Assembly (NCBI RefSeq): GCF_000025925.1
Contig: NC_014033.1
Location: forward strand, 240,001 to 272,000
DNA length: 32,000 bases
DNA from: Xylanibacter ruminicola 23
Lineage (GTDB): Bacteria > Bacteroidota > Bacteroidia > Bacteroidales > Bacteroidaceae
Direction: 5' to 3'
Position numbers and translations under genes: made by a program
The notes under the pieces: generated by a model
The model's input: the letters and a program-made list of their open reading frames with translations, nothing else
Told to the model about the DNA's origin: nothing
The model's database searches: none
In this document: in pieces, positions 1 through 32,000 of the stretch
How the letters are laid out: each line of letters begins with the position of its first letter
Position numbering within the stretch: the first letter of the stretch is position 1

Positions 1-1
1 C

Positions 2-394
2 GACGAAGTATGTACCCATCAGTTGCTCGACGAATTGCTGGCAGCAGGCAAAAACGTTTACCTGCCTAAGGTGGTAAGCGATACCGAGATGGTGCTGTGC
101 CGATATACGGGGCGTGATAGTCTGCAGAAGGGGGCTTTTGGTATTATGGAACCAACGGGTCCGGTTATGCCAAAAGAGAAGTACAACGATATTAAAGTTG
201 TGCTGGTGCCTGGTGTGGCTTTTGATAAGGAAAACCGCCGCCTGGGTCGCGGTAAGGGCTATTACGATCGTTTCCTGAGTTCATTCTCTCAGCCGCGATG
301 CGCTGTGTTCTATGGTGTCTGCTTTGATTTCCAGCGTGTAGATGCGATTCCCGCCGACGAACACGATGTGTGTATGGATGGCTTGATTAGTTAA
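2..394 (+). CDS. 5-formyltetrahydrofolate cyclo-ligase (MTHFS family), 5'-truncated by the window edge
   Basis: The frame is open from nt 2. The C-terminal GRGKGYYDRF and IPADEHDV motifs are family signatures. The ORF-track TTG at 23 is not the true start. Confidence 0.8.
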   Translation, partial: DEVCTHQLLDELLAAGKNVYLPKVVSDTEMVLCRYTGRDSLQKGAFGIMEPTGPVMPKEKYNDIKVVLVPGVAFDKENRRLGRGKGYYDRFLSSFSQPRCAVFYGVCFDFQRVDAIPADEHDVCMDGLIS

Positions 395-677
395 ACCTTA
401 CATCGGCTATTACCTGAGTGCCCACATGGGCATTCAGTTTGTTTACTATCTCTCTGCGCATCATCGATAGGTCAGCCCTCATGGCAGGGTTGGTCAGATG
501 TACGTATAGTGTTTGGTTTCTGATGTACATACTCTCGGTGTAGTTGGCCACAAATTCGCCAACCACCTCGGCCCACGAGTCCATCAGTCGTTTCTGCAAC
601 AAGGGCGTCTCCAGTCCCTGTGCTCTCAGATTCTTCAGAATCAAATCTTTTACATTATGTACGTCGCGCTTAAACAT
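387..677 (-). CDS. DUF721-type small protein (RecF-associated)
   Basis: 96 aa, immediately downstream of recF, with its start overlapping the recF stop by 8 nt. Size and position match the conserved recF-DUF721 pair of Bacteroidota. Confidence 0.6.
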   Translation of the reverse strand: MFKRDVHNVKDLILKNLRAQGLETPLLQKRLMDSWAEVVGEFVANYTESMYIRNQTLYVHLTNPAMRADLSMMRREIVNKLNAHVGTQVIADVRFN

Positions 678-1770
678 CTTTCTGCGTTTCTGTTATTTCT
701 CCCTTATCTACGTGGAAAATCTTATAGTCCAGCGTCTGCCGGCTCAGTATCAGGTCCAGGTGGTCGCGATTGGTATCGGTAATAAAAATTTGTCCGTAAT
801 CATCGCCTGCCACCAGTTTTACTATTTGCTCCACGCGCTGGGCGTCCAGCTTGTCAAAAATATCGTCGAGCAACAGTAGTGGGGTAGTCTTCGAATTGGT
901 ACGCTTCAGGAAGTCGAACTGTGCCAGCTTCAGGGCAATCACAAACGTCTTGTTCTGCCCCTGACTGCCTTCGCGTTTCATCAGGTGCCCGCCTAAGGTT
1001 ATCTCCAGGTCGTCGCGGTGTACACCATGCAGCGAGTAACCTATGGCACGGTCCTTGAATCGGTCGCGCTGTATCACCTCCAACAGCGGACCGCGCTGGC
1101 AATGCGACACGTAGTTCAGTGCCACCTGTTCGCGATTACCCGAGATGGTTTCGTGAATGCGCTGGAAGATAGGTGTCAACTCCTCAACAAATGCCTTTCT
1201 GCTCTTGTAGATGCGCTCCCCCTCGTAGGCCATCTGTTCCTCAAACAGGCTGATTACATCCAGGTTGGGCTCCTCGTCAAGTTTCAGCATCGCATTACGC
1301 TGCTGCAGGGCCTTGTTATAGCGGTTCATGGCCTCCATATAGCCATGTTCGTATTGGGCAATCACCATGTCCATCAGGCGGCGTCGTTCCTCGCTGCCAC
1401 CCTCAATCAGCAGGGTGTCTGATGGCGATACCACCACCACCGGTATCAGTCCGATATGCTCCGACAGTCGGCGATACTCCTTCTTGTTGCGCTTAAAGTG
1501 TTTTTTAGTGCCTCGCTTCATGCCACAGTAAATGTGCAGGTCGCCCTCGTAGGCGCCCTCCAGCACAAAGAATTCGGCCCCATGACGTATCACTTGCGAG
1601 TCGATAGGATTATTGGCCGAATGGCAGAACGACAGGTAGTAAATCGCATCCAGCACATTGGTTTTTCCCACCCCGTTCTGTCCTATCAGACAGTTGATTT
1701 TGGGCGAGAAATCCAGTGTGGCCTCTGCTATGTTTTTGTAGTTGATGACCGATAACTTTTCTAGAATCAT
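670..1770 (-). CDS. recF: DNA replication/repair protein RecF
   Basis: The N-terminus MILEKLSVINYKNI...GQNGVGKTNVLDAIYYLS carries a Walker A motif, and LLLLDDIFDKLD is a Walker B/D-loop. The canonical start is M at 1770. The ORF-track start at 1797 lies upstream of the -7 box at 1775-1782. Confidence 0.9.
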   Translation of the reverse strand: MILEKLSVINYKNIAEATLDFSPKINCLIGQNGVGKTNVLDAIYYLSFCHSANNPIDSQVIRHGAEFFVLEGAYEGDLHIYCGMKRGTKKHFKRNKKEYRRLSEHIGLIPVVVVSPSDTLLIEGGSEERRRLMDMVIAQYEHGYMEAMNRYNKALQQRNAMLKLDEEPNLDVISLFEEQMAYEGERIYKSRKAFVEELTPIFQRIHETISGNREQVALNYVSHCQRGPLLEVIQRDRFKDRAIGYSLHGVHRDDLEITLGGHLMKREGSQGQNKTFVIALKLAQFDFLKRTNSKTTPLLLLDDIFDKLDAQRVEQIVKLVAGDDYGQIFITDTNRDHLDLILSRQTLDYKIFHVDKGEITETQKDV

Positions 1771-1806
1771 AGTGCAAAGGTAGCGTTTTTTGGGCATTGA
1801 TGCTAA

Positions 1807-1826
1807 GGATTAACACAGATTAATAA
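1807..1826. repeat. 20-bp exact second copy (GGATTAACACAGATTAATAA) of the left-arm end and adjoining loop of the 28736-28812 palindromic element
   Basis: The string is identical at 1807-1826 and 28750-28769. Both copies sit in divergent intergenic regions. Confidence 0.9.
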
Positions 1827-1867
1827 ATATTTTCCGCAAAAAAATATAAAATGTGTGTCTTTTTTAG

Positions 1868-1875
1868 TAACTTTG
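1868..1875 (+). promoter_or_regulatory. Bacteroides-type -7 promoter box TAACTTTG
   Basis: Matches the TAnnTTTG consensus, 37 nt upstream of the ATG at 1912. Confidence 0.5.
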
Positions 1876-1911
1876 CACCCGATTTTTGGAAATTTAAATA
1901 TAAATATTATA

Positions 1912-2595
1912 ATGGCAAATACAACAAATCAACAGCAGGCCGCCCAGACAGCTGAGCAGAGCCTGAATCAGAGTGAGGCTTTCTTCTTTAAGTACAAGAA
2001 GGCCATTGGTGCTGCCGTAGCAGCAATTGTAATCATCATCGCTGGTGTGGTTCTGTACAAGACCTACGTTAGCGGTCCTAAGGAGGTTAAGGCTAGCACA
2101 GCTATCGCCAAGGGTCAGGAGCTCTTCATGGCAGGCGATTATCAGAAGGCTTTGAATGGCGACAGCGCCAGCTTCAAGGGCTTTGTAAAGCTCGCCGACG
2201 AGTTCAGCAGCACAGCAGCTGGTAACCTGGCAAACCTTTATGCCGGTCTCTGCTACGCTAAGCTTAACAAGTGGGAGGATGCTGCTAAGTACCTCGAGGA
2301 GTTCGATGGTGCCGACGATCAGATGATTTCTCCAGCTGCCGAGGGTGCTCTGGGTAACGCTTATGCACACCTGAACCAGCTCGACAAGGCTGTATCACAC
2401 CTGAAGAGCGCTGCCGAGAAGGCCGACAACAACTCTTTGTCGCCCACCTTCCTTATCCAGGCTGGTGAGATTCTCGAGAGCCAGGGTAAGAACGATGAGG
2501 CCCTGAAGCTGTATCAGGAGGTTAAAGAGAAGTACTTCAACTCTATGGCTTATCAGACTATCGATGGCTATATTGAGCGTGTTTCATCAAAATAA
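1912..2595 (+). CDS. membrane-anchored TPR-like protein (YfgM-like)
   Basis: Has an N-terminal TM segment ([19 protein letters not shown]) followed by TPR-like helices. It sits upstream of ribH, as is common in Bacteroidales. Start chosen at MANTT, downstream of the -7 box. Confidence 0.6.
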
Positions 2596-2600
2596 TCTCC

Positions 2601-3071
2601 ATGGCTACTAAAAACTTATCGGAATACGATATTACCACAGTGCCCGACGCTTCGAACATGATCTTCGGAGTTGTCGTGGCCGAGTGGAATCCCGAAATAA
2701 CTGGCGCCCTGCTCGACGGATGTGTTAGCACACTCGAAAAGCATGGCGCTTTGCCTGAAAATATCCATGTTAAGACGGTGCCTGGTAGCTTCGAGCTGAT
2801 TTATGGCGCTCACCAGATGACCCTTAATGATGGTTACGATGCCGTCATTATTCTTGGTTGCGTGATTCGTGGCGAGACTCCTCACTTCGATTACATCTGC
2901 CAGGGCGTTACCGAGGGTGTGGCTCGTCTTAATGCAACAAGCAATATCCCTGTAGTCTTCGGTTTGCTCACCACCAACGACCAGCAGCAGGCACTCGACC
3001 GTGCCGGTGGCCGCTTGGGTAATAAGGGTGATGAGTGTGCCGTTGTAGCCATCAAGATGGCAAAGTTCTAA
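2601..3071 (+). CDS. ribH: 6,7-dimethyl-8-ribityllumazine synthase
   Basis: 156 aa with [11 protein letters not shown] and [14 protein letters not shown] motifs. Confidence 0.9.
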
Positions 3072-3089
3072 TCTAATCTAACGCATATT

Positions 3090-4592
3090 ATGAAAAAGGT
3101 TTTTGTTCTTCTGTTAGTCGTGTGCTTCAGTGTGGGCATTGCCCAGGCTCAGCAAGCCACGAAGAGTGAGTTACATCAGCGTGCCGAGAGCGAAATGCAG
3201 AAAGGTAGTGTGGCAGGTGCCCGCTTTAGCTTTATCCGCGCTTTCGAAGAGTACACCCGTCAGGGCCAGTTAAAGGTTGGCATGGAGTGTGCCACTCGTG
3301 GTGCTGCTTTGTATTACAAGGATAACTATTGGAAAGAGGCTTTCGATTTGCTTCGCCGTGCCGATGCTGAGATTGATGCACGTAGCAAGAATGCTAAGGA
3401 GAAGGCTGCCCTCCATTACATCATCACTAAAGAGCGCTTGGCCATGTACATCAAGCTGCGCAAGAGTGATAGCGCCAAGGATCAGCTTGGCCTGATGGAG
3501 ACCCAGGTTACCTACGCTGCCGACGAAGAACTCAAGAACGACCTTCTTTATAATAAAGCCGTATATCATTACTCATTCGGACAGAATGCCCAGGGTAATG
3601 AGGTGTTCAAGGAGATGGCCGGTAAGCTTACCGCCTCTAAGCAGTACGACAAGGTTGACGAGGTTTACAAAACCCTGATTGCCAATGCCCGTCGTAGTGG
3701 CAATGCCAATATGGTGGCACAGTCGTACAGCAACTATCTGGCTTGGAAAGATTCGGTTAACACCTTGAAGCATGCCGATGAGATTGGCGCACTGAAAAAG
3801 CAGATTTCTGACAACGAGGCTAAGATCGACGATCAGGCCAGCTCGCTCACAGCGCGCCAGGCCATTATCGTAGGTCTGTGCATCCTGGCAGTAGCTCTGG
3901 CTGCAGGTTTGGTATTGGGTGGTATTGTATTGATGCGCTTTATCCTGCTTACCCGTAAGCAGAAGAAGCTCATTAACCTGGCCAACGAGAACAATGCCCT
4001 CAAGGCCAAGTTCATCAGCAATATCTCAGCCCAGCTTAATCCTACACTCCACAAGCTCGATGCCAAGATTCCCGAGGTTAAGGCCCTGCTCGATTTCTCT
4101 GAGCATATCGCCACCCTCTCTGATCTTGAGAACACCATCGATCAGGGGGTAGAAACAGCCGATGTACAGCTCACCCCATTCTGCAACGAGCTGGTCGACG
4201 CTATCAAGAGCAAGGTTAACCCAGGCGTGGTAGTAAAAACTAACGTGCCCGCCTTGAGCGTTAATATGAATAAGGAGTATGTACAGCATATCCTGCAGCA
4301 CCTGCTGGCTAATGCTGCTATCTATGCTCCAAAGGATGGTACTATCTGGTTGGAATACAAGAAGCGTGGTGCACACGTTCACCAGTTCCTGGTATCTAAC
4401 ACCGGCGAGCCTATCCCCGAGGATAAGCGCGACGACGTATTCAAGCCATTTACCGAGGTGAAGGACTTTACCGAGGGCGACGGTCTTGGCTTGCCTATCT
4501 GTAAGCAGATGGCCATCAAGATGAAGGGTGACCTCGATATCGATCCCGAGTTCACCAAGGGTACACGCTTTGTGCTGTTGTTACATTCTTAA
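3090..4592 (+). CDS. signal peptide/TPR-like sensor with one TM segment and a C-terminal HATPase_c domain; H-box and G1 box are degenerate
   Basis: The TM segment is IIVGLCILAVALAAGLVLGGIVLMRFILL. The N box is LLANAAIYAP and the G2 box is GDGLGLPICKQM. The H-box reads FISNISAQLNPTL (no His at the phospho-acceptor position) and G1 reads SNTGEP. Confidence 0.7.
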   Translation: MKKVFVLLLVVCFSVGIAQAQQATKSELHQRAESEMQKGSVAGARFSFIRAFEEYTRQGQLKVGMECATRGAALYYKDNYWKEAFDLLRRADAEIDARSKNAKEKAALHYIITKERLAMYIKLRKSDSAKDQLGLMETQVTYAADEELKNDLLYNKAVYHYSFGQNAQGNEVFKEMAGKLTASKQYDKVDEVYKTLIANARRSGNANMVAQSYSNYLAWKDSVNTLKHADEIGALKKQISDNEAKIDDQASSLTARQAIIVGLCILAVALAAGLVLGGIVLMRFILLTRKQKKLINLANENNALKAKFISNISAQLNPTLHKLDAKIPEVKALLDFSEHIATLSDLENTIDQGVETADVQLTPFCNELVDAIKSKVNPGVVVKTNVPALSVNMNKEYVQHILQHLLANAAIYAPKDGTIWLEYKKRGAHVHQFLVSNTGEPIPEDKRDDVFKPFTEVKDFTEGDGLGLPICKQMAIKMKGDLDIDPEFTKGTRFVLLLHS

Positions 4593-4609
4593 GCAAACAA
4601 CTACACCTT

Positions 4610-5572
4610 TTATAACTTTACAGTTGATATGTCCACCAGCCCATTGACTATTGCATAGATGGTCAATCCGGCTGGTGAATGTATTTGTAGCTTGCGGGCT
4701 ATGTTGCGGCGGTGGGTAATCACCGTGTTGATTGATATACACAAGTGATCGGCTATCTCCTTGTTCGACATACCCTGCACCAGCGAAATAATCACATCCT
4801 TTTCACGGTCGCTCAGCGCATCGGGATTCTGTGCGGTGGCATTGCCAAACACCATACCCGAAATGTTGCGTGTCACGTCCTGCTGCTTGGTAATCTGCTC
4901 CAATCGGCGGATGGCAGGCACAAAAATATGGTCCTCAACCATCGCGTGCTGGCGCAACCAAACCTCGTTCTCGTAAATATCGTGCAGTGTGGCGGTAAGC
5001 TGGTTGTTGTGCAGTCCGTCCTGTGGCAGATATTTAATAATCAGCAGTTTCAGCTCGCGCAATTTCTTGTCGGCAGCACCGTGGTGCTTCGAGAATGTCT
5101 CTACGTTGTAATCATTGGCAGGCTCGCCATCTATCAGCTGCTGTACGTAGGGGAACAAGGTTTTCTGCTCGTACTGCATGTGGCGACGTATCTCGTGGGC
5201 ATACTCGTCGTAGAATTTCAGTATCAGTCGGCCCAGCGAGTCGTTCTCATCCAGACTCTCGCTCAGCTCTCTGCGAATGTAAGGCAGCTGGAACTCCAGA
5301 AAATAGGCGTGGCTGGCCTGCAGATAGTGCAGCAGGGTAGGCACGCTGATCTGTTCGTCGTTGTCAAACTCACCATAACCGTTCATGGCGAAGTTCACCA
5401 CTGCCAGGAATGTGTAGGTGTCCACATCATTGTCTTCGCAGGTTTCGCGTACCGTCTTATCTCCAAAACCCAGGTTTATGCCAAAGCTTCCAAGTGCCTG
5501 CAACAAATCGTAGTTATCGCGGATCAGTGATATCATTTTATCGTCCGCTTCATACATCTTCTGATTCTTCAT
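4610..5572 (-). CDS. one-component regulator: RIC/ScdA-like hemerythrin-type domain fused to a LuxR-family HTH
   Basis: The C-terminus LSDREKDVIISLVQGMSNKEIADHLCISINTVITHRRNIARKL is a LuxR/GerE HTH. The N-terminal part has H/E-rich helices (AHEIRRHMQYEQKTLFP, QHAMVEDHIFVP). There is no receiver domain. Start moved to 5572 because a -7 box (rc TAATTTTG) lies at 5608-5615. Confidence 0.65.
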   Translation of the reverse strand: MKNQKMYEADDKMISLIRDNYDLLQALGSFGINLGFGDKTVRETCEDNDVDTYTFLAVVNFAMNGYGEFDNDEQISVPTLLHYLQASHAYFLEFQLPYIRRELSESLDENDSLGRLILKFYDEYAHEIRRHMQYEQKTLFPYVQQLIDGEPANDYNVETFSKHHGAADKKLRELKLLIIKYLPQDGLHNNQLTATLHDIYENEVWLRQHAMVEDHIFVPAIRRLEQITKQQDVTRNISGMVFGNATAQNPDALSDREKDVIISLVQGMSNKEIADHLCISINTVITHRRNIARKLQIHSPAGLTIYAIVNGLVDISTVKL

Positions 5573-5694
5573 TTCCTTACCTGTATGCCTATTAATGATT
5601 ACGGGTGCAAAATTAATACTATTTTTCGATATATACAATACTTATTATTAGGTATTTTTTTGCTGCTTGCTGCACGTTTCTCAATTATTCTTCG

Positions 5695-5702
5695 TACCTT
5701 TG
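5695..5702 (+). promoter_or_regulatory. -7 promoter box TACCTTTG
   Basis: TAnnTTTG lies 22 nt upstream of the ATG at 5724. This argues against the ORF-track start at 5667. Confidence 0.5.
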
Positions 5703-5723
5703 TGCCCAAAAGTAAGTAACTAT

Positions 5724-6866
5724 ATGAACCAGAAACTATCTCACATAGATTTCGAACAGGCTGGGGCCGACGTGTTCTGTTTTGATAACGGAACGCAGGT
5801 GCGCGAGTATCATGCCATCATTCGCGTGCAGCAGGCGTGCCTTCCGTTTGCCCAGCAGGTCGAGGCTGTGCTGAATGCCTACAACAGCTTGCTGGCCCAG
5901 TTGCCTGGTGCGCAAGCCGTATTTAAACGTTATTTTTTAAGCGATGCAGCCAATCAGGCCGACGCTATAGTAGTAAACGATGTTACCGACTGTGCCAAGA
6001 GCATTATCCAGCAGGCTCCTTTGGATGGTACCAAGGTGGCGCTGTGGGTGTGGCTCATGACCGATGTGCAAACCTCTATGACGCAGAGTGAGCTCTATGA
6101 GGTTAGTCACGGCCAGTTCCGCCATCTGTTTAATGCCTCGGCTCATAACCTGGCAGCCAACTCCGAGTATCAGATGCGCCTGCTCTTCAACGAGTATATC
6201 ATGCAGCTGGCTCAGGAGCGCTGTACGCTGGCCGATAACTGTATCCGTACCTGGCTGTTTGTCAACGATATCGACTTGAACTATGGTGGTGTGGTACGTG
6301 CCCGCAATCAGGTGTTCTTCACCCAGGGGCTTACTGTCAATACCCACTTCATTGCCTCTACCGGTATCGGTGGTCGCCAGCAGGATCCTAATGTGCTCGC
6401 CCAGATGGATAACTATGCCATCGCTGGCGTGCGCCCCGAACAGGTGCATTATCTCTATGCGCCTACCCATCTTAATCGCACCAGCGATTATGGTGTATCG
6501 TTCGAGCGAGGCACCATGGTAAGCTATGCCGATCGCCGCCATGTATTCATCTCAGGTACCGCCTCTATCAATAATAAGGGCGAGGTGATGTATCCCAACG
6601 ATATCGTGAAACAAACCCAACGTATGTGGGAGAATGTCGAGGCACTGCTGGTCGAGGCCGATTGCAATTTCGACGATGTAGCCCACATGATTGTTTATCT
6701 GCGCGATGTGGCCGATTATCAGCTGGTGCGCAGTCTCTATGCCGAACGGTTCCCAGGCAAACCCTGTGTCATCGTTCATGCGCCGGTGTGCCGCCCCGGG
6801 TGGCTCATCGAGATGGAGTGCATGGCCGTTAAGGCCGTGTGCTTGCCCAACATGCCTCAGTTCTAG
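5724..6866 (+). CDS. RidA/YjgF-fold protein, possibly an FkbO/Hyg5-like chorismatase
   Basis: The C-terminal ISGTASINNKGEV...TQRMWENVEALL...MIVYLRD...IEMECMAV is a RidA-type domain. The roughly 380-aa two-domain size fits the FkbO/Hyg5 type. The specific activity is not determinable here. Confidence 0.5.
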   Translation: MNQKLSHIDFEQAGADVFCFDNGTQVREYHAIIRVQQACLPFAQQVEAVLNAYNSLLAQLPGAQAVFKRYFLSDAANQADAIVVNDVTDCAKSIIQQAPLDGTKVALWVWLMTDVQTSMTQSELYEVSHGQFRHLFNASAHNLAANSEYQMRLLFNEYIMQLAQERCTLADNCIRTWLFVNDIDLNYGGVVRARNQVFFTQGLTVNTHFIASTGIGGRQQDPNVLAQMDNYAIAGVRPEQVHYLYAPTHLNRTSDYGVSFERGTMVSYADRRHVFISGTASINNKGEVMYPNDIVKQTQRMWENVEALLVEADCNFDDVAHMIVYLRDVADYQLVRSLYAERFPGKPCVIVHAPVCRPGWLIEMECMAVKAVCLPNMPQF

Positions 6867-6878
6867 TAGCCTTTTAGC

Positions 6879-8750
6879 ATGAAACCCCTTCGCTTGGCCT
6901 TCAAGCTGCTGGCAGCCTTCCTGCTGCTGGTAGTATTGTTGGTGGGTGCAGGTGTGGTGCTGGTAAATACCAAGGCTTTCCAGCAGCGCGTGCTTAAGCA
7001 AACCACCCAGATGCTGAGCGAGCGCCTGCAAACGCAGGTAAGTATCGATAGTGTCGATATCCGCTTTATGGCACAGCAGCTGCGCCTGTACGGACTGCAT
7101 GTAGCCGACCAACAGCAGCGCCCCCTGCTCACTGTCCGCCAGGCTGGGGTAGATGTAGATATCAGCGAACTGCTGGGTAATAAGTTTACCATCAAGGATG
7201 TCGAGTTGTCGGGGGCCCGCGCCCTGTTGCTCAAGCCCTCCAAGGATTCGGTATCCAACTTCCAGTTCATCATCGATGCCTTTAAAAAGCAACCCAAGGC
7301 CAAACGTGATACCACTGTGGCGCCCCGCAAGCGTATCCAGTTCGATATTCACAGCGTGCGCCTGAATGATATCCAGGTAACCTATAATCAGCTGTCGTTG
7401 CAGCTCGCCCAGGCCCTCATCAAGGGGCGCAAGGGTAAGTATCAGGCGCAAGCCCAGTTGCAGCTGGCTACCGATAATCACAAGCCCCGCAAAAATGCAG
7501 GCAAGCCCAAACGCGGATTCTTCGATGTAGGTCATCTCAATGTCACCTGCCATTTCAAGGCCGCTATCGATGCCACCGAAAAAGACACTCTCCGCTTAAA
7601 TCTCTCTGAGTTGCAGGCCCGCGATTCCATTACCGGTATCGATATCCGCAACCTGCAGGCCCAGGTGCGCTTGGCAGGTAAAAAGCTGCTTTTAAACAAT
7701 GTGCAGGTACAGCAAAAGCACACCCAGCTGCACATTGCCCATGCTGCTATGCAATTGCCCAGTAAGCGCGATAGCATCCCCCTCAGTTTCAGTACAGGCC
7801 CCATCGCTGGCACCGTTTATCTCCAGGATATCTCGCGTGCCTTTGCCCCCGTGCTCAGTAAGTTCACGCTGCCCCTCCAGCTCAGCTGTACTATGAGTGG
7901 TAATCAGGATGTGCTCAGCTTCCGTCAGGTAAAGGTTGGCACCGCCGATAAACGCCTGGCCATCACTGCCACCGGCGATATCACCAACCTCAAGAGCAAG
8001 GAAAAGCTCACCGTGCTGTTTCATGTCAACCGGATGACGGCCAAGAGTGGTATCAAGGAGCGCATCATCAGTCAGTTCCCCGTTAAGCGCCTCATGATGG
8101 CGCAGCTTCATAACTTAGGTAATATCAGCTATGTGGGTAGTTTCCGTGTCATCCGTAAGGAAGAGCGCTTCTGGGGCACCCTTGGCACCGCCGTGGGTAG
8201 TCTTAAGTTCCAGTTCTGGCTCGACGAGCGCAACAAGTATGTCGTAGGTAATGCCAGCACCCGGAAGTTGCATTTTGGTAAGGTCATGGGCATGAAGGAT
8301 GTCGGTCCCCTGGCAGCCAAGGCCGATTTCAAGATTGATATCAGCAAGCCCCGCACCGCCGCCATGCGTCGCAAGTTGGGTGGCAAACTGCCTATAGGTG
8401 CTGTTAATGCCACCATCGATGATTGCAGTTATAAAGGCGTTCATGTGCGCAATGTGGCCGTTACTGTAAATAGCAATGGCGCTGAGGCTACAGGCGATGT
8501 TATCCAGCGTGGCAACTGGCGCGACATCTCCTGTTCATTCTCGTTTACCGATACCAACCAGATGCACAAGCTCAAGGTAAGTCGTGGTCGTATGAAGTTT
8601 CATAAGATGACCGACGAGGCCAAGCAGGCCAAACGCGAGCGCAAAGAGGCCCGTAAAGCCGAGCGCCAGGCCAAGCGCGACGCCAAGAAAGCCGAGAAAG
8701 CCGCCAAGAAAGCCGAGAAATCAAAGAAAAAGTCGTTTTTGTTTTTTTAG
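6879..8750 (+). CDS. AsmA-like envelope protein with a lysine-rich C-terminal tail
   Basis: Has an N-terminal TM anchor (LLAAFLLLVVLLVGAGVVLV) and a long beta-rich body with a repetitive pattern typical of AsmA/TamB-like proteins. The tail is KQAKRERKEARKAERQAKRDAKKAEKAAKKAEKSKKK. Confidence 0.5.
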   Translation: MKPLRLAFKLLAAFLLLVVLLVGAGVVLVNTKAFQQRVLKQTTQMLSERLQTQVSIDSVDIRFMAQQLRLYGLHVADQQQRPLLTVRQAGVDVDISELLGNKFTIKDVELSGARALLLKPSKDSVSNFQFIIDAFKKQPKAKRDTTVAPRKRIQFDIHSVRLNDIQVTYNQLSLQLAQALIKGRKGKYQAQAQLQLATDNHKPRKNAGKPKRGFFDVGHLNVTCHFKAAIDATEKDTLRLNLSELQARDSITGIDIRNLQAQVRLAGKKLLLNNVQVQQKHTQLHIAHAAMQLPSKRDSIPLSFSTGPIAGTVYLQDISRAFAPVLSKFTLPLQLSCTMSGNQDVLSFRQVKVGTADKRLAITATGDITNLKSKEKLTVLFHVNRMTAKSGIKERIISQFPVKRLMMAQLHNLGNISYVGSFRVIRKEERFWGTLGTAVGSLKFQFWLDERNKYVVGNASTRKLHFGKVMGMKDVGPLAAKADFKIDISKPRTAAMRRKLGGKLPIGAVNATIDDCSYKGVHVRNVAVTVNSNGAEATGDVIQRGNWRDISCSFSFTDTNQMHKLKVSRGRMKFHKMTDEAKQAKRERKEARKAERQAKRDAKKAEKAAKKAEKSKKKSFLFF

Positions 8751-8838
8751 CGCCAATTACTTGCAACTTTCAAATATCTTTCGTATATTTGCCCCAATCT
8801 AATCGTTAACATATTATTTATACTAAAACTAAAAGCTT

Positions 8839-10113
8839 ATGAAAAAACTATTATTACTATTGTTGGCTATGGTTGCTTTTAGTGCAACGGCCGATGCGCA
8901 GGGCTTTCTGAAGAAGTTGAAGGATAAAGCCCTCGAAAAAGCAAAAGACAAGATTGAGAACAAGGTTGAGCGCACCGTTGATAAGGAGATGGATGCAGTG
9001 CTCGACGGTAAAAAATCCGAGAAAACATCGAAAGCTAAAAAGCAAGCCGAGGATGCAGCCGAAGCGGTCGACGACACCCCCGATGCCGTAGGTCAGAACC
9101 AGAAGAGCGACTTTGTTCGTGGTAGCGTCATTCTGTTCCAGGACGACTTTGCTAACGAGCAGATGGGTGAGTTCCCTTCAAAATGGGATGTCAGTGATGG
9201 TAGCTTGGAGACAGCCTCTATTAATGGTAAGAAGTATGCGCACAGTAATGCCCCCGACTCACGATTCTCGCCGCTGATGGAGAATATGAAGTCGTACCTG
9301 CCCGATGTGTTCACCCTCGAGTGGGATGAGTTCTTCTGTAAGGCTGGCGATATCCCCGATTTCCCCTTCGAGTTCCAGTTCCTTGATGCAAGTGGCAACC
9401 AGACGGGCCATATATATCTGCGCTATCGCCCAGGCAATCCCGATTGTTATGGCAACTATACCTTTAAGAAGGGTGGTGGTATCGATCAGAATGTTGGTGG
9501 CAGCATGGATTGGGATCATTTAAAGCAATACACCAAGGTTGGTCAGTGGAATCATTTCGCCATCTCGTTCAACAAGCGTGCTTTTAAGTTCTACCTCAAT
9601 GGCACGCGCATCATCAATCTGCCTAATGTAGCAGCCCCTGCTCGTTTCGAGTTCATTATCCAGGACGAGAATCCCTATCGTGGCGTTGCCAATGTGGTGC
9701 TTGCCAAGGGTGCAGTAGAGCTCTATCAGCGCCAGACTACCGATCTCTCAGCTGTAGAGAAAGCCATCGCCGAGACGGGTAAGTTCGTCACCAATAATAT
9801 CCTGTTCGAAACGGGCAAGGCTACCCTGAAGCCCGAGTCGATGGAGGAAATTCAGAAGGTGGCCGACTATATGAAGAAGAACCCCAGTGTGCGTTTCGAG
9901 GTGCAGGGCCATACCGATAATCAGGGCTCCGATAAAATCAACGATCCCCTTTCGCAGCAGCGTGCCGAGGCCGTTGTTAAGGCACTCGCTCAGTTAGGTT
10001 GCGACGAGTTCAACCTCCGTGCCGTAGGCAAAGGCAGTCACGAACCCGTAGCCGATAACAAGACCGATGCCGGCCGCGCCCAGAACCGCCGTGTGGAGTT
10101 TATTAAGAAATAA
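8839..10113 (+). CDS. OmpA-family protein (signal peptide, lectin/LamG-like middle, C-terminal OmpA domain)
   Basis: The C-terminus NILFETGKATL...VQGHTDNQGS...LSQQRAEAV...NRRVEF is the OmpA_C peptidoglycan-binding signature. Confidence 0.8.
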   Translation: MKKLLLLLLAMVAFSATADAQGFLKKLKDKALEKAKDKIENKVERTVDKEMDAVLDGKKSEKTSKAKKQAEDAAEAVDDTPDAVGQNQKSDFVRGSVILFQDDFANEQMGEFPSKWDVSDGSLETASINGKKYAHSNAPDSRFSPLMENMKSYLPDVFTLEWDEFFCKAGDIPDFPFEFQFLDASGNQTGHIYLRYRPGNPDCYGNYTFKKGGGIDQNVGGSMDWDHLKQYTKVGQWNHFAISFNKRAFKFYLNGTRIINLPNVAAPARFEFIIQDENPYRGVANVVLAKGAVELYQRQTTDLSAVEKAIAETGKFVTNNILFETGKATLKPESMEEIQKVADYMKKNPSVRFEVQGHTDNQGSDKINDPLSQQRAEAVVKALAQLGCDEFNLRAVGKGSHEPVADNKTDAGRAQNRRVEFIKK

Positions 10114-10124
10114 CAAGTACCGAT

Positions 10125-11726
10125 ATGAAAAAACACTTAGTAATGCTGGCTGCCTTGCTCATGATGGGCACAGCAGGCGCCAATGCTCAGGGATTTCTGG
10201 GCAAACTAAAACAAAAGGCACAGCAAGCCGTTATCGGTAAAAAAGCAACTGCCGAGATAAGCGAGGCTGTGCAGGACGAGAGCGATGAGCCTGCCGACCC
10301 ATCTAAGTTGGCTGTGGCCGCTGGCGACGATATCGTGCCTAAGCGTAAAACCCCTACAGTTACGTGGGATGGAACCTTTACCCCCTCATCGGCCTCGTCG
10401 GCTTCGGCTTTGATGGCCGAGCTGCCACAGTTGCCATCGGCCGAGAAGATGGCCCGCAGCACCATGGAGGAGCGCGATGCCTATGCACTTAAGATAGCCC
10501 GCGTTGTGGCCCGTGCCGAGCAGTTGCAGGAGGGTGCCAACGGATGCTCCGATGCCGATATGGAAGCCCTGCGCCAAAAGTGGGAGCGCAAAGTGCAGGA
10601 TATGTTTGGCCTTACCAAAGAGGAGATGGCTATCCTGAACGATGAGAACGCGCCCGACTCGAAGAAGGAGCCCATCCAGCAAAAAGTGATGGCTAAAATC
10701 ATGGGTGGCAATGTTAACATGAGCGAGATGGAACGCTTTGAGAAGATGAGCGAGAAAGAGCAAGAGGCTTACATCAAGGCTCACCCCGATTTTGTACAGA
10801 AGATGCAGAAGATGGCCATGAATGCTGGCAACTTTAGCAAGCAGATGCAGCAAACTACAGGTGCCCTTACAGGCTATGAGGCTAAGGTGGGACAGCTGGC
10901 TCAAAACTTTGCTAAGGTGATTACGCGCGAGGCCAATCACGATTACAGTGCCATTGGCAAAAAGTACGATAGTAAGTTGCAGAAGCTTTACGAGCAGATA
11001 TGTGGTATAGATGATGCAGCCAAGATTGATGCCCTTTATGATGAGGCCGATCAGTTGCTGTACAACTATCGTTTAGAGGCTGCCAAGGAGTATCGCGCCT
11101 CGCTGCTGCGCCTGATTTCCGAGCACAAGAAGTTTGCTGCCGAATATACCCGCTTGTCGCGTGAGGTGGTTGCCAGTGGCGATCTGCCAGAATGTGCCAT
11201 CGGTCGTGCCGACCTGAATAGCGTGATTGCCGTGGGCAACATCTTAGACCAGGCCTATAAGGATCTGCCCGAGCTGCAGGCATCGCCCGTTTGTCAGGAA
11301 ACCGTCTACGAACTGCCAAAAGGCTGGACATTTGGTGCCTGGGAGTGTCGTGGCTACATTGGTGGCGTAAACGATTTTAAATCACCTGGTGGCAACTGGC
11401 CTTTGTTGGCCCAGAGCGCTGAGGCTGGCGAGTATGCAGTAGTCGAGAATGGCAAGTTCCGCAAGATTAACGAGGATGAGCTGAAGGCCATTAATAAAAA
11501 GGCCGATGCCCGACTGAAGAAGGGCGCTAATTCAGGCACTAACCCACCTTATGGTGTTTATAAGAGTCGTAGTGGCAAGCGCGTTGTAGAGTACTCTAAA
11601 ACGGGCGAGATTATCCTGAATGGTATGACCACCTACGCTCCAGCGGCCTTCACTGCTAACCCCGATCGTTTAGAGTGGATTATCTTCGATGAGGGTAAGA
11701 TTGTAAAGTGTACTTACAAACTGTAA
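10125..11726 (+). CDS. secreted hypothetical protein
   Basis: The signal peptide ends ANAQ. The gene is tightly packed, 11 nt after the OmpA gene and 1 nt before the next ORF. No domain recognised. Confidence 0.6.
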   Translation: MKKHLVMLAALLMMGTAGANAQGFLGKLKQKAQQAVIGKKATAEISEAVQDESDEPADPSKLAVAAGDDIVPKRKTPTVTWDGTFTPSSASSASALMAELPQLPSAEKMARSTMEERDAYALKIARVVARAEQLQEGANGCSDADMEALRQKWERKVQDMFGLTKEEMAILNDENAPDSKKEPIQQKVMAKIMGGNVNMSEMERFEKMSEKEQEAYIKAHPDFVQKMQKMAMNAGNFSKQMQQTTGALTGYEAKVGQLAQNFAKVITREANHDYSAIGKKYDSKLQKLYEQICGIDDAAKIDALYDEADQLLYNYRLEAAKEYRASLLRLISEHKKFAAEYTRLSREVVASGDLPECAIGRADLNSVIAVGNILDQAYKDLPELQASPVCQETVYELPKGWTFGAWECRGYIGGVNDFKSPGGNWPLLAQSAEAGEYAVVENGKFRKINEDELKAINKKADARLKKGANSGTNPPYGVYKSRSGKRVVEYSKTGEIILNGMTTYAPAAFTANPDRLEWIIFDEGKIVKCTYKL

Positions 11727-11727
11727 A

Positions 11728-12426
11728 ATGGTAGGTTTGCGCTATCTCATACTGTGGTTGCTGCTCTTTATGGGCAGCACCACTGTTTTTTCCACACGTT
11801 ATCAAAAAGTGTTTGGTAGCGATTGGACCTCGGCAGCACGTTATGTGGCCGATCACCACGCCGAGTGGCAGCAGGAGTTTGCGCCCTTTGGTGTGGATTC
11901 ACGTTTGGCCGAGGCTATCGTGTTTCCAGAGCTTATCCGCTATTCCATGTGGCAGGACGAGATAGAGCGAGCCGCCGTTAATGGCCTTTATGTTACCAAA
12001 GGCAGTCAGGGTGCCGACTTCTCTATTGGTCGGTTCCAGATGAAACCCTCGTTTGCCGAGCAGGTAGAGCAGGCGTGGAACCGTTCTTCGTTATCCAAGC
12101 AATACGGCTTTGTGTTCAACCTGCAGCCCAACAACCAAGCCCGTCGCTCGCGCATTCGCCGACTCTCCACCATGCAAGGCCAGTGCCGTTATCTGGCCAT
12201 TTTTATCTTGTTACAACAGCAGCGCCATCCCCAGTTGTCCCGTTTGTCGCACAAGGACCAGGTGCGATTCTTAGCCACCGCCTATAACCGCTCCTTTACC
12301 GCCTCCTATAGTCAGATACGCAAAATGCAGCACCACCGCCATTACCACACCGATGTTATCAAAACCCGCAGCACCCGCCTTTACTGCTATGCCGATATCG
12401 CCGTAGCGTATTACAATCAAATATAG
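11728..12426 (+). CDS. secreted hypothetical protein with weak lytic-transglycosylase-like motifs
   Basis: Has a signal/anchor segment. FPELIRYS ... SIGRFQMKP loosely resembles the SLT catalytic Glu and GLMQ motifs. This is a weak call. Confidence 0.45.
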   Translation: MVGLRYLILWLLLFMGSTTVFSTRYQKVFGSDWTSAARYVADHHAEWQQEFAPFGVDSRLAEAIVFPELIRYSMWQDEIERAAVNGLYVTKGSQGADFSIGRFQMKPSFAEQVEQAWNRSSLSKQYGFVFNLQPNNQARRSRIRRLSTMQGQCRYLAIFILLQQQRHPQLSRLSHKDQVRFLATAYNRSFTASYSQIRKMQHHRHYHTDVIKTRSTRLYCYADIAVAYYNQI

Positions 12427-12461
12427 AGCTCACAGACCATGCTGTGGGCTCTATCTCTTTT
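12425..12461 (+). terminator. intrinsic terminator-like hairpin after the 11728-12426 gene
   Basis: AGAGCTCACAG (12425-12435) pairs with CTGTGGGCTCT (12442-12452) over 11 bp with one G-U pair. A T-rich tract follows. Confidence 0.55.
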
Positions 12462-12550
12462 AATGGTTAATGGTTCGTGGTTGTTGTTCAACCTGCCATG
12501 CCGCTCGGCTATGCCGCTTGGCTTGTCCAAGAACTTGTGGCGCTTCGGGG

Positions 12551-12652
12551 CTAAGCCCCGATGCACGATGTCGCGCCCAGGGCCGTTACAATCGCTGTAG
12601 CGATACTGGCAATCATCTGCACGATAAACTTTAATGTTTCTTTCTTTGTCAT
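12551..12652 (-). CDS. 33-aa mini-protein MTKKETLKFIVQMIASIATAIVTALGATSCIGA (small peptide partner of the HU-like gene)
   Basis: Hand-translated ATG...TAG ORF, not in the ORF track because it is under 60 aa. It lies directly downstream of the HU-like gene on the same strand. As I recall, NCBI labels this family 'smalltalk protein'; that recollection is unverified. Confidence 0.5.
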   Translation of the reverse strand: MTKKETLKFIVQMIASIATAIVTALGATSCIGA

Positions 12653-12656
12653 AGCT

Positions 12657-12691
12657 TTTAATGTTTAATGTTTAATGGTCAATGGTCAATG
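12657..12691 (-). repeat. five tandem heptamers (sense: CATTGAC x2, CATTAAA x3) 4 nt upstream of the mini-ORF start
   Basis: Read directly on the + strand: TTTAATG x3 (12657-12677) and GTCAATG x2 (12678-12691). Confidence 0.9.
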
Positions 12692-12695
12692 GATA

Positions 12696-12719
12696 GGGTG
12701 GGGCTTTCGCCCCAAACCC
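12696..12719 (-). other. GC-rich hairpin with a GAAA tetraloop between the HU-like gene and the mini-ORF
   Basis: The minus strand reads GGGTTTGGGGC GAAA GCCCCACCC and begins 1 nt after the HU stop codon. No U-run follows, so an RNA processing or stability element is more likely than a terminator. Confidence 0.5.
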
Positions 12720-13256
12720 TTAGTCTCCGATGGGCTCATTATGGTTTCCACCGCCACCGGTATTGCCACCAGTGTTTCCACCGGTATTACCACCGTTCGA
12801 TGGCTGGTCGGGATCCTCGATATCGCCGCTATCACCGCTGGTCACACGCTTCAGCACTTTGCCATCCTCGTCCAGGCAGGTAATCTGGATGCTGGTATTC
12901 TTCAGCTCGTCCTTAACGTCCACGTTAGGGGTAAAGATAATGCGACGAACACTGATCAATCCAGTCTTTACGTCCTCCAGGTTCTCAACGGCCTTACTGC
13001 GCACTCCGAATCGCATGGTACCCAGACCTGGCAGTGGTACTGAGTGACCCTCGGTGGCCCACGTACGGATTACTTCACCTGCAGCATCCCAAGCTGCCTT
13101 AATTACACCTGCAGAGATACCCGAGTGGGTGGCTGCCTCTGCGAACACTTTCTTCTCCTGGATAGGGCTATACAGCTCAGGACGCATAATGAATCGCTTA
13201 CCAGGTTTGTTGCCGATTTTAAGCTCTCGGCGCTGAGCAATTACTTTAATCGCCAT
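12720..13256 (-). CDS. Bacteroidales HU-related DNA-binding protein with a Gly/Asn/Thr-repeat C-terminal tail
   Basis: The N-terminal 120 aa (KPGKRFIMRPELYS...IRTWATEGHSVPLPGLGTMRFGVRS) match the HU-related family typical of Bacteroides/Prevotella. The tail is SNGGNTGGNTGGNTGGGGN. Confidence 0.75.
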   Translation of the reverse strand: MAIKVIAQRRELKIGNKPGKRFIMRPELYSPIQEKKVFAEAATHSGISAGVIKAAWDAAGEVIRTWATEGHSVPLPGLGTMRFGVRSKAVENLEDVKTGLISVRRIIFTPNVDVKDELKNTSIQITCLDEDGKVLKRVTSGDSGDIEDPDQPSNGGNTGGNTGGNTGGGGNHNEPIGD

Positions 13257-13441
13257 ACTTCTAAAATTTTTAATGGTTAATGTTTGATATTTTCAATAAT
13301 CTCGCTTTGCCGCCTTGGAGTGCAGATTTCAACCGCTATTAGTACTTTCAATTGTTACTATTAATGCGCGCAATTTCTAGATTTAATTCTCGCAATTTTT
13401 AGCCTTAATGCCGCTGCTCTTACTCTCTCAATTTGACAATG

Positions 13442-13449
13442 CAAAGGTA
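13442..13449 (-). promoter_or_regulatory. -7 promoter box (rc TACCTTTG) for the HU-like gene
   Basis: This is the only TAnnTTTG match upstream of 13256 on the minus strand. It implies a leader of about 180 nt with no ATG. Confidence 0.45.
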
Positions 13450-13528
13450 CGAAAAATTCAGCATATATACAAGCGTTTGTTCATTTTATTTTTAATTTAT
13501 TTCTACATAGATTTACCACTACCGAGCA

Positions 13529-13553
13529 CCTAACGTCCTAACGTTCTAACATT
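13529..13553 (+). repeat. CTAAC repeat block CCTAACGTCCTAACGTTCTAACATT
   Basis: Read directly. It shares CTAACGTCCTAAC with 21808-21820. Confidence 0.9.
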
Positions 13554-13595
13554 GCGATTTCTCAATTATCCCATCACCTATCAATACTCTCTATA

Positions 13596-13647
13596 AATAT
13601 ATATTATTATATTATATATTATAATATATAATATAATAATATATATT
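13596..13647. repeat. perfect 52-bp palindrome composed only of A and T
   Basis: Checked base by base about the centre at 13621/13622. All 26 pairs are complementary, and the symmetry breaks at 13595/13648. Confidence 0.95.
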
Positions 13648-13658
13648 CTAATAAGCAC

Positions 13659-13716
13659 GTTAGTTACTACCTAACAAAATACCAAATGTTAGTTTGTTAG
13701 GTGGTTAGATGGTTAG
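13659..13716. repeat. GTTAG repeat block (inverted relative to 13529-13553), including a 9-bp inverted repeat CCTAACAAA/TTTGTTAGG
   Basis: Read directly. 13685-13701 is the reverse complement of CCTAACAAACTAACATT at 21823-21839. The 9-bp stem is 13670-13678 with 13693-13701. Confidence 0.9.
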
Positions 13717-13724
13717 GTGGATTG

Positions 13725-14897
13725 CTAATACGTTAGTCCAAACTGCCAAAGGGGGATGATGTTGGCATGGCCTGTTTCGATATCGTCTTTCACTACGTAG
13801 CCTTGGGCTGCATTTTGTATCTGTTTCTGCTTCTTACTTTTTCCGCCCACCTCAAAGGTCTTGCCGTCTATTTCGAAATCGCTTATTCGTGAACTGATGA
13901 CATCAGTAGTTACACGCATCTGATTGTAGAAGAAAGTCTCGCGGATGTTGCCAATGTCGGTACTCTCATGTCCAAGTACATAGGCCAGGTTCGTGTTGTC
14001 AAGATATACTTTCTCTACCTTTCCTAAGCCACGTATGCCGCCAGTATCGTCGCGTAGTTGTCCTATCATACCAGCCTGTTCCATGTAGAGGAAGTAGTCG
14101 GGTAGCACGTTGCGACTTACACCTATAACTGTGGCCAACGACTCCATGACAGGTTTAAAGGGTACACTCTGTGCTATCACGGCCAGTAGCTTCTTTAGTT
14201 TGCGGCCTGTTGATGCGTTCATATTCGCATATTGGGGAATGTCTACCTCCATTGTTTGGTTGATAACCTGGCGCATACGCATCTCGTAGCCACCCTCGTT
14301 TGCAAATGGATAGTAGCCGTTTTTTAGATAATCCCTGAATAGTGGTAGAGGATGATTGATGGCATCAAGTTTCGCTTTATGCTCCAGGATATCGTTGATG
14401 GTATATACCGGGGCGTTTATGTTATGAAATAATGCCAGATATTCTCGGAAAGAAAGTCCCTGCATGGTATATATCAGCGTACGTCGGCTCAGGTCGGATG
14501 CTCCTTTTGTGATATCAAGTATGGATGAGCCTGTGAATCCAACCTTCAAGTCTGGATGAGAGTCATAGATGAGTTTCAATTCTCGCGACCAGTTCTCGTA
14601 TTTATGAATCTCGTCGATGAATATCTGCTCACCACCGTCTTTTACAAACTCATCTACAGTGGCGATAAGTGTGTGGGTTGAGAAATACAGATGGTCGGCA
14701 GCTACATATAGCATGTGCCGCTTGTCTCTGTTCTCCTTGATGTATTGCAGGATCATTGTTGACTTTCCCACACCACGTGGGCCAACAAGTCCAAACATTC
14801 TCGACTCCCAACTCACCTGATCGTACATATACCGATGGAATGTTGAAGTGGTTAACTTCAACTGACTCTCCATGAATTCAATAAGCGAAATATCCAT
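13725..14897 (-). CDS. AAA+ ATPase of the AAA_14/DUF4143 type
   Basis: Walker A is LVGPRGVGKST and Walker B is IFIDEIH. Length and C-terminal region are typical of DUF4143 ATPases. Start set at MDISLIEF (14897), since the ORF-track extension runs across the promoter and operators. Confidence 0.8.
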   Translation of the reverse strand: MDISLIEFMESQLKLTTSTFHRYMYDQVSWESRMFGLVGPRGVGKSTMILQYIKENRDKRHMLYVAADHLYFSTHTLIATVDEFVKDGGEQIFIDEIHKYENWSRELKLIYDSHPDLKVGFTGSSILDITKGASDLSRRTLIYTMQGLSFREYLALFHNINAPVYTINDILEHKAKLDAINHPLPLFRDYLKNGYYPFANEGGYEMRMRQVINQTMEVDIPQYANMNASTGRKLKKLLAVIAQSVPFKPVMESLATVIGVSRNVLPDYFLYMEQAGMIGQLRDDTGGIRGLGKVEKVYLDNTNLAYVLGHESTDIGNIRETFFYNQMRVTTDVISSRISDFEIDGKTFEVGGKSKKQKQIQNAAQGYVVKDDIETGHANIIPLWQFGLTY

Positions 14898-14918
14898 AAT
14901 CGTTATATTTTTTTGCTG

Positions 14919-14926
14919 CAAATATA
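14919..14926 (-). promoter_or_regulatory. -7 promoter box (rc TATATTTG) of the ATPase gene
   Basis: A TAnnTTTG match lies 22 nt upstream of the ATG at 14897. Confidence 0.5.
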
Positions 14927-14932
14927 ATAAAA

Positions 14933-14983
14933 ATGCACTATGGTAGTGCATAAAACAATAGAAAAGTGCACTAAAATAGTGCA
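14933..14983. promoter_or_regulatory. two copies of the palindrome TGCACTA-N3-TAGTGCA (operator-like)
   Basis: The copies are at 14934-14950 (arms extend to 8 bp) and 14967-14983, with centres 33 bp apart. The proximal copy abuts the -7 box. Confidence 0.5.
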
Positions 14984-15098
14984 ATTTAACGATTTTTTAC
15001 GGAAAACCTTTGAAAATGAACTTTCTTGCTTAGCAAGCCCATGTGCTAAATTGTCTTAATATATTTCCTGCATCTTTTGTTAGGTGCAGGATTATTTG

Positions 15099-15106
15099 TA
15101 CTTTTG
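15099..15106 (+). promoter_or_regulatory. -7 promoter box TACTTTTG for the orphan ORF pair
   Basis: TAnnTTTG with a TTTG at 15076-15079 in a plausible -33 position. It lies about 125 nt upstream of the ATG at 15233. Confidence 0.4.
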
Positions 15107-15171
15107 TGTACTTAAATTAATTTGAATTAATCAATGGCTAAGAACAACAAAAACCAAATAGAGGTTGAACC

Positions 15172-15188
15172 GGTCACAAAATGTGACC
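15172..15188. promoter_or_regulatory. palindrome GGTCACA-AAA-TGTGACC in the leader of the orphan pair
   Basis: Perfect 7-N3-7 inverted repeat with the same geometry as the ATPase operators but a different sequence. Confidence 0.45.
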
Positions 15189-15232
15189 AGTTAGGAATAA
15201 TATTTGGACTGTTATAATAAGATATGTAATAT

Positions 15233-16309
15233 ATGGAAACAAAAGACATAAAACAACTTCAGTATGAAAACAAAAAACTGAAGAAGGAGTATGGTAGGCT
15301 GCTTGAAGAGATTCAGCGCTTATGGAGATTTAAGAAGGAAACAAAGCTGTTTTCTTCTGAGTATATGAAACGTCTGCAGCAGACTGACCTTAGGAAAAAG
15401 GTGTTTGAAGGTACTGACTTTACTATTTTTAAAGGCATTAATGAAAGCGATAGCAGGCAGTTTATGCTTTACAATATAGAAAAGATAATTGGTCAGCAGC
15501 CAAATGGTGATGCAGCCCAGAAGTACGTATCGCAAATATATGGTGAGAAAAAACTGTTGGATTTAGACGAACCATTCCCGTTTATACCTATGGAGAATGT
15601 GGATGGCTGGCTTCTTGATATGGTAAGGCTGATGGGATGCTTGATGGGGCAGAACCCTTGGGGAAAGTGCTTTTCGTTAAGATGGCTCAGCTCTAGGTTT
15701 GAGGCTGGAACTGGAGACGATCCGTATCAGTTCTCACCAGAAAACGAAGAACTTTTGTATTGGCTGGAGGTTACGGAATATAGAAGAATAGCTGCGCTTG
15801 TCGCCAAGATGGTAGAAAGTATAACTATGCTCGAATACCAGAGAATATCTTCGGCTGTTTATGATTATATATGGGAGAAACTACATGGCTTTATCCCTGA
15901 TTGGGCCAATGTAGACCAATGTAATTCGTATATCAATAGCCTGCTTGATATAATAAATAATGTAAACGCCCATATCAAGGAAGGTGCACAACGTGGGCTC
16001 TGTATCGAAGAAGTTGGGCTGATTGACTCACTTTGGGGTGATGTGAATCATACCTACCATAAAGACTATTTAGCTGCAACTAAGGAGATTTGGCAGAAGA
16101 TAAAGCCTGTTCGTGATAGTTTTTGTGATGGCGGCAGGAATCGAGAGAATTATCAATTATTCGTTAACGATATGCTTAAAATTGCTCTGCCGATTGCAGA
16201 GCAATACAATCTTGACATGGAACTTGACGATGAACATAGTCTACCGTTGAGTTATCTTAAGTATTGGTTGGAATCAATTTATTGTTACGATGATTACCGC
16301 CTTGAATAA
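15233..16309 (+). CDS. orphan protein A (358 aa) with an N-terminal coiled coil
   Basis: Long ORF with no competing frame. AT-rich: hand count 35 G+C in 15241-15340, against 56 in 7021-7120. No motif recognised. Confidence 0.7.
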   Translation: METKDIKQLQYENKKLKKEYGRLLEEIQRLWRFKKETKLFSSEYMKRLQQTDLRKKVFEGTDFTIFKGINESDSRQFMLYNIEKIIGQQPNGDAAQKYVSQIYGEKKLLDLDEPFPFIPMENVDGWLLDMVRLMGCLMGQNPWGKCFSLRWLSSRFEAGTGDDPYQFSPENEELLYWLEVTEYRRIAALVAKMVESITMLEYQRISSAVYDYIWEKLHGFIPDWANVDQCNSYINSLLDIINNVNAHIKEGAQRGLCIEEVGLIDSLWGDVNHTYHKDYLAATKEIWQKIKPVRDSFCDGGRNRENYQLFVNDMLKIALPIAEQYNLDMELDDEHSLPLSYLKYWLESIYCYDDYRLE

Positions 16310-17135
16310 AGAACCACTAATACCACGTGGCGACTATTCGCCAGTAGTACGTGATAGGATTAACCGGTTAAAGCAAGATGCCGATCGGTTATTCTCATTG
16401 GGTGCAGTTCGAAAGCGATGTCAGCAGGCTTTAGTGCAGTTTTACGCCAATCTTAAGCCAGAACCATACGTAGATCTGCGCACTCAGCTATCTAACAATA
16501 GGGAGTATCGCTTTGCGCAAAGTCTTACGCTTACCTATAGATCTACCAACGATAGACTGGTACAATGGGCAAAGGGGTGCATGAGCGAATATCTGCTGCA
16601 AGAAGCTATTGAGGAGCGCGAGCGGTTGATTGAGAATTTTGCGCGTATTAAACTTGCCAGCCGCTGGTATCAGATGAAAGACGATGATGAGGCTTGGCGT
16701 GTGTTCTCGCAAAACATACCCTATGACGATGCCGACAGGGAGAAAGAAATAGATGAGTTTTTTGAAACGCTGGATATCCTTTGTATCCTGACAGATGTGA
16801 TTAACGGCCATGCTGCAGAGTACGGACTTGATGTAGACTACCATACGCGTACTTTGACGGGAGTTTTAGCCTCAGAAAAAGCGGTGAAATACTGGAAACA
16901 ACTGGTAGAACAGCAGTTTGTTGACCAGCACTACATGCTATTGGCAAGCACTACTCGCCAGCAAGCAATGTATATTGCAGAACTATTTGCAGAAACGCTG
17001 GAACTGGAAGACAAATGGAAAACTTTTGAAGACTTCTGGGGTATCAACAATCTGGCCCAGGAGAAGTATAAATGCACAGAGTTAGGCAAGTTACCTGCCC
17101 GCTCTGATGTTATCGATATGATTTTCAAAGATTAA
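16290..17135 (+). CDS. orphan protein B (281 aa), start overlapping A by 20 nt
   Basis: The ATG at 16290 lies inside the end of A, which suggests translational coupling. A terminator follows. No motif recognised. Confidence 0.7.
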   Translation: MITALNKEPLIPRGDYSPVVRDRINRLKQDADRLFSLGAVRKRCQQALVQFYANLKPEPYVDLRTQLSNNREYRFAQSLTLTYRSTNDRLVQWAKGCMSEYLLQEAIEERERLIENFARIKLASRWYQMKDDDEAWRVFSQNIPYDDADREKEIDEFFETLDILCILTDVINGHAAEYGLDVDYHTRTLTGVLASEKAVKYWKQLVEQQFVDQHYMLLASTTRQQAMYIAELFAETLELEDKWKTFEDFWGINNLAQEKYKCTELGKLPARSDVIDMIFKD

Positions 17136-17162
17136 TATAACTGCCTGATAATCAATATAAGT

Positions 17163-17210
17163 GTCCCCTATATAGTCCCTACTATAGCCCCTATTATAGC
17201 CCCTATATAG
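17163..17210 (+). repeat. four tandem 12-mers: GTCCCCTATATA, GTCCCTACTATA, GCCCCTATTATA, GCCCCTATATAG
   Basis: Read directly. The last copy forms the 5' arm of the terminator hairpin. Confidence 0.9.
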
Positions 17211-17221
17211 GGGCTTTTTTT
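17198..17221 (+). terminator. intrinsic terminator of the A-B operon
   Basis: AGCCCCTA (17198-17205) pairs with TAGGGGCT (17208-17215), followed by seven T. Confidence 0.75.
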
Positions 17222-17234
17222 GTTTTAATAGCCG

Positions 17235-17242
17235 TACCTTTG
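17235..17242 (+). promoter_or_regulatory. -7 promoter box TACCTTTG
   Basis: TAnnTTTG immediately after the terminator. It overlaps the ORF-track start at 17240, which favours the ATG at 17342. Confidence 0.45.
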
Positions 17243-17341
17243 CCGTCGATAAGAATTTTATGTTTAATCCGAGTGGGGTGGGAGTCCTCTGAGGTGAAAA
17301 GCTGCAGCAATCATGCTCTTCTCACAAAACACTTGGAAAAG

Positions 17342-17824
17342 ATGAAACAAGTAGTATTGCGTATCGACGACGCAGCTTTTGAGAAGTTTATGGGTATGGT
17401 AGATCTATGCCCGATGGTTGAGGTGCTGAATGTTTGCAGCACTGGCGACAAGAAACTTACCATTGATACCTATGTGGCATCGGCCATACGCGAAATGCGA
17501 CAGGCCCTGGCTTTTAAGAACCCCTGCGACTATGCTTACCTGATGGTGGCTATGAACGAGAGCGTGGTAAAAGGATTGCCCTTTTTCTATACCCCCAAAG
17601 ATTTTATCGACTATATGCACCAATCTGATTTTGATAATCTGCCTGGTCGCACCACCATCTACGATACCATAGCTAAGGTAAAAGGAAAGTACCCCGACTG
17701 GACGTTTACCGATAGCCCCAAAGCCAGCGAGGCACTGCGCAGAAAGAACTTGGTGAAGCGATTTTTGAGTGCCTTTATGAGGGCTCAAAACAATAAGTCG
17801 GACGGTTGGTCGGACGAAGCTTAA
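17342..17824 (+). CDS. hypothetical protein (160 aa)
   Basis: The start MKQVVLRIDD lies downstream of the promoter box. The antisense 197-aa ORF looks non-protein-like. Confidence 0.6.
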   Translation: MKQVVLRIDDAAFEKFMGMVDLCPMVEVLNVCSTGDKKLTIDTYVASAIREMRQALAFKNPCDYAYLMVAMNESVVKGLPFFYTPKDFIDYMHQSDFDNLPGRTTIYDTIAKVKGKYPDWTFTDSPKASEALRRKNLVKRFLSAFMRAQNNKSDGWSDEA

Positions 17825-17848
17825 AGGTGTCGGACGATACGTCGGACA
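17797..17848 (+). repeat. four direct copies of GTCGGAC(G/A) with 12/20/12-nt spacing
   Basis: The copies start at 17797, 17809, 17829 and 17841. They straddle the stop codon at 17822-17824. Confidence 0.9.
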
Positions 17849-18015
17849 ATAGAAAATAAAGCCATCGTGGGGTGAATTTTTATTGCGAACTTTGCCGATG
17901 AAATCAGCGAGAACAGGCTGCACCTCAGCAATTCGAGCGAGCTCGATTGCATTCGGTTTGCACTGTCCTTGCATCGTCGAAAGGAAAAAACGACGCAAAT
18001 TTAAAATTAAAAGTT

Positions 18016-18336
18016 ATGGTAAGACAAAGTATTTTTGAAAAGAGAAAAGGCGGTCAGTTCATCTTCGAAGATGAAGACCTGATGAGAGTACAGTGCTTGG
18101 AACATGATGCCGAGAGCGTGATGTGCCAACTGGAGAACAAATTAAGCCAACCGTTGCTGTTTATGCTTAACCAACAGCTGTTAGGGTTCAGCAGCCAGAT
18201 GCAACAAGAACTGGCAATGGATATGGTTGACTATGTGTGCGACGATGTGATACGAATGACGGGATGCCCATCGGCTGATTACGTATTGGAAACGTGTTAC
18301 GCATGGATAGAGGAAGAGCAGGGAGGTGTAGCGTGA
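18016..18336 (+). CDS. hypothetical protein (106 aa)
   Basis: ATG at 18016 after an A-rich leader. The stop TGA overlaps the next ATG (TGATG). Confidence 0.55.
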   Translation: MVRQSIFEKRKGGQFIFEDEDLMRVQCLEHDAESVMCQLENKLSQPLLFMLNQQLLGFSSQMQQELAMDMVDYVCDDVIRMTGCPSADYVLETCYAWIEEEQGGVA

Positions 18337-18566
18337 TGGAACAGATAGTTAATGCCTATCACATTAAGGTGAACAAATGCTGTGCATCGTGCAAGCATAA
18401 GGAAAGCCAGAATGATGGTACAAGGCAGTGCACTAAGACGGGGCAGATAGTAGAGGCGAAATCGGTATGCCCTGAGTGGGAAATGAACGACTGTCTGCGT
18501 AATGCAGGCTTGCAAAAGGGAGCCGTGGTTCGCCTGAAAGGAACTACAGAAATAGTAATATGTTAA
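18336..18566 (+). CDS. small Cys-rich protein (76 aa), possible zinc ribbon
   Basis: KCCASCKH ... RQCTKTG ... SVCPEW gives a four-or-more-Cys pattern. The start is coupled to the preceding stop. Confidence 0.55.
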   Translation: MEQIVNAYHIKVNKCCASCKHKESQNDGTRQCTKTGQIVEAKSVCPEWEMNDCLRNAGLQKGAVVRLKGTTEIVIC

Positions 18567-18597
18567 ACATTAAACATTAAAGATTAAACATTAAAGA
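18563..18597 (+). repeat. five tandem heptamers TTAAACA/TTAAAGA (CATTAAA register) ending 3 nt before the ATG at 18601
   Basis: Read directly. The unit and orientation relative to the downstream start match 12657-12677. Confidence 0.9.
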
Positions 18598-18600
18598 GTT

Positions 18601-18912
18601 ATGAAGAAAATGACAAAAATTGAAAAGATGGTGCGCATGTTTAGCGGCACCGACGATATTGAAAAGCAGTTTGCTAATGATGTACAGACTTGGGGTGATG
18701 AGTTTACAGCTATAGCCGATAAGCTCGACATCCGTAACCCCTGGGATCAGGCTGTGCTGGTGGCTATTTTTACCAACATGCTGGCATGTATAACGGTTAA
18801 CGCCATGTTTGATGGTGTGAACTTGGAGAAGGCTATACGTGATAACTATTATGATGCCTTGAAGGAATACAAGAAACAGGCTGCAAGGGAAATTGCGAAA
18901 GGTAACATCTAA
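18601..18912 (+). CDS. hypothetical protein (103 aa)
   Basis: Clean ORF on the same strand as its neighbours. No motif recognised. Confidence 0.55.
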   Translation: MKKMTKIEKMVRMFSGTDDIEKQFANDVQTWGDEFTAIADKLDIRNPWDQAVLVAIFTNMLACITVNAMFDGVNLEKAIRDNYYDALKEYKKQAAREIAKGNI

Positions 18913-19014
18913 GAAAGGTAAGTAAATAACCGAGTCGAAGTGTGGTGGAGGAAGTCTACGTAGTGAAAATGGCCAAATTCTAACACAACCCTTCACTCAT
19001 CAATTCGACAAGTT

Positions 19015-19335
19015 ATGAAAAAATATATTGCTATTGACGAAGAGGTTCTTGTGCGCCTCGTTGAAGGAAAGCGCGTAGAGGGTTCACTACATCGTGACAA
19101 GTTTACGGGAGTGATAACATTTAATGCCTATAAGCGTAAGTCGCGTAATTGCGCGAACGACCGCCTGGTAAAAAAGTTGCCATGGGGCTGGGTTAAGGAG
19201 AGTATACAGCGTATCAAGGTGTATGGCAGTTTCCCCAAAGAATTGGGTGCTGCAGCAGTGATGGGGCTGATGGACGATCACCATCGCGACGCCAAGAATG
19301 CGATGATAGAACGTGAACTGATTGAATTCTGCTAA
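19015..19335 (+). CDS. hypothetical protein (106 aa)
   Basis: Clean ORF directly upstream of the primase-like gene. No motif recognised. Confidence 0.55.
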   Translation: MKKYIAIDEEVLVRLVEGKRVEGSLHRDKFTGVITFNAYKRKSRNCANDRLVKKLPWGWVKESIQRIKVYGSFPKELGAAAVMGLMDDHHRDAKNAMIERELIEFC

Positions 19336-19372
19336 GGCTTAATTCAAAATTGATAATTGAAAATTTAAGATT

Positions 19373-21811
19373 ATGTTTTGCTATCAGAAAAACTTTAGTA
19401 ACCCCACCTTGCCGGTAGATGAGACTCAGTTCTGGGCTCTTGTTAAGGCCACCAAGTGGAACGAGAATATCGATAAGTATCGCGAAACGGGCGATGCAGC
19501 GTTGAAACGCAAACTGCCTGCATTCATCTTTCAGGCTACTTTCGACGAAACAACATCGGCCAAAGGTAGATTAGGTGCCTGGCGCAAACAGGCAGCCACC
19601 CGCTTAACGGGCCTGGTGGTGATGGATCTCGACCATATCGAGAACCCGTTAACCCTGTATCAGGGCTGGATAGATAAAGGCCTCGACCTGAAGGCATTGG
19701 GCATTGTGCTCGTGTATATCACACCCAGTGGAAAGGGATTGAAGATTGTGTTCAAGGCCCGACTGGATTGGGGCAACCTGATTGATAATCAGCACGCTAT
19801 GGCCAAACTGCTGGGCGACGAGGTGGTAGTGGATGAGGCCTGCAAGGACTCGTCGAGAATGAGTTACATTTGCAAATATACCGATATTTTATTTATTGAT
19901 AAAGAACTGTTTAGTTATGAGAACCAAGAGTATGCTGAGCGATATACTGCTCTATATCGAGACGGTCGCTCACAGAGCGAGAGTGCGAATCTTCCAGAAA
20001 CATCAACTCCCATCGAGCATAGTAACGAACCTGTAATGTGGCGTGGATATGATGTACAGTGTATTATTGATAAGCGCTATGGCGATAAGCTGCCATGCCG
20101 AGAGGATAGAAACAGACATAACGAAAGCCTCAAGTTGGCCTCTGATCTGCTCACACTACTCGACGGCGATAGGGTTGATGTGCAGCGAGTGCTCGAAAAG
20201 CAGACGTGGGTACAGGAACTCATCAGCGAGGGCGAAAGGGTGGAGAATACCATATCGAGTGCCGTTGAGCACAAACGCGATAAGGAGAAGAAATTCCTTA
20301 ATCAGCTGCCCAGTAAGCCCATGCTTGAGGCTATCCAGGAGGTTACGGGTAAGACGTGCCAGGAGATTACGAAGGGCACGAAAGCGTCAACGGCGGCGGT
20401 GCTGAAGGATGATACCATGGCACAGATGCTGTGGGAATGGGGTGAAGAGATTGAGGCCCTGAGTGAGTACTATCCAGCCCTGAAGGATGTGTGCAAGGGC
20501 TTGAAGCACAACCAGTACCCAGCGGCCCTGTTTGTAGCAGGCGGCCTGTTGATGACGCTGATGACACGTTGCACGTACCGCTTTTACCATCGACCAGAAG
20601 AGTTGCGACGATTGAACAACTCAACGCTGATAATTGGCGATCCTGCCAGTGGTAAGAGTTTTGCCACCCGCTTGTTTAAACTGCTGGCAGCACCTATTAT
20701 TGAGGCTGATAAAGTAGGTAAAGAGGCTATTAATGCCTATCGCGAGCAGATGCGCACCAAGGGCGCTAACAAGGAGAAGCCTAAGAAACCTAAGGTTATC
20801 GTACGTGTACACCCTGCACGAACCAGTAATGCCCAGTTTATACAGGACATGGTGAACAGTGTAGAGGAGGTGGATGGCGAGCCCATGCAGCTGCACATGC
20901 TGACGTTTGATACCGAGTTGGATAACACTATCTGTGTACAGAAGGGTGGTAGCTGGATCGACAAGCAGAGCATGGAACTGAAGGCGTTCCATAACGAGGA
21001 AGATGGACAGGCATACTCGAACAACGACTCTATCCTGCAGGATTTCTTCGTGACCTGGAACTACATCTACACAGGTACGCCCATCGCGCTGAAAAAGAAG
21101 GTGAACGCGCAGAACTTCGGCTCAGGACTGGCTACCCGACTGACCTGCATTCCGCTGCCTGCTACCAACTTTAAGATGATGACGCGCGAAAGTAATGTGG
21201 ATTACGATAGCGACAACCGCTTAAAGGAATGGGCTAAGAAGCTGGACCGTACCAAGGGCGAACTCTCAGTTCAGAAGCTGGTAGATGAACTCTACGACTG
21301 GACAGCCCGTCGAATGGCCGATGCAGAAGAGAACGACAGCAAAGCCGACGAGATGCTGCTGAAACGTTGTGCCTACCATGGCTTGAACTTCTCGGCTCCG
21401 TTTATCGTGATGCGCCACTGGGGCGATCTGCATCAGGAAGGCAACTACTGGTGTGGTACATTCGAGACGGACGAAATAGATTGGCGACTGGCTGAACTGA
21501 TAGTAAACATACAGTATGCCTGCCAGCGATACTACTTTGGTGCGATGGCCGAAGCCTACTTCGACAACAAACTGAAGGATGCCAGCGTAAACGTGCAGCG
21601 TCGTCAGAAAACCTACGAAGGTTTCGAGCGACTGCCCGATGTGTTTACAACCGACGATGTGGTTCGTTGCTTCCAGCTAAAGAGTGCTGCTACAGCCTAT
21701 ATGCGAATAAGTCGTTTGACCAAGGATCGACTAATAGAAAAGGCCGAAGACTATGTTGAAGATGGATGCGCCAAGGTGCGCTATCGTAAAACCGGTCTGC
21801 TCATGATCTAA
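19373..21811 (+). CDS. VirE-N/BT4734-like N-terminal domain plus P-loop NTPase (primase-helicase-like replication protein)
   Basis: The N-terminus PAFIFQATFDE...RLTGLVVMDLDHIENP fits the VirE_N/BT4734-like type. Walker A is GDPASGKSF at about residue 420. The 812-aa architecture is common in Bacteroidales cassettes that carry HU-like genes. Confidence 0.75.
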   Translation: MFCYQKNFSNPTLPVDETQFWALVKATKWNENIDKYRETGDAALKRKLPAFIFQATFDETTSAKGRLGAWRKQAATRLTGLVVMDLDHIENPLTLYQGWIDKGLDLKALGIVLVYITPSGKGLKIVFKARLDWGNLIDNQHAMAKLLGDEVVVDEACKDSSRMSYICKYTDILFIDKELFSYENQEYAERYTALYRDGRSQSESANLPETSTPIEHSNEPVMWRGYDVQCIIDKRYGDKLPCREDRNRHNESLKLASDLLTLLDGDRVDVQRVLEKQTWVQELISEGERVENTISSAVEHKRDKEKKFLNQLPSKPMLEAIQEVTGKTCQEITKGTKASTAAVLKDDTMAQMLWEWGEEIEALSEYYPALKDVCKGLKHNQYPAALFVAGGLLMTLMTRCTYRFYHRPEELRRLNNSTLIIGDPASGKSFATRLFKLLAAPIIEADKVGKEAINAYREQMRTKGANKEKPKKPKVIVRVHPARTSNAQFIQDMVNSVEEVDGEPMQLHMLTFDTELDNTICVQKGGSWIDKQSMELKAFHNEEDGQAYSNNDSILQDFFVTWNYIYTGTPIALKKKVNAQNFGSGLATRLTCIPLPATNFKMMTRESNVDYDSDNRLKEWAKKLDRTKGELSVQKLVDELYDWTARRMADAEENDSKADEMLLKRCAYHGLNFSAPFIVMRHWGDLHQEGNYWCGTFETDEIDWRLAELIVNIQYACQRYYFGAMAEAYFDNKLKDASVNVQRRQKTYEGFERLPDVFTTDDVVRCFQLKSAATAYMRISRLTKDRLIEKAEDYVEDGCAKVRYRKTGLLMI

Positions 21812-21839
21812 CGTCCTAACATCCTAACAAACTAACATT
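21808..21839 (+). repeat. CTAAC repeat block CTAACGTCCTAACATCCTAACAAACTAACATT
   Basis: Read directly. It starts at the primase-like stop codon and relates to 13529-13553 (direct) and 13685-13701 (inverted). Confidence 0.9.
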
Positions 21840-21896
21840 AAGAAAAAGGAACAGATAGTACAGTTAAATAGTAAAGCAAACCTCTCCCAGCACTTC

Positions 21897-22319
21897 GTGC
21901 TCGAGGAGTTCACCAGGAGCAAGTATCCTGAGGTGTATAACATTCCCAGTCACGAGGTTATTGCAAATCTGAAGCGGTTGTGTGAGTGGTTGGAAGTGCT
22001 GCGCAAGCGTTATAATGATAAATATGGAGAGGGAGAAGATCCTATCCGTATTAACTCTGGGTATCGCAGTCCGCAGTTGAATCGCAAAGTGGGGGGAGCC
22101 CCCACCAGTAATCACTTAACGGGCTGTGCGGTGGATATTCGCACCAATGGTATGGAGCAGGCAATAGAATATGCAGCCATATTGATAGCCTATGCCAATG
22201 AATCGGCACAGGACTATGATGAACTGCTGATAGAAAAAAATCGCTATGGTGCCGTGTGGTTGCACTTCGCCGTGCGCCCCAAAGATAATCGTAGAAAAGT
22301 AGCGTTTATACAAGCGTAG
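21897..22319 (+). CDS. peptidase M15 (zinc D-Ala-D-Ala carboxypeptidase/endolysin-like); start codon uncertain
   Basis: NSGYRSPQLNRKVGGAPTSNHLTGCAVD plus a later WLHFAV gives the H..D..H zinc ligands of the M15 family. The frame is open from 21828, but the only canonical start is the GTG at 21897. Confidence 0.75.
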   Translation: MLEEFTRSKYPEVYNIPSHEVIANLKRLCEWLEVLRKRYNDKYGEGEDPIRINSGYRSPQLNRKVGGAPTSNHLTGCAVDIRTNGMEQAIEYAAILIAYANESAQDYDELLIEKNRYGAVWLHFAVRPKDNRRKVAFIQA

Positions 22320-22337
22320 TATAAATGATATAAGCAG

Positions 22338-23636
22338 TTATTGCTTATAGGCGGCGAGTTTGTTGAGGCAGTACTGGCGGAAGTCGGACCAGTGGTAGTA
22401 GGGGGCGCAGTCGGTGGAGATGGGGAGGGTGGCCTCGACCTCGTTGAGCAGTACTTTTACGAGCACATCCTTATCCTTGGGATTGCTGCGGTAGAAGATG
22501 AACTGCAGGTTGCTGGCCATCGGAAACACACTGCTGCACCACCAGCCATGGCCCTCGAGCTCGTCGAGGTTGTCGGTAGAGAAATCAAACCCGTTAACAC
22601 CTATGAGACATACCAATGGGAGCAGTACGGTTTCGTGACCGAAACGCAACTGTGCACCAGGATCGGGTAGTTTGATGCAGCTGTCGGCATCGGCAATCAT
22701 CTTCTTAAGCAGGTGGCGCTGCGTGTAAGGCTGGTTGCCACCGTTAAGTTTGCAGGCGCCATGCTGCAGATACCAGTAGGCGTTGTCGACCTGCCACATG
22801 CGATACAGATCGTTGGTATTAAAAAGACCAATAAGGTTGGTGTTGCGATTAAAGTTGGTGTTGAGCTGGAAGAGTCCCATCTTCATGAGATAATAGCTGA
22901 AGTCCTCCTGGTTTACAAACTCTTCGGCGATATCGGGATTCTTGAATATCAGCTCCATCAGTCGGGTGTTACCCATACGGGTGGCGGTATAGGCGTCTAA
23001 GGCTTTCTGAGCCTCGGGGGTCATATAGCTATTACGTAATTTCTTGTCCTGATAATTCATGTACCACTGGGTGCGCTTTGAGGCTTGCATGGTGATGTGC
23101 AGCTGCGGGCATACCTGCAGCATCTCCATGGCTAAAGAGCCCATCGACTCGATGCAACGGGGCACAACGGTGCTGATACAGGTAACGTTGGCGCCTGGAT
23201 GGAACACCTCGGGGAAGCGTTCGGCCATGCGGCGACCTATATTCTGCATCTGCTGTTTGCCATAGCCGGTAAGTTCGCCCCAGCGGCCTTCGGTGTTGCG
23301 CATGATATTGTTCATGTGGCGCAGTACCTGCTGGCCTGTAGGTGTAAGCTCGTCGAGGCTGTCGGCATGCAGCATCATGAAGTAGGGGGTGTCGAATCCG
23401 CTGCGATTGCTGATGTAGCGCGAACCATGGCGACCATAGTGCGAGATATAGAACGGCTTTTTGCCAGCGGGGGCTGGTGTGAGCTTGGCGGTGATGCTAT
23501 CGGGATACACATCGTAATTGCATGATGCGTAGGATGGGCGCTGCTTGATCAGGTCGATAACACTTTGGGCCACAGACAGCCTACAGCTGCTTACGGCCAG
23601 TATCAACAGGAGCGTGTATTTGATTTTGGTGTTCAT
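22338..23636 (-). CDS. secreted histidine acid phosphatase (MINPP/phytase-like), catalytic motifs intact
   Basis: Has a signal peptide, an RHGSRY motif (HYGRHGSRYIS) and a C-terminal GHET motif. Confidence 0.75.
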   Translation of the reverse strand: MNTKIKYTLLLILAVSSCRLSVAQSVIDLIKQRPSYASCNYDVYPDSITAKLTPAPAGKKPFYISHYGRHGSRYISNRSGFDTPYFMMLHADSLDELTPTGQQVLRHMNNIMRNTEGRWGELTGYGKQQMQNIGRRMAERFPEVFHPGANVTCISTVVPRCIESMGSLAMEMLQVCPQLHITMQASKRTQWYMNYQDKKLRNSYMTPEAQKALDAYTATRMGNTRLMELIFKNPDIAEEFVNQEDFSYYLMKMGLFQLNTNFNRNTNLIGLFNTNDLYRMWQVDNAYWYLQHGACKLNGGNQPYTQRHLLKKMIADADSCIKLPDPGAQLRFGHETVLLPLVCLIGVNGFDFSTDNLDELEGHGWWCSSVFPMASNLQFIFYRSNPKDKDVLVKVLLNEVEATLPISTDCAPYYHWSDFRQYCLNKLAAYKQ

Positions 23637-23642
23637 GAAATG

Positions 23643-24956
23643 TTATCTTTTTTTGTGGCTGAATCGACGGTTCTCGTAGCGATAGATTTTGCGCAGATAG
23701 TAGCGCTTAACATCCTTCCAGTGGTAGTAGGGGGCGCAATCGGTTTTGATGGGCAGGCGTGCCTCCTCGCCGTTGAGCAGTACTTTTACCAGCACATCGG
23801 GATCGTCGTGATTGGCGCGATAGTGAATCATGATAATGCTGCCACCTAATGGGGCGATGCGATAGTTGGCCCAGCCATAGGCTTCGAGCGAGTCGAGGTT
23901 GTCGGTATGCAAACCGCAGCCATTGAGCTCCATGAGGCAGGCCATCGACATGATAACTTGCTCGTTGGTGTAGCGCAGGTGCATCAGTGGACTATAACGT
24001 TTAAGCACACTGTCGCCCATGTGCATCATATTACGCAGAGTGGCGCGCTGCAGGTAGGCCTGATAGCCGCCATTAAGGGTGCAGCCACCATAGTTAATAT
24101 AGTGCCAGGCGTTTTGCTTGCGCCAGTGCTGGTGAATCTCCTTATCTGTAAAAATATCCCAGAGGGTAACTTTTTTATTGATGTTGGCATGCTGCACGTT
24201 ACCTGCCAGAATAAACAACTGGCGGGCCAGCTTGGGTACATCGATGCTTGAAACCACGTAGAAGGGATCGTTAAAGAGCGACTGCATCAGGCGGTTGTCG
24301 CTCGAGTTGAGCGATACAAAGCGATTGTAATGCAGCAGGGTGAGCGAATCGGTACGCTGCGAGGTTAGTATCTTATCTTCGGGACACATAAAACGATTTT
24401 CCTGTACCGAAGCCTTGCTACGGGCAATGATGGGGTGGTGCATGGCTGAGAGTTGCAGCAGCCCCTCCTGCATGGTCATAATGCAGCGGTTCTCAACAAT
24501 ACTGCGCACGCTGTAGTAGCCATCGGGGGTGAACATATCGGGGTAACGCTCAACCAGTTGCTTTACCATGTCGCGCGACTGCTGGGCGCCGATAGGGGTG
24601 AGTTCGCCATCGCGATCCTGCGCATCCTGGCACAGTAACTTGATACGGCGGAACACATCCTTACCCAGCTTGGTAAGCTTGCCTAAGCTGTCGGCCTTTG
24701 CAAAGGTGGCGTAGGTATCGGTATAGTAATCCTTTTTATCGAGATAATACGAACCCGGGCAGCCGTAGTGGTTGATGTAGAATGGCCTTTTACCGGCGGG
24801 CGCGGGGGTATCCTTAGGCATCTTGCCTATGGGGAGGGCATAGAACATACCTGCCGCACGGTTAGGGTCGGCCTGCAATTCCTTTTCCACCGATTGTGCC
24901 TTAACGCCTGCAAAAGCTGCTGTTAAGGTGATGAAAAATATGAGTAGACGTTTCAT
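23643..24956 (-). CDS. histidine-phosphatase-fold paralog with both catalytic motifs destroyed (probable pseudoenzyme)
   Basis: Colinear with the neighbour: FYINHYGCPGSYY against FYISHYGRHGSRY, and RYTNEQV against RFGHETV. It keeps a signal peptide and the conserved C-terminus CAPYYHW. Confidence 0.7.
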   Translation of the reverse strand: MKRLLIFFITLTAAFAGVKAQSVEKELQADPNRAAGMFYALPIGKMPKDTPAPAGKRPFYINHYGCPGSYYLDKKDYYTDTYATFAKADSLGKLTKLGKDVFRRIKLLCQDAQDRDGELTPIGAQQSRDMVKQLVERYPDMFTPDGYYSVRSIVENRCIMTMQEGLLQLSAMHHPIIARSKASVQENRFMCPEDKILTSQRTDSLTLLHYNRFVSLNSSDNRLMQSLFNDPFYVVSSIDVPKLARQLFILAGNVQHANINKKVTLWDIFTDKEIHQHWRKQNAWHYINYGGCTLNGGYQAYLQRATLRNMMHMGDSVLKRYSPLMHLRYTNEQVIMSMACLMELNGCGLHTDNLDSLEAYGWANYRIAPLGGSIIMIHYRANHDDPDVLVKVLLNGEEARLPIKTDCAPYYHWKDVKRYYLRKIYRYENRRFSHKKR

Positions 24957-25072
24957 TGCTTAGGGCATTTATAGAGCTTTGGCTGCAAAATTAGTGATTT
25001 TTTGGCAATATTCCAAACTGCGCACTAAAAAAGTACGTAACTTTGCAACTATTTTCGTACCTTTGCCAGCGT

Positions 25073-25795
25073 ATGGAAAAGAATAAGGTATATAAGGATT
25101 TGTTTGTAGACTTTGACGACACGCTCTACGACACCCATGGCAACTCGGAGATTGCCATACGCGAAACGTTCGAGTATTACCAGCTGGGACGCTATTTTGC
25201 TGACCCTCAGGTGTTTTACGATGCTTACTGGGAGGCGAATATCGACCTTTGGGGTCGCTACTCGAAGGGTGAGATTACGCGCGACTACCTGATAGTGGAG
25301 CGATTCCGCCGACCCTTGAGTGTGGGCATGGGTGATGCTGCTACCGAGGCGTACTGCCTGGAGATGAGCGACCAATTTCTGGCGTACTGCAGCAACAAGC
25401 CCGGCACGGTGAAGGGTGCACACGAGTTGATGCAATACCTGCGCGAAAAGGGCTACCGTATGCACATGACGAGCAACGGATTCCACGAGGTGCAGTACAA
25501 AAAACTGGCTGCCTGCGGTTTGCGCGACTATTTTGATACGATTGTGCTGAGCGAGGATGCGGGGGTAAACAAGCCTGCTGCGGGCTATTTTGAGTATGCT
25601 TTTAAGCAGACAGGAGCCAAGCCCGAAACAACGCTGATGATAGGCGACAACCTGCAAACCGACATTAAGGGTGCGATGGCCGTGGGCATAGATGCGCTGC
25701 TGTTTAACCGTTGGGGATACGACATAAAAAGTGGAGACCCTGAGGCCCCCACTTACACAGTATCTGATTTACTTGATATCAAACAGATTATTTAA
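25073..25795 (+). CDS. HAD-superfamily hydrolase (YjjG-like nucleotidase type)
   Basis: FVDFDDTLYD is motif I (DxDxT). MTSNG and IGDNLQTDIKGA are motifs II to IV. -7 boxes lie at 25038-25045 and 25058-25065. Confidence 0.8.
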   Translation: MEKNKVYKDLFVDFDDTLYDTHGNSEIAIRETFEYYQLGRYFADPQVFYDAYWEANIDLWGRYSKGEITRDYLIVERFRRPLSVGMGDAATEAYCLEMSDQFLAYCSNKPGTVKGAHELMQYLREKGYRMHMTSNGFHEVQYKKLAACGLRDYFDTIVLSEDAGVNKPAAGYFEYAFKQTGAKPETTLMIGDNLQTDIKGAMAVGIDALLFNRWGYDIKSGDPEAPTYTVSDLLDIKQII

Positions 25796-25798
25796 AGA

Positions 25799-27340
25799 TT
25801 ACTTAGCATAAGCTACAGAACGTGTTTCGCGGATAACGGTAATCTTTACCTGACCAGGATAGGTCATCTCGTTCTGAATCTTTGTAGCGATATCGGCGCT
25901 GAGGGCCTCGCTCTCGGCGTCGTTCATCTTATCGGCACCTACAATCACACGGAGCTCGCGACCAGCCTGGATGGCGTAGGTCTTGGTAACACCGGGATAG
26001 CTCATAGCGATGGCCTCGAGGTCGTTCAAACGCTTGATGTAAGCCTCTACAATCTCGCGACGTGCACCAGGACGGGCACCTGAGATGGCGTCGCACACCT
26101 GTACGATAGGAGCCAGCAGAGTCTGCATCTCCATCTCGTCGTGGTGAGCACCGATGGCATTGCAGATATCGGGCTTCTCCTTGAACTTCTCGGCAATCTT
26201 AGCACCGTAGATAGCGTGTGGCAACTCGCTCTCCTCGTCGGGCACCTTACCGATATCGTGCAGCAATCCGGCACGCTTAGCCTTCTTTGGATTCAAGCCA
26301 AGCTCGCTGGCCATAACGGCACACAGGTTGGCTGTTTCGCGCGCGTGCTGCAGCAGATTCTGACCGTATGATGAGCGGTACTTCATCTTACCGATGATGC
26401 GGATGAGCTCGGGGTGGAGACCGTGAACACCCAGGTCGATAGCGGTGCGCTTACCAGTCTCGATAATCTCGTTGTCGAGCTGCTTCTTAACCTTGGCAAC
26501 TACCTCCTCGATACGTGCGGGGTGGATACGGCCATCGCTCACCAGCTGGTGGAGTGCCAGGCGGCAAACCTCACGGCGAACAGGATCGAAACCAGAGATA
26601 ACGATTGCCTCAGGAGTATCGTCGACAACGATTTCAACACCTGCGGCGGCCTCGAGTGCGCGGATGTTACGACCCTCGCGACCGATGATGCGACCCTTTA
26701 CCTCGTCGTTCTCGATGTGGAACACGCTTACCGAGTTCTCGATAGCGGTTTCGGTAGCTACACGCTGAATGGTCTGGATAACTATCTTCTTGGCCTGTGC
26801 GTTAGCGTTCAGCTTGGCCTCGTCCATAATCTCGTTGATGTAGCTGGCAGCGGCAGTCTTAGCCTCGTCCTTCATCGACTCAACCAGGCGGTTCTTAGCC
26901 TCTTCGGCGCTGAGACCTGATACCTCCTCGAGCTTCTCGCGCTCCTTGAGCTGCATCTTCTCGAGCTCCTCGGCCTTTACAGAGAGCAGCTTCTTCTCGT
27001 TCTCGATGCGCTGCTGCTGATTGTCGAGTTCGTTCTTACGGCGGCCCAGTTCTTCCTGGCGCTGGTTGAGCGAAATCTCGCGCTGCTTGAGTTTGTTCTC
27101 ACTCTGCTGGATGTGCTGGTTGCGCTGCTGCACCTCCTTCTCCAGCTCGCTCTTCTTGTTGATGAATTTTTCCTTCACCTCGAGCAGTTTTTTCTCTTTG
27201 ATGACATCGGCCTGCTTGGTGGCAGTGTCGATCATTTCATTGTATTTCCCCTTCAGAACGTAGCGGAATACAAGGTATCCGCAGACTCCTCCTAATGCGA
27301 GGGCGCCTGCAGCGATCAGTAGTACAATAATGATATCCAT
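25799..27340 (-). CDS. rny: ribonuclease Y
   Basis: N-terminal TM segment, long coiled coil, KH domain ([15 protein letters not shown]) and HD domain (LLHDIGK). Confidence 0.9.
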
Positions 27341-27368
27341 ATAAATCTATGTTAATAAAATGATATTC

Positions 27369-27677
27369 TCACTTAAGTGCCTCCTCTATTTCAGAAGTCA
27401 ACTTAGTGAGAATACTATTGTAGGGATCAGTGTCGTGGTTGCCGCGCTCACGCTCGTACATCAGGGCGATATCAATCAGCGTCATGAGCGCTATGGTATG
27501 CTCGCCCTTCTTACCCTTATAAGCCTGCGAATAGGCGTTATAACGGTCGGTAATGAGTTTGGCTGCCTTACGATAGAATTCCTCGTCGGAACGCTTGATG
27601 GTTACTTCGATTTCTTCGTCGTAGACGTGCAACCTGATATGTAGTTTCTCGTTATTCACTTCTGTCATTGTGGGCAC
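27369..27677 (-). CDS. zapA: cell division protein ZapA
   Basis: About 100 aa, immediately upstream of rny as is usual in Bacteroidota. The IRLHVYDEEIEVTIKRSDEE pattern fits ZapA. Confidence 0.7.
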   Translation of the reverse strand: MPTMTEVNNEKLHIRLHVYDEEIEVTIKRSDEEFYRKAAKLITDRYNAYSQAYKGKKGEHTIALMTLIDIALMYERERGNHDTDPYNSILTKLTSEIEEALK

Positions 27678-27684
27678 CTTTTAT

Positions 27685-27981
27685 TTATTGTTCGTCGCTC
27701 AGAATGGCTATGCACTGATTTACCGTTTTTATCATCTTGGTGACGCGGGCTTTTGCGCCTTCAAGATCACCGTCGGTAATCTGCATCATCTTAGCCATCT
27801 TCAGTGAATTGTAATCATTCTGTGCCTGAGTCAATTTGGCCTGCAGGTCGGCTATGTCCTGCTTACCCTTTTCGATTTGTGCCAGAAGATCCTCGTTCTC
27901 CTTCTTCAACTGCTTGAAGTGGAGAATCATCTGTCTTACACGCGTTTCGAACGCCAATATCGTTTGCTCGTTTGCACTCAT
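27685..27981 (-). CDS. coiled-coil protein upstream of zapA (ZapB-like role possible)
   Basis: 98 aa, heptad-rich, 7 nt upstream of zapA. Confidence 0.5.
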   Translation of the reverse strand: MSANEQTILAFETRVRQMILHFKQLKKENEDLLAQIEKGKQDIADLQAKLTQAQNDYNSLKMAKMMQITDGDLEGAKARVTKMIKTVNQCIAILSDEQ

Positions 27982-28066
27982 GATATAACTATTTGGTGTA
28001 CAAAGTTATATAATTTATCTTTTAAAGTATAGCGTATTAGCTATCTTTTAAGATATTTTAAATCTT

Positions 28067-28687
28067 TTACTTGTCGTCCTGTGCGGGCTTGGGTTCTTTC
28101 TTAGCCAGCATCACCACCTTGAACACAAAGTCGGTTACCCACTTCTGTGAGAAACCTAAGCGACGGTTATACTCGCGAACGGCTACCACGCTCTTCAGCA
28201 CAGCGGGGTCGGTAAAGTCGTTCTTGGTAAAGATGTCGTTCACGGTCTTCTCGGTCATGGTGTAGAGTGCTTTCTTCATGAATCCGGGCAGGCGGAGCTT
28301 AAACTTCATCAGGTTGCCGGTAAGCATCATGATGTCCTGAGTAAAGCCCTGGAACTGCAGCAGGTAGGTCTGTGCATCCTGAACCTTCTTGCAACGCTTG
28401 CGCAGGCTTGAGTCGATCTCCTTAAAGAAATCGTCGTCCATGCCGTACATCTCCTTGAGCATCTTTTTACAACGGGTGCGCTCGCCAACACCTAACTTAT
28501 TGTTTACGGTAGCTACCTTGAGTGTGGTTTTAAACACACGCAGGTCGGGCAGGGCAGCGAGGTTGGTAATTCCCAAGTCGGCTGCCATGGCTGCCTGGAA
28601 ATATACGCGAATCAGCGTCATGAAATCCTCCATGCCGCCAACCTTCTGTTCGCTGTTATTGCCAAATAATTTATTCCAAAATCCCAT
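28067..28687 (-). CDS. hypothetical protein (206 aa)
   Basis: Clean ORF with a -7 box (rc TAATTTTG) upstream. No motif recognised. Confidence 0.6.
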   Translation of the reverse strand: MGFWNKLFGNNSEQKVGGMEDFMTLIRVYFQAAMAADLGITNLAALPDLRVFKTTLKVATVNNKLGVGERTRCKKMLKEMYGMDDDFFKEIDSSLRKRCKKVQDAQTYLLQFQGFTQDIMMLTGNLMKFKLRLPGFMKKALYTMTEKTVNDIFTKNDFTDPAVLKSVVAVREYNRRLGFSQKWVTDFVFKVVMLAKKEPKPAQDDK

Positions 28688-28735
28688 AAAAATCTATTTA
28701 TAATTACAAATCGACTGCAAAATTAATAAAAATTA

Positions 28736-28812
28736 GGCACGGATTACGCGGATTAACACAGATTAATAATAATTTTATATAAAAAATCCGTGTAATCCGC
28801 GTAATCCGTGCC
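28736..28812. repeat. 77-bp palindromic element: 20-bp perfect arms GGCACGGATTACGCGGATTA/TAATCCGCGTAATCCGTGCC around an AT-rich loop
   Basis: The arms are 28736-28755 and 28793-28812, with imperfect pairing continuing inward. Internal GGATTA(C/A)(G/A)C units recur. Confidence 0.9.
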
Positions 28813-28820
28813 AAAAACTG

Positions 28821-28828
28821 TATCTTTG
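28821..28828 (+). promoter_or_regulatory. -7 promoter box TATCTTTG for rfbA
   Basis: TAnnTTTG lies 24 nt upstream of the ATG at 28852. Confidence 0.5.
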
Positions 28829-28851
28829 CACCAAATTTTAAATATCAACGT

Positions 28852-29724
28852 ATGAAAGGAATTGTTTTAGCAGGTGGTTCAGGTACACGCCTTTACCCCA
28901 TTACTAAGGGCATCAGTAAGCAGCTGATACCTATTTTCGACAAACCGATGATTTACTACCCCATATCGGCACTGATGCTGGCTGGTATCCGCGAGATTCT
29001 GATTATCTCGACTCCACACGACCTGCCAGGCTTTAAGCGCTTGCTGGGCGACGGATCGGATTACGGTGTGCATTTTGAGTATGCCGAGCAGCCATCACCC
29101 GATGGACTGGCACAGGCATTTATCATAGGCGAGAAGTTTATTGGCGACGACAGTGCTTGCTTGGTGCTGGGCGATAACATCTTCTACGGTTCGGGCTTTA
29201 CAGGCCTGCTGAAGGAGAGTGTTGAGAATGCCGAAAAGCGCAATCAGGCCACTGTGTTCGGTTATTACGTGAACGACCCCGAGCGCTACGGTGTGGCTGA
29301 GTTTGATGCCGAGGGTAACTGCCTGAGCATTGAGGAGAAGCCCGAGCACCCCAAGTCGAACTACGCCGTGGTAGGTCTTTATTTCTACCCCAACAGCGTG
29401 GTTGAGATTGCCAAGCACATCAAGCCATCGGCTCGTGGTGAGCTGGAGATTACCACCGTTAACCAGGAGTATCTGGCACAGAAGAAACTGAAGGTGCAGA
29501 CCTTGCAGCGTGGCTTTGCCTGGTTGGATACAGGTACACACGACTCGCTCTCGGAGGCTTCGACCTTTATCGAGGTGATTGAGAAGCGCCAGGGCCTGAA
29601 GGTGGCTTGCTTGGAGGAGATTGCCTTTAAGCGTGGCTGGATAAGCAAGGAGAAGCTTGAGGAAGTGGCCAAACCGATGGCCAAGAACGATTACGGCAAG
29701 TACTTGTTAAGCTTAGTAAAATAA
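28852..29724 (+). CDS. rfbA: glucose-1-phosphate thymidylyltransferase
   Basis: [18 protein letters not shown] and full-length colinearity with RmlA-type enzymes. Confidence 0.9.
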
Positions 29725-29731
29725 AAAAAGA

Positions 29732-29765
29732 AATCCCGCATTTTTAAGTGCGGGATTCTTTTTTG
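29732..29765. terminator. bidirectional intrinsic terminator between convergent genes
   Basis: AATCCCGCA (29732-29740) pairs with TGCGGGATT (29749-29757). An A-run lies on the left and a T-run on the right. Confidence 0.7.
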
Positions 29766-31700
29766 TTATTGCTGTGGGTACTCGAGTGTTGCTTTGGCAA
29801 GTGATAGCGGGTTACCCATATCATACATACGTCCGCGTAGCCTTACACCAACCATGCCACTGCGCTTGCGAACAGCCTCGAGAGCTGCGGTAAGCTCAAT
29901 CTCGGTTACGTGGTCGCCCTCAATCTCCTTCTGCATGATGTCCTCGTGCAACTGCGAGAATACCTCGGGGGTAAGGATATACTGTCCGAATACGCTGTAG
30001 TACTCCTTGTCGCCTTTCTTGTTGCGCACACCTAAGAATTCCTCGGCATAGCTGGCCTTGGGTTTCTCGCACATAGCGTTCACGTTCAGGATGGTGTGAT
30101 CGTTATCCTCCCAAACACCGTGCAGAATGCCATAGCGGCTCACTTCGGCCAGGGGGATAGGATGGATACTTACCATCAATCGGTTGTAGCGCTCGTAATC
30201 CTCGATCATCTGCAAGGCACAAGGCTTATTTGAATCGCTGCGATACAGTGTATCACCCAGCAACAGCAATACGGGCTCGTTACCTGCAAACTGCGCTGCC
30301 TGGTAAACAGCATGACCAAAGCCACGTTTTTCGCGCTGATATACGTAGTGCAGCTTCTTACCTATATCTAATATATGATTCTCGTACTCCTGGGCCTCGG
30401 GGTTCAGCTTGCGCAGATGCTCATCGGGCAGGGGATGCTCGAAGAAGTCGGCATACTGCTGGCGCTCCTCCTCGGAACCTAATACCAGACAGATTTCCTC
30501 GATACCACTCTGGATTAGCTCCTCGAGCAGAATGAGTATCACTGGGCGTACCATGCCATCGGGACATGGGATGGGGAAGAAATCCTTCTTGATAACACGC
30601 GTGGCGGGGTAAAGACGTGTACCGAAACCTGCCACGGGCACGATAGCACGGCGCACGGTGTGTACGGGCTTGAGTGTGAGCGTGTAGGCTTTCATGCCAT
30701 GCGCATTGAGATAATCGGCCACCTTTTGCTGCGACTCGGCATCGCGTGCCAGGAACTGTATCGAACCATCGCCATGCGAACCTACACCTTTACCACCCCA
30801 AACCAAAGGCTGGATGTTGGGATCGTTCAACGTGGCGTGCAACTTGGGCGAGTGCAGGGCTTCGGACATAGGCGCAATCTTCTCGTCGAACATCGCCTCG
30901 GCCTCGGTCATCAGTTTTCCTAAGCTCTCGGCATCGCCGGCAGCCATGTATTTGATGGCACGATCGACGATATCCAGGTTAAGCTGTCCCAGAGCTTCGT
31001 GCTCGGCACGTTCGGCATCGCTATTGGGGAAGGGGTAGGCCTTGTTCAGATCCGACAGAATCTTGATGGTATCCTTCTCGGCGCACAAATCAGCGAACAC
31101 CCAGTGAAGGGGTTTCTTGACGTTCAGCGAGCGTACCTCGATCTCGTCGCCATCAAAGGTCATCAGGTTAGGCTTTACACCAAATGCGCAGGCCTGGTCT
31201 AAGCGGCCGCAACGGCTACTGGTGCGCAACTCGCCTAAGTAGGCAATGTTCATCTCGCCTAACGTGTTGAGATTCAGATTATATAACTGATTAAAAGCGC
31301 GTGCCACCAGCACACAGATGGCGGCCGACGACGACAAGCCACTCTTCATGGGCAGCGTCATATCGGTGATGCGAATGCGCACACCGCCTACCTTATACCA
31401 CTCGAGCATGTACGATGCCACACCCGCACAGTAGCAGAAGAATGATCCACTTTTTGCAATACGCTTTAGTTCAGTCTCGTCCATGCGACAGCTGAAATCC
31501 TGCCACACATTTTTAATCTCATCGGCTGTGCTGTAAAGCTCAAAAATGCTCGACTTCTCTACTTCGGCGTAGATTCCCTGTTCGATACCCGTCACGATAG
31601 CTGCTCCAGGTTTAATGTCGGCATTCATTGTTCGGTAGTGTCCCGCCCAGTCGGTATGTTCACCAAACAGACACAGGCGTCCTGGTACGAATAGTTTCAT
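29766..31700 (-). CDS. fusion protein: N-terminal GHMP sugar kinase (galactokinase-like) plus C-terminal GalU-type sugar-1-phosphate nucleotidyltransferase
   Basis: PGRLCLFGEHTDWAG is a galactokinase-type signature and MKSGLSSSAAICV is the GHMP motif. AIVPVAGFGTRLYPATRVIKKDFFPI at about residue 345 is the GxGTRxxPxTK nucleotidyltransferase motif. Confidence 0.75.
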   Translation of the reverse strand: MKLFVPGRLCLFGEHTDWAGHYRTMNADIKPGAAIVTGIEQGIYAEVEKSSIFELYSTADEIKNVWQDFSCRMDETELKRIAKSGSFFCYCAGVASYMLEWYKVGGVRIRITDMTLPMKSGLSSSAAICVLVARAFNQLYNLNLNTLGEMNIAYLGELRTSSRCGRLDQACAFGVKPNLMTFDGDEIEVRSLNVKKPLHWVFADLCAEKDTIKILSDLNKAYPFPNSDAERAEHEALGQLNLDIVDRAIKYMAAGDAESLGKLMTEAEAMFDEKIAPMSEALHSPKLHATLNDPNIQPLVWGGKGVGSHGDGSIQFLARDAESQQKVADYLNAHGMKAYTLTLKPVHTVRRAIVPVAGFGTRLYPATRVIKKDFFPIPCPDGMVRPVILILLEELIQSGIEEICLVLGSEEERQQYADFFEHPLPDEHLRKLNPEAQEYENHILDIGKKLHYVYQREKRGFGHAVYQAAQFAGNEPVLLLLGDTLYRSDSNKPCALQMIEDYERYNRLMVSIHPIPLAEVSRYGILHGVWEDNDHTILNVNAMCEKPKASYAEEFLGVRNKKGDKEYYSVFGQYILTPEVFSQLHEDIMQKEIEGDHVTEIELTAALEAVRKRSGMVGVRLRGRMYDMGNPLSLAKATLEYPQQ

Positions 31701-31885
31701 ATTTTTTCCTTTTTTAGGTTACTTAGATACTGCAAAAGTAGTAAAAAAATGTCACAATGTTAAGTTTTTGACTATTTTTTTTGGTGTTTTGGATAAAAAT
31801 ATCTATTTTTGCCGCAGATTATTAACAATTTAAATGATTATTGCCTATCGAAACAAACTCTACTCAATTTTAAATTTTTGAGCTT

Positions 31886-32000
31886 ATGAGTACATTTACA
31901 AGTATGACTGACCAGGAATTGGTTCAGGCTTACCTAGATGGTAATAACCATGCATTCGACGAGTTACTCTCACGCACCCAGGACAATATCTTCAGCTACA
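31886..32000 (+). CDS. sigma-70 family (ECF-type) sigma factor, N-terminal 38 codons only
   Basis: MTDQELVQAYLDGNNHAFDELLSRTQDNIFSY resembles the start of region 2. A -7 box TATTTTTG lies at 31804-31811. The gene runs off the window. Confidence 0.5.
   Translation, partial: MSTFTSMTDQELVQAYLDGNNHAFDELLSRTQDNIFSY

Follow-up and report, generated by a model that had tools for sequence, protein, structure and literature searches.

An A/T-only palindrome between opposed iteron arrays upstream of HU-HIG genes: a candidate initiator-binding site for a Bacteroidales primase-helicase

What is the role, in a bacterial chromosome, of a long, perfect palindrome of A and T that is flanked on either side by short, mutually opposed repeats? 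Such a structure is found upstream of an HU-like gene in the 32,000-nt stretch of Xylanibacter ruminicola 23 DNA analysed here (the window). The initial annotation read it foremost as a replication origin for a primase-helicase-like protein encoded in the same cassette, and alternatively as a binding array for the HU-like protein or a transcription insulator. The question reaches beyond this locus. HU-HIG genes are expanded in Bacteroidota and their function is obscure; a survey from 2017 reported almost no conserved gene linkage for them (PMC5499826). The BT4734/DUF3987 primase-helicase cassettes are likewise unexplained. HU-HIG genes and these cassettes are tied by a shared cis element with locus-specific repeats, and no paper was found in the literature on this upstream element or on the cassette as a unit.

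Layout of the element and its neighbourhood

The whole element covers positions 13527-13724 and has a partner array at 21800-21840. Its centre is a loop-less palindrome of 52 bp with 26-nt arms (13596-13647), which on re-check is perfect and composed of A and T only, as first described. The uninterrupted A/T run spans 56 bp (13592-13647, 100% A/T), and the palindrome is the GC minimum of the 32-kb window when 60-bp stretches are compared. It is also the weakest duplex of the window, with a stability over 50 bp of -39.1 kcal/mol against a mean of -70.0 (sd 5.4) and a next lowest value of -49.8. The palindrome is a candidate centre for unwinding or cruciform extrusion, and the element region taken as single-stranded DNA folds better than its own shuffles (z = -5.7). 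No DnaA box (TTWTNCACA) is present in 13200-13800, an Rfam scan of the whole window at gathering score gave no match, and a terminator scan listed nothing at the element, whose stem is A/T only and lacks the combination of a G+C-rich stem and a T run. The tRNA scan of the window found a single tRNA-Pro (214-298), unrelated to the element.

The array proximal to the HU gene, named R in the orientation of that gene, reads CAC-CTAAC-GTC-CTAAC-GTT-CTAAC-ATT (13527-13553) and has three cores with an 8-bp period; the three CTAAC units of the initial annotation start at 13530, 13538 and 13546. The distal array L (13685-13724) has four AAT-GTTAG units of the same period plus a degenerate fifth unit, and stops 1 bp short of the ATPase stop codon. 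R is an inverted copy of 13685-13711, 78% complementary, with the mismatches in the 3-nt spacers. The repeat unit is composed of a 5-nt core and a variable 3-nt spacer in a strict 8-bp period, three CTAAC facing four GTTAG. The pattern GTTAGN3GTTAGN3GTTAG, with at most two mismatches, has seven matches in the window while 0.12 are expected from shuffles. The block right of the palindrome is indeed dominated by GTTAG (starts at 13659, 13688, 13696, 13704 and 13712, an extra copy at 13732 lying within the ATPase gene). It contains a single inverse CTAAC (start 13671) and the 9-bp stem CCTAACAAA (13670-13678) / TTTGTTAGG (13693-13701), found as claimed.

Two spacers separate the palindrome from the arrays. 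The proximal one (13554-13595) is not complementary to the distal one (13648-13684), which holds the single GTTAG (13659), the CTAAC (13671) and a partner of the 9-bp stem. Dyad symmetry had been attributed to the whole 190 bp; it is displayed by the arrays and the palindrome but is only partial for the complete element, because the spacers (35-45 bp each) are asymmetric and keep a fixed orientation across loci.

A third, solitary set of iterons, D (21800-21840), was overlooked initially. Four CTAAC recur in it every 8 bp, with ATTAAG after the last. The array runs across the stop codon of the primase-helicase gene (19373-21811), upstream of an M15 hydrolase gene. D is a direct copy of R, inner cap included, and the repeat cores of L, R and D match three ways. 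Arrays of the window type and of the GTTGC type have conserved cores and 3-nt spacers that are free to vary, which suggests that they are read by a protein and do not serve L-R pairing. An RNA or single-stranded DNA stem formed by L and R is unlikely for the window type, in which the cores match and the 3-nt spacers differ.

The ATPase, HU-like and primase genes lie where the initial annotation placed them. The element is bordered by an AAA_14 ATPase gene (13725-14984, minus strand) and occupies the 5' edge of the module of the HU-HIG family gene (12720-13256, minus strand; 178 aa, PF18291). The module extends from the outer edge of L to about +460 of the HU gene and includes, downstream of this gene, a 33-aa DUF6486 ('smalltalk') ORF (12551-12652, minus strand; PF20096 in locus L001). 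About 80 bp downstream of the proximal iterons, reading the sequence reveals TACCTTTG (13442-13449, minus strand), which we take to match TAnnTTTG, the -7 motif of Bacteroidota promoters; the sequence conservation common to all HU loci starts there. The primase-helicase-like gene (19373-21811, plus strand) codes for a candidate initiator with a BT4734-like AEP amino-terminal domain. It is followed by an M15 peptidase/endolysin-like gene (21897-22319, plus strand; phrog_894, endolysin), directly 3' of D. The cargo ORFs at 15233-18996 have no family match in Pfam, NCBIfam or PHROGs. Neither the window nor the cargo has an integrase or recombinase gene, and housekeeping genes flank the cassette on both sides. 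A search of the cassette ORFs with Pfam, NCBIfam and PHROGs, in which several small ORFs stay unannotated, gave no ribbon-helix-helix domain.

Conservation among HU-HIG loci

A perfect AT-rich palindrome lies 250-600 bp upstream of the HU-HIG gene in 48 of 63 related loci and most of the remaining ones have an imperfect palindrome, while none that is perfect and AT-rich occurs away from this position in 1.19 Mb. The distance from the element to the HU promoter is constant in about 58 of the 63 loci. The arrays on either side are mutually inverted and built of 7-8-bp units specific to each locus; short opposed iterons, at least two per side, are likewise seen in about 50 related loci, and the same layout with other repeat sequences recurs across rumen Prevotella genomes. 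The palindromes have 31 distinct sequences. The architecture is conserved across dozens of loci whereas the sequence is not.

The symmetry of the palindrome is kept up through mirrored substitutions between relatives. The palindromes of the window and of L018 differ at positions 13,14 and 39,40, mirrored in both arms, and those of L052 and L072 differ at positions 13,14 of a 26-mer, again in mirrored fashion. The initial annotation had named an absent or degenerate palindrome in related cassettes as the observation that would speak against its proposals; instead the palindrome stays perfect. In 48 of 50 loci the HU-sense strand of the distal spacer, which is on the left in HU orientation, has more G than C. 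An inverton was rejected because the interior orientation is fixed in this way, and no recombinase gene was found. The upstream neighbour of the element occurs in either orientation across loci, and homology between loci that carry the same element in different contexts begins at the outer edge of L (-460, -462 and -467). HU-HIG proteins have a conserved amino terminus, their variable part being a low-complexity tail only.

More distant HU-HIG genes have central hairpins containing G+C in place of the A/T palindromes, so the centre may be selected for structure and not for easy melting. One assembly holds at least seven copies of the element, and there are many copies per genome with cores that differ. 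L002-L004 have an inserted ATPase_2 gene with a solo CTAAC array at its edge. In L109 an element that shares its core with the D array of the locus precedes a DUF1016 gene, not an HU gene. Beyond HU-HIG loci, the window has a comparable dyad of inverted arrays in front of an unrelated rmlA-like gene, related genomes have array-type dyads with a T run behind them between convergent housekeeping genes, and inverted arrays of a similar kind occur at a few unrelated promoters and terminators.

The plasmid collection has no HU homologue and the PDB sequence search with HU gave no match. A single-protein metagenome scan yielded 16 loci only, at 39-44% identity apart from one short partial match of 78%. 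Empty sites, circular junctions and inverted arrangements were not found among more than 100 loci, and no excised or circular form was seen.

Repeat cores and the carboxyl terminus of the primase-helicase

The HU-like protein does not account for the repeats, contrary to one of the initial suggestions. HU proteins of 100% identity are encoded on contigs whose repeat cores are quite different: one and the same 178-aa protein is associated with arrays of CTAAC, GTTGC, GTAAC or TTACAG, and HU was rejected as the array reader.

The primase-helicase gene is found upstream, on the opposite strand, in 24 of the 49 loci that have at least 5 kb of upstream sequence, and its homologues are of three divergent types. 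For about half of the HU-linked elements, the nearest 10 kb lack a primase-helicase gene; the element accompanies the HU gene more tightly than the primase gene. The full dyad is 8 kb away from the primase ORF in the window and 0.3-7 kb in other loci. An array at the primase-helicase stop codon shares the core of the HU element of its own locus in 13 of about 20 loci, with at least 10 different cores, and D-type placement with a locus-matched core is seen also in metagenome and viral contigs. D precedes the hydrolase gene by 25-90 bp, and a cell-wall-hydrolase-like gene follows it in all nine D-bearing loci examined. BT4734-like AEP combined with a DUF3987 helicase is a replication module of mobile elements (PMC11724360). 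The primase has no match in the phage collection. Among viral contigs, the scan with the L070-type primase gave none; the other scans matched only the margins of predicted prophage regions and revealed no small circular element.

The primase-helicase ends in a stretch of ~60 residues (60 codons, 21629-21808, plus strand) that is predicted to be a winged helix and is the candidate iteron reader. The structure is predicted with pLDDT above 90 as a strand-helix-helix-beta-hairpin fold, whose best Foldseek matches in the PDB are for the most part winged-helix regulators. Shortened ORFs that encode this carboxyl-terminal domain alone are common. Among protein pairs with about 90% identity over the 200 residues before this domain, the identity of the last 60 residues is 88-93% where the repeat core is the same and 46-71% where it is different. 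The predicted recognition helix varies with the repeat core over about 20 loci; physical linkage and common ancestry in part confound this covariation of the domain with its adjacent array. Among homologues of the window type, ARMKIKR goes with TGTACC and ARKKV(H/T)R with GCGGCA (two samples each), ARGKISR with GGCGCGTC, ARTRVVR with CRCAGC, and AYMRISR or AHVKIGR with CTAAC. In a second primase-helicase type, N(S/A)xxKI(I/V)SRW goes with RTGACA (three loci), ALRKIxSRW with GTGAC, GIRNIIMRW with GTCCC, ALRNIITRW with GCCAC and AMRMIISRW with GTAAC. From sequences and structural models we propose that the recognition helix of the winged helix pairs with the 5-nt core. Since the repeats change with the DNA-reading tip of the primase-helicase, the element is most likely the docking site of that enzyme.

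Candidate functions of the element

Our best explanation, held with about as much confidence as doubt, is that the element would be an initiator-binding, replication-origin-like site for the primase-helicase of its cassette. The leading proposal of the initial annotation is strengthened by the conserved architecture without conserved sequence, by the identity of the core with that of D and by its covariation with the recognition helix. The enzyme would combine a BT4734-type primase, a DUF3987-type helicase and a carboxyl-terminal winged helix that reads the 5-nt cores (CTAAC/GTTAG). With three cores opposed to four, two assemblies would face each other across the A/T-only palindrome. As the easiest opening point of the region, the palindrome may melt or extrude as a cruciform under negative supercoiling, and the single strands so exposed would be accessible to helicase and primase. 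The complex may be bent or stabilised by HU-HIG, the product of the adjacent gene. D would be a half-site that may serve autoregulation, gate the downstream hydrolase gene or be the remnant of a 'rep-then-ori' arrangement.

The origins of staphylococcal pathogenicity islands (SaPIs) have penta- or hexanucleotide iterons, at least two per side and opposed, around an AT-rich centre; the iterons are read by a winged helix at the carboxyl terminus of Rep, and one SaPI has a fused Pri-Rep (PMC9371898). SaPI/PICI origins and the window element are alike in having 5-6-nt iterons in two opposed sets around an AT-rich centre, a specificity that varies between elements, an iteron array directly after the initiator ORF and the existence of a fused primase-helicase (SaPI5). 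A carboxyl-terminal winged helix on the helicase-initiator is the iteron reader in SaPIs and the predicted candidate reader here. The two differ in that the ORF is here followed by no more than a half-site, with the full dyad 0.3-8 kb off at the 5' edge of an HU-HIG gene, and in that the centre is a perfect loop-less A/T palindrome, which is not reported for SaPIs in PMC9371898. The primase is here a BT4734-type AEP with a DUF3987 helicase, integrase, packaging genes and signs of excision are missing, and many copies exist per genome, half of them without a nearby initiator gene. Of the features typical of SaPIs, opposed 5-nt iterons and an AT-rich centre are present here, while a full dyad after the ORF and an excisable integrase-carrying island are not.

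Helicase-initiator origins are also represented by SV40, with the GAGGC pentamers of large T, and by HSV oriS, with an A+T palindrome and UL9 boxes. Like the element, they have opposed pentanucleotide or short boxes on both sides of a centre that is rich in A+T and in part palindromic; in the viral origins a double hexamer forms there. They differ in protein families and hosts, in boxes that are not tandem arrays of 8-bp period and in having no known associated HU gene. The iteron origins of R6K, pPS10, RK2 and P1 likewise combine iterons with an AT-rich unwinding element, and their Rep proteins autoregulate through inverted repeats. Their iterons are however 17-22 bp long and in one direction, accompanied by DnaA boxes and 13-mers. 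An iteron plasmid origin was rejected for the window element, which has 8-bp units in two opposed sets and no DnaA box in 13200-13800.

Several observations count against an origin. Only the half-site adjoins the primase-helicase ORF, the full element being 8 kb off; about half of the elements have no primase-helicase nearby, and genomes have many copies with different cores. The constant placement relative to the HU promoter fits a regulatory operator as well, and the common ORFs for the carboxyl-terminal domain alone are suited to a repressor. The window has no integrase, housekeeping genes flank the cassette and no circular or excised form was seen. Distant HU-HIG genes have G+C-containing hairpins, and similar arrays are found at a few unrelated promoters and terminators.

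The main rival is a purely regulatory role. The winged-helix domain, or proteins limited to it, would bind the arrays, at L/R to repress or activate the HU-HIG promoter and at D to act likewise on the hydrolase gene, with the palindrome as the flexible or cruciform apex of a DNA loop that HU-HIG may hold, as HU does in the GalR repressosome. We regard this operator as unlikely, if still a serious contender. The constant distance to the HU promoter (about 58 of 63 loci), the position of D 25-90 bp before the hydrolase gene, the frequent ORFs for the carboxyl-terminal domain alone, the persistence of elements where a full primase-helicase is not nearby and the dyad before the rmlA-like gene all speak for it. 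So does the 7-8-bp repeat period, which MetJ met-boxes, omega heptads, ParG sites and other cooperative operator arrays typically have. MetJ, the pSM19035 omega protein and ParG also act on contiguous 7-8-bp units, direct and inverted, just before promoters, and a single protein serves several sites. However, those readers are ribbon-helix-helix proteins and their sites have no long central A/T palindrome, whereas here the covarying, predicted winged helix is fused to a primase and a helicase. An operator leaves unexplained why the centre is perfect, loop-less and 100% A/T over up to 52 bp, the weakest duplex of the region, and the layout agrees with origins of self-loading helicases. Plasmid Rep proteins often both regulate and initiate, so operator and origin are not mutually exclusive.

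That the arrays are recombination or attachment sites marking the ends of exchangeable gene modules is improbable. The direct copies D and R would then flank an excisable segment with the primase-helicase, the cargo, L and the palindrome, the latter being a by-product or a resolution site. Homology does start sharply at the outer edge of L (-460, -462, -467), the arrays meet the ATPase and primase genes at their stop codons, D repeats R down to the inner cap, and a solo CTAAC array borders the ATPase_2 gene inserted in L002-L004; a circle formed by recombination of D with R would moreover have the full dyad immediately behind the primase ORF. Yet the window and cargo lack a recombinase gene, empty sites, circular junctions and inverted arrangements were not seen in more than 100 loci, the interior keeps one orientation (48 of 50 loci), and tandem cores, free spacers and the carboxyl-terminal covariation suggest binding of the primase-helicase. 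We hold as equally improbable an autoregulatory site at which HU-HIG would bind the four-way junction of the extruded palindrome, sense supercoiling and control its own promoter, the arrays being accessory or structural. HU proteins favour cruciform and junction DNA, the HU-HIG gene is the most constant partner of the palindrome, symmetry is retained through mirrored changes, and distant HU-HIG genes keep a central hairpin even if it is not A/T only. This role does not explain cores that match a distant primase array and track the primase carboxyl terminus, identical HU proteins behind different arrays, or the L109 element with the core of its D array in front of a DUF1016 gene.

A bidirectional terminator or insulator between the ATPase and HU genes, or a functionless MITE-like foldback insertion, has very little probability. 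The element lies directly 3' of the ATPase stop codon, it folds beyond shuffles as single-stranded DNA (z = -5.7), and relatives have array dyads with T runs between convergent housekeeping genes. The insulator of the initial annotation is nevertheless disfavoured by the A/T-only stem without a G+C-rich stem and T run, and it leaves the arrays unexplained. The upstream neighbour is found in either orientation, and neither possibility explains the covariation. MITE insertions would scatter, while the element keeps to a place 250-600 bp before HU-HIG genes and occurs nowhere else in 1.19 Mb; a MITE or foldback transposon was rejected, and no target-site duplication is apparent in the junction sequences inspected by eye.

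Should the element be an origin, many silent replicons with a built-in specificity code would exist in Bacteroidales of the gut and rumen, of relevance to gene amplification, phage-satellite biology and the design of Prevotella vectors. A broader conjecture, which we find doubtful, is that the HU-HIG/primase-helicase/hydrolase cassettes of Bacteroidales could be chromosomal replicons without an integrase, or phage-satellite-like elements, that form a large and so far unrecognised family. Their initiator-iteron specificities would diversify like incompatibility groups, the perfect A/T palindrome would be a cruciform unwinding centre and the HU-HIG paralogues, which diversify rapidly, would be dedicated origin cofactors, which would account for the enigmatic HU-HIG expansion. 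If the element is an operator, it would reveal an unusual regulon under primase-helicase control.

The palindrome, its flanking arrays and their surroundings

The palindrome at 13596-13647 is 52 bp long, perfect and made only of A and T, with two 26-nt arms and a loop of 0 nt, and is enclosed in a 56-bp A/T-only run. Its duplex stability (-39.1 kcal/mol per 50 bp) is the lowest in the 32 kb, where the mean is -70.0 kcal/mol (sd 5.4) and the runner-up reaches -49.8. CTAAC units start at 13530, 13538 and 13546, while the opposed GTTAG array has starts at 13688, 13696, 13704 and 13712. Both arrays follow a strict 8-bp period composed of a 5-nt core and a 3-nt variable spacer, and the two, 131 bp apart, make up an imperfect inverted repeat of 27 nt. 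Isolated GTTAG units are found at 13659 and 13732 and a CTAAC unit at 13671. The pattern GTTAGN3GTTAGN3GTTAG (up to two mismatches) occurs seven times in the window versus 0.12 expected from shuffles. The element is real and non-random. Positions and symmetry were re-checked on the window sequence, confirming the palindrome and opposed repeats of the initial annotation; the dyad symmetry that it extended to the whole element holds for arrays and palindrome but not for the two spacers between them. It also overlooked a third array (D, 21800-21840), four CTAAC units followed by ATTAAG, which spans the stop codon of the primase-helicase gene.

The element lies upstream of a gene for an HU-HIG family protein (PF18291; 12720-13256, minus strand). 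Its distal array (L) starts a few bases past the stop codon of an AAA_14 ATPase gene (13725-14984, minus strand). The primase-helicase gene (19373-21811, plus strand), whose product has a BT4734-like primase amino-terminal domain and weak matches to phage primase/helicase families, is followed by an M15 endolysin-like peptidase gene (21897-22319, plus strand). The cassette is flanked by housekeeping genes, among them those for a RecF-like (SMC_N) ATPase (670-1797) and RNase Y (25799-27340), and no integrase gene is present in the window. In three related loci (L002-L004) a solo CTAAC array with the same terminal cap is found at the edge of an inserted ATPase_2 gene. Four IMG/VR contigs (L115-L118) place primase-helicase cassettes at the extreme edges of prophage regions predicted in isolate genomes. 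Viral predictions may be taking in cassette DNA on account of its primase and endolysin-like genes.

A second dyad of the window (28735-28815) consists of GGCACGGATTACGCGGATTAACACAGATT, a 25-bp AT-rich centre and AATCCGTGTAATCCGCGTAATCCGTGCC. It is found just upstream of a TAtcTTTG sequence, presumably a promoter box, and of an rmlA-like nucleotidyl transferase gene (28852-29724). A further copy of its motif GGATTAACACAGATTAAT lies between the RecF-like and TPR genes, at 1808-1826. Dyads of three ACAGAG(N2) and three CTCTGT(N2) units flanked by T/A runs separate housekeeping genes in three genomes (counted from the HU start codon: L011 +8009..+8090, L041 -3061..-2985 and L073 +6085..+6180). 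They resemble bidirectional terminators or dispersed REP-like repeats of 8-bp tandem units.

A variable element upstream of HU-HIG genes

The comparison covered 80 HU-HIG loci (72-99% identity, many paralogues per genome) from one-genome-per-species contigs. Upstream sequence of 600 bp or more was available for 63 loci, of which 48 have a perfect AT-rich palindrome (arms of 12-26 nt, loop of 0-4 nt) at -600 to -250 from the HU start codon; no equivalent is found elsewhere in 1.19 Mb. The 15 others mostly have the same element with a palindrome that is imperfect or a little shorter, and two have none. There are 31 distinct palindrome sequences. Different elements precede genes for 100% identical HU proteins: L003 has the arrays of the window around a different perfect 52-bp palindrome, L002 has GTTGC x4 and GCAAC x4 around a 38-bp A/T palindrome, L007 has TTACRG and CYGTAA units of 7-bp period around a 42-bp palindrome (21-nt arms, 95% A/T), and L006 has one GTAAC x4 array and no palindrome. 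The window element is one instance of a family of cis elements that is conserved but varies in sequence.

Read in HU orientation, the shared plan opens with the L array (3-4 units of 7-8 bp) and a short cap (ATT, ATTAAG or GTTTT). A spacer of ~40-50 bp, the palindrome and a second spacer of ~35-45 bp follow, then the mirrored cap and the promoter-proximal array (R), an inverted copy of L. The sequence TACCTTTG, which we take to be the -7 promoter box, lies ~80 bp beyond R and is followed by a leader of ~210 nt and the HU gene. On the HU-sense strand, G outnumbers C in the left spacer of 48 of 50 loci; the orientation of the element interior is therefore fixed. The leader (13257-13449, minus strand; ~190-210 nt from box to start codon) is ~95% conserved across loci with unrelated upstream elements; it matches no Rfam family and may be a structured 5' UTR. 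Heptad repeats (CCATTGA, CCATTGA, CCATTAA, ACATTAA, ACATTAA; AACATTAACCATTAAAAA) at 12656-12692 and 13257-13290 (minus strand) directly precede the start codons of a smalltalk/DUF6486 ORF and of the HU gene, respectively. In related loci, 3-6 heptads of the CATTA, AACAT or AATTG type occupy both of these positions; they may be translation-initiation or copy-number-variable elements.

Between the window and locus L018, palindrome positions 13,14 differ and so do their mirror positions 39,40; the palindromes of loci L052 and L072 differ at the two central mirror positions. Arm identity is upheld either by selection or by an arm-to-arm correction process; palindrome decay does happen, since about ten loci have imperfect palindromes. 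More distant HU-HIG genes keep the inverted arrays around a central hairpin that sometimes contains G+C, which suggests that the ability to form a hairpin or cruciform is under selection at the centre no less than ease of melting. In loci with the same element type in different contexts, homology starts at the outer edge of L (-460 to -467), ends at ~+460 of the HU gene and is absent outside these limits; the element belongs to a module with the HU gene. The window and L002 have sequence in common only from -210 onward, a mosaic consistent with exchange between paralogues. The whole unit of L array and spacer is tandemly duplicated in L079 (-1153..-293) and L095 (-443..-200), which lines up several arrays of GTTGCAG or CGCAGATT and suggests unequal exchange at the arrays.

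The D array and the carboxyl terminus of the primase-helicase

Of the 49 loci that extend 5 kb or more upstream of HU, 24 have a primase-helicase gene there, as identified by a search with three divergent types; it invariably lies on the opposite strand, 0.3-7 kb from the element. The next gene codes a cell-wall-hydrolase-like protein from one of three unrelated families (nine loci with a D array examined). In 13 of ~20 loci the 25-60 bp gap between the two genes holds a D array that is a direct copy of R, cap included, with the core of its own locus. At least ten cores are found among D arrays (for example GTTAG, GTCAT, CTGTCAA, GGGAC, CTGTAA, CTGAAA, GTCAC, GTCACAAATTCC and CTGTAT). Within a locus the sites agree across several kb, but they differ between loci; this calls for a common reader or for exchange of sequence among the sites. 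In locus L109 a GCGGCA D array matches a TGCCG array with A/T palindrome 5 kb away, in an element that precedes a DUF1016 gene and not HU.

Of the alignable parts of the primase-helicase, the final ~60 residues evolve fastest. The AlphaFold model of the last 159 residues (mean pLDDT 83.9, above 90 in the final 60) predicts a strand-helix-helix-beta-hairpin fold for these 60, and Foldseek ranks mostly winged-helix regulators (YodB, MepR/MarR, PadR, Stf76, Fur) highest among PDB structures, with weak E-values (0.014-0.1) and probabilities near 1. Among pairs with ~90% identity over the preceding 200 residues, identity over the last 60 is 88-93% when the core is the same and 46-71% when it differs. 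The recognition helix tracks the array after the stop codon in homologues from independent metagenome and viral contigs. In the window type, ARMKIKR (two samples) goes with TGTACC, ARKKV(H/T)R (two samples) with GCGGCA, ARGKISR with GGCGCGTC, ARTRVVR with CRCAGC, ARVKIYR with CCGTATCA, and AYMRISR or AHVKIGR with CTAAC. In a second type, N(S/A)xxKI(I/V)SRW (three loci) goes with RTGACA, ALRKIxSRW with GTGAC, GIRNIIMRW with GTCCC, ALRNIITRW with GCCAC and AMRMIISRW with GTAAC. Linkage and shared descent add to this covariation because D adjoins the region coding the carboxyl-terminal domain; the long-range match of D to L and R is free of that problem.

Stand-alone ORFs of 150-280 codons for only the carboxyl-terminal part, winged helix included, are common (L109 5137-5781, L110 3255-3899, L114 1955-2413, L108 7001-7633, L025 about -1170..-670). 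The D array still trails them, often with the hydrolase gene, and their products may be decay products or free iteron-binding proteins. In L052 (~-5400) the primase-helicase ORF runs on into the hydrolase-like ORF as a single 908-aa frame; either a fusion or a frameshift from sequencing at D may account for it. In L108 (7639-7727) the D array (CCTAACAC x2-3) is followed by GTTTAC(R) x4 (7-bp period) and GTTTAATA x4 (8-bp period), stacking three repeat families within 90 bp before the next gene.

Candidate functions and comparison with SaPI origins

There is about an even chance that the arrays are binding sites of the primase-helicase winged helix and the A/T-palindrome dyad an origin-like site: the protein would occupy the arrays, with loading and melting at the dyad. 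The initial annotation had put an origin for this protein foremost; array and helix comparisons support its architecture and partner protein, and the function is putative. In the main rival reading, which is somewhat unlikely overall, the same putative binding would instead control how the HU-HIG and hydrolase genes are transcribed. This rival is favored by the constant spacing between element and HU promoter, the persistence of elements with no initiator gene nearby, the abundance of ORFs for the carboxyl-terminal part and the inverted arrays at other promoters, such as 28735-28815 upstream of the rmlA-like gene. The origin and transcription-control readings are compatible, as plasmid Rep proteins both regulate transcription and initiate replication.

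Sharp module edges and the direct repeat of D and R would suit recombination sites, but no recombinase or rearranged form was found, making this role improbable. It is similarly doubtful that autoregulation by HU at a cruciform accounts for the element alone, a scheme that leaves the three-way covariation without explanation. A terminator, a MITE or the insulator also proposed initially is very improbable, the element lacking the defining features of each.

The origins of SaPIs have 6-12 penta- or hexanucleotide iterons directly downstream of rep, read by a winged helix in the Rep carboxyl-terminal domain, and an AT-rich centre with at least two opposed iterons on each side; SaPI5 has a fused Pri-Rep protein, and the SaPI Reps, self-loading helicases, need no ATP to melt the origin (PMC9371898). 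The present system agrees with these origins in iteron size, in its opposed iteron sets and AT-rich centre, in having an array right behind the initiator ORF and in a variable, here predicted, winged-helix reader. It differs in that the full dyad stands apart from the initiator ORF, attached to the HU-HIG gene, and has a perfect palindrome as its centre, in a cassette without integrase. The primase also differs, being a BT4734-type AEP with a DUF3987-type helicase, a combination considered replication machinery of mobile elements (PMC11724360). Our literature search found no paper describing this element. The 2017 description of HU-HIG reported rampant expansion with almost no conserved gene linkage (PMC5499826); the linkage may have been missed because it is non-operonic. 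As judged from sequence, the element would represent a SaPI-like iteron and AT-rich origin architecture in Bacteroidota.

Follow-up and report, generated by a model that had tools for sequence, protein, structure and literature searches.

Phage satellites such as the P4-like satellites and the PICIs carry hotspots of defence genes (PMC9122126). The stretch of DNA analysed here—the window, 32,000 nucleotides from Xylanibacter (Prevotella) ruminicola 23—contains something comparable: a Prevotellaceae genomic island of approximately 9.8 kb, at 12570–22326. Like the satellites, it is compact, and has a primase-helicase replication gene and an origin-like region composed of iterons and AT-rich DNA. 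The islands carry phage-type regulators (ORF6N, Bro-N, ANT) and a lysin-like gene, and unrelated defence systems are swapped at a fixed position between close relatives. Unlike the satellites, no integrase, tRNA target, att site or excision junction was found in the island, nor any capsid, packaging or helper-exploitation genes, or other sign of excision or packaging. Instead, it is anchored by an HU-HIG gene and an M15 peptidase, and copies of a hairpin-promoter repeat delimit its cassettes. Exchangeable, promoter-proximal cassettes with a repeated structured element between them also recall integron gene cassettes, but the island has no integron integrase, only two slots are seen, and the repeat is a promoter plus a terminator-like hairpin without an attC fold. 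The literature that could be searched yielded no account of such islands in Bacteroidales.

The fixed parts of the island are the HU-HIG gene, the origin-looking iteron/AT-palindrome region, the primase-helicase and the M15 peptidase. From left to right the order is HU-HIG gene, origin-like repeats, cargo slot, a pair of genes that we call A and B, small ORFs, BT4734-type primase-helicase, and M15 peptidase. By blastn, homology with sister islands starts at ∼12570; a 33-aa DUF6486 ORF (12551–12652, minus strand; a gene call whose Pfam family recurs in compared loci L068 and L059) marks the left end. The HU-HIG DNA-binding protein that anchors this side (12720–13256, minus; Pfam PF18291, 1.8e-14) is encoded at the same position in L004, L006, L009, L011, L013, L015 and L055. 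In the putative origin-like region (13530–13716), CTAAC repeats with an 8-nt period—three copies at 13530–13550 (plus) and four at 13688–13716 (minus)—lie either side of a perfect 52-bp palindrome made up entirely of A and T (13596–13647). A third array (21808–21836) follows the primase-helicase gene. The CTAAC pattern has eight matches against 1.5 expected, every one within the island, and the repeats are kept in L009, L013, L020 and L023. Five small backbone ORFs of 160, 129, 90 (Cys-rich), 103 and 106 aa (17342–19335, plus) stand behind a candidate −7 box, TACCTTTG (17235–17242); family searches with them gave no match, and the 90-aa and 106-aa ORFs are conserved across islands. The primase-helicase (19373–21811, plus) combines a BT4734-like_N with a DUF3987-like P-loop domain, and a Peptidase M15_3/endolysin-like gene (21897–22319, plus; PHROG 894, 1.1e-26; Pfam family also present in L068) closes the right end, with the blastn boundary at ∼22326. 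From this architecture we infer that the island may replicate or move.

In related islands, most of them fetched through A or B themselves, defence-type cargo accumulates in this stretch: BanI/Mrr restriction genes, an MmeI-like enzyme, GmrSD, a type III R-M system, a PLD-helicase and a bpMoxR system. The corresponding cargo slot in the window (13717–15040, minus; edges by blastn against L009, L013, L069 and L072) is occupied by an ATPase cassette. The ATPase gene (13725–14897, minus) encodes the expected Walker A motif, GPRGVGKST, and matches AAA_14 of Pfam (1e-27) and, weakly, DUF4143 (15.9 bits, under the Pfam gathering score of 28.1 bits). It also matches seven PADLOC HMMs of the class PDC-S01 (AAA_14 plus DUF4143; COG1373), the best at 4.5e-25 over residues 37–344. 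PDC-S01 is a computational candidate only, and we know of no experimental defence phenotype for it. Among single-gene candidates, however, it is the class met most often in rumen genomes (PMC13356809), and the ATPase is therefore not undescribed. Since DUF4143 has been assigned to the PD-(D/E)XK nuclease fold (PMC3424549), the protein is probably self-sufficient, an ATP-dependent effector of nuclease type. The window ATPase behaves as a mobile cassette of one gene, in a slot used for defence cargo, and it stands alone, with its own promoter (−7 box TATATTTG, 14926–14919, minus, read from the sequence) and two operator-like dyads, ATGCACTA-N3-TAGTGCAT (14933–14951) and TGCACTA-N3-TAGTGCA (14967–14983). 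The two promoter dyads share the latter pattern, which has two matches against 0.12 expected by chance, and are not described for the class.

The spacer between the ATPase and A (14898–15232) had been taken for a single 335-bp control region. Its length and its three dyads are confirmed, but its unity is not, since the halves travel with different genes: 14898–15020/40 moves with the ATPase, and 15035–15232 with A–B or alternatives such as an S24 gene. Two segments, each with a history of its own, thus meet in the spacer. The second segment begins with a conserved junction element (15035–15112, plus) that comprises a hairpin, TCCTGCATCT-N6-AGGTGCAGGA (15066–15091), and a putative Bacteroidetes-type promoter (−33 TTTG, 15076–15079; −7 TACTTTTG, 15099–15106; plus), a match that we read from the sequence against the published Bacteroides consensus. 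The element is conserved in L009, L010, L019–L023 and L067–L072, the hairpin with a compensatory change in L020, and in L069 and L072 it is present twice, as 65–78 nt copies flanking the ATPase cassette. Next comes a 27-codon remnant of an ORF6N-domain gene (15134–15217, plus), intact in L022/L023, where it stands between the promoter and A and encodes 339 aa (ORF6N, 1.3e-26). The third dyad, AACCGGTCACA-N3-TGTGACCAGTT (15168–15192), lies inside this remnant; in L009/L010 it reads GGTCGTA-N3-TACGACC, a difference of two compensatory pairs.

Genes A (15233–16309, plus; 358 aa, ADE81047.1) and B (16290–17135, plus; 281 aa, PRU_0215, ADE82266.1), together PRU_0214–0215, overlap by 20 nt and are translationally coupled. 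They form an operon that is transcribed from the conserved junction promoter and stops at its own intrinsic terminator (17198–17222), with AGCCCCTATATAGGGGCT and the T-run after it at 17198–17215, within an exchangeable cassette (15109–17256, plus; limits by blastn against L071, L072 and L074). The pair is obligate: an A homologue lies immediately upstream of B in 35 of 36 metagenome loci fetched via B alone, and in L015 a distant one precedes a B-like gene (hhalign 97.8%).

The sequence-only reading had placed these ORFs, the ATPase and the strong terminator after B correctly, in an accessory stretch that is indeed variable and low in G+C between the HU-like gene and the replication module, and had joined all three genes in a self-contained module. 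The module does not hold together. L009, L010, L067 and L070 have A (100% identity), B (96%) and the primase (93–99%) without the ATPase, and HTH_3, WYL-WCX, LRR and bpMoxR genes in the cargo slot. L013 (strain Ga6B6) has the ATPase (98%), but A is reduced to its last 111 codons and B is deleted. In L071, L072 and L074, an S24 gene replaces 15109–17256 exactly, just past the same promoter, and in L071 and L072 the ATPase beside it is near-identical; further near-identical copies, in L061 and L062, adjoin PspC- or SurE-domain genes. The three genes do occur together, in the window strain, L020, L060 and L069, but of the 27 loci in which at least 1.5 kb of sequence precedes A, the ATPase is there in L020 alone. 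The ATPase and A–B are two independently swappable cassettes, side by side. The claim of an undescribed system fails for the ATPase, a catalogued defence candidate that PADLOC recognizes, and the uncharacterized part is A–B; a defence-type character is supported by the PDC-S01 match and the cargo hotspot, and by nothing direct in A–B.

Both proteins are acidic (pI 5.0 for A, 5.1 for B) and predicted to be all-alpha. Neither has a relative in Pfam, PHROG, NCBIfam or PADLOC, and the structure search that had been proposed matched their predicted folds—that of A an orphan (pLDDT 84, pTM 0.83)—to nothing in the PDB or BFVD. A, which has 103 clusters, carries an invariant C-terminal motif, ELDDEHSLPLSYLKYWL; many of its Asp, Glu, His and Arg residues are invariant, and it could, therefore, be an enzyme instead of an adaptor. 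B is modular: a conserved helical N-domain (residues 1 to ∼185) is joined to an exchangeable C-domain (∼186–281) of at least seven types, which occurs on other N-termini, too, and stand-alone. A and B are both under purifying selection (dN/dS 0.13–0.20 for A, 0.05–0.16 for the B N-domain). In L021–L023, B is ∼98% identical and residues 31–330 of A only 27–77%, the core of A having been swapped between alleles by recombination.

What might such a pair do? We are a little more inclined to believe than to doubt that, in an island with two independent cassettes, A–B serves a satellite-like island as an adaptor for regulation or sensing. A and B would form a complex through the conserved N-domain of B, the swappable C-domain would select a variable target, and the whole would act on the island's phage-like early region. 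Two kinds of context point this way. The S24 protein found at exactly the A–B position, behind the same promoter, has 295 aa, an N-terminal Peptidase_S24 domain (3.6e-20), a Cys-Gly site and a GDSM serine motif, and resembles the self-cleaving proteins of the LexA/CI/UmuD type, UmuD in particular; this suggests that the slot holds signal-responsive regulators. The analogy is one of position only, for A and B have no sequence similarity to the S24 protein. The neighbours, moreover, are of antirepressor type, with ORF6N/Bro-N genes upstream and ANT genes downstream of A–B in at least 10 loci. In 2002, Iyer, Koonin and Aravind reportedly described phage regulators of modular build, of the KilA-N/Bro-N/ORF6N and ANT (KilA-C) type. 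B resembles these in joining one conserved domain to many exchangeable, also solitary, partners, and in its phage-like early setting. A and B match none of the Bro-N, ORF6N, KilA-N or ANT models, however, and B always needs a neighbouring A.

It is possible, though we think it rather unlikely, that A–B is cargo and not a regulator: an autonomous two-gene system of a new type, directed against phages or other mobile elements, in which the variable C-domain of B senses an invader component and the effector role falls to A, which is rich in invariant acidic residues and in invariant His and Arg. The pair sits directly beside the defence-cargo slot with its own promoter and terminator, is facultative (lost from L013, replaced in the three S24 loci), includes the gene of lowest G+C in the island (A, 39.7%), and does not occur in any of 2.9 million viral contigs; the exchanged core of A and the sensor-like modularity of B are also in keeping. 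Facultative, low in G+C and recombining, A–B is no less compatible with cargo or a defence gene than with a regulator. Against this, wherever a locus has the length for a judgement, A–B keeps a constant place with respect to the primase module, while true cargo varies; a primase-helicase-like gene lies downstream even in L047 (divergent; BLASTP 3e-26) and, as a weak match, in L004 (E 0.001). The pair recurs beside antirepressor-type genes, and selection on it is purifying overall. A and B showed no recognizable effector fold, whether nuclease, NTPase, TIR, SIR2, pore-forming or other, and no PADLOC model matched significantly, the only match being that of B to a type IV Cas11 model, at 17 bits.

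The same constant synteny upstream of the primase-helicase, together with the iteron-like origin and a B layout reminiscent of replisome organizers, would suit replication accessories, an origin-binding organizer plus a loader in the manner of lambda O/P. This we consider improbable: L013, L071 and L074 lack A–B despite primases 95–99% identical and identical CTAAC arrays, L015 shares the B C-domain type (74% identity) yet its repeats mostly differ, and no DNA-binding fold was recognized. Slightly less probable still is a toxin–antitoxin or addiction module that stabilizes the island. Overlapping, coupled genes on a variable island with a dyad in their leader would be in character, but the proteins are large and acidic, no known toxin or antitoxin domain or DNA-binding antitoxin fold was recognized in them, L013 and L071 show no compensation for the loss, and the dyad belongs to the ORF6N-gene remnant and is no dedicated operator. 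Least probable is a single three-component system for defence or abortive infection, made up of ATPase, A and B and regulated jointly from the 335-bp spacer, for despite the divergent arrangement, the spacer dyads, the four co-occurrences and an ATPase of defence-candidate class, this is already contradicted by the gene neighbourhoods—uncoupling in both directions among islands otherwise 93–100% identical—as well as by the separate histories of the spacer halves and the definition of PDC-S01 as a single-gene candidate.

Base composition sets the island apart, at 44.7% G+C against 50–51% in the flanks and 29.0% in the spacer. Earlier hand counts were reproduced exactly (35/100, 47/120 and 56/100), but B and the ATPase, put at about 48%, measure 44.7% and 45.0% over the whole gene, and are therefore close to 45%, instead.

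The ATPase gene, with its GPRGVGKST motif (13725-14897, minus strand), is followed on the plus strand by A (15233-16309) and B (16290-17135), which overlap by 20 nt. A sequence-only reading had described this arrangement correctly, including the 335-bp spacer with its three dyads (14933-14951, 14967-14983 and 15168-15192) and the strong terminator after B (17198-17215), and on recount its hand counts of G+C match exactly; A is the lowest-G+C gene, at 39.7%, of an island that averages 44.7%, as against 50–51% in the flanks. The same reading went on to join ATPase, A and B into one self-contained conflict or defence system, and this cannot be sustained, for co-occurrence across genomes is not conserved and near-identical islands uncouple the genes in both directions. 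Among the sister islands and homologous loci that we fetched (numbered L001 and so on), the ATPase and A–B are uncoupled in L009, L010, L013, L061, L062, L067, L070, L071 and L072. In four of these islands (L009, L010, L067 and L070) the ATPase is missing, although A is 100%, B 96% and the primase 93–99% identical; slot 1, the cargo slot that in the window holds the ATPase cassette, is occupied there by 7.4 kb with HTH_3, WYL-WCX, LRR_5 and bpMoxR genes. The island of strain Ga6B6 (L013) shows the reverse: the ATPase is present at 98% identity, and window positions 15020-15974 and 16330-17161 are absent, with A reduced to its last 111 codons and B gone. Three others (L071, L072 and L074) keep HU, ATPase and backbone at 94–97% identity and carry an S24 gene in place of 15109-17256, the A–B cassette of slot 2. 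Identical copies of the ATPase adjoin PspC- or SurE-domain genes elsewhere (L061, L062), and of 27 loci that extend 1.5 kb or more beyond A on its upstream side, just one has the ATPase. The ATPase cassette and the A–B cassette are, very probably, independent of each other.

Because the genes come apart in this way in sister islands, the 335-bp spacer is a junction. One part of it (14898-15020/40) moves with the ATPase, the rest (15035-15232) with whichever cassette fills slot 2. At the right edge of slot 1 lies a junction element of 65–78 nt (15035-15112), comprising a hairpin and a promoter, and copies of this element stand on both sides of the ATPase cassette in L069 (2643-2713 and 4051-4119) and L072 (3815-3876 and 5214-5262), which suggests that the cassette was inserted at the element. 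In its duplicated form the element resembles a cassette boundary or a recombination site. The hairpin (15066-15091) has a compensatory change in L020 and a G-U-compatible change in L009 and L010. The promoter is predicted to consist of a -33 TTTG (15076-15079) and a -7 box, TACTTTTG (15099-15106); homology to the S24-bearing islands stops 2 nt past this box, so that a single promoter would appear to serve either slot-2 cassette, A–B or S24. Here and below, all promoter, operator and origin assignments rest on sequence. A sigma-70 promoter scan, which is unsuited to Bacteroidetes, gave fewer matches than shuffled controls and was set aside; a search of Rfam returned no RNA families.

What might be taken for a leader of A–B (15134-15217) is what survives, as 27 codons, of an ORF6N-domain gene that is intact between promoter and A in L022 and L023 (2424-3443 in the latter). 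The third dyad of the spacer, 15168-15192, lies inside this remnant and has become GGTCGTA-N3-TACGACC in L009 and L010 through two compensatory pairs, and the intact gene carries an additional perfect 11-N1-11 palindrome. Compensatory changes have thus preserved the symmetry, a sign of selection on the DNA or RNA within the ORF6N coding sequence. The N-terminal coding part of the gene contains peptide repeats of the form V-x-K/N-C-D-N/Q with palindromic DNA, the palindromes being GGTCACA-N3-TGTGACC, GGTCGTA-N3-TACGACC and GGTTATCGCAA-A-TTGCGATAACC. Genes of the Bro-N (L004) or ORF6N (L022–L026) kind stand upstream of A, and ANT genes lie downstream of B in L004, L015, L025, L046, L048/L049 and L051.

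The ATPase is a P-loop NTPase with Walker A and B motifs that matches PF13173 (AAA_14) at 1e-27 (cutoff 27 bits); its C-terminal match to PF13635 (DUF4143) is weak (E = 0.011, 15.9 bits, under the gathering score of 28.1 bits). DUF4143 has been assigned to the PD-(D/E)XK fold (PMC3424549). The PADLOC model PDLC04787 matches at 4.5e-25, with residues 37-344 on model positions 32-341 of 412, and six further PDC-S01 models match as well, making seven in all. These matches place the ATPase in a class already known, PDC-S01, which is itself a candidate only; among single candidate loci of rumen genomes it ranks first in frequency, at 10,358 occurrences across 6,530 genomes (PMC13356809). The single-gene behaviour of that class is seen here too: the cassette (13717-15040) occurs with A–B, with the S24 gene, with a truncated A, and with PspC or SurE genes. 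The ATPase would act on its own, as a candidate for NTP-dependent, nuclease-type defence. Its predicted -7 box, TATATTTG (14926-14919, minus strand), read from the sequence, is a perfect match to the Bacteroidetes promoter consensus. Two TGCACTA-N3-TAGTGCA dyads sit just upstream of this box, in an operator-like position, and through them the ATPase might regulate itself.

A is identical to ADE81047.1 and B to PRU_0215, both of strain 23 and both annotated ‘hypothetical protein’. There are 31 close homologues of A, and a profile search of 1.8 billion representatives gives an A family of 103 clusters at 50% identity; homologues of B number more than 165. When metagenome loci were fetched by the N-domain motif of B alone, an A homologue stood directly upstream on the same strand at 35 of 36, the sole exception being a locus where the sequence begins at nt 22. 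The pairing is also found at all genome loci except the decayed one in Ga6B6 (L013), and in L015 a distant homologue of A stands ahead of a B-like gene (hhalign 97.8%). Both genes are under purifying selection, with dN/dS of 0.13–0.20 for A and 0.05–0.16 for the N-domain of B. A and B are an obligate gene pair and a new family, and neither belongs to any that has been described.

AlphaFold predicts both proteins to be all-alpha, confidently for A (pLDDT 84, pTM 0.83) and fairly for B (pLDDT 76, pTM 0.62). In A, Asp, Glu, His and Arg are invariant at many positions, and so is the acidic motif ELDDEHSLPLSYLKYWL in its tail. B is built of modules: its residues 1 to ~185 are conserved throughout the family, and the C-terminal part exists in at least seven unrelated versions. 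The version in the window (TTRQQAMYIA...KWKTFEDFWGINNLAQ) occurs on other N-termini, and also as stand-alone proteins of 93–161 aa at the same position in the island. A is a mosaic in L021–L023, where residues 31-330 are only 27–77% identical to the window's A while its two ends (30 residues at the start, 28 at the finish) and the whole of B are ~97% identical; this indicates that the core of A was swapped between alleles by recombination.

Scans of Pfam, PHROGs, NCBIfam and PADLOC gave nothing significant for A, B or the small ORFs, no PADLOC-DB component model matches A, sequence-profile searches of both proteins against the PDB gave no match, and both are absent from IMG/VR. Nor did Foldseek find them a relative: its best matches, for A at E 0.36 in the PDB, and for B at E 2.7 in the PDB and 1.3 in BFVD with TM-scores of ~0.2 or less, were generic helical proteins, and we discarded them. 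Of ten distant A-family members that were scanned, nine have no Pfam domain, and the tenth, the weakest match to the family, has sub-threshold or spurious Pfam matches only. Resemblances of B to type IV Cas11 (E = 0.0011, 17 bits, with no cas genes nearby) and to Cleaved_Adhesin (a 13-bit match only) were taken as noise. In A, SLPL, which is like a clamp-binding motif, is missing the key Gln, and EEVGLID, reminiscent of MazG, is in the wrong register; neither has structural support, and both were rejected.

The alternative occupant of slot 2 is a 295-aa UmuD-like S24 protein, encoded exactly in the place of A–B and behind the same promoter in L071 (5250-6137), and also in L072 and L074. It has an S24 domain at the N terminus, with the Cys-Gly site and the GDSM serine motif, and a 150-aa C-domain without a known family; to find S24 N-terminally, with a C-terminal extension, is unusual. 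A likeness by eye between this C-domain and one of the B C-domain types was discarded at a BLASTP E of 9. Most loci were fetched through A or B, and the only unbiased sample, confined to close relatives, is that of islands with an identical 106-aa ORF, five of which carry A–B and three S24; the Ga6B6 island (L013) came from a different search and is not in this sample.

Comparison with the sister loci by blastn puts the limits of the island at ~12570-22326. Its order is a DUF6486 mini-ORF, HU-HIG (minus strand), an ori-like region, the cargo slot, A and B, then five small ORFs, a BT4734-type primase-helicase and an M15 peptidase. For HU-HIG genes, Burroughs et al. (PMC5499826) report that operonic linkage is mostly not conserved. 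Ordinary chromosomal genes lie outside the island, recF-like, ribH, histidine kinase, AsmA and OmpA on one flank and His_Phos_2 on the opposite one. Elsewhere among X. ruminicola strains the island, at 94–99% identity, has different chromosomal neighbours (GH94 in CP071890.1, DHFR/ThyA in L067), the right-side neighbours across near-identical islands being His_Phos_2, GH94 or DHFR/ThyA. Slot 1 holds other defence-type genes in sister islands: RE_BanI, Mrr and a methylase in L006; an MmeI-like enzyme in L015; GmrSD, WYL and HIRAN genes in L017; a Type III R-M system in L057; a PLD-DEAD-DUF3427 helicase with NUDIX in L004; and a Sel1-caspase-like gene in L072.

CTAAC recurs with a period of 8 nt in three arrays, two of them inverted within 13530-13716, where they flank a perfect 52-bp palindrome of A+T only upstream of the HU gene, and one directly after the primase stop codon (21808-21836). 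The arrays have eight matches against 1.5 expected, and there are none elsewhere in the 32 kb. This layout of arrays and AT palindrome is conserved in L009, L013, L020 and L023, and more distant islands have other 7–8-nt repeats at the corresponding places. Together, the arrays and palindrome look like the origin of a plasmid or satellite.

As a place where defence genes gather, the island is like the hotspots of P4-like satellites and PICIs (PMC9122126). In such satellites an integrase and an attachment site are expected, but neither was found here: no island ORF has an integrase domain, the only tRNA in the window (214-298) is 12 kb away, and comparison of flanks between strains revealed no recognizable att sites or direct repeats at the island ends. 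For a replication module of its own, the island would have the primase-helicase, with the conserved iteron-like CTAAC arrays and the AT palindrome as a putative origin; of packaging or helper exploitation it has no capsid or terminase families. Without integrase, packaging functions or evidence of mobilization, the island does not count as a satellite. A relative of its primase, at 71% identity, is present on a single IMG/VR contig, L075 (IMGVR_UViG_3300032007_004053). There (1750-6755) an M15 peptidase follows the primase, and genes for an ADP-ribosylglycohydrolase, SIR2 and NUDIX come next, a run that might represent a defence-type cluster lying at an island's opposite end. No phage structural genes are among the annotated flanking ORFs of this contig, and the flanks look cellular or defence-type. 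Literature searches on the island, on PRU_0213-0216 and on DUF4248/DUF3987/HU-HIG neighbourhoods turned up nothing relevant.

What, then, might A–B do? Starting from two independent cassettes, an obligate pair kept by selection, a modular B and a promoter common to A–B and the S24 alternative, we tentatively favour a regulatory adaptor. A and B would form a heteromer in which the N-domain of B holds A and its C-domain picks a variable partner, and the pair would act in a phage-like early or regulatory circuit of the island, in a role comparable, by position, to that of the RecA-responsive S24 protein and the antirepressor-type neighbours. The main rival, that A–B is an autonomous two-gene defence system, would fit the facultative presence of the pair, its low G+C and the shuffling of its alleles, and we consider it rather unlikely. 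A type II toxin–antitoxin system is very unlikely: these pair a small toxin of known fold with a DNA-binding antitoxin, whereas A and B are 358 and 281 aa long, acidic (pI 5.0 and 5.1), and match no toxin or antitoxin families.

The adaptor reading can be drawn more broadly, into a form that strikes us as unlikely. The HU-HIG/primase/M15-peptidase island would then stand for a family of satellite-like replicons, so far undescribed, of the Prevotellaceae and other Bacteroidales, with integron-like cassettes in two slots: defence genes in slot 1, and in slot 2 interchangeable sensors of infection or DNA damage, A–B or the RecA-responsive S24 protein, which would trigger replication of the island or an abortive response. 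If so, A–B would be a new class of phage-sensing adaptor, its specificity set by the swappable C-domain of B.

With a false three-gene ‘system’ dropped from the candidates, two testable objects take its place. One is a defence-cargo hotspot, precisely and recognizably bordered by HU-HIG and ori-like repeats on one side and by the hairpin-promoter element on the other, that could guide the search for new defence genes in Prevotellaceae of the rumen and gut, and perhaps in other Bacteroidales, whose defence islands are poorly mapped. The other is the obligate pair PRU_0214/PRU_0215 of the type strain, X. ruminicola 23, with ~100 clusters at 50% identity, all-alpha folds that are confidently predicted and have no structural match, and domain shuffling of the kind typical of conflict interfaces. 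Were replication of the island or a response to phage demonstrated, it would be the first satellite-like family described for the phylum, so far as we have found.

Some smaller features of the island deserve mention. Tandem repeats with a 7-nt period (TTAATGG / TTAATGT / TCAATGG) lie downstream of the HU gene, close to the left island border on either side of it (12440-12480 outside, 12655-12695 inside), and in L001 and L015 comparable repeats of short period come after the primase. Two ORFs of 533 and 232 aa (10125-12426) adjoin the island on its left; they match no family, and the near-identical Ga6B6 island (L013) does not have them in its left flank. Within the island of the window, a 90-aa Cys-rich, zinc-ribbon-like ORF (18294-18566) and the ORF of 106 aa that immediately precedes the primase (19015-19335) match no family either; they are 32–67% identical across distant islands, and look like true backbone genes.

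Follow-up and report, generated by a model that had tools for sequence, protein, structure and literature searches.

A two-gene backbone module with an exchangeable tail in chromosomal islands of Prevotellaceae: a possible accessory of the island replicase

The overlapping genes A and B belong to the backbone of a chromosomal island of Xylanibacter ruminicola 23, and we tentatively propose, at somewhat less than even confidence, that their products assemble into a complex with an accessory or regulatory function linked to the replicase of that island. The island lies within a 32,000-nucleotide stretch of the genome (NC_014033.1, positions 240,001 to 272,000), which was analysed as a whole and is referred to here as the window. 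In the model that we favour, A and B would be co-translated, non-enzymatic subunits of the island backbone module, transcribed as a two-gene unit of their own with a promoter box before A and a terminator-like hairpin after B. The pair would cooperate with the island primase-helicase, and would control or assist the replication or the induction of the island. The constant core would consist of A and the N-terminal domain of B, and the exchangeable C-terminal domain of B would act as an adaptor end for contact with a variable partner, which may be a protein of the host, of a helper phage or of the island, or else the adjacent conserved DNA cassette. We infer the physical binding of A to B, the role in replication or regulation and the adaptor role of the tail from the comparisons that follow.

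The island measures 9.8 kb, is low in GC and reads, in order, smalltalk peptide, HU-HIG protein, variable cargo, A-B, small ORFs, PrimPol-helicase and M15 peptidase (Table 1). It represents a family of chromosomal islands, as yet uncharacterised, that occurs in Prevotellaceae of the rumen and gut. Judged from the sequence, a primase-helicase and an adjacent putative origin of the iteron type are both present: arrays of (CTAACNNN)n flank an AT palindrome and also sit 3' of the replicase gene, whereas the number of arrays expected by chance is 0. The content of the cargo slot differs in the comparison loci L001, L004, L006, L010 and L014, and across the islands this slot holds MmeI-like, BanI/Mrr, GmrSD, PLD-helicase/NUDIX, WYL, HicB and AAA_14 PDC-S01 genes. 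No recombinase or integrase was found among the ORFs of positions 12551-22326, and no att-like direct repeats were found at the island ends.

Table 1 Features of the island and of the A-B pair, numbered from the first nucleotide of the window
Feature	Coordinates	Strand	Remarks
Island left end	12551..13256	-	smalltalk peptide and HU-HIG
Smalltalk peptide (NF033879)	12551-12652	-	
HU-HIG DNA-binding protein (PF18291)	12720-13256	-	
Ori-like region	13530..13717	.	(CTAACNNN)x3, AT palindrome, inverted (CTAACNNN)x4 array
Perfect AT palindrome, 26-nt	13596-13647		within the ori-like region
Variable cargo slot	13725..14984	-	AAA_14/DUF4143 ATPase, matches PADLOC candidate PDC-S01
Candidate A-B promoter, TACTTTTG	15099..15106	+	match to the assumed -7 box TAnnTTTG
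Gene A	15233..16309	+	ATG start, 358 aa; all-alpha acidic protein
A N-terminal long helix, residues 6-38	15248..15346	+	basic, heptad-like, lineage-specific
Gene B	16290..17135	+	ATG start, 281 aa; helical, two modules
A/B overlap (A stop region with B start)	16290..16309	+	20 nt; translational coupling
B N-domain, residues 1-184	16290..16841	+	constant module, in every case preceded by an A gene; motifs ASRWYQMKDDDxAWRVF, ILTD..GHAxEYGL
B C-terminal module, residues 188-281	16851..17132	+	autonomous domain; also a stand-alone gene, on other N-termini and in phages
Conserved non-coding cassette directly 3' of B	17144..17242	+	accompanies the C module in other islands
Half-palindrome CTGATAATCA	17144-17154	+	in the post-B cassette
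Hairpin CCCCTATATAG...CCCCTATATAGGGG and T-run	17165-17221	+	in the post-B cassette; terminator-like
Candidate -7 box TACCTTTG	17235-17242	+	in the post-B cassette
Small ORFs between B and the replicase	17240..19335	+	
Cys-rich 90-aa ORF	18294-18566	+	recurs in related islands
106-aa ORF	19015-19335	+	recurs in related islands
Island replicase, 812-aa primase-helicase	19373..21811	+	BT4734-like AEP N-domain and DUF3987-like P-loop region
Third iteron-like array, (CTAACNNN)x4	21808..21838	+	begins inside the replicase stop codon
Peptidase_M15_3 / endolysin-like gene	21897..22319	+	island right end

The ORF coordinates bear out an earlier note on this DNA, made from the sequence alone, which had placed the start codon of B 20 nt within the 3' end of A. 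This arrangement is conserved, as the spacing between A and B in related loci ranges from an overlap of 26 nt to a gap of 6 nt (-26 to +6). The candidate promoter box TACTTTTG precedes the start codon of A by 127 nt; both this box and TACCTTTG are read as -7 boxes from the sequence TAnnTTTG, which we take to be the Bacteroidetes promoter consensus.

The pair behaves as a unit during evolution. Thirty distinct A genes have sufficient sequence after them to be counted, and of these 29 are directly followed by a B N-domain gene and the remaining one by a C-module protein. A primase-helicase lies at most 6 kb downstream in all 13 loci for which at least 6 kb of downstream sequence is available, and distant loci of the family keep the gene order A, B and a replicase of ~780-830 aa. 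In L020 the replicase gene comes immediately after B, and in L021 nothing but non-coding gaps separates the genes. When loci are compared in pairs, identity in A is correlated with identity in the B N-domain (Spearman 0.73, rising to 0.83 in the subset with replicases), whereas its correlation with identity in the neighbouring replicase is poor (0.20). By these sequence comparisons, the replicase is shuffled relative to A-B, while A and the B N-domain co-diverge; co-inheritance alone could explain this co-divergence. A and B are real genes under purifying selection: measured against the homologous locus L001, dN/dS is 0.14 in A and 0.05 in the N-domain of B. Absence of selection and of conservation in other genomes, either of which would have undermined the earlier reading of the pair, was thus not what we found. 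The few named genomes that carry relatives of A or B all belong to the Prevotellaceae or Paludibacteraceae. In strain Ga6B6 (L018) both genes are deleted and the remainder of the island is retained, and in L019 A is a pseudogene and B is intact, so that A and B are dispensable for maintenance of the island. Genes of the antirepressor type (Bro-N and ANT) flank the position of A/B in L004 and L010.

Protein A (pI 5.0) is predicted with confidence to be all-helical (pLDDT 84.3, pTM 0.83) and B, with moderate confidence, likewise (pLDDT 76.2, pTM 0.62), in agreement with what had been read from the letters. Neither protein deserves the label of orphan that it had been given, since A has 31 close relatives and, in an exhaustive profile search, 103 clusters of relatives at 50% identity, and B has more than 165 relatives counted as 90%-identity clusters. 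The core of the A family begins at about residue 50, and its members are ~320 aa long. The coiled coil proposed at the N-terminus of A is indeed heptad-like and predicted as one long helix; the basic extension that carries it (pI 9.8) occurs in only 13 of 30 aligned A proteins and is missing from most family members. Four polar residues of A, D211, H247, D265 and Y341, are near-invariant across a set of 60 family members, in which identity to the window protein falls as low as 11% with a median of about 20%.

Protein B consists of a constant domain and an exchangeable tail. The N-domain is modelled with pLDDT 84-93 over most of its length, the C module weakly. It had been suggested that the last ~90 aa of B are separable and that other proteins of Bacteroidales carry tails of this kind, and both suggestions hold, as residues 188-281 align apart from the N-domain and share 71-78% identity with the C-termini of proteins of 200, 304, 348, 439 and 484 aa, the N-terminal parts of which are unlike that of B or just partly related to it. 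Conversely, in ~100 further relatives of B the similarity is confined to residues 1-184, and the constant N-domain is combined with at least nine alternative tail families. The C module of the window and three tail families not found in the window also occur as stand-alone ORFs at the matching operon position in other islands. In the Prevotella island L008, the stand-alone C module follows two proteins of 329 and 253 aa, neither of which is detectably similar to A or to B. This indicates that the C module is not strictly dependent on A-B. Homologues of the module are further encoded by temperate phage contigs in IMG/VR (E about 1e-19), in which the gene is positioned between an integrase and an Xis-like (excisionase-like) gene, upstream of the replication genes. 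We rejected the C module as an iteron binder, because islands that share the module differ in their iterons and because the module is acidic. A HIRAN-like N-terminus of the 439- and 484-aa C-module carriers was dropped as well, since Pfam gives it no support and, in L012, the genuine HIRAN ORF is a different gene.

Searches of Pfam, NCBIfam, PHROGs and PADLOC returned nothing significant for A, B, the tail variants, the 60 distant A relatives and 24 C modules, and the best profile matches were at chance level, e.g. Cleaved_Adhesin (E = 0.015-0.07) and type IV Cas11 (E = 0.0011, 17 bits). Sequence-profile searches of the PDB with four profiles (A close, A wide, B and C module) were empty. Foldseek matched the A model to nothing in PDB or BFVD and the B model to nothing in PDB, the best E values being 0.36 for A and 2.2 for B against PDB and 0.34 for A against BFVD, at TM scores below 0.27. 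GenBank phages and PLSDB plasmids contained no match for A, B or the replicase, IMG/VR none for A or the B N-domain, and Rfam none within the island; literature searches on the island, smalltalk, DUF4248 and BT4734 showed that neither the two genes nor the island had been described in the publications found. Neither protein is therefore assigned to any characterised family, and the absence of nuclease, NTPase and protease signatures, noted from the sequence beforehand, persists in both profile and fold searches. The same applies to signal peptides and membrane segments: neither A nor B has a hydrophobic N-terminus, and no transmembrane segment is evident (maximum Kyte-Doolittle 19-residue means of 0.71 for A and 1.05 for B). 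The acidic character of A and B fits protein-protein contacts better than DNA binding. Taken at the level of sequence, obligatory synteny, co-divergence and the lack of an enzyme signature fit a stoichiometric, non-enzymatic complex. This was the core of the earlier note's proposal, and it stands to the extent that the pair behaves as a unit and lacks an enzyme signature; the examples attached to it, a toxin/immunity or sensor/effector pair, have no backing, as A-B forms a conserved backbone beside the primase-helicase, outside the variable defence cargo.

Several known systems resemble the island or the pair in part. Among these are the Bacteroidales gene sets that combine HU-HIG, smalltalk, a DUF3987-VirE primase and an amidase, as the island likewise contains smalltalk, HU-HIG, a BT4734-like/DUF3987 replicase and a cell-wall hydrolase, to which A-B is a Prevotellaceae-centred backbone addition. 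The expansion of HU-HIG proteins has been proposed to be linked to conflicts with invasive DNA, and almost no conserved operonic linkage of HU-HIG genes has been reported (PMC5499826); unlike that picture, HU-HIG here delimits a defined island on its left side. The shuffled viral regulators of the Bro-N/ANT/KilA type also combine a constant domain with many alternative partner domains, as B does, and their domains too occur as solo genes in the early regions of phages and islands. However, A, the B N-domain and the C module match none of Bro-N, ANT, KilA-N and Rha, profiles of which found no match in the tail variants either. If A-B is an accessory or control module of the island, it would offer a handle on a very common and unstudied Bacteroidales element, namely the gene sets running from smalltalk/HU-HIG through the VirE-DUF3987 primase to a cell-wall hydrolase, which are widely annotated and unexplained. 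As these islands hold a hotspot for restriction and defence genes, the way in which they replicate and move is relevant to the phage resistance of Prevotella in rumen and gut. Three new domain families would also be established, namely A, the B N-domain and the C module. If the pair is just one more uncharacterised accessory of an early operon, its value would be modest and at the level of a catalogue entry.

The alternative that survives best, although we consider it unlikely, is that A-B is a defence, abortive-infection or toxin-antitoxin-like system, in which one partner senses and the polymorphic tail of B is the effector. The slot next to A-B carries restriction-modification and defence-type genes, the two genes are translationally coupled, and the constant N-domain with polymorphic C-terminal domains formally resembles polymorphic toxins; overlapping genes, which we read as co-transcribed, are likewise shared with type II toxin-antitoxin pairs. 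However, A-B belongs to the conserved backbone and the variable cargo is separate, and the pair is fixed beside the replicase and not scattered. At 358 and 281 aa the proteins are also large for type II partners. No credible PADLOC, Pfam or PHROG match was obtained, and profile and Foldseek searches of A/B found neither a toxin fold (RNase, kinase, Fic etc.), a nuclease or an NTPase fold nor a small DNA-binding antitoxin; a secretion signal and a co-varying immunity gene are missing too. The first nine loci compared contain no homologue of the gene that follows the tail in the window, a result that speaks against a conserved cognate immunity gene, and the genes 3' of C-module carriers vary in size and annotation between islands. 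The intact B beside a broken A in L019 argues against B being a toxin neutralised by A, and the tails exist as free-standing genes.

A bolder extension of the replicase-linked reading, to which we give a low probability, is that A-B is the conserved control module of an undescribed class of integrase-less, self-replicating 'HU-PrimPol' islands in Bacteroidales. A trigger, for example phage infection or DNA damage, would be sensed by the swappable C-terminal domain of B, which temperate phages share; A:B would then license the primase-helicase to fire at iterons specific to the island, and the island with its defence cargo would be amplified in situ or as an episome.

We regard it as improbable that A and B are helper-phage-directed satellite proteins, i.e. 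helical scaffold, redirecting or antirepressor-type proteins that would hijack or derepress a helper prophage in analogy to Sid, Psu and epsilon of P4 or CpmAB of SaPI. The gene set of the island is satellite-like, with a primase-helicase, iterons, an endolysin-like gene and no capsid genes, both proteins are predicted to be all-helical, Bro-N/ANT genes adjoin A/B in some islands, and temperate phages share the C module. Against the satellite assignment, the island contains no integrase, terminase or packaging-related gene and has no known helper, A and the B N-domain are missing from the phage and viral collections, and the A model has no fold match to viral proteins in BFVD. In its organisation the island can be compared with phage satellites (PMC9122126). 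Like the replication modules of PICI/SaPI (pri-rep-ori) and of P4 (alpha with Cnr), it has a large primase-helicase, short iterons on both sides of an AT-rich stretch and a further set of iterons immediately 3' of the replicase gene, together with small accessory genes upstream and a variable defence hotspot. Unlike these satellites, it lacks a recognisable repressor/antirepressor pair, its replicase is a BT4734-like AEP and not of the DnaG/Pri-Rep type, and its left end is the HU-HIG and smalltalk pair. Nor do known satellites have counterparts of A and B.

About as improbable is the possibility that an enzymatic or ligand-binding function of the all-alpha protein A has gone unrecognised and that B serves as the subunit that regulates or targets A, with an activity not specifically linked to replication. 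The near-invariant D211, H247, D265 and Y341 could form an active or ligand-binding site, so that a non-enzymatic nature of A-B is not proven. In addition, two borderline members among the 60 of the A family weakly match T1RH-like_C (PF11867), the C-terminal helical domain of HsdR, the stronger with E 2.3e-6. However, no profile or fold match to any enzyme family was obtained, and the match that could be resolved, in the marginal A relative P0305, scores 22.6 bits against a Pfam gathering cut-off of 26.8. With P0305 as query, BLASTP found no similarity to the C-terminus of EcoKI HsdR, and the window A protein itself has no match to T1RH-like_C in a Pfam profile search.

That A-B is no more than decaying cargo without a function in a dead element, as its loss or breakage in two genomes and the missing integrase might suggest, is very improbable. 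Selection and synteny already speak against it, as the pair is under strong purifying selection (dN/dS 0.05-0.16) and exists in dozens of intact syntenic copies with identities down to 40% or less; the structure models, too, are confident.

The overlapping gene pair A-B is real and better defined than in the first reading; A, the constant N-domain of B (B-N) and the exchangeable C-terminal part of B (C module) are three new domain families. The coordinates and sizes of the two reading frames, and the overlap of the B start codon with A, are as the earlier note described them. The label 'orphan' does not hold, as a collection of 5.8 billion proteins contains 31 close relatives of A, whose family comes to 103 clusters at 50% identity when 1.84 billion representatives are searched exhaustively by profile, and B has more than 165 relatives. 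All sources annotate A and B proteins as 'hypothetical protein'. Together with dN/dS values, taken against the homologous locus L001, of 0.14 (A) and 0.05 (B N-domain), these relatives rule out a lack of conservation or purifying selection, and A and B are genuine, conserved genes under purifying selection. 'Orphan' excepted, the earlier description is correct, because the profile libraries and the other analyses bear it out. AlphaFold2 models built on family alignments are all-helical for A (pLDDT 84.3, pTM 0.83) and B (pLDDT 76.2, pTM 0.62), as had been expected; both proteins are acidic (pI about 5) and contain no hydrophobic segment that would make a signal peptide or transmembrane helix, again as first read. 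The heptad-like N-terminus of A is modelled as one long helix (residues 6-38), a basic extension that only some family members have, ahead of the conserved core that begins at about residue 50. D211, H247, D265 and Y341 are nearly invariant even among highly divergent A relatives and may belong to an active site that has escaped recognition.

Neither protein has a credible match in Pfam, PHROGs, NCBIfam or PADLOC, in agreement with the claim that no catalytic motif can be recognised, and the profile searches proposed as a check on membership of a characterised family assigned none to A or B. Profile searches of the PDB were empty, and Foldseek found no structural neighbour of the models, with best E values of 0.36 (A against PDB), 0.34 (A against BFVD) and 2.2 (B against PDB) and TM below 0.27 for these matches. 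GenBank phages and PLSDB plasmids contain no A, B-N or island primase-helicase (replicase), IMG/VR contains no A or B-N, and no published account of A, B or the island turned up in literature searches. Weak matches to T1RH-like_C (the HsdR C-terminal helical domain) came from two marginal proteins in the wide A family alignment, A3 (best E = 2.3e-6); one of them, P0305, scored under Pfam's cut-off.

The synteny of A and B is obligatory. Among 33 distinct full-length A genes, from loci drawn from assemblies, genomes and metagenomes, 30 have sequence extending 900 nt or more beyond the gene; a B N-domain gene follows directly in 29 of these, at a spacing between a 26-nt overlap and a 6-nt gap, and a protein bearing the C module follows in the exceptional one. 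The pair is also linked to the replicase, a homologue of which lies within 6 kb downstream in each of the 13 loci whose sequence extends at least that far, and the order A, B, 780-830-aa replicase is kept in distant family members found by profile only (L020, L021). Pairwise identities of A and B-N correlate (Spearman 0.73 over 33 loci; 0.83 over the 16 that also have the replicase), and those with the replicase give 0.20 for A and 0.47 for B-N, values that are descriptive only because locus pairs are not independent. Thus A and B-N are inherited, and may co-evolve, as a unit, the neighbouring replicase being exchanged. A TAnnTTTG box upstream of A and a strong hairpin with a T-run downstream of B suggest, as sequence motifs, a two-gene transcription unit.

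B is modular. The tail that had been read as separable is split off by both BLAST and HMM searches, which divide B into an N-domain (1-184; motifs ASRWYQMKDDDxAWRVF and ILTD..GHAxEYGL) and the C module (188-281). At least nine unrelated tail families of 54-194 aa occur on 106 N-domain-bearing sequences (105 database relatives and the window B). Tails also stand free at equivalent island positions: that of the relative P0084 as a 221-aa ORF in L001, that of P0048 and P0062 as a 188-aa ORF in L012, and the window C module as a 161-aa ORF in the Prevotella island L008, where it comes after proteins unrelated to A and B. The impression that similar tails end other proteins was well founded, as the C module closes proteins of 200, 304, 348, 439 and 484 aa with other N-terminal regions and forms 52 clusters, mostly of short proteins (about 55-170 aa), many of them stand-alone. 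The C module has phage relatives: on three temperate Bacteroidales-type phage contigs of IMG/VR, proteins with three different N-terminal regions carry a homologous C-terminal domain, encoded between an integrase and an excisionase-like HTH gene, and they fall outside all PHROG families. Behind each C-module gene examined lies the same non-coding cassette, made up of a CTGATAATCA(G) palindrome, the T-run hairpin CCCCTATATAG...CCCCTATATAGGGG and a promoter box (TAnnTTTG). In six of six pairwise comparisons its conservation exceeds that of the module's third-codon positions (0.61 against 0.30 for window and L008), and it is unmatched in Rfam. It may be an operator-bearing terminator-promoter junction, or it may encode a small RNA.

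A-B lies in a stretch whose GC (0.37-0.46) is below that of the flanks (about 0.51), with housekeeping genes on either side. Homology to L014 and L018 is confined to about 12570 to 21858/22326 and the flanks are unrelated; therefore the stretch is a discrete island in differing chromosomal contexts. It spans 9.8 kb (12551-22326), and its homology boundaries are sharp across these three related genomes. Among genomes the nearest matches come from Xylanibacter (Prevotella) ruminicola and from further rumen MAGs of Prevotellaceae or Paludibacteraceae. No integrase, transposase or other recombinase was detectable in the island and no direct repeats flank it; recombination between paralogous islands is one possibility for its movement. 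The region upstream of A varies, holding an MmeI-like RM enzyme, BanI/Mrr/methylase, a PLD-DEAD helicase (DUF3427) with NUDIX, WYL and Sel1 proteins, Bro-N or an AAA_14 ATPase (PDC-S01), and related islands having the C module only carry GmrSD (L012) and HicB (L008). Variable cargo of restriction/defence-type genes fills the hotspot slot between HU-HIG and A.

Coordinates of island features in the window and the comparison loci
Feature	Locus	Position	Strand	Remarks
Smalltalk peptide	window	12551-12652	-	33 aa; previously unlisted ORF; MTKKETLKFIVQMIASIATAIVTALGATSCIGA; NF033879, E = 6e-13
HU-HIG protein	window	12720-13256	-	
Cargo slot	window	13725-14984		AAA_14/DUF4143 ATPase; match to PADLOC candidate PDC-S01
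Cargo slot	L001; L004; L006	1-9776; 2735-9232; 5628-8814		
Cargo slot	L010; L014	5173-8910; 2344-9723		
Same kind of cargo upstream of C-module genes	L008; L012	4475-8247; 1-6264		
TAnnTTTG box	window	15099-15106		
A + B	window	15233-17135	+	after cargo slot
ORF A	window	15233..16309	+	358 aa
ORF B	window	16290..17135	+	281 aa; ATG 20 nt within A
Cassette	window; L014	17144-17242; 11912-12010		
Cassette	L008; L010; L012	about 10490-10600; about 10610-10720; about 7750-7860		
Hairpin + T-run	window	17165-17221		
Five small ORFs	window			between B and replicase
Replicase	window	19373-21811		812-aa BT4734-like AEP primase with DUF3987-like P-loop region
Peptidase_M15_3	window	21897-22319		endolysin-like gene
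Arrays/palindrome	window	13530-13551; 13596-13647; 13688-13717; 21808-21838		
Repeats	L008	3666-3812; 13752-13773		
Repeats	L019	303-457; 15709-15730		
Repeats	L001	18989-19018		
Repeats	L010	2965-3026; 13783-13848		
A-B deletion	L018	10001-10357		
Broken A	L019	8619-9517		
Phage C-module genes	L053; L054; L057	1550-2206; 1171-2055; 4501-5142		

Inverted arrays of three to four copies of the octamer CTAACNNN lie on both sides of an AT palindrome, 26 nt long and perfect (region 13530-13717), and a third starts inside the replicase stop codon; the chance expectation of such arrays in the window is 0. The full layout, an inverted array pair beside HU-HIG or at the locus start and a further array at the replicase end or past it, recurs in L008 and L019, and part of it in L001 (an array directly after the replicase) and L010 (inverted heptamer arrays, one just after the replicase), the motif differing between islands (octamers or heptamers). 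By their arrangement the arrays look like an iteron-type origin and a second replicase-binding site, and the island context fits a replicon because they flank the AT palindrome and recur at the replicase stop. A, B-N and the C module together make up a two-gene module conserved in a Prevotellaceae island family that is uncharacterised, lacks an integrase and is apparently replicative.

The earlier suggestion of a toxin/immunity or sensor/effector pair is not supported, as the searches found neither a toxin or NTPase domain nor a downstream gene that co-varies. Against it stand also MAG L019, where A is broken into fragments of 204 and 45 aa and B is intact, and Xylanibacter ruminicola Ga6B6 (L018), where a deletion takes the first two thirds of A and nearly all of B and the rest of the island (HU-HIG, ATPase, downstream ORFs and replicase) is retained at 90-96% identity to the window. 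The fixed place of A-B beside the replicase, outside the variable cargo slot, likewise speaks against a further defence cassette. Tentatively, and at somewhat below an even chance, we propose instead that A and B are co-translated subunits of a non-enzymatic accessory/regulatory complex acting with the island primase-helicase. Such a complex might act by licensing or modulating replication or induction, or by recruiting a host or helper factor, with the A:B-N contact as its constant core and the exchangeable B C-terminal domain as its adaptor end. We infer the physical binding of A and B, the replication or regulatory role and the adaptor function of the tail; the nearly invariant A residues, and the L008 C module behind proteins unrelated to A and B, count as reservations about this reading.

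With regard to function, A-B and its island would presumably fall among mobile-element accessory modules or satellite-like islands. In its workings the island most resembles the part of phage satellites (PICI/SaPI pri-rep-ori, P4 alpha) that handles replication, and P4-like satellites likewise have a defence hotspot (PMC9122126); it departs from phage satellites in integrase and att sites, neither of which was found. Bro-N/ANT/KilA-type regulators share the domain shuffling of B, but none of their domains is present. For HU-HIG proteins, a role in conflicts involving invasive DNA has been proposed, and conserved operon partners were reported to be missing (PMC5499826); here HU-HIG and smalltalk form one end of a clearly bounded island. 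The smalltalk ORF lies directly downstream of the HU-HIG gene, like DUF6486 peptides in L006, L008 and L010. Between B and the replicase, only a Cys-rich 90-aa ORF (18294-18566; CxxC...C...C, Zn-ribbon-like by eye) and a 106-aa ORF (19015-19335) recur in distant islands (L001, L006). The heptamers TTAAACA / TGTTTAA and AATGGTC (12657-12693, 13265-13293, 18563-18597) flank the HU-HIG gene on both sides, with an inverted copy in the intergenic region before a 103-aa ORF.
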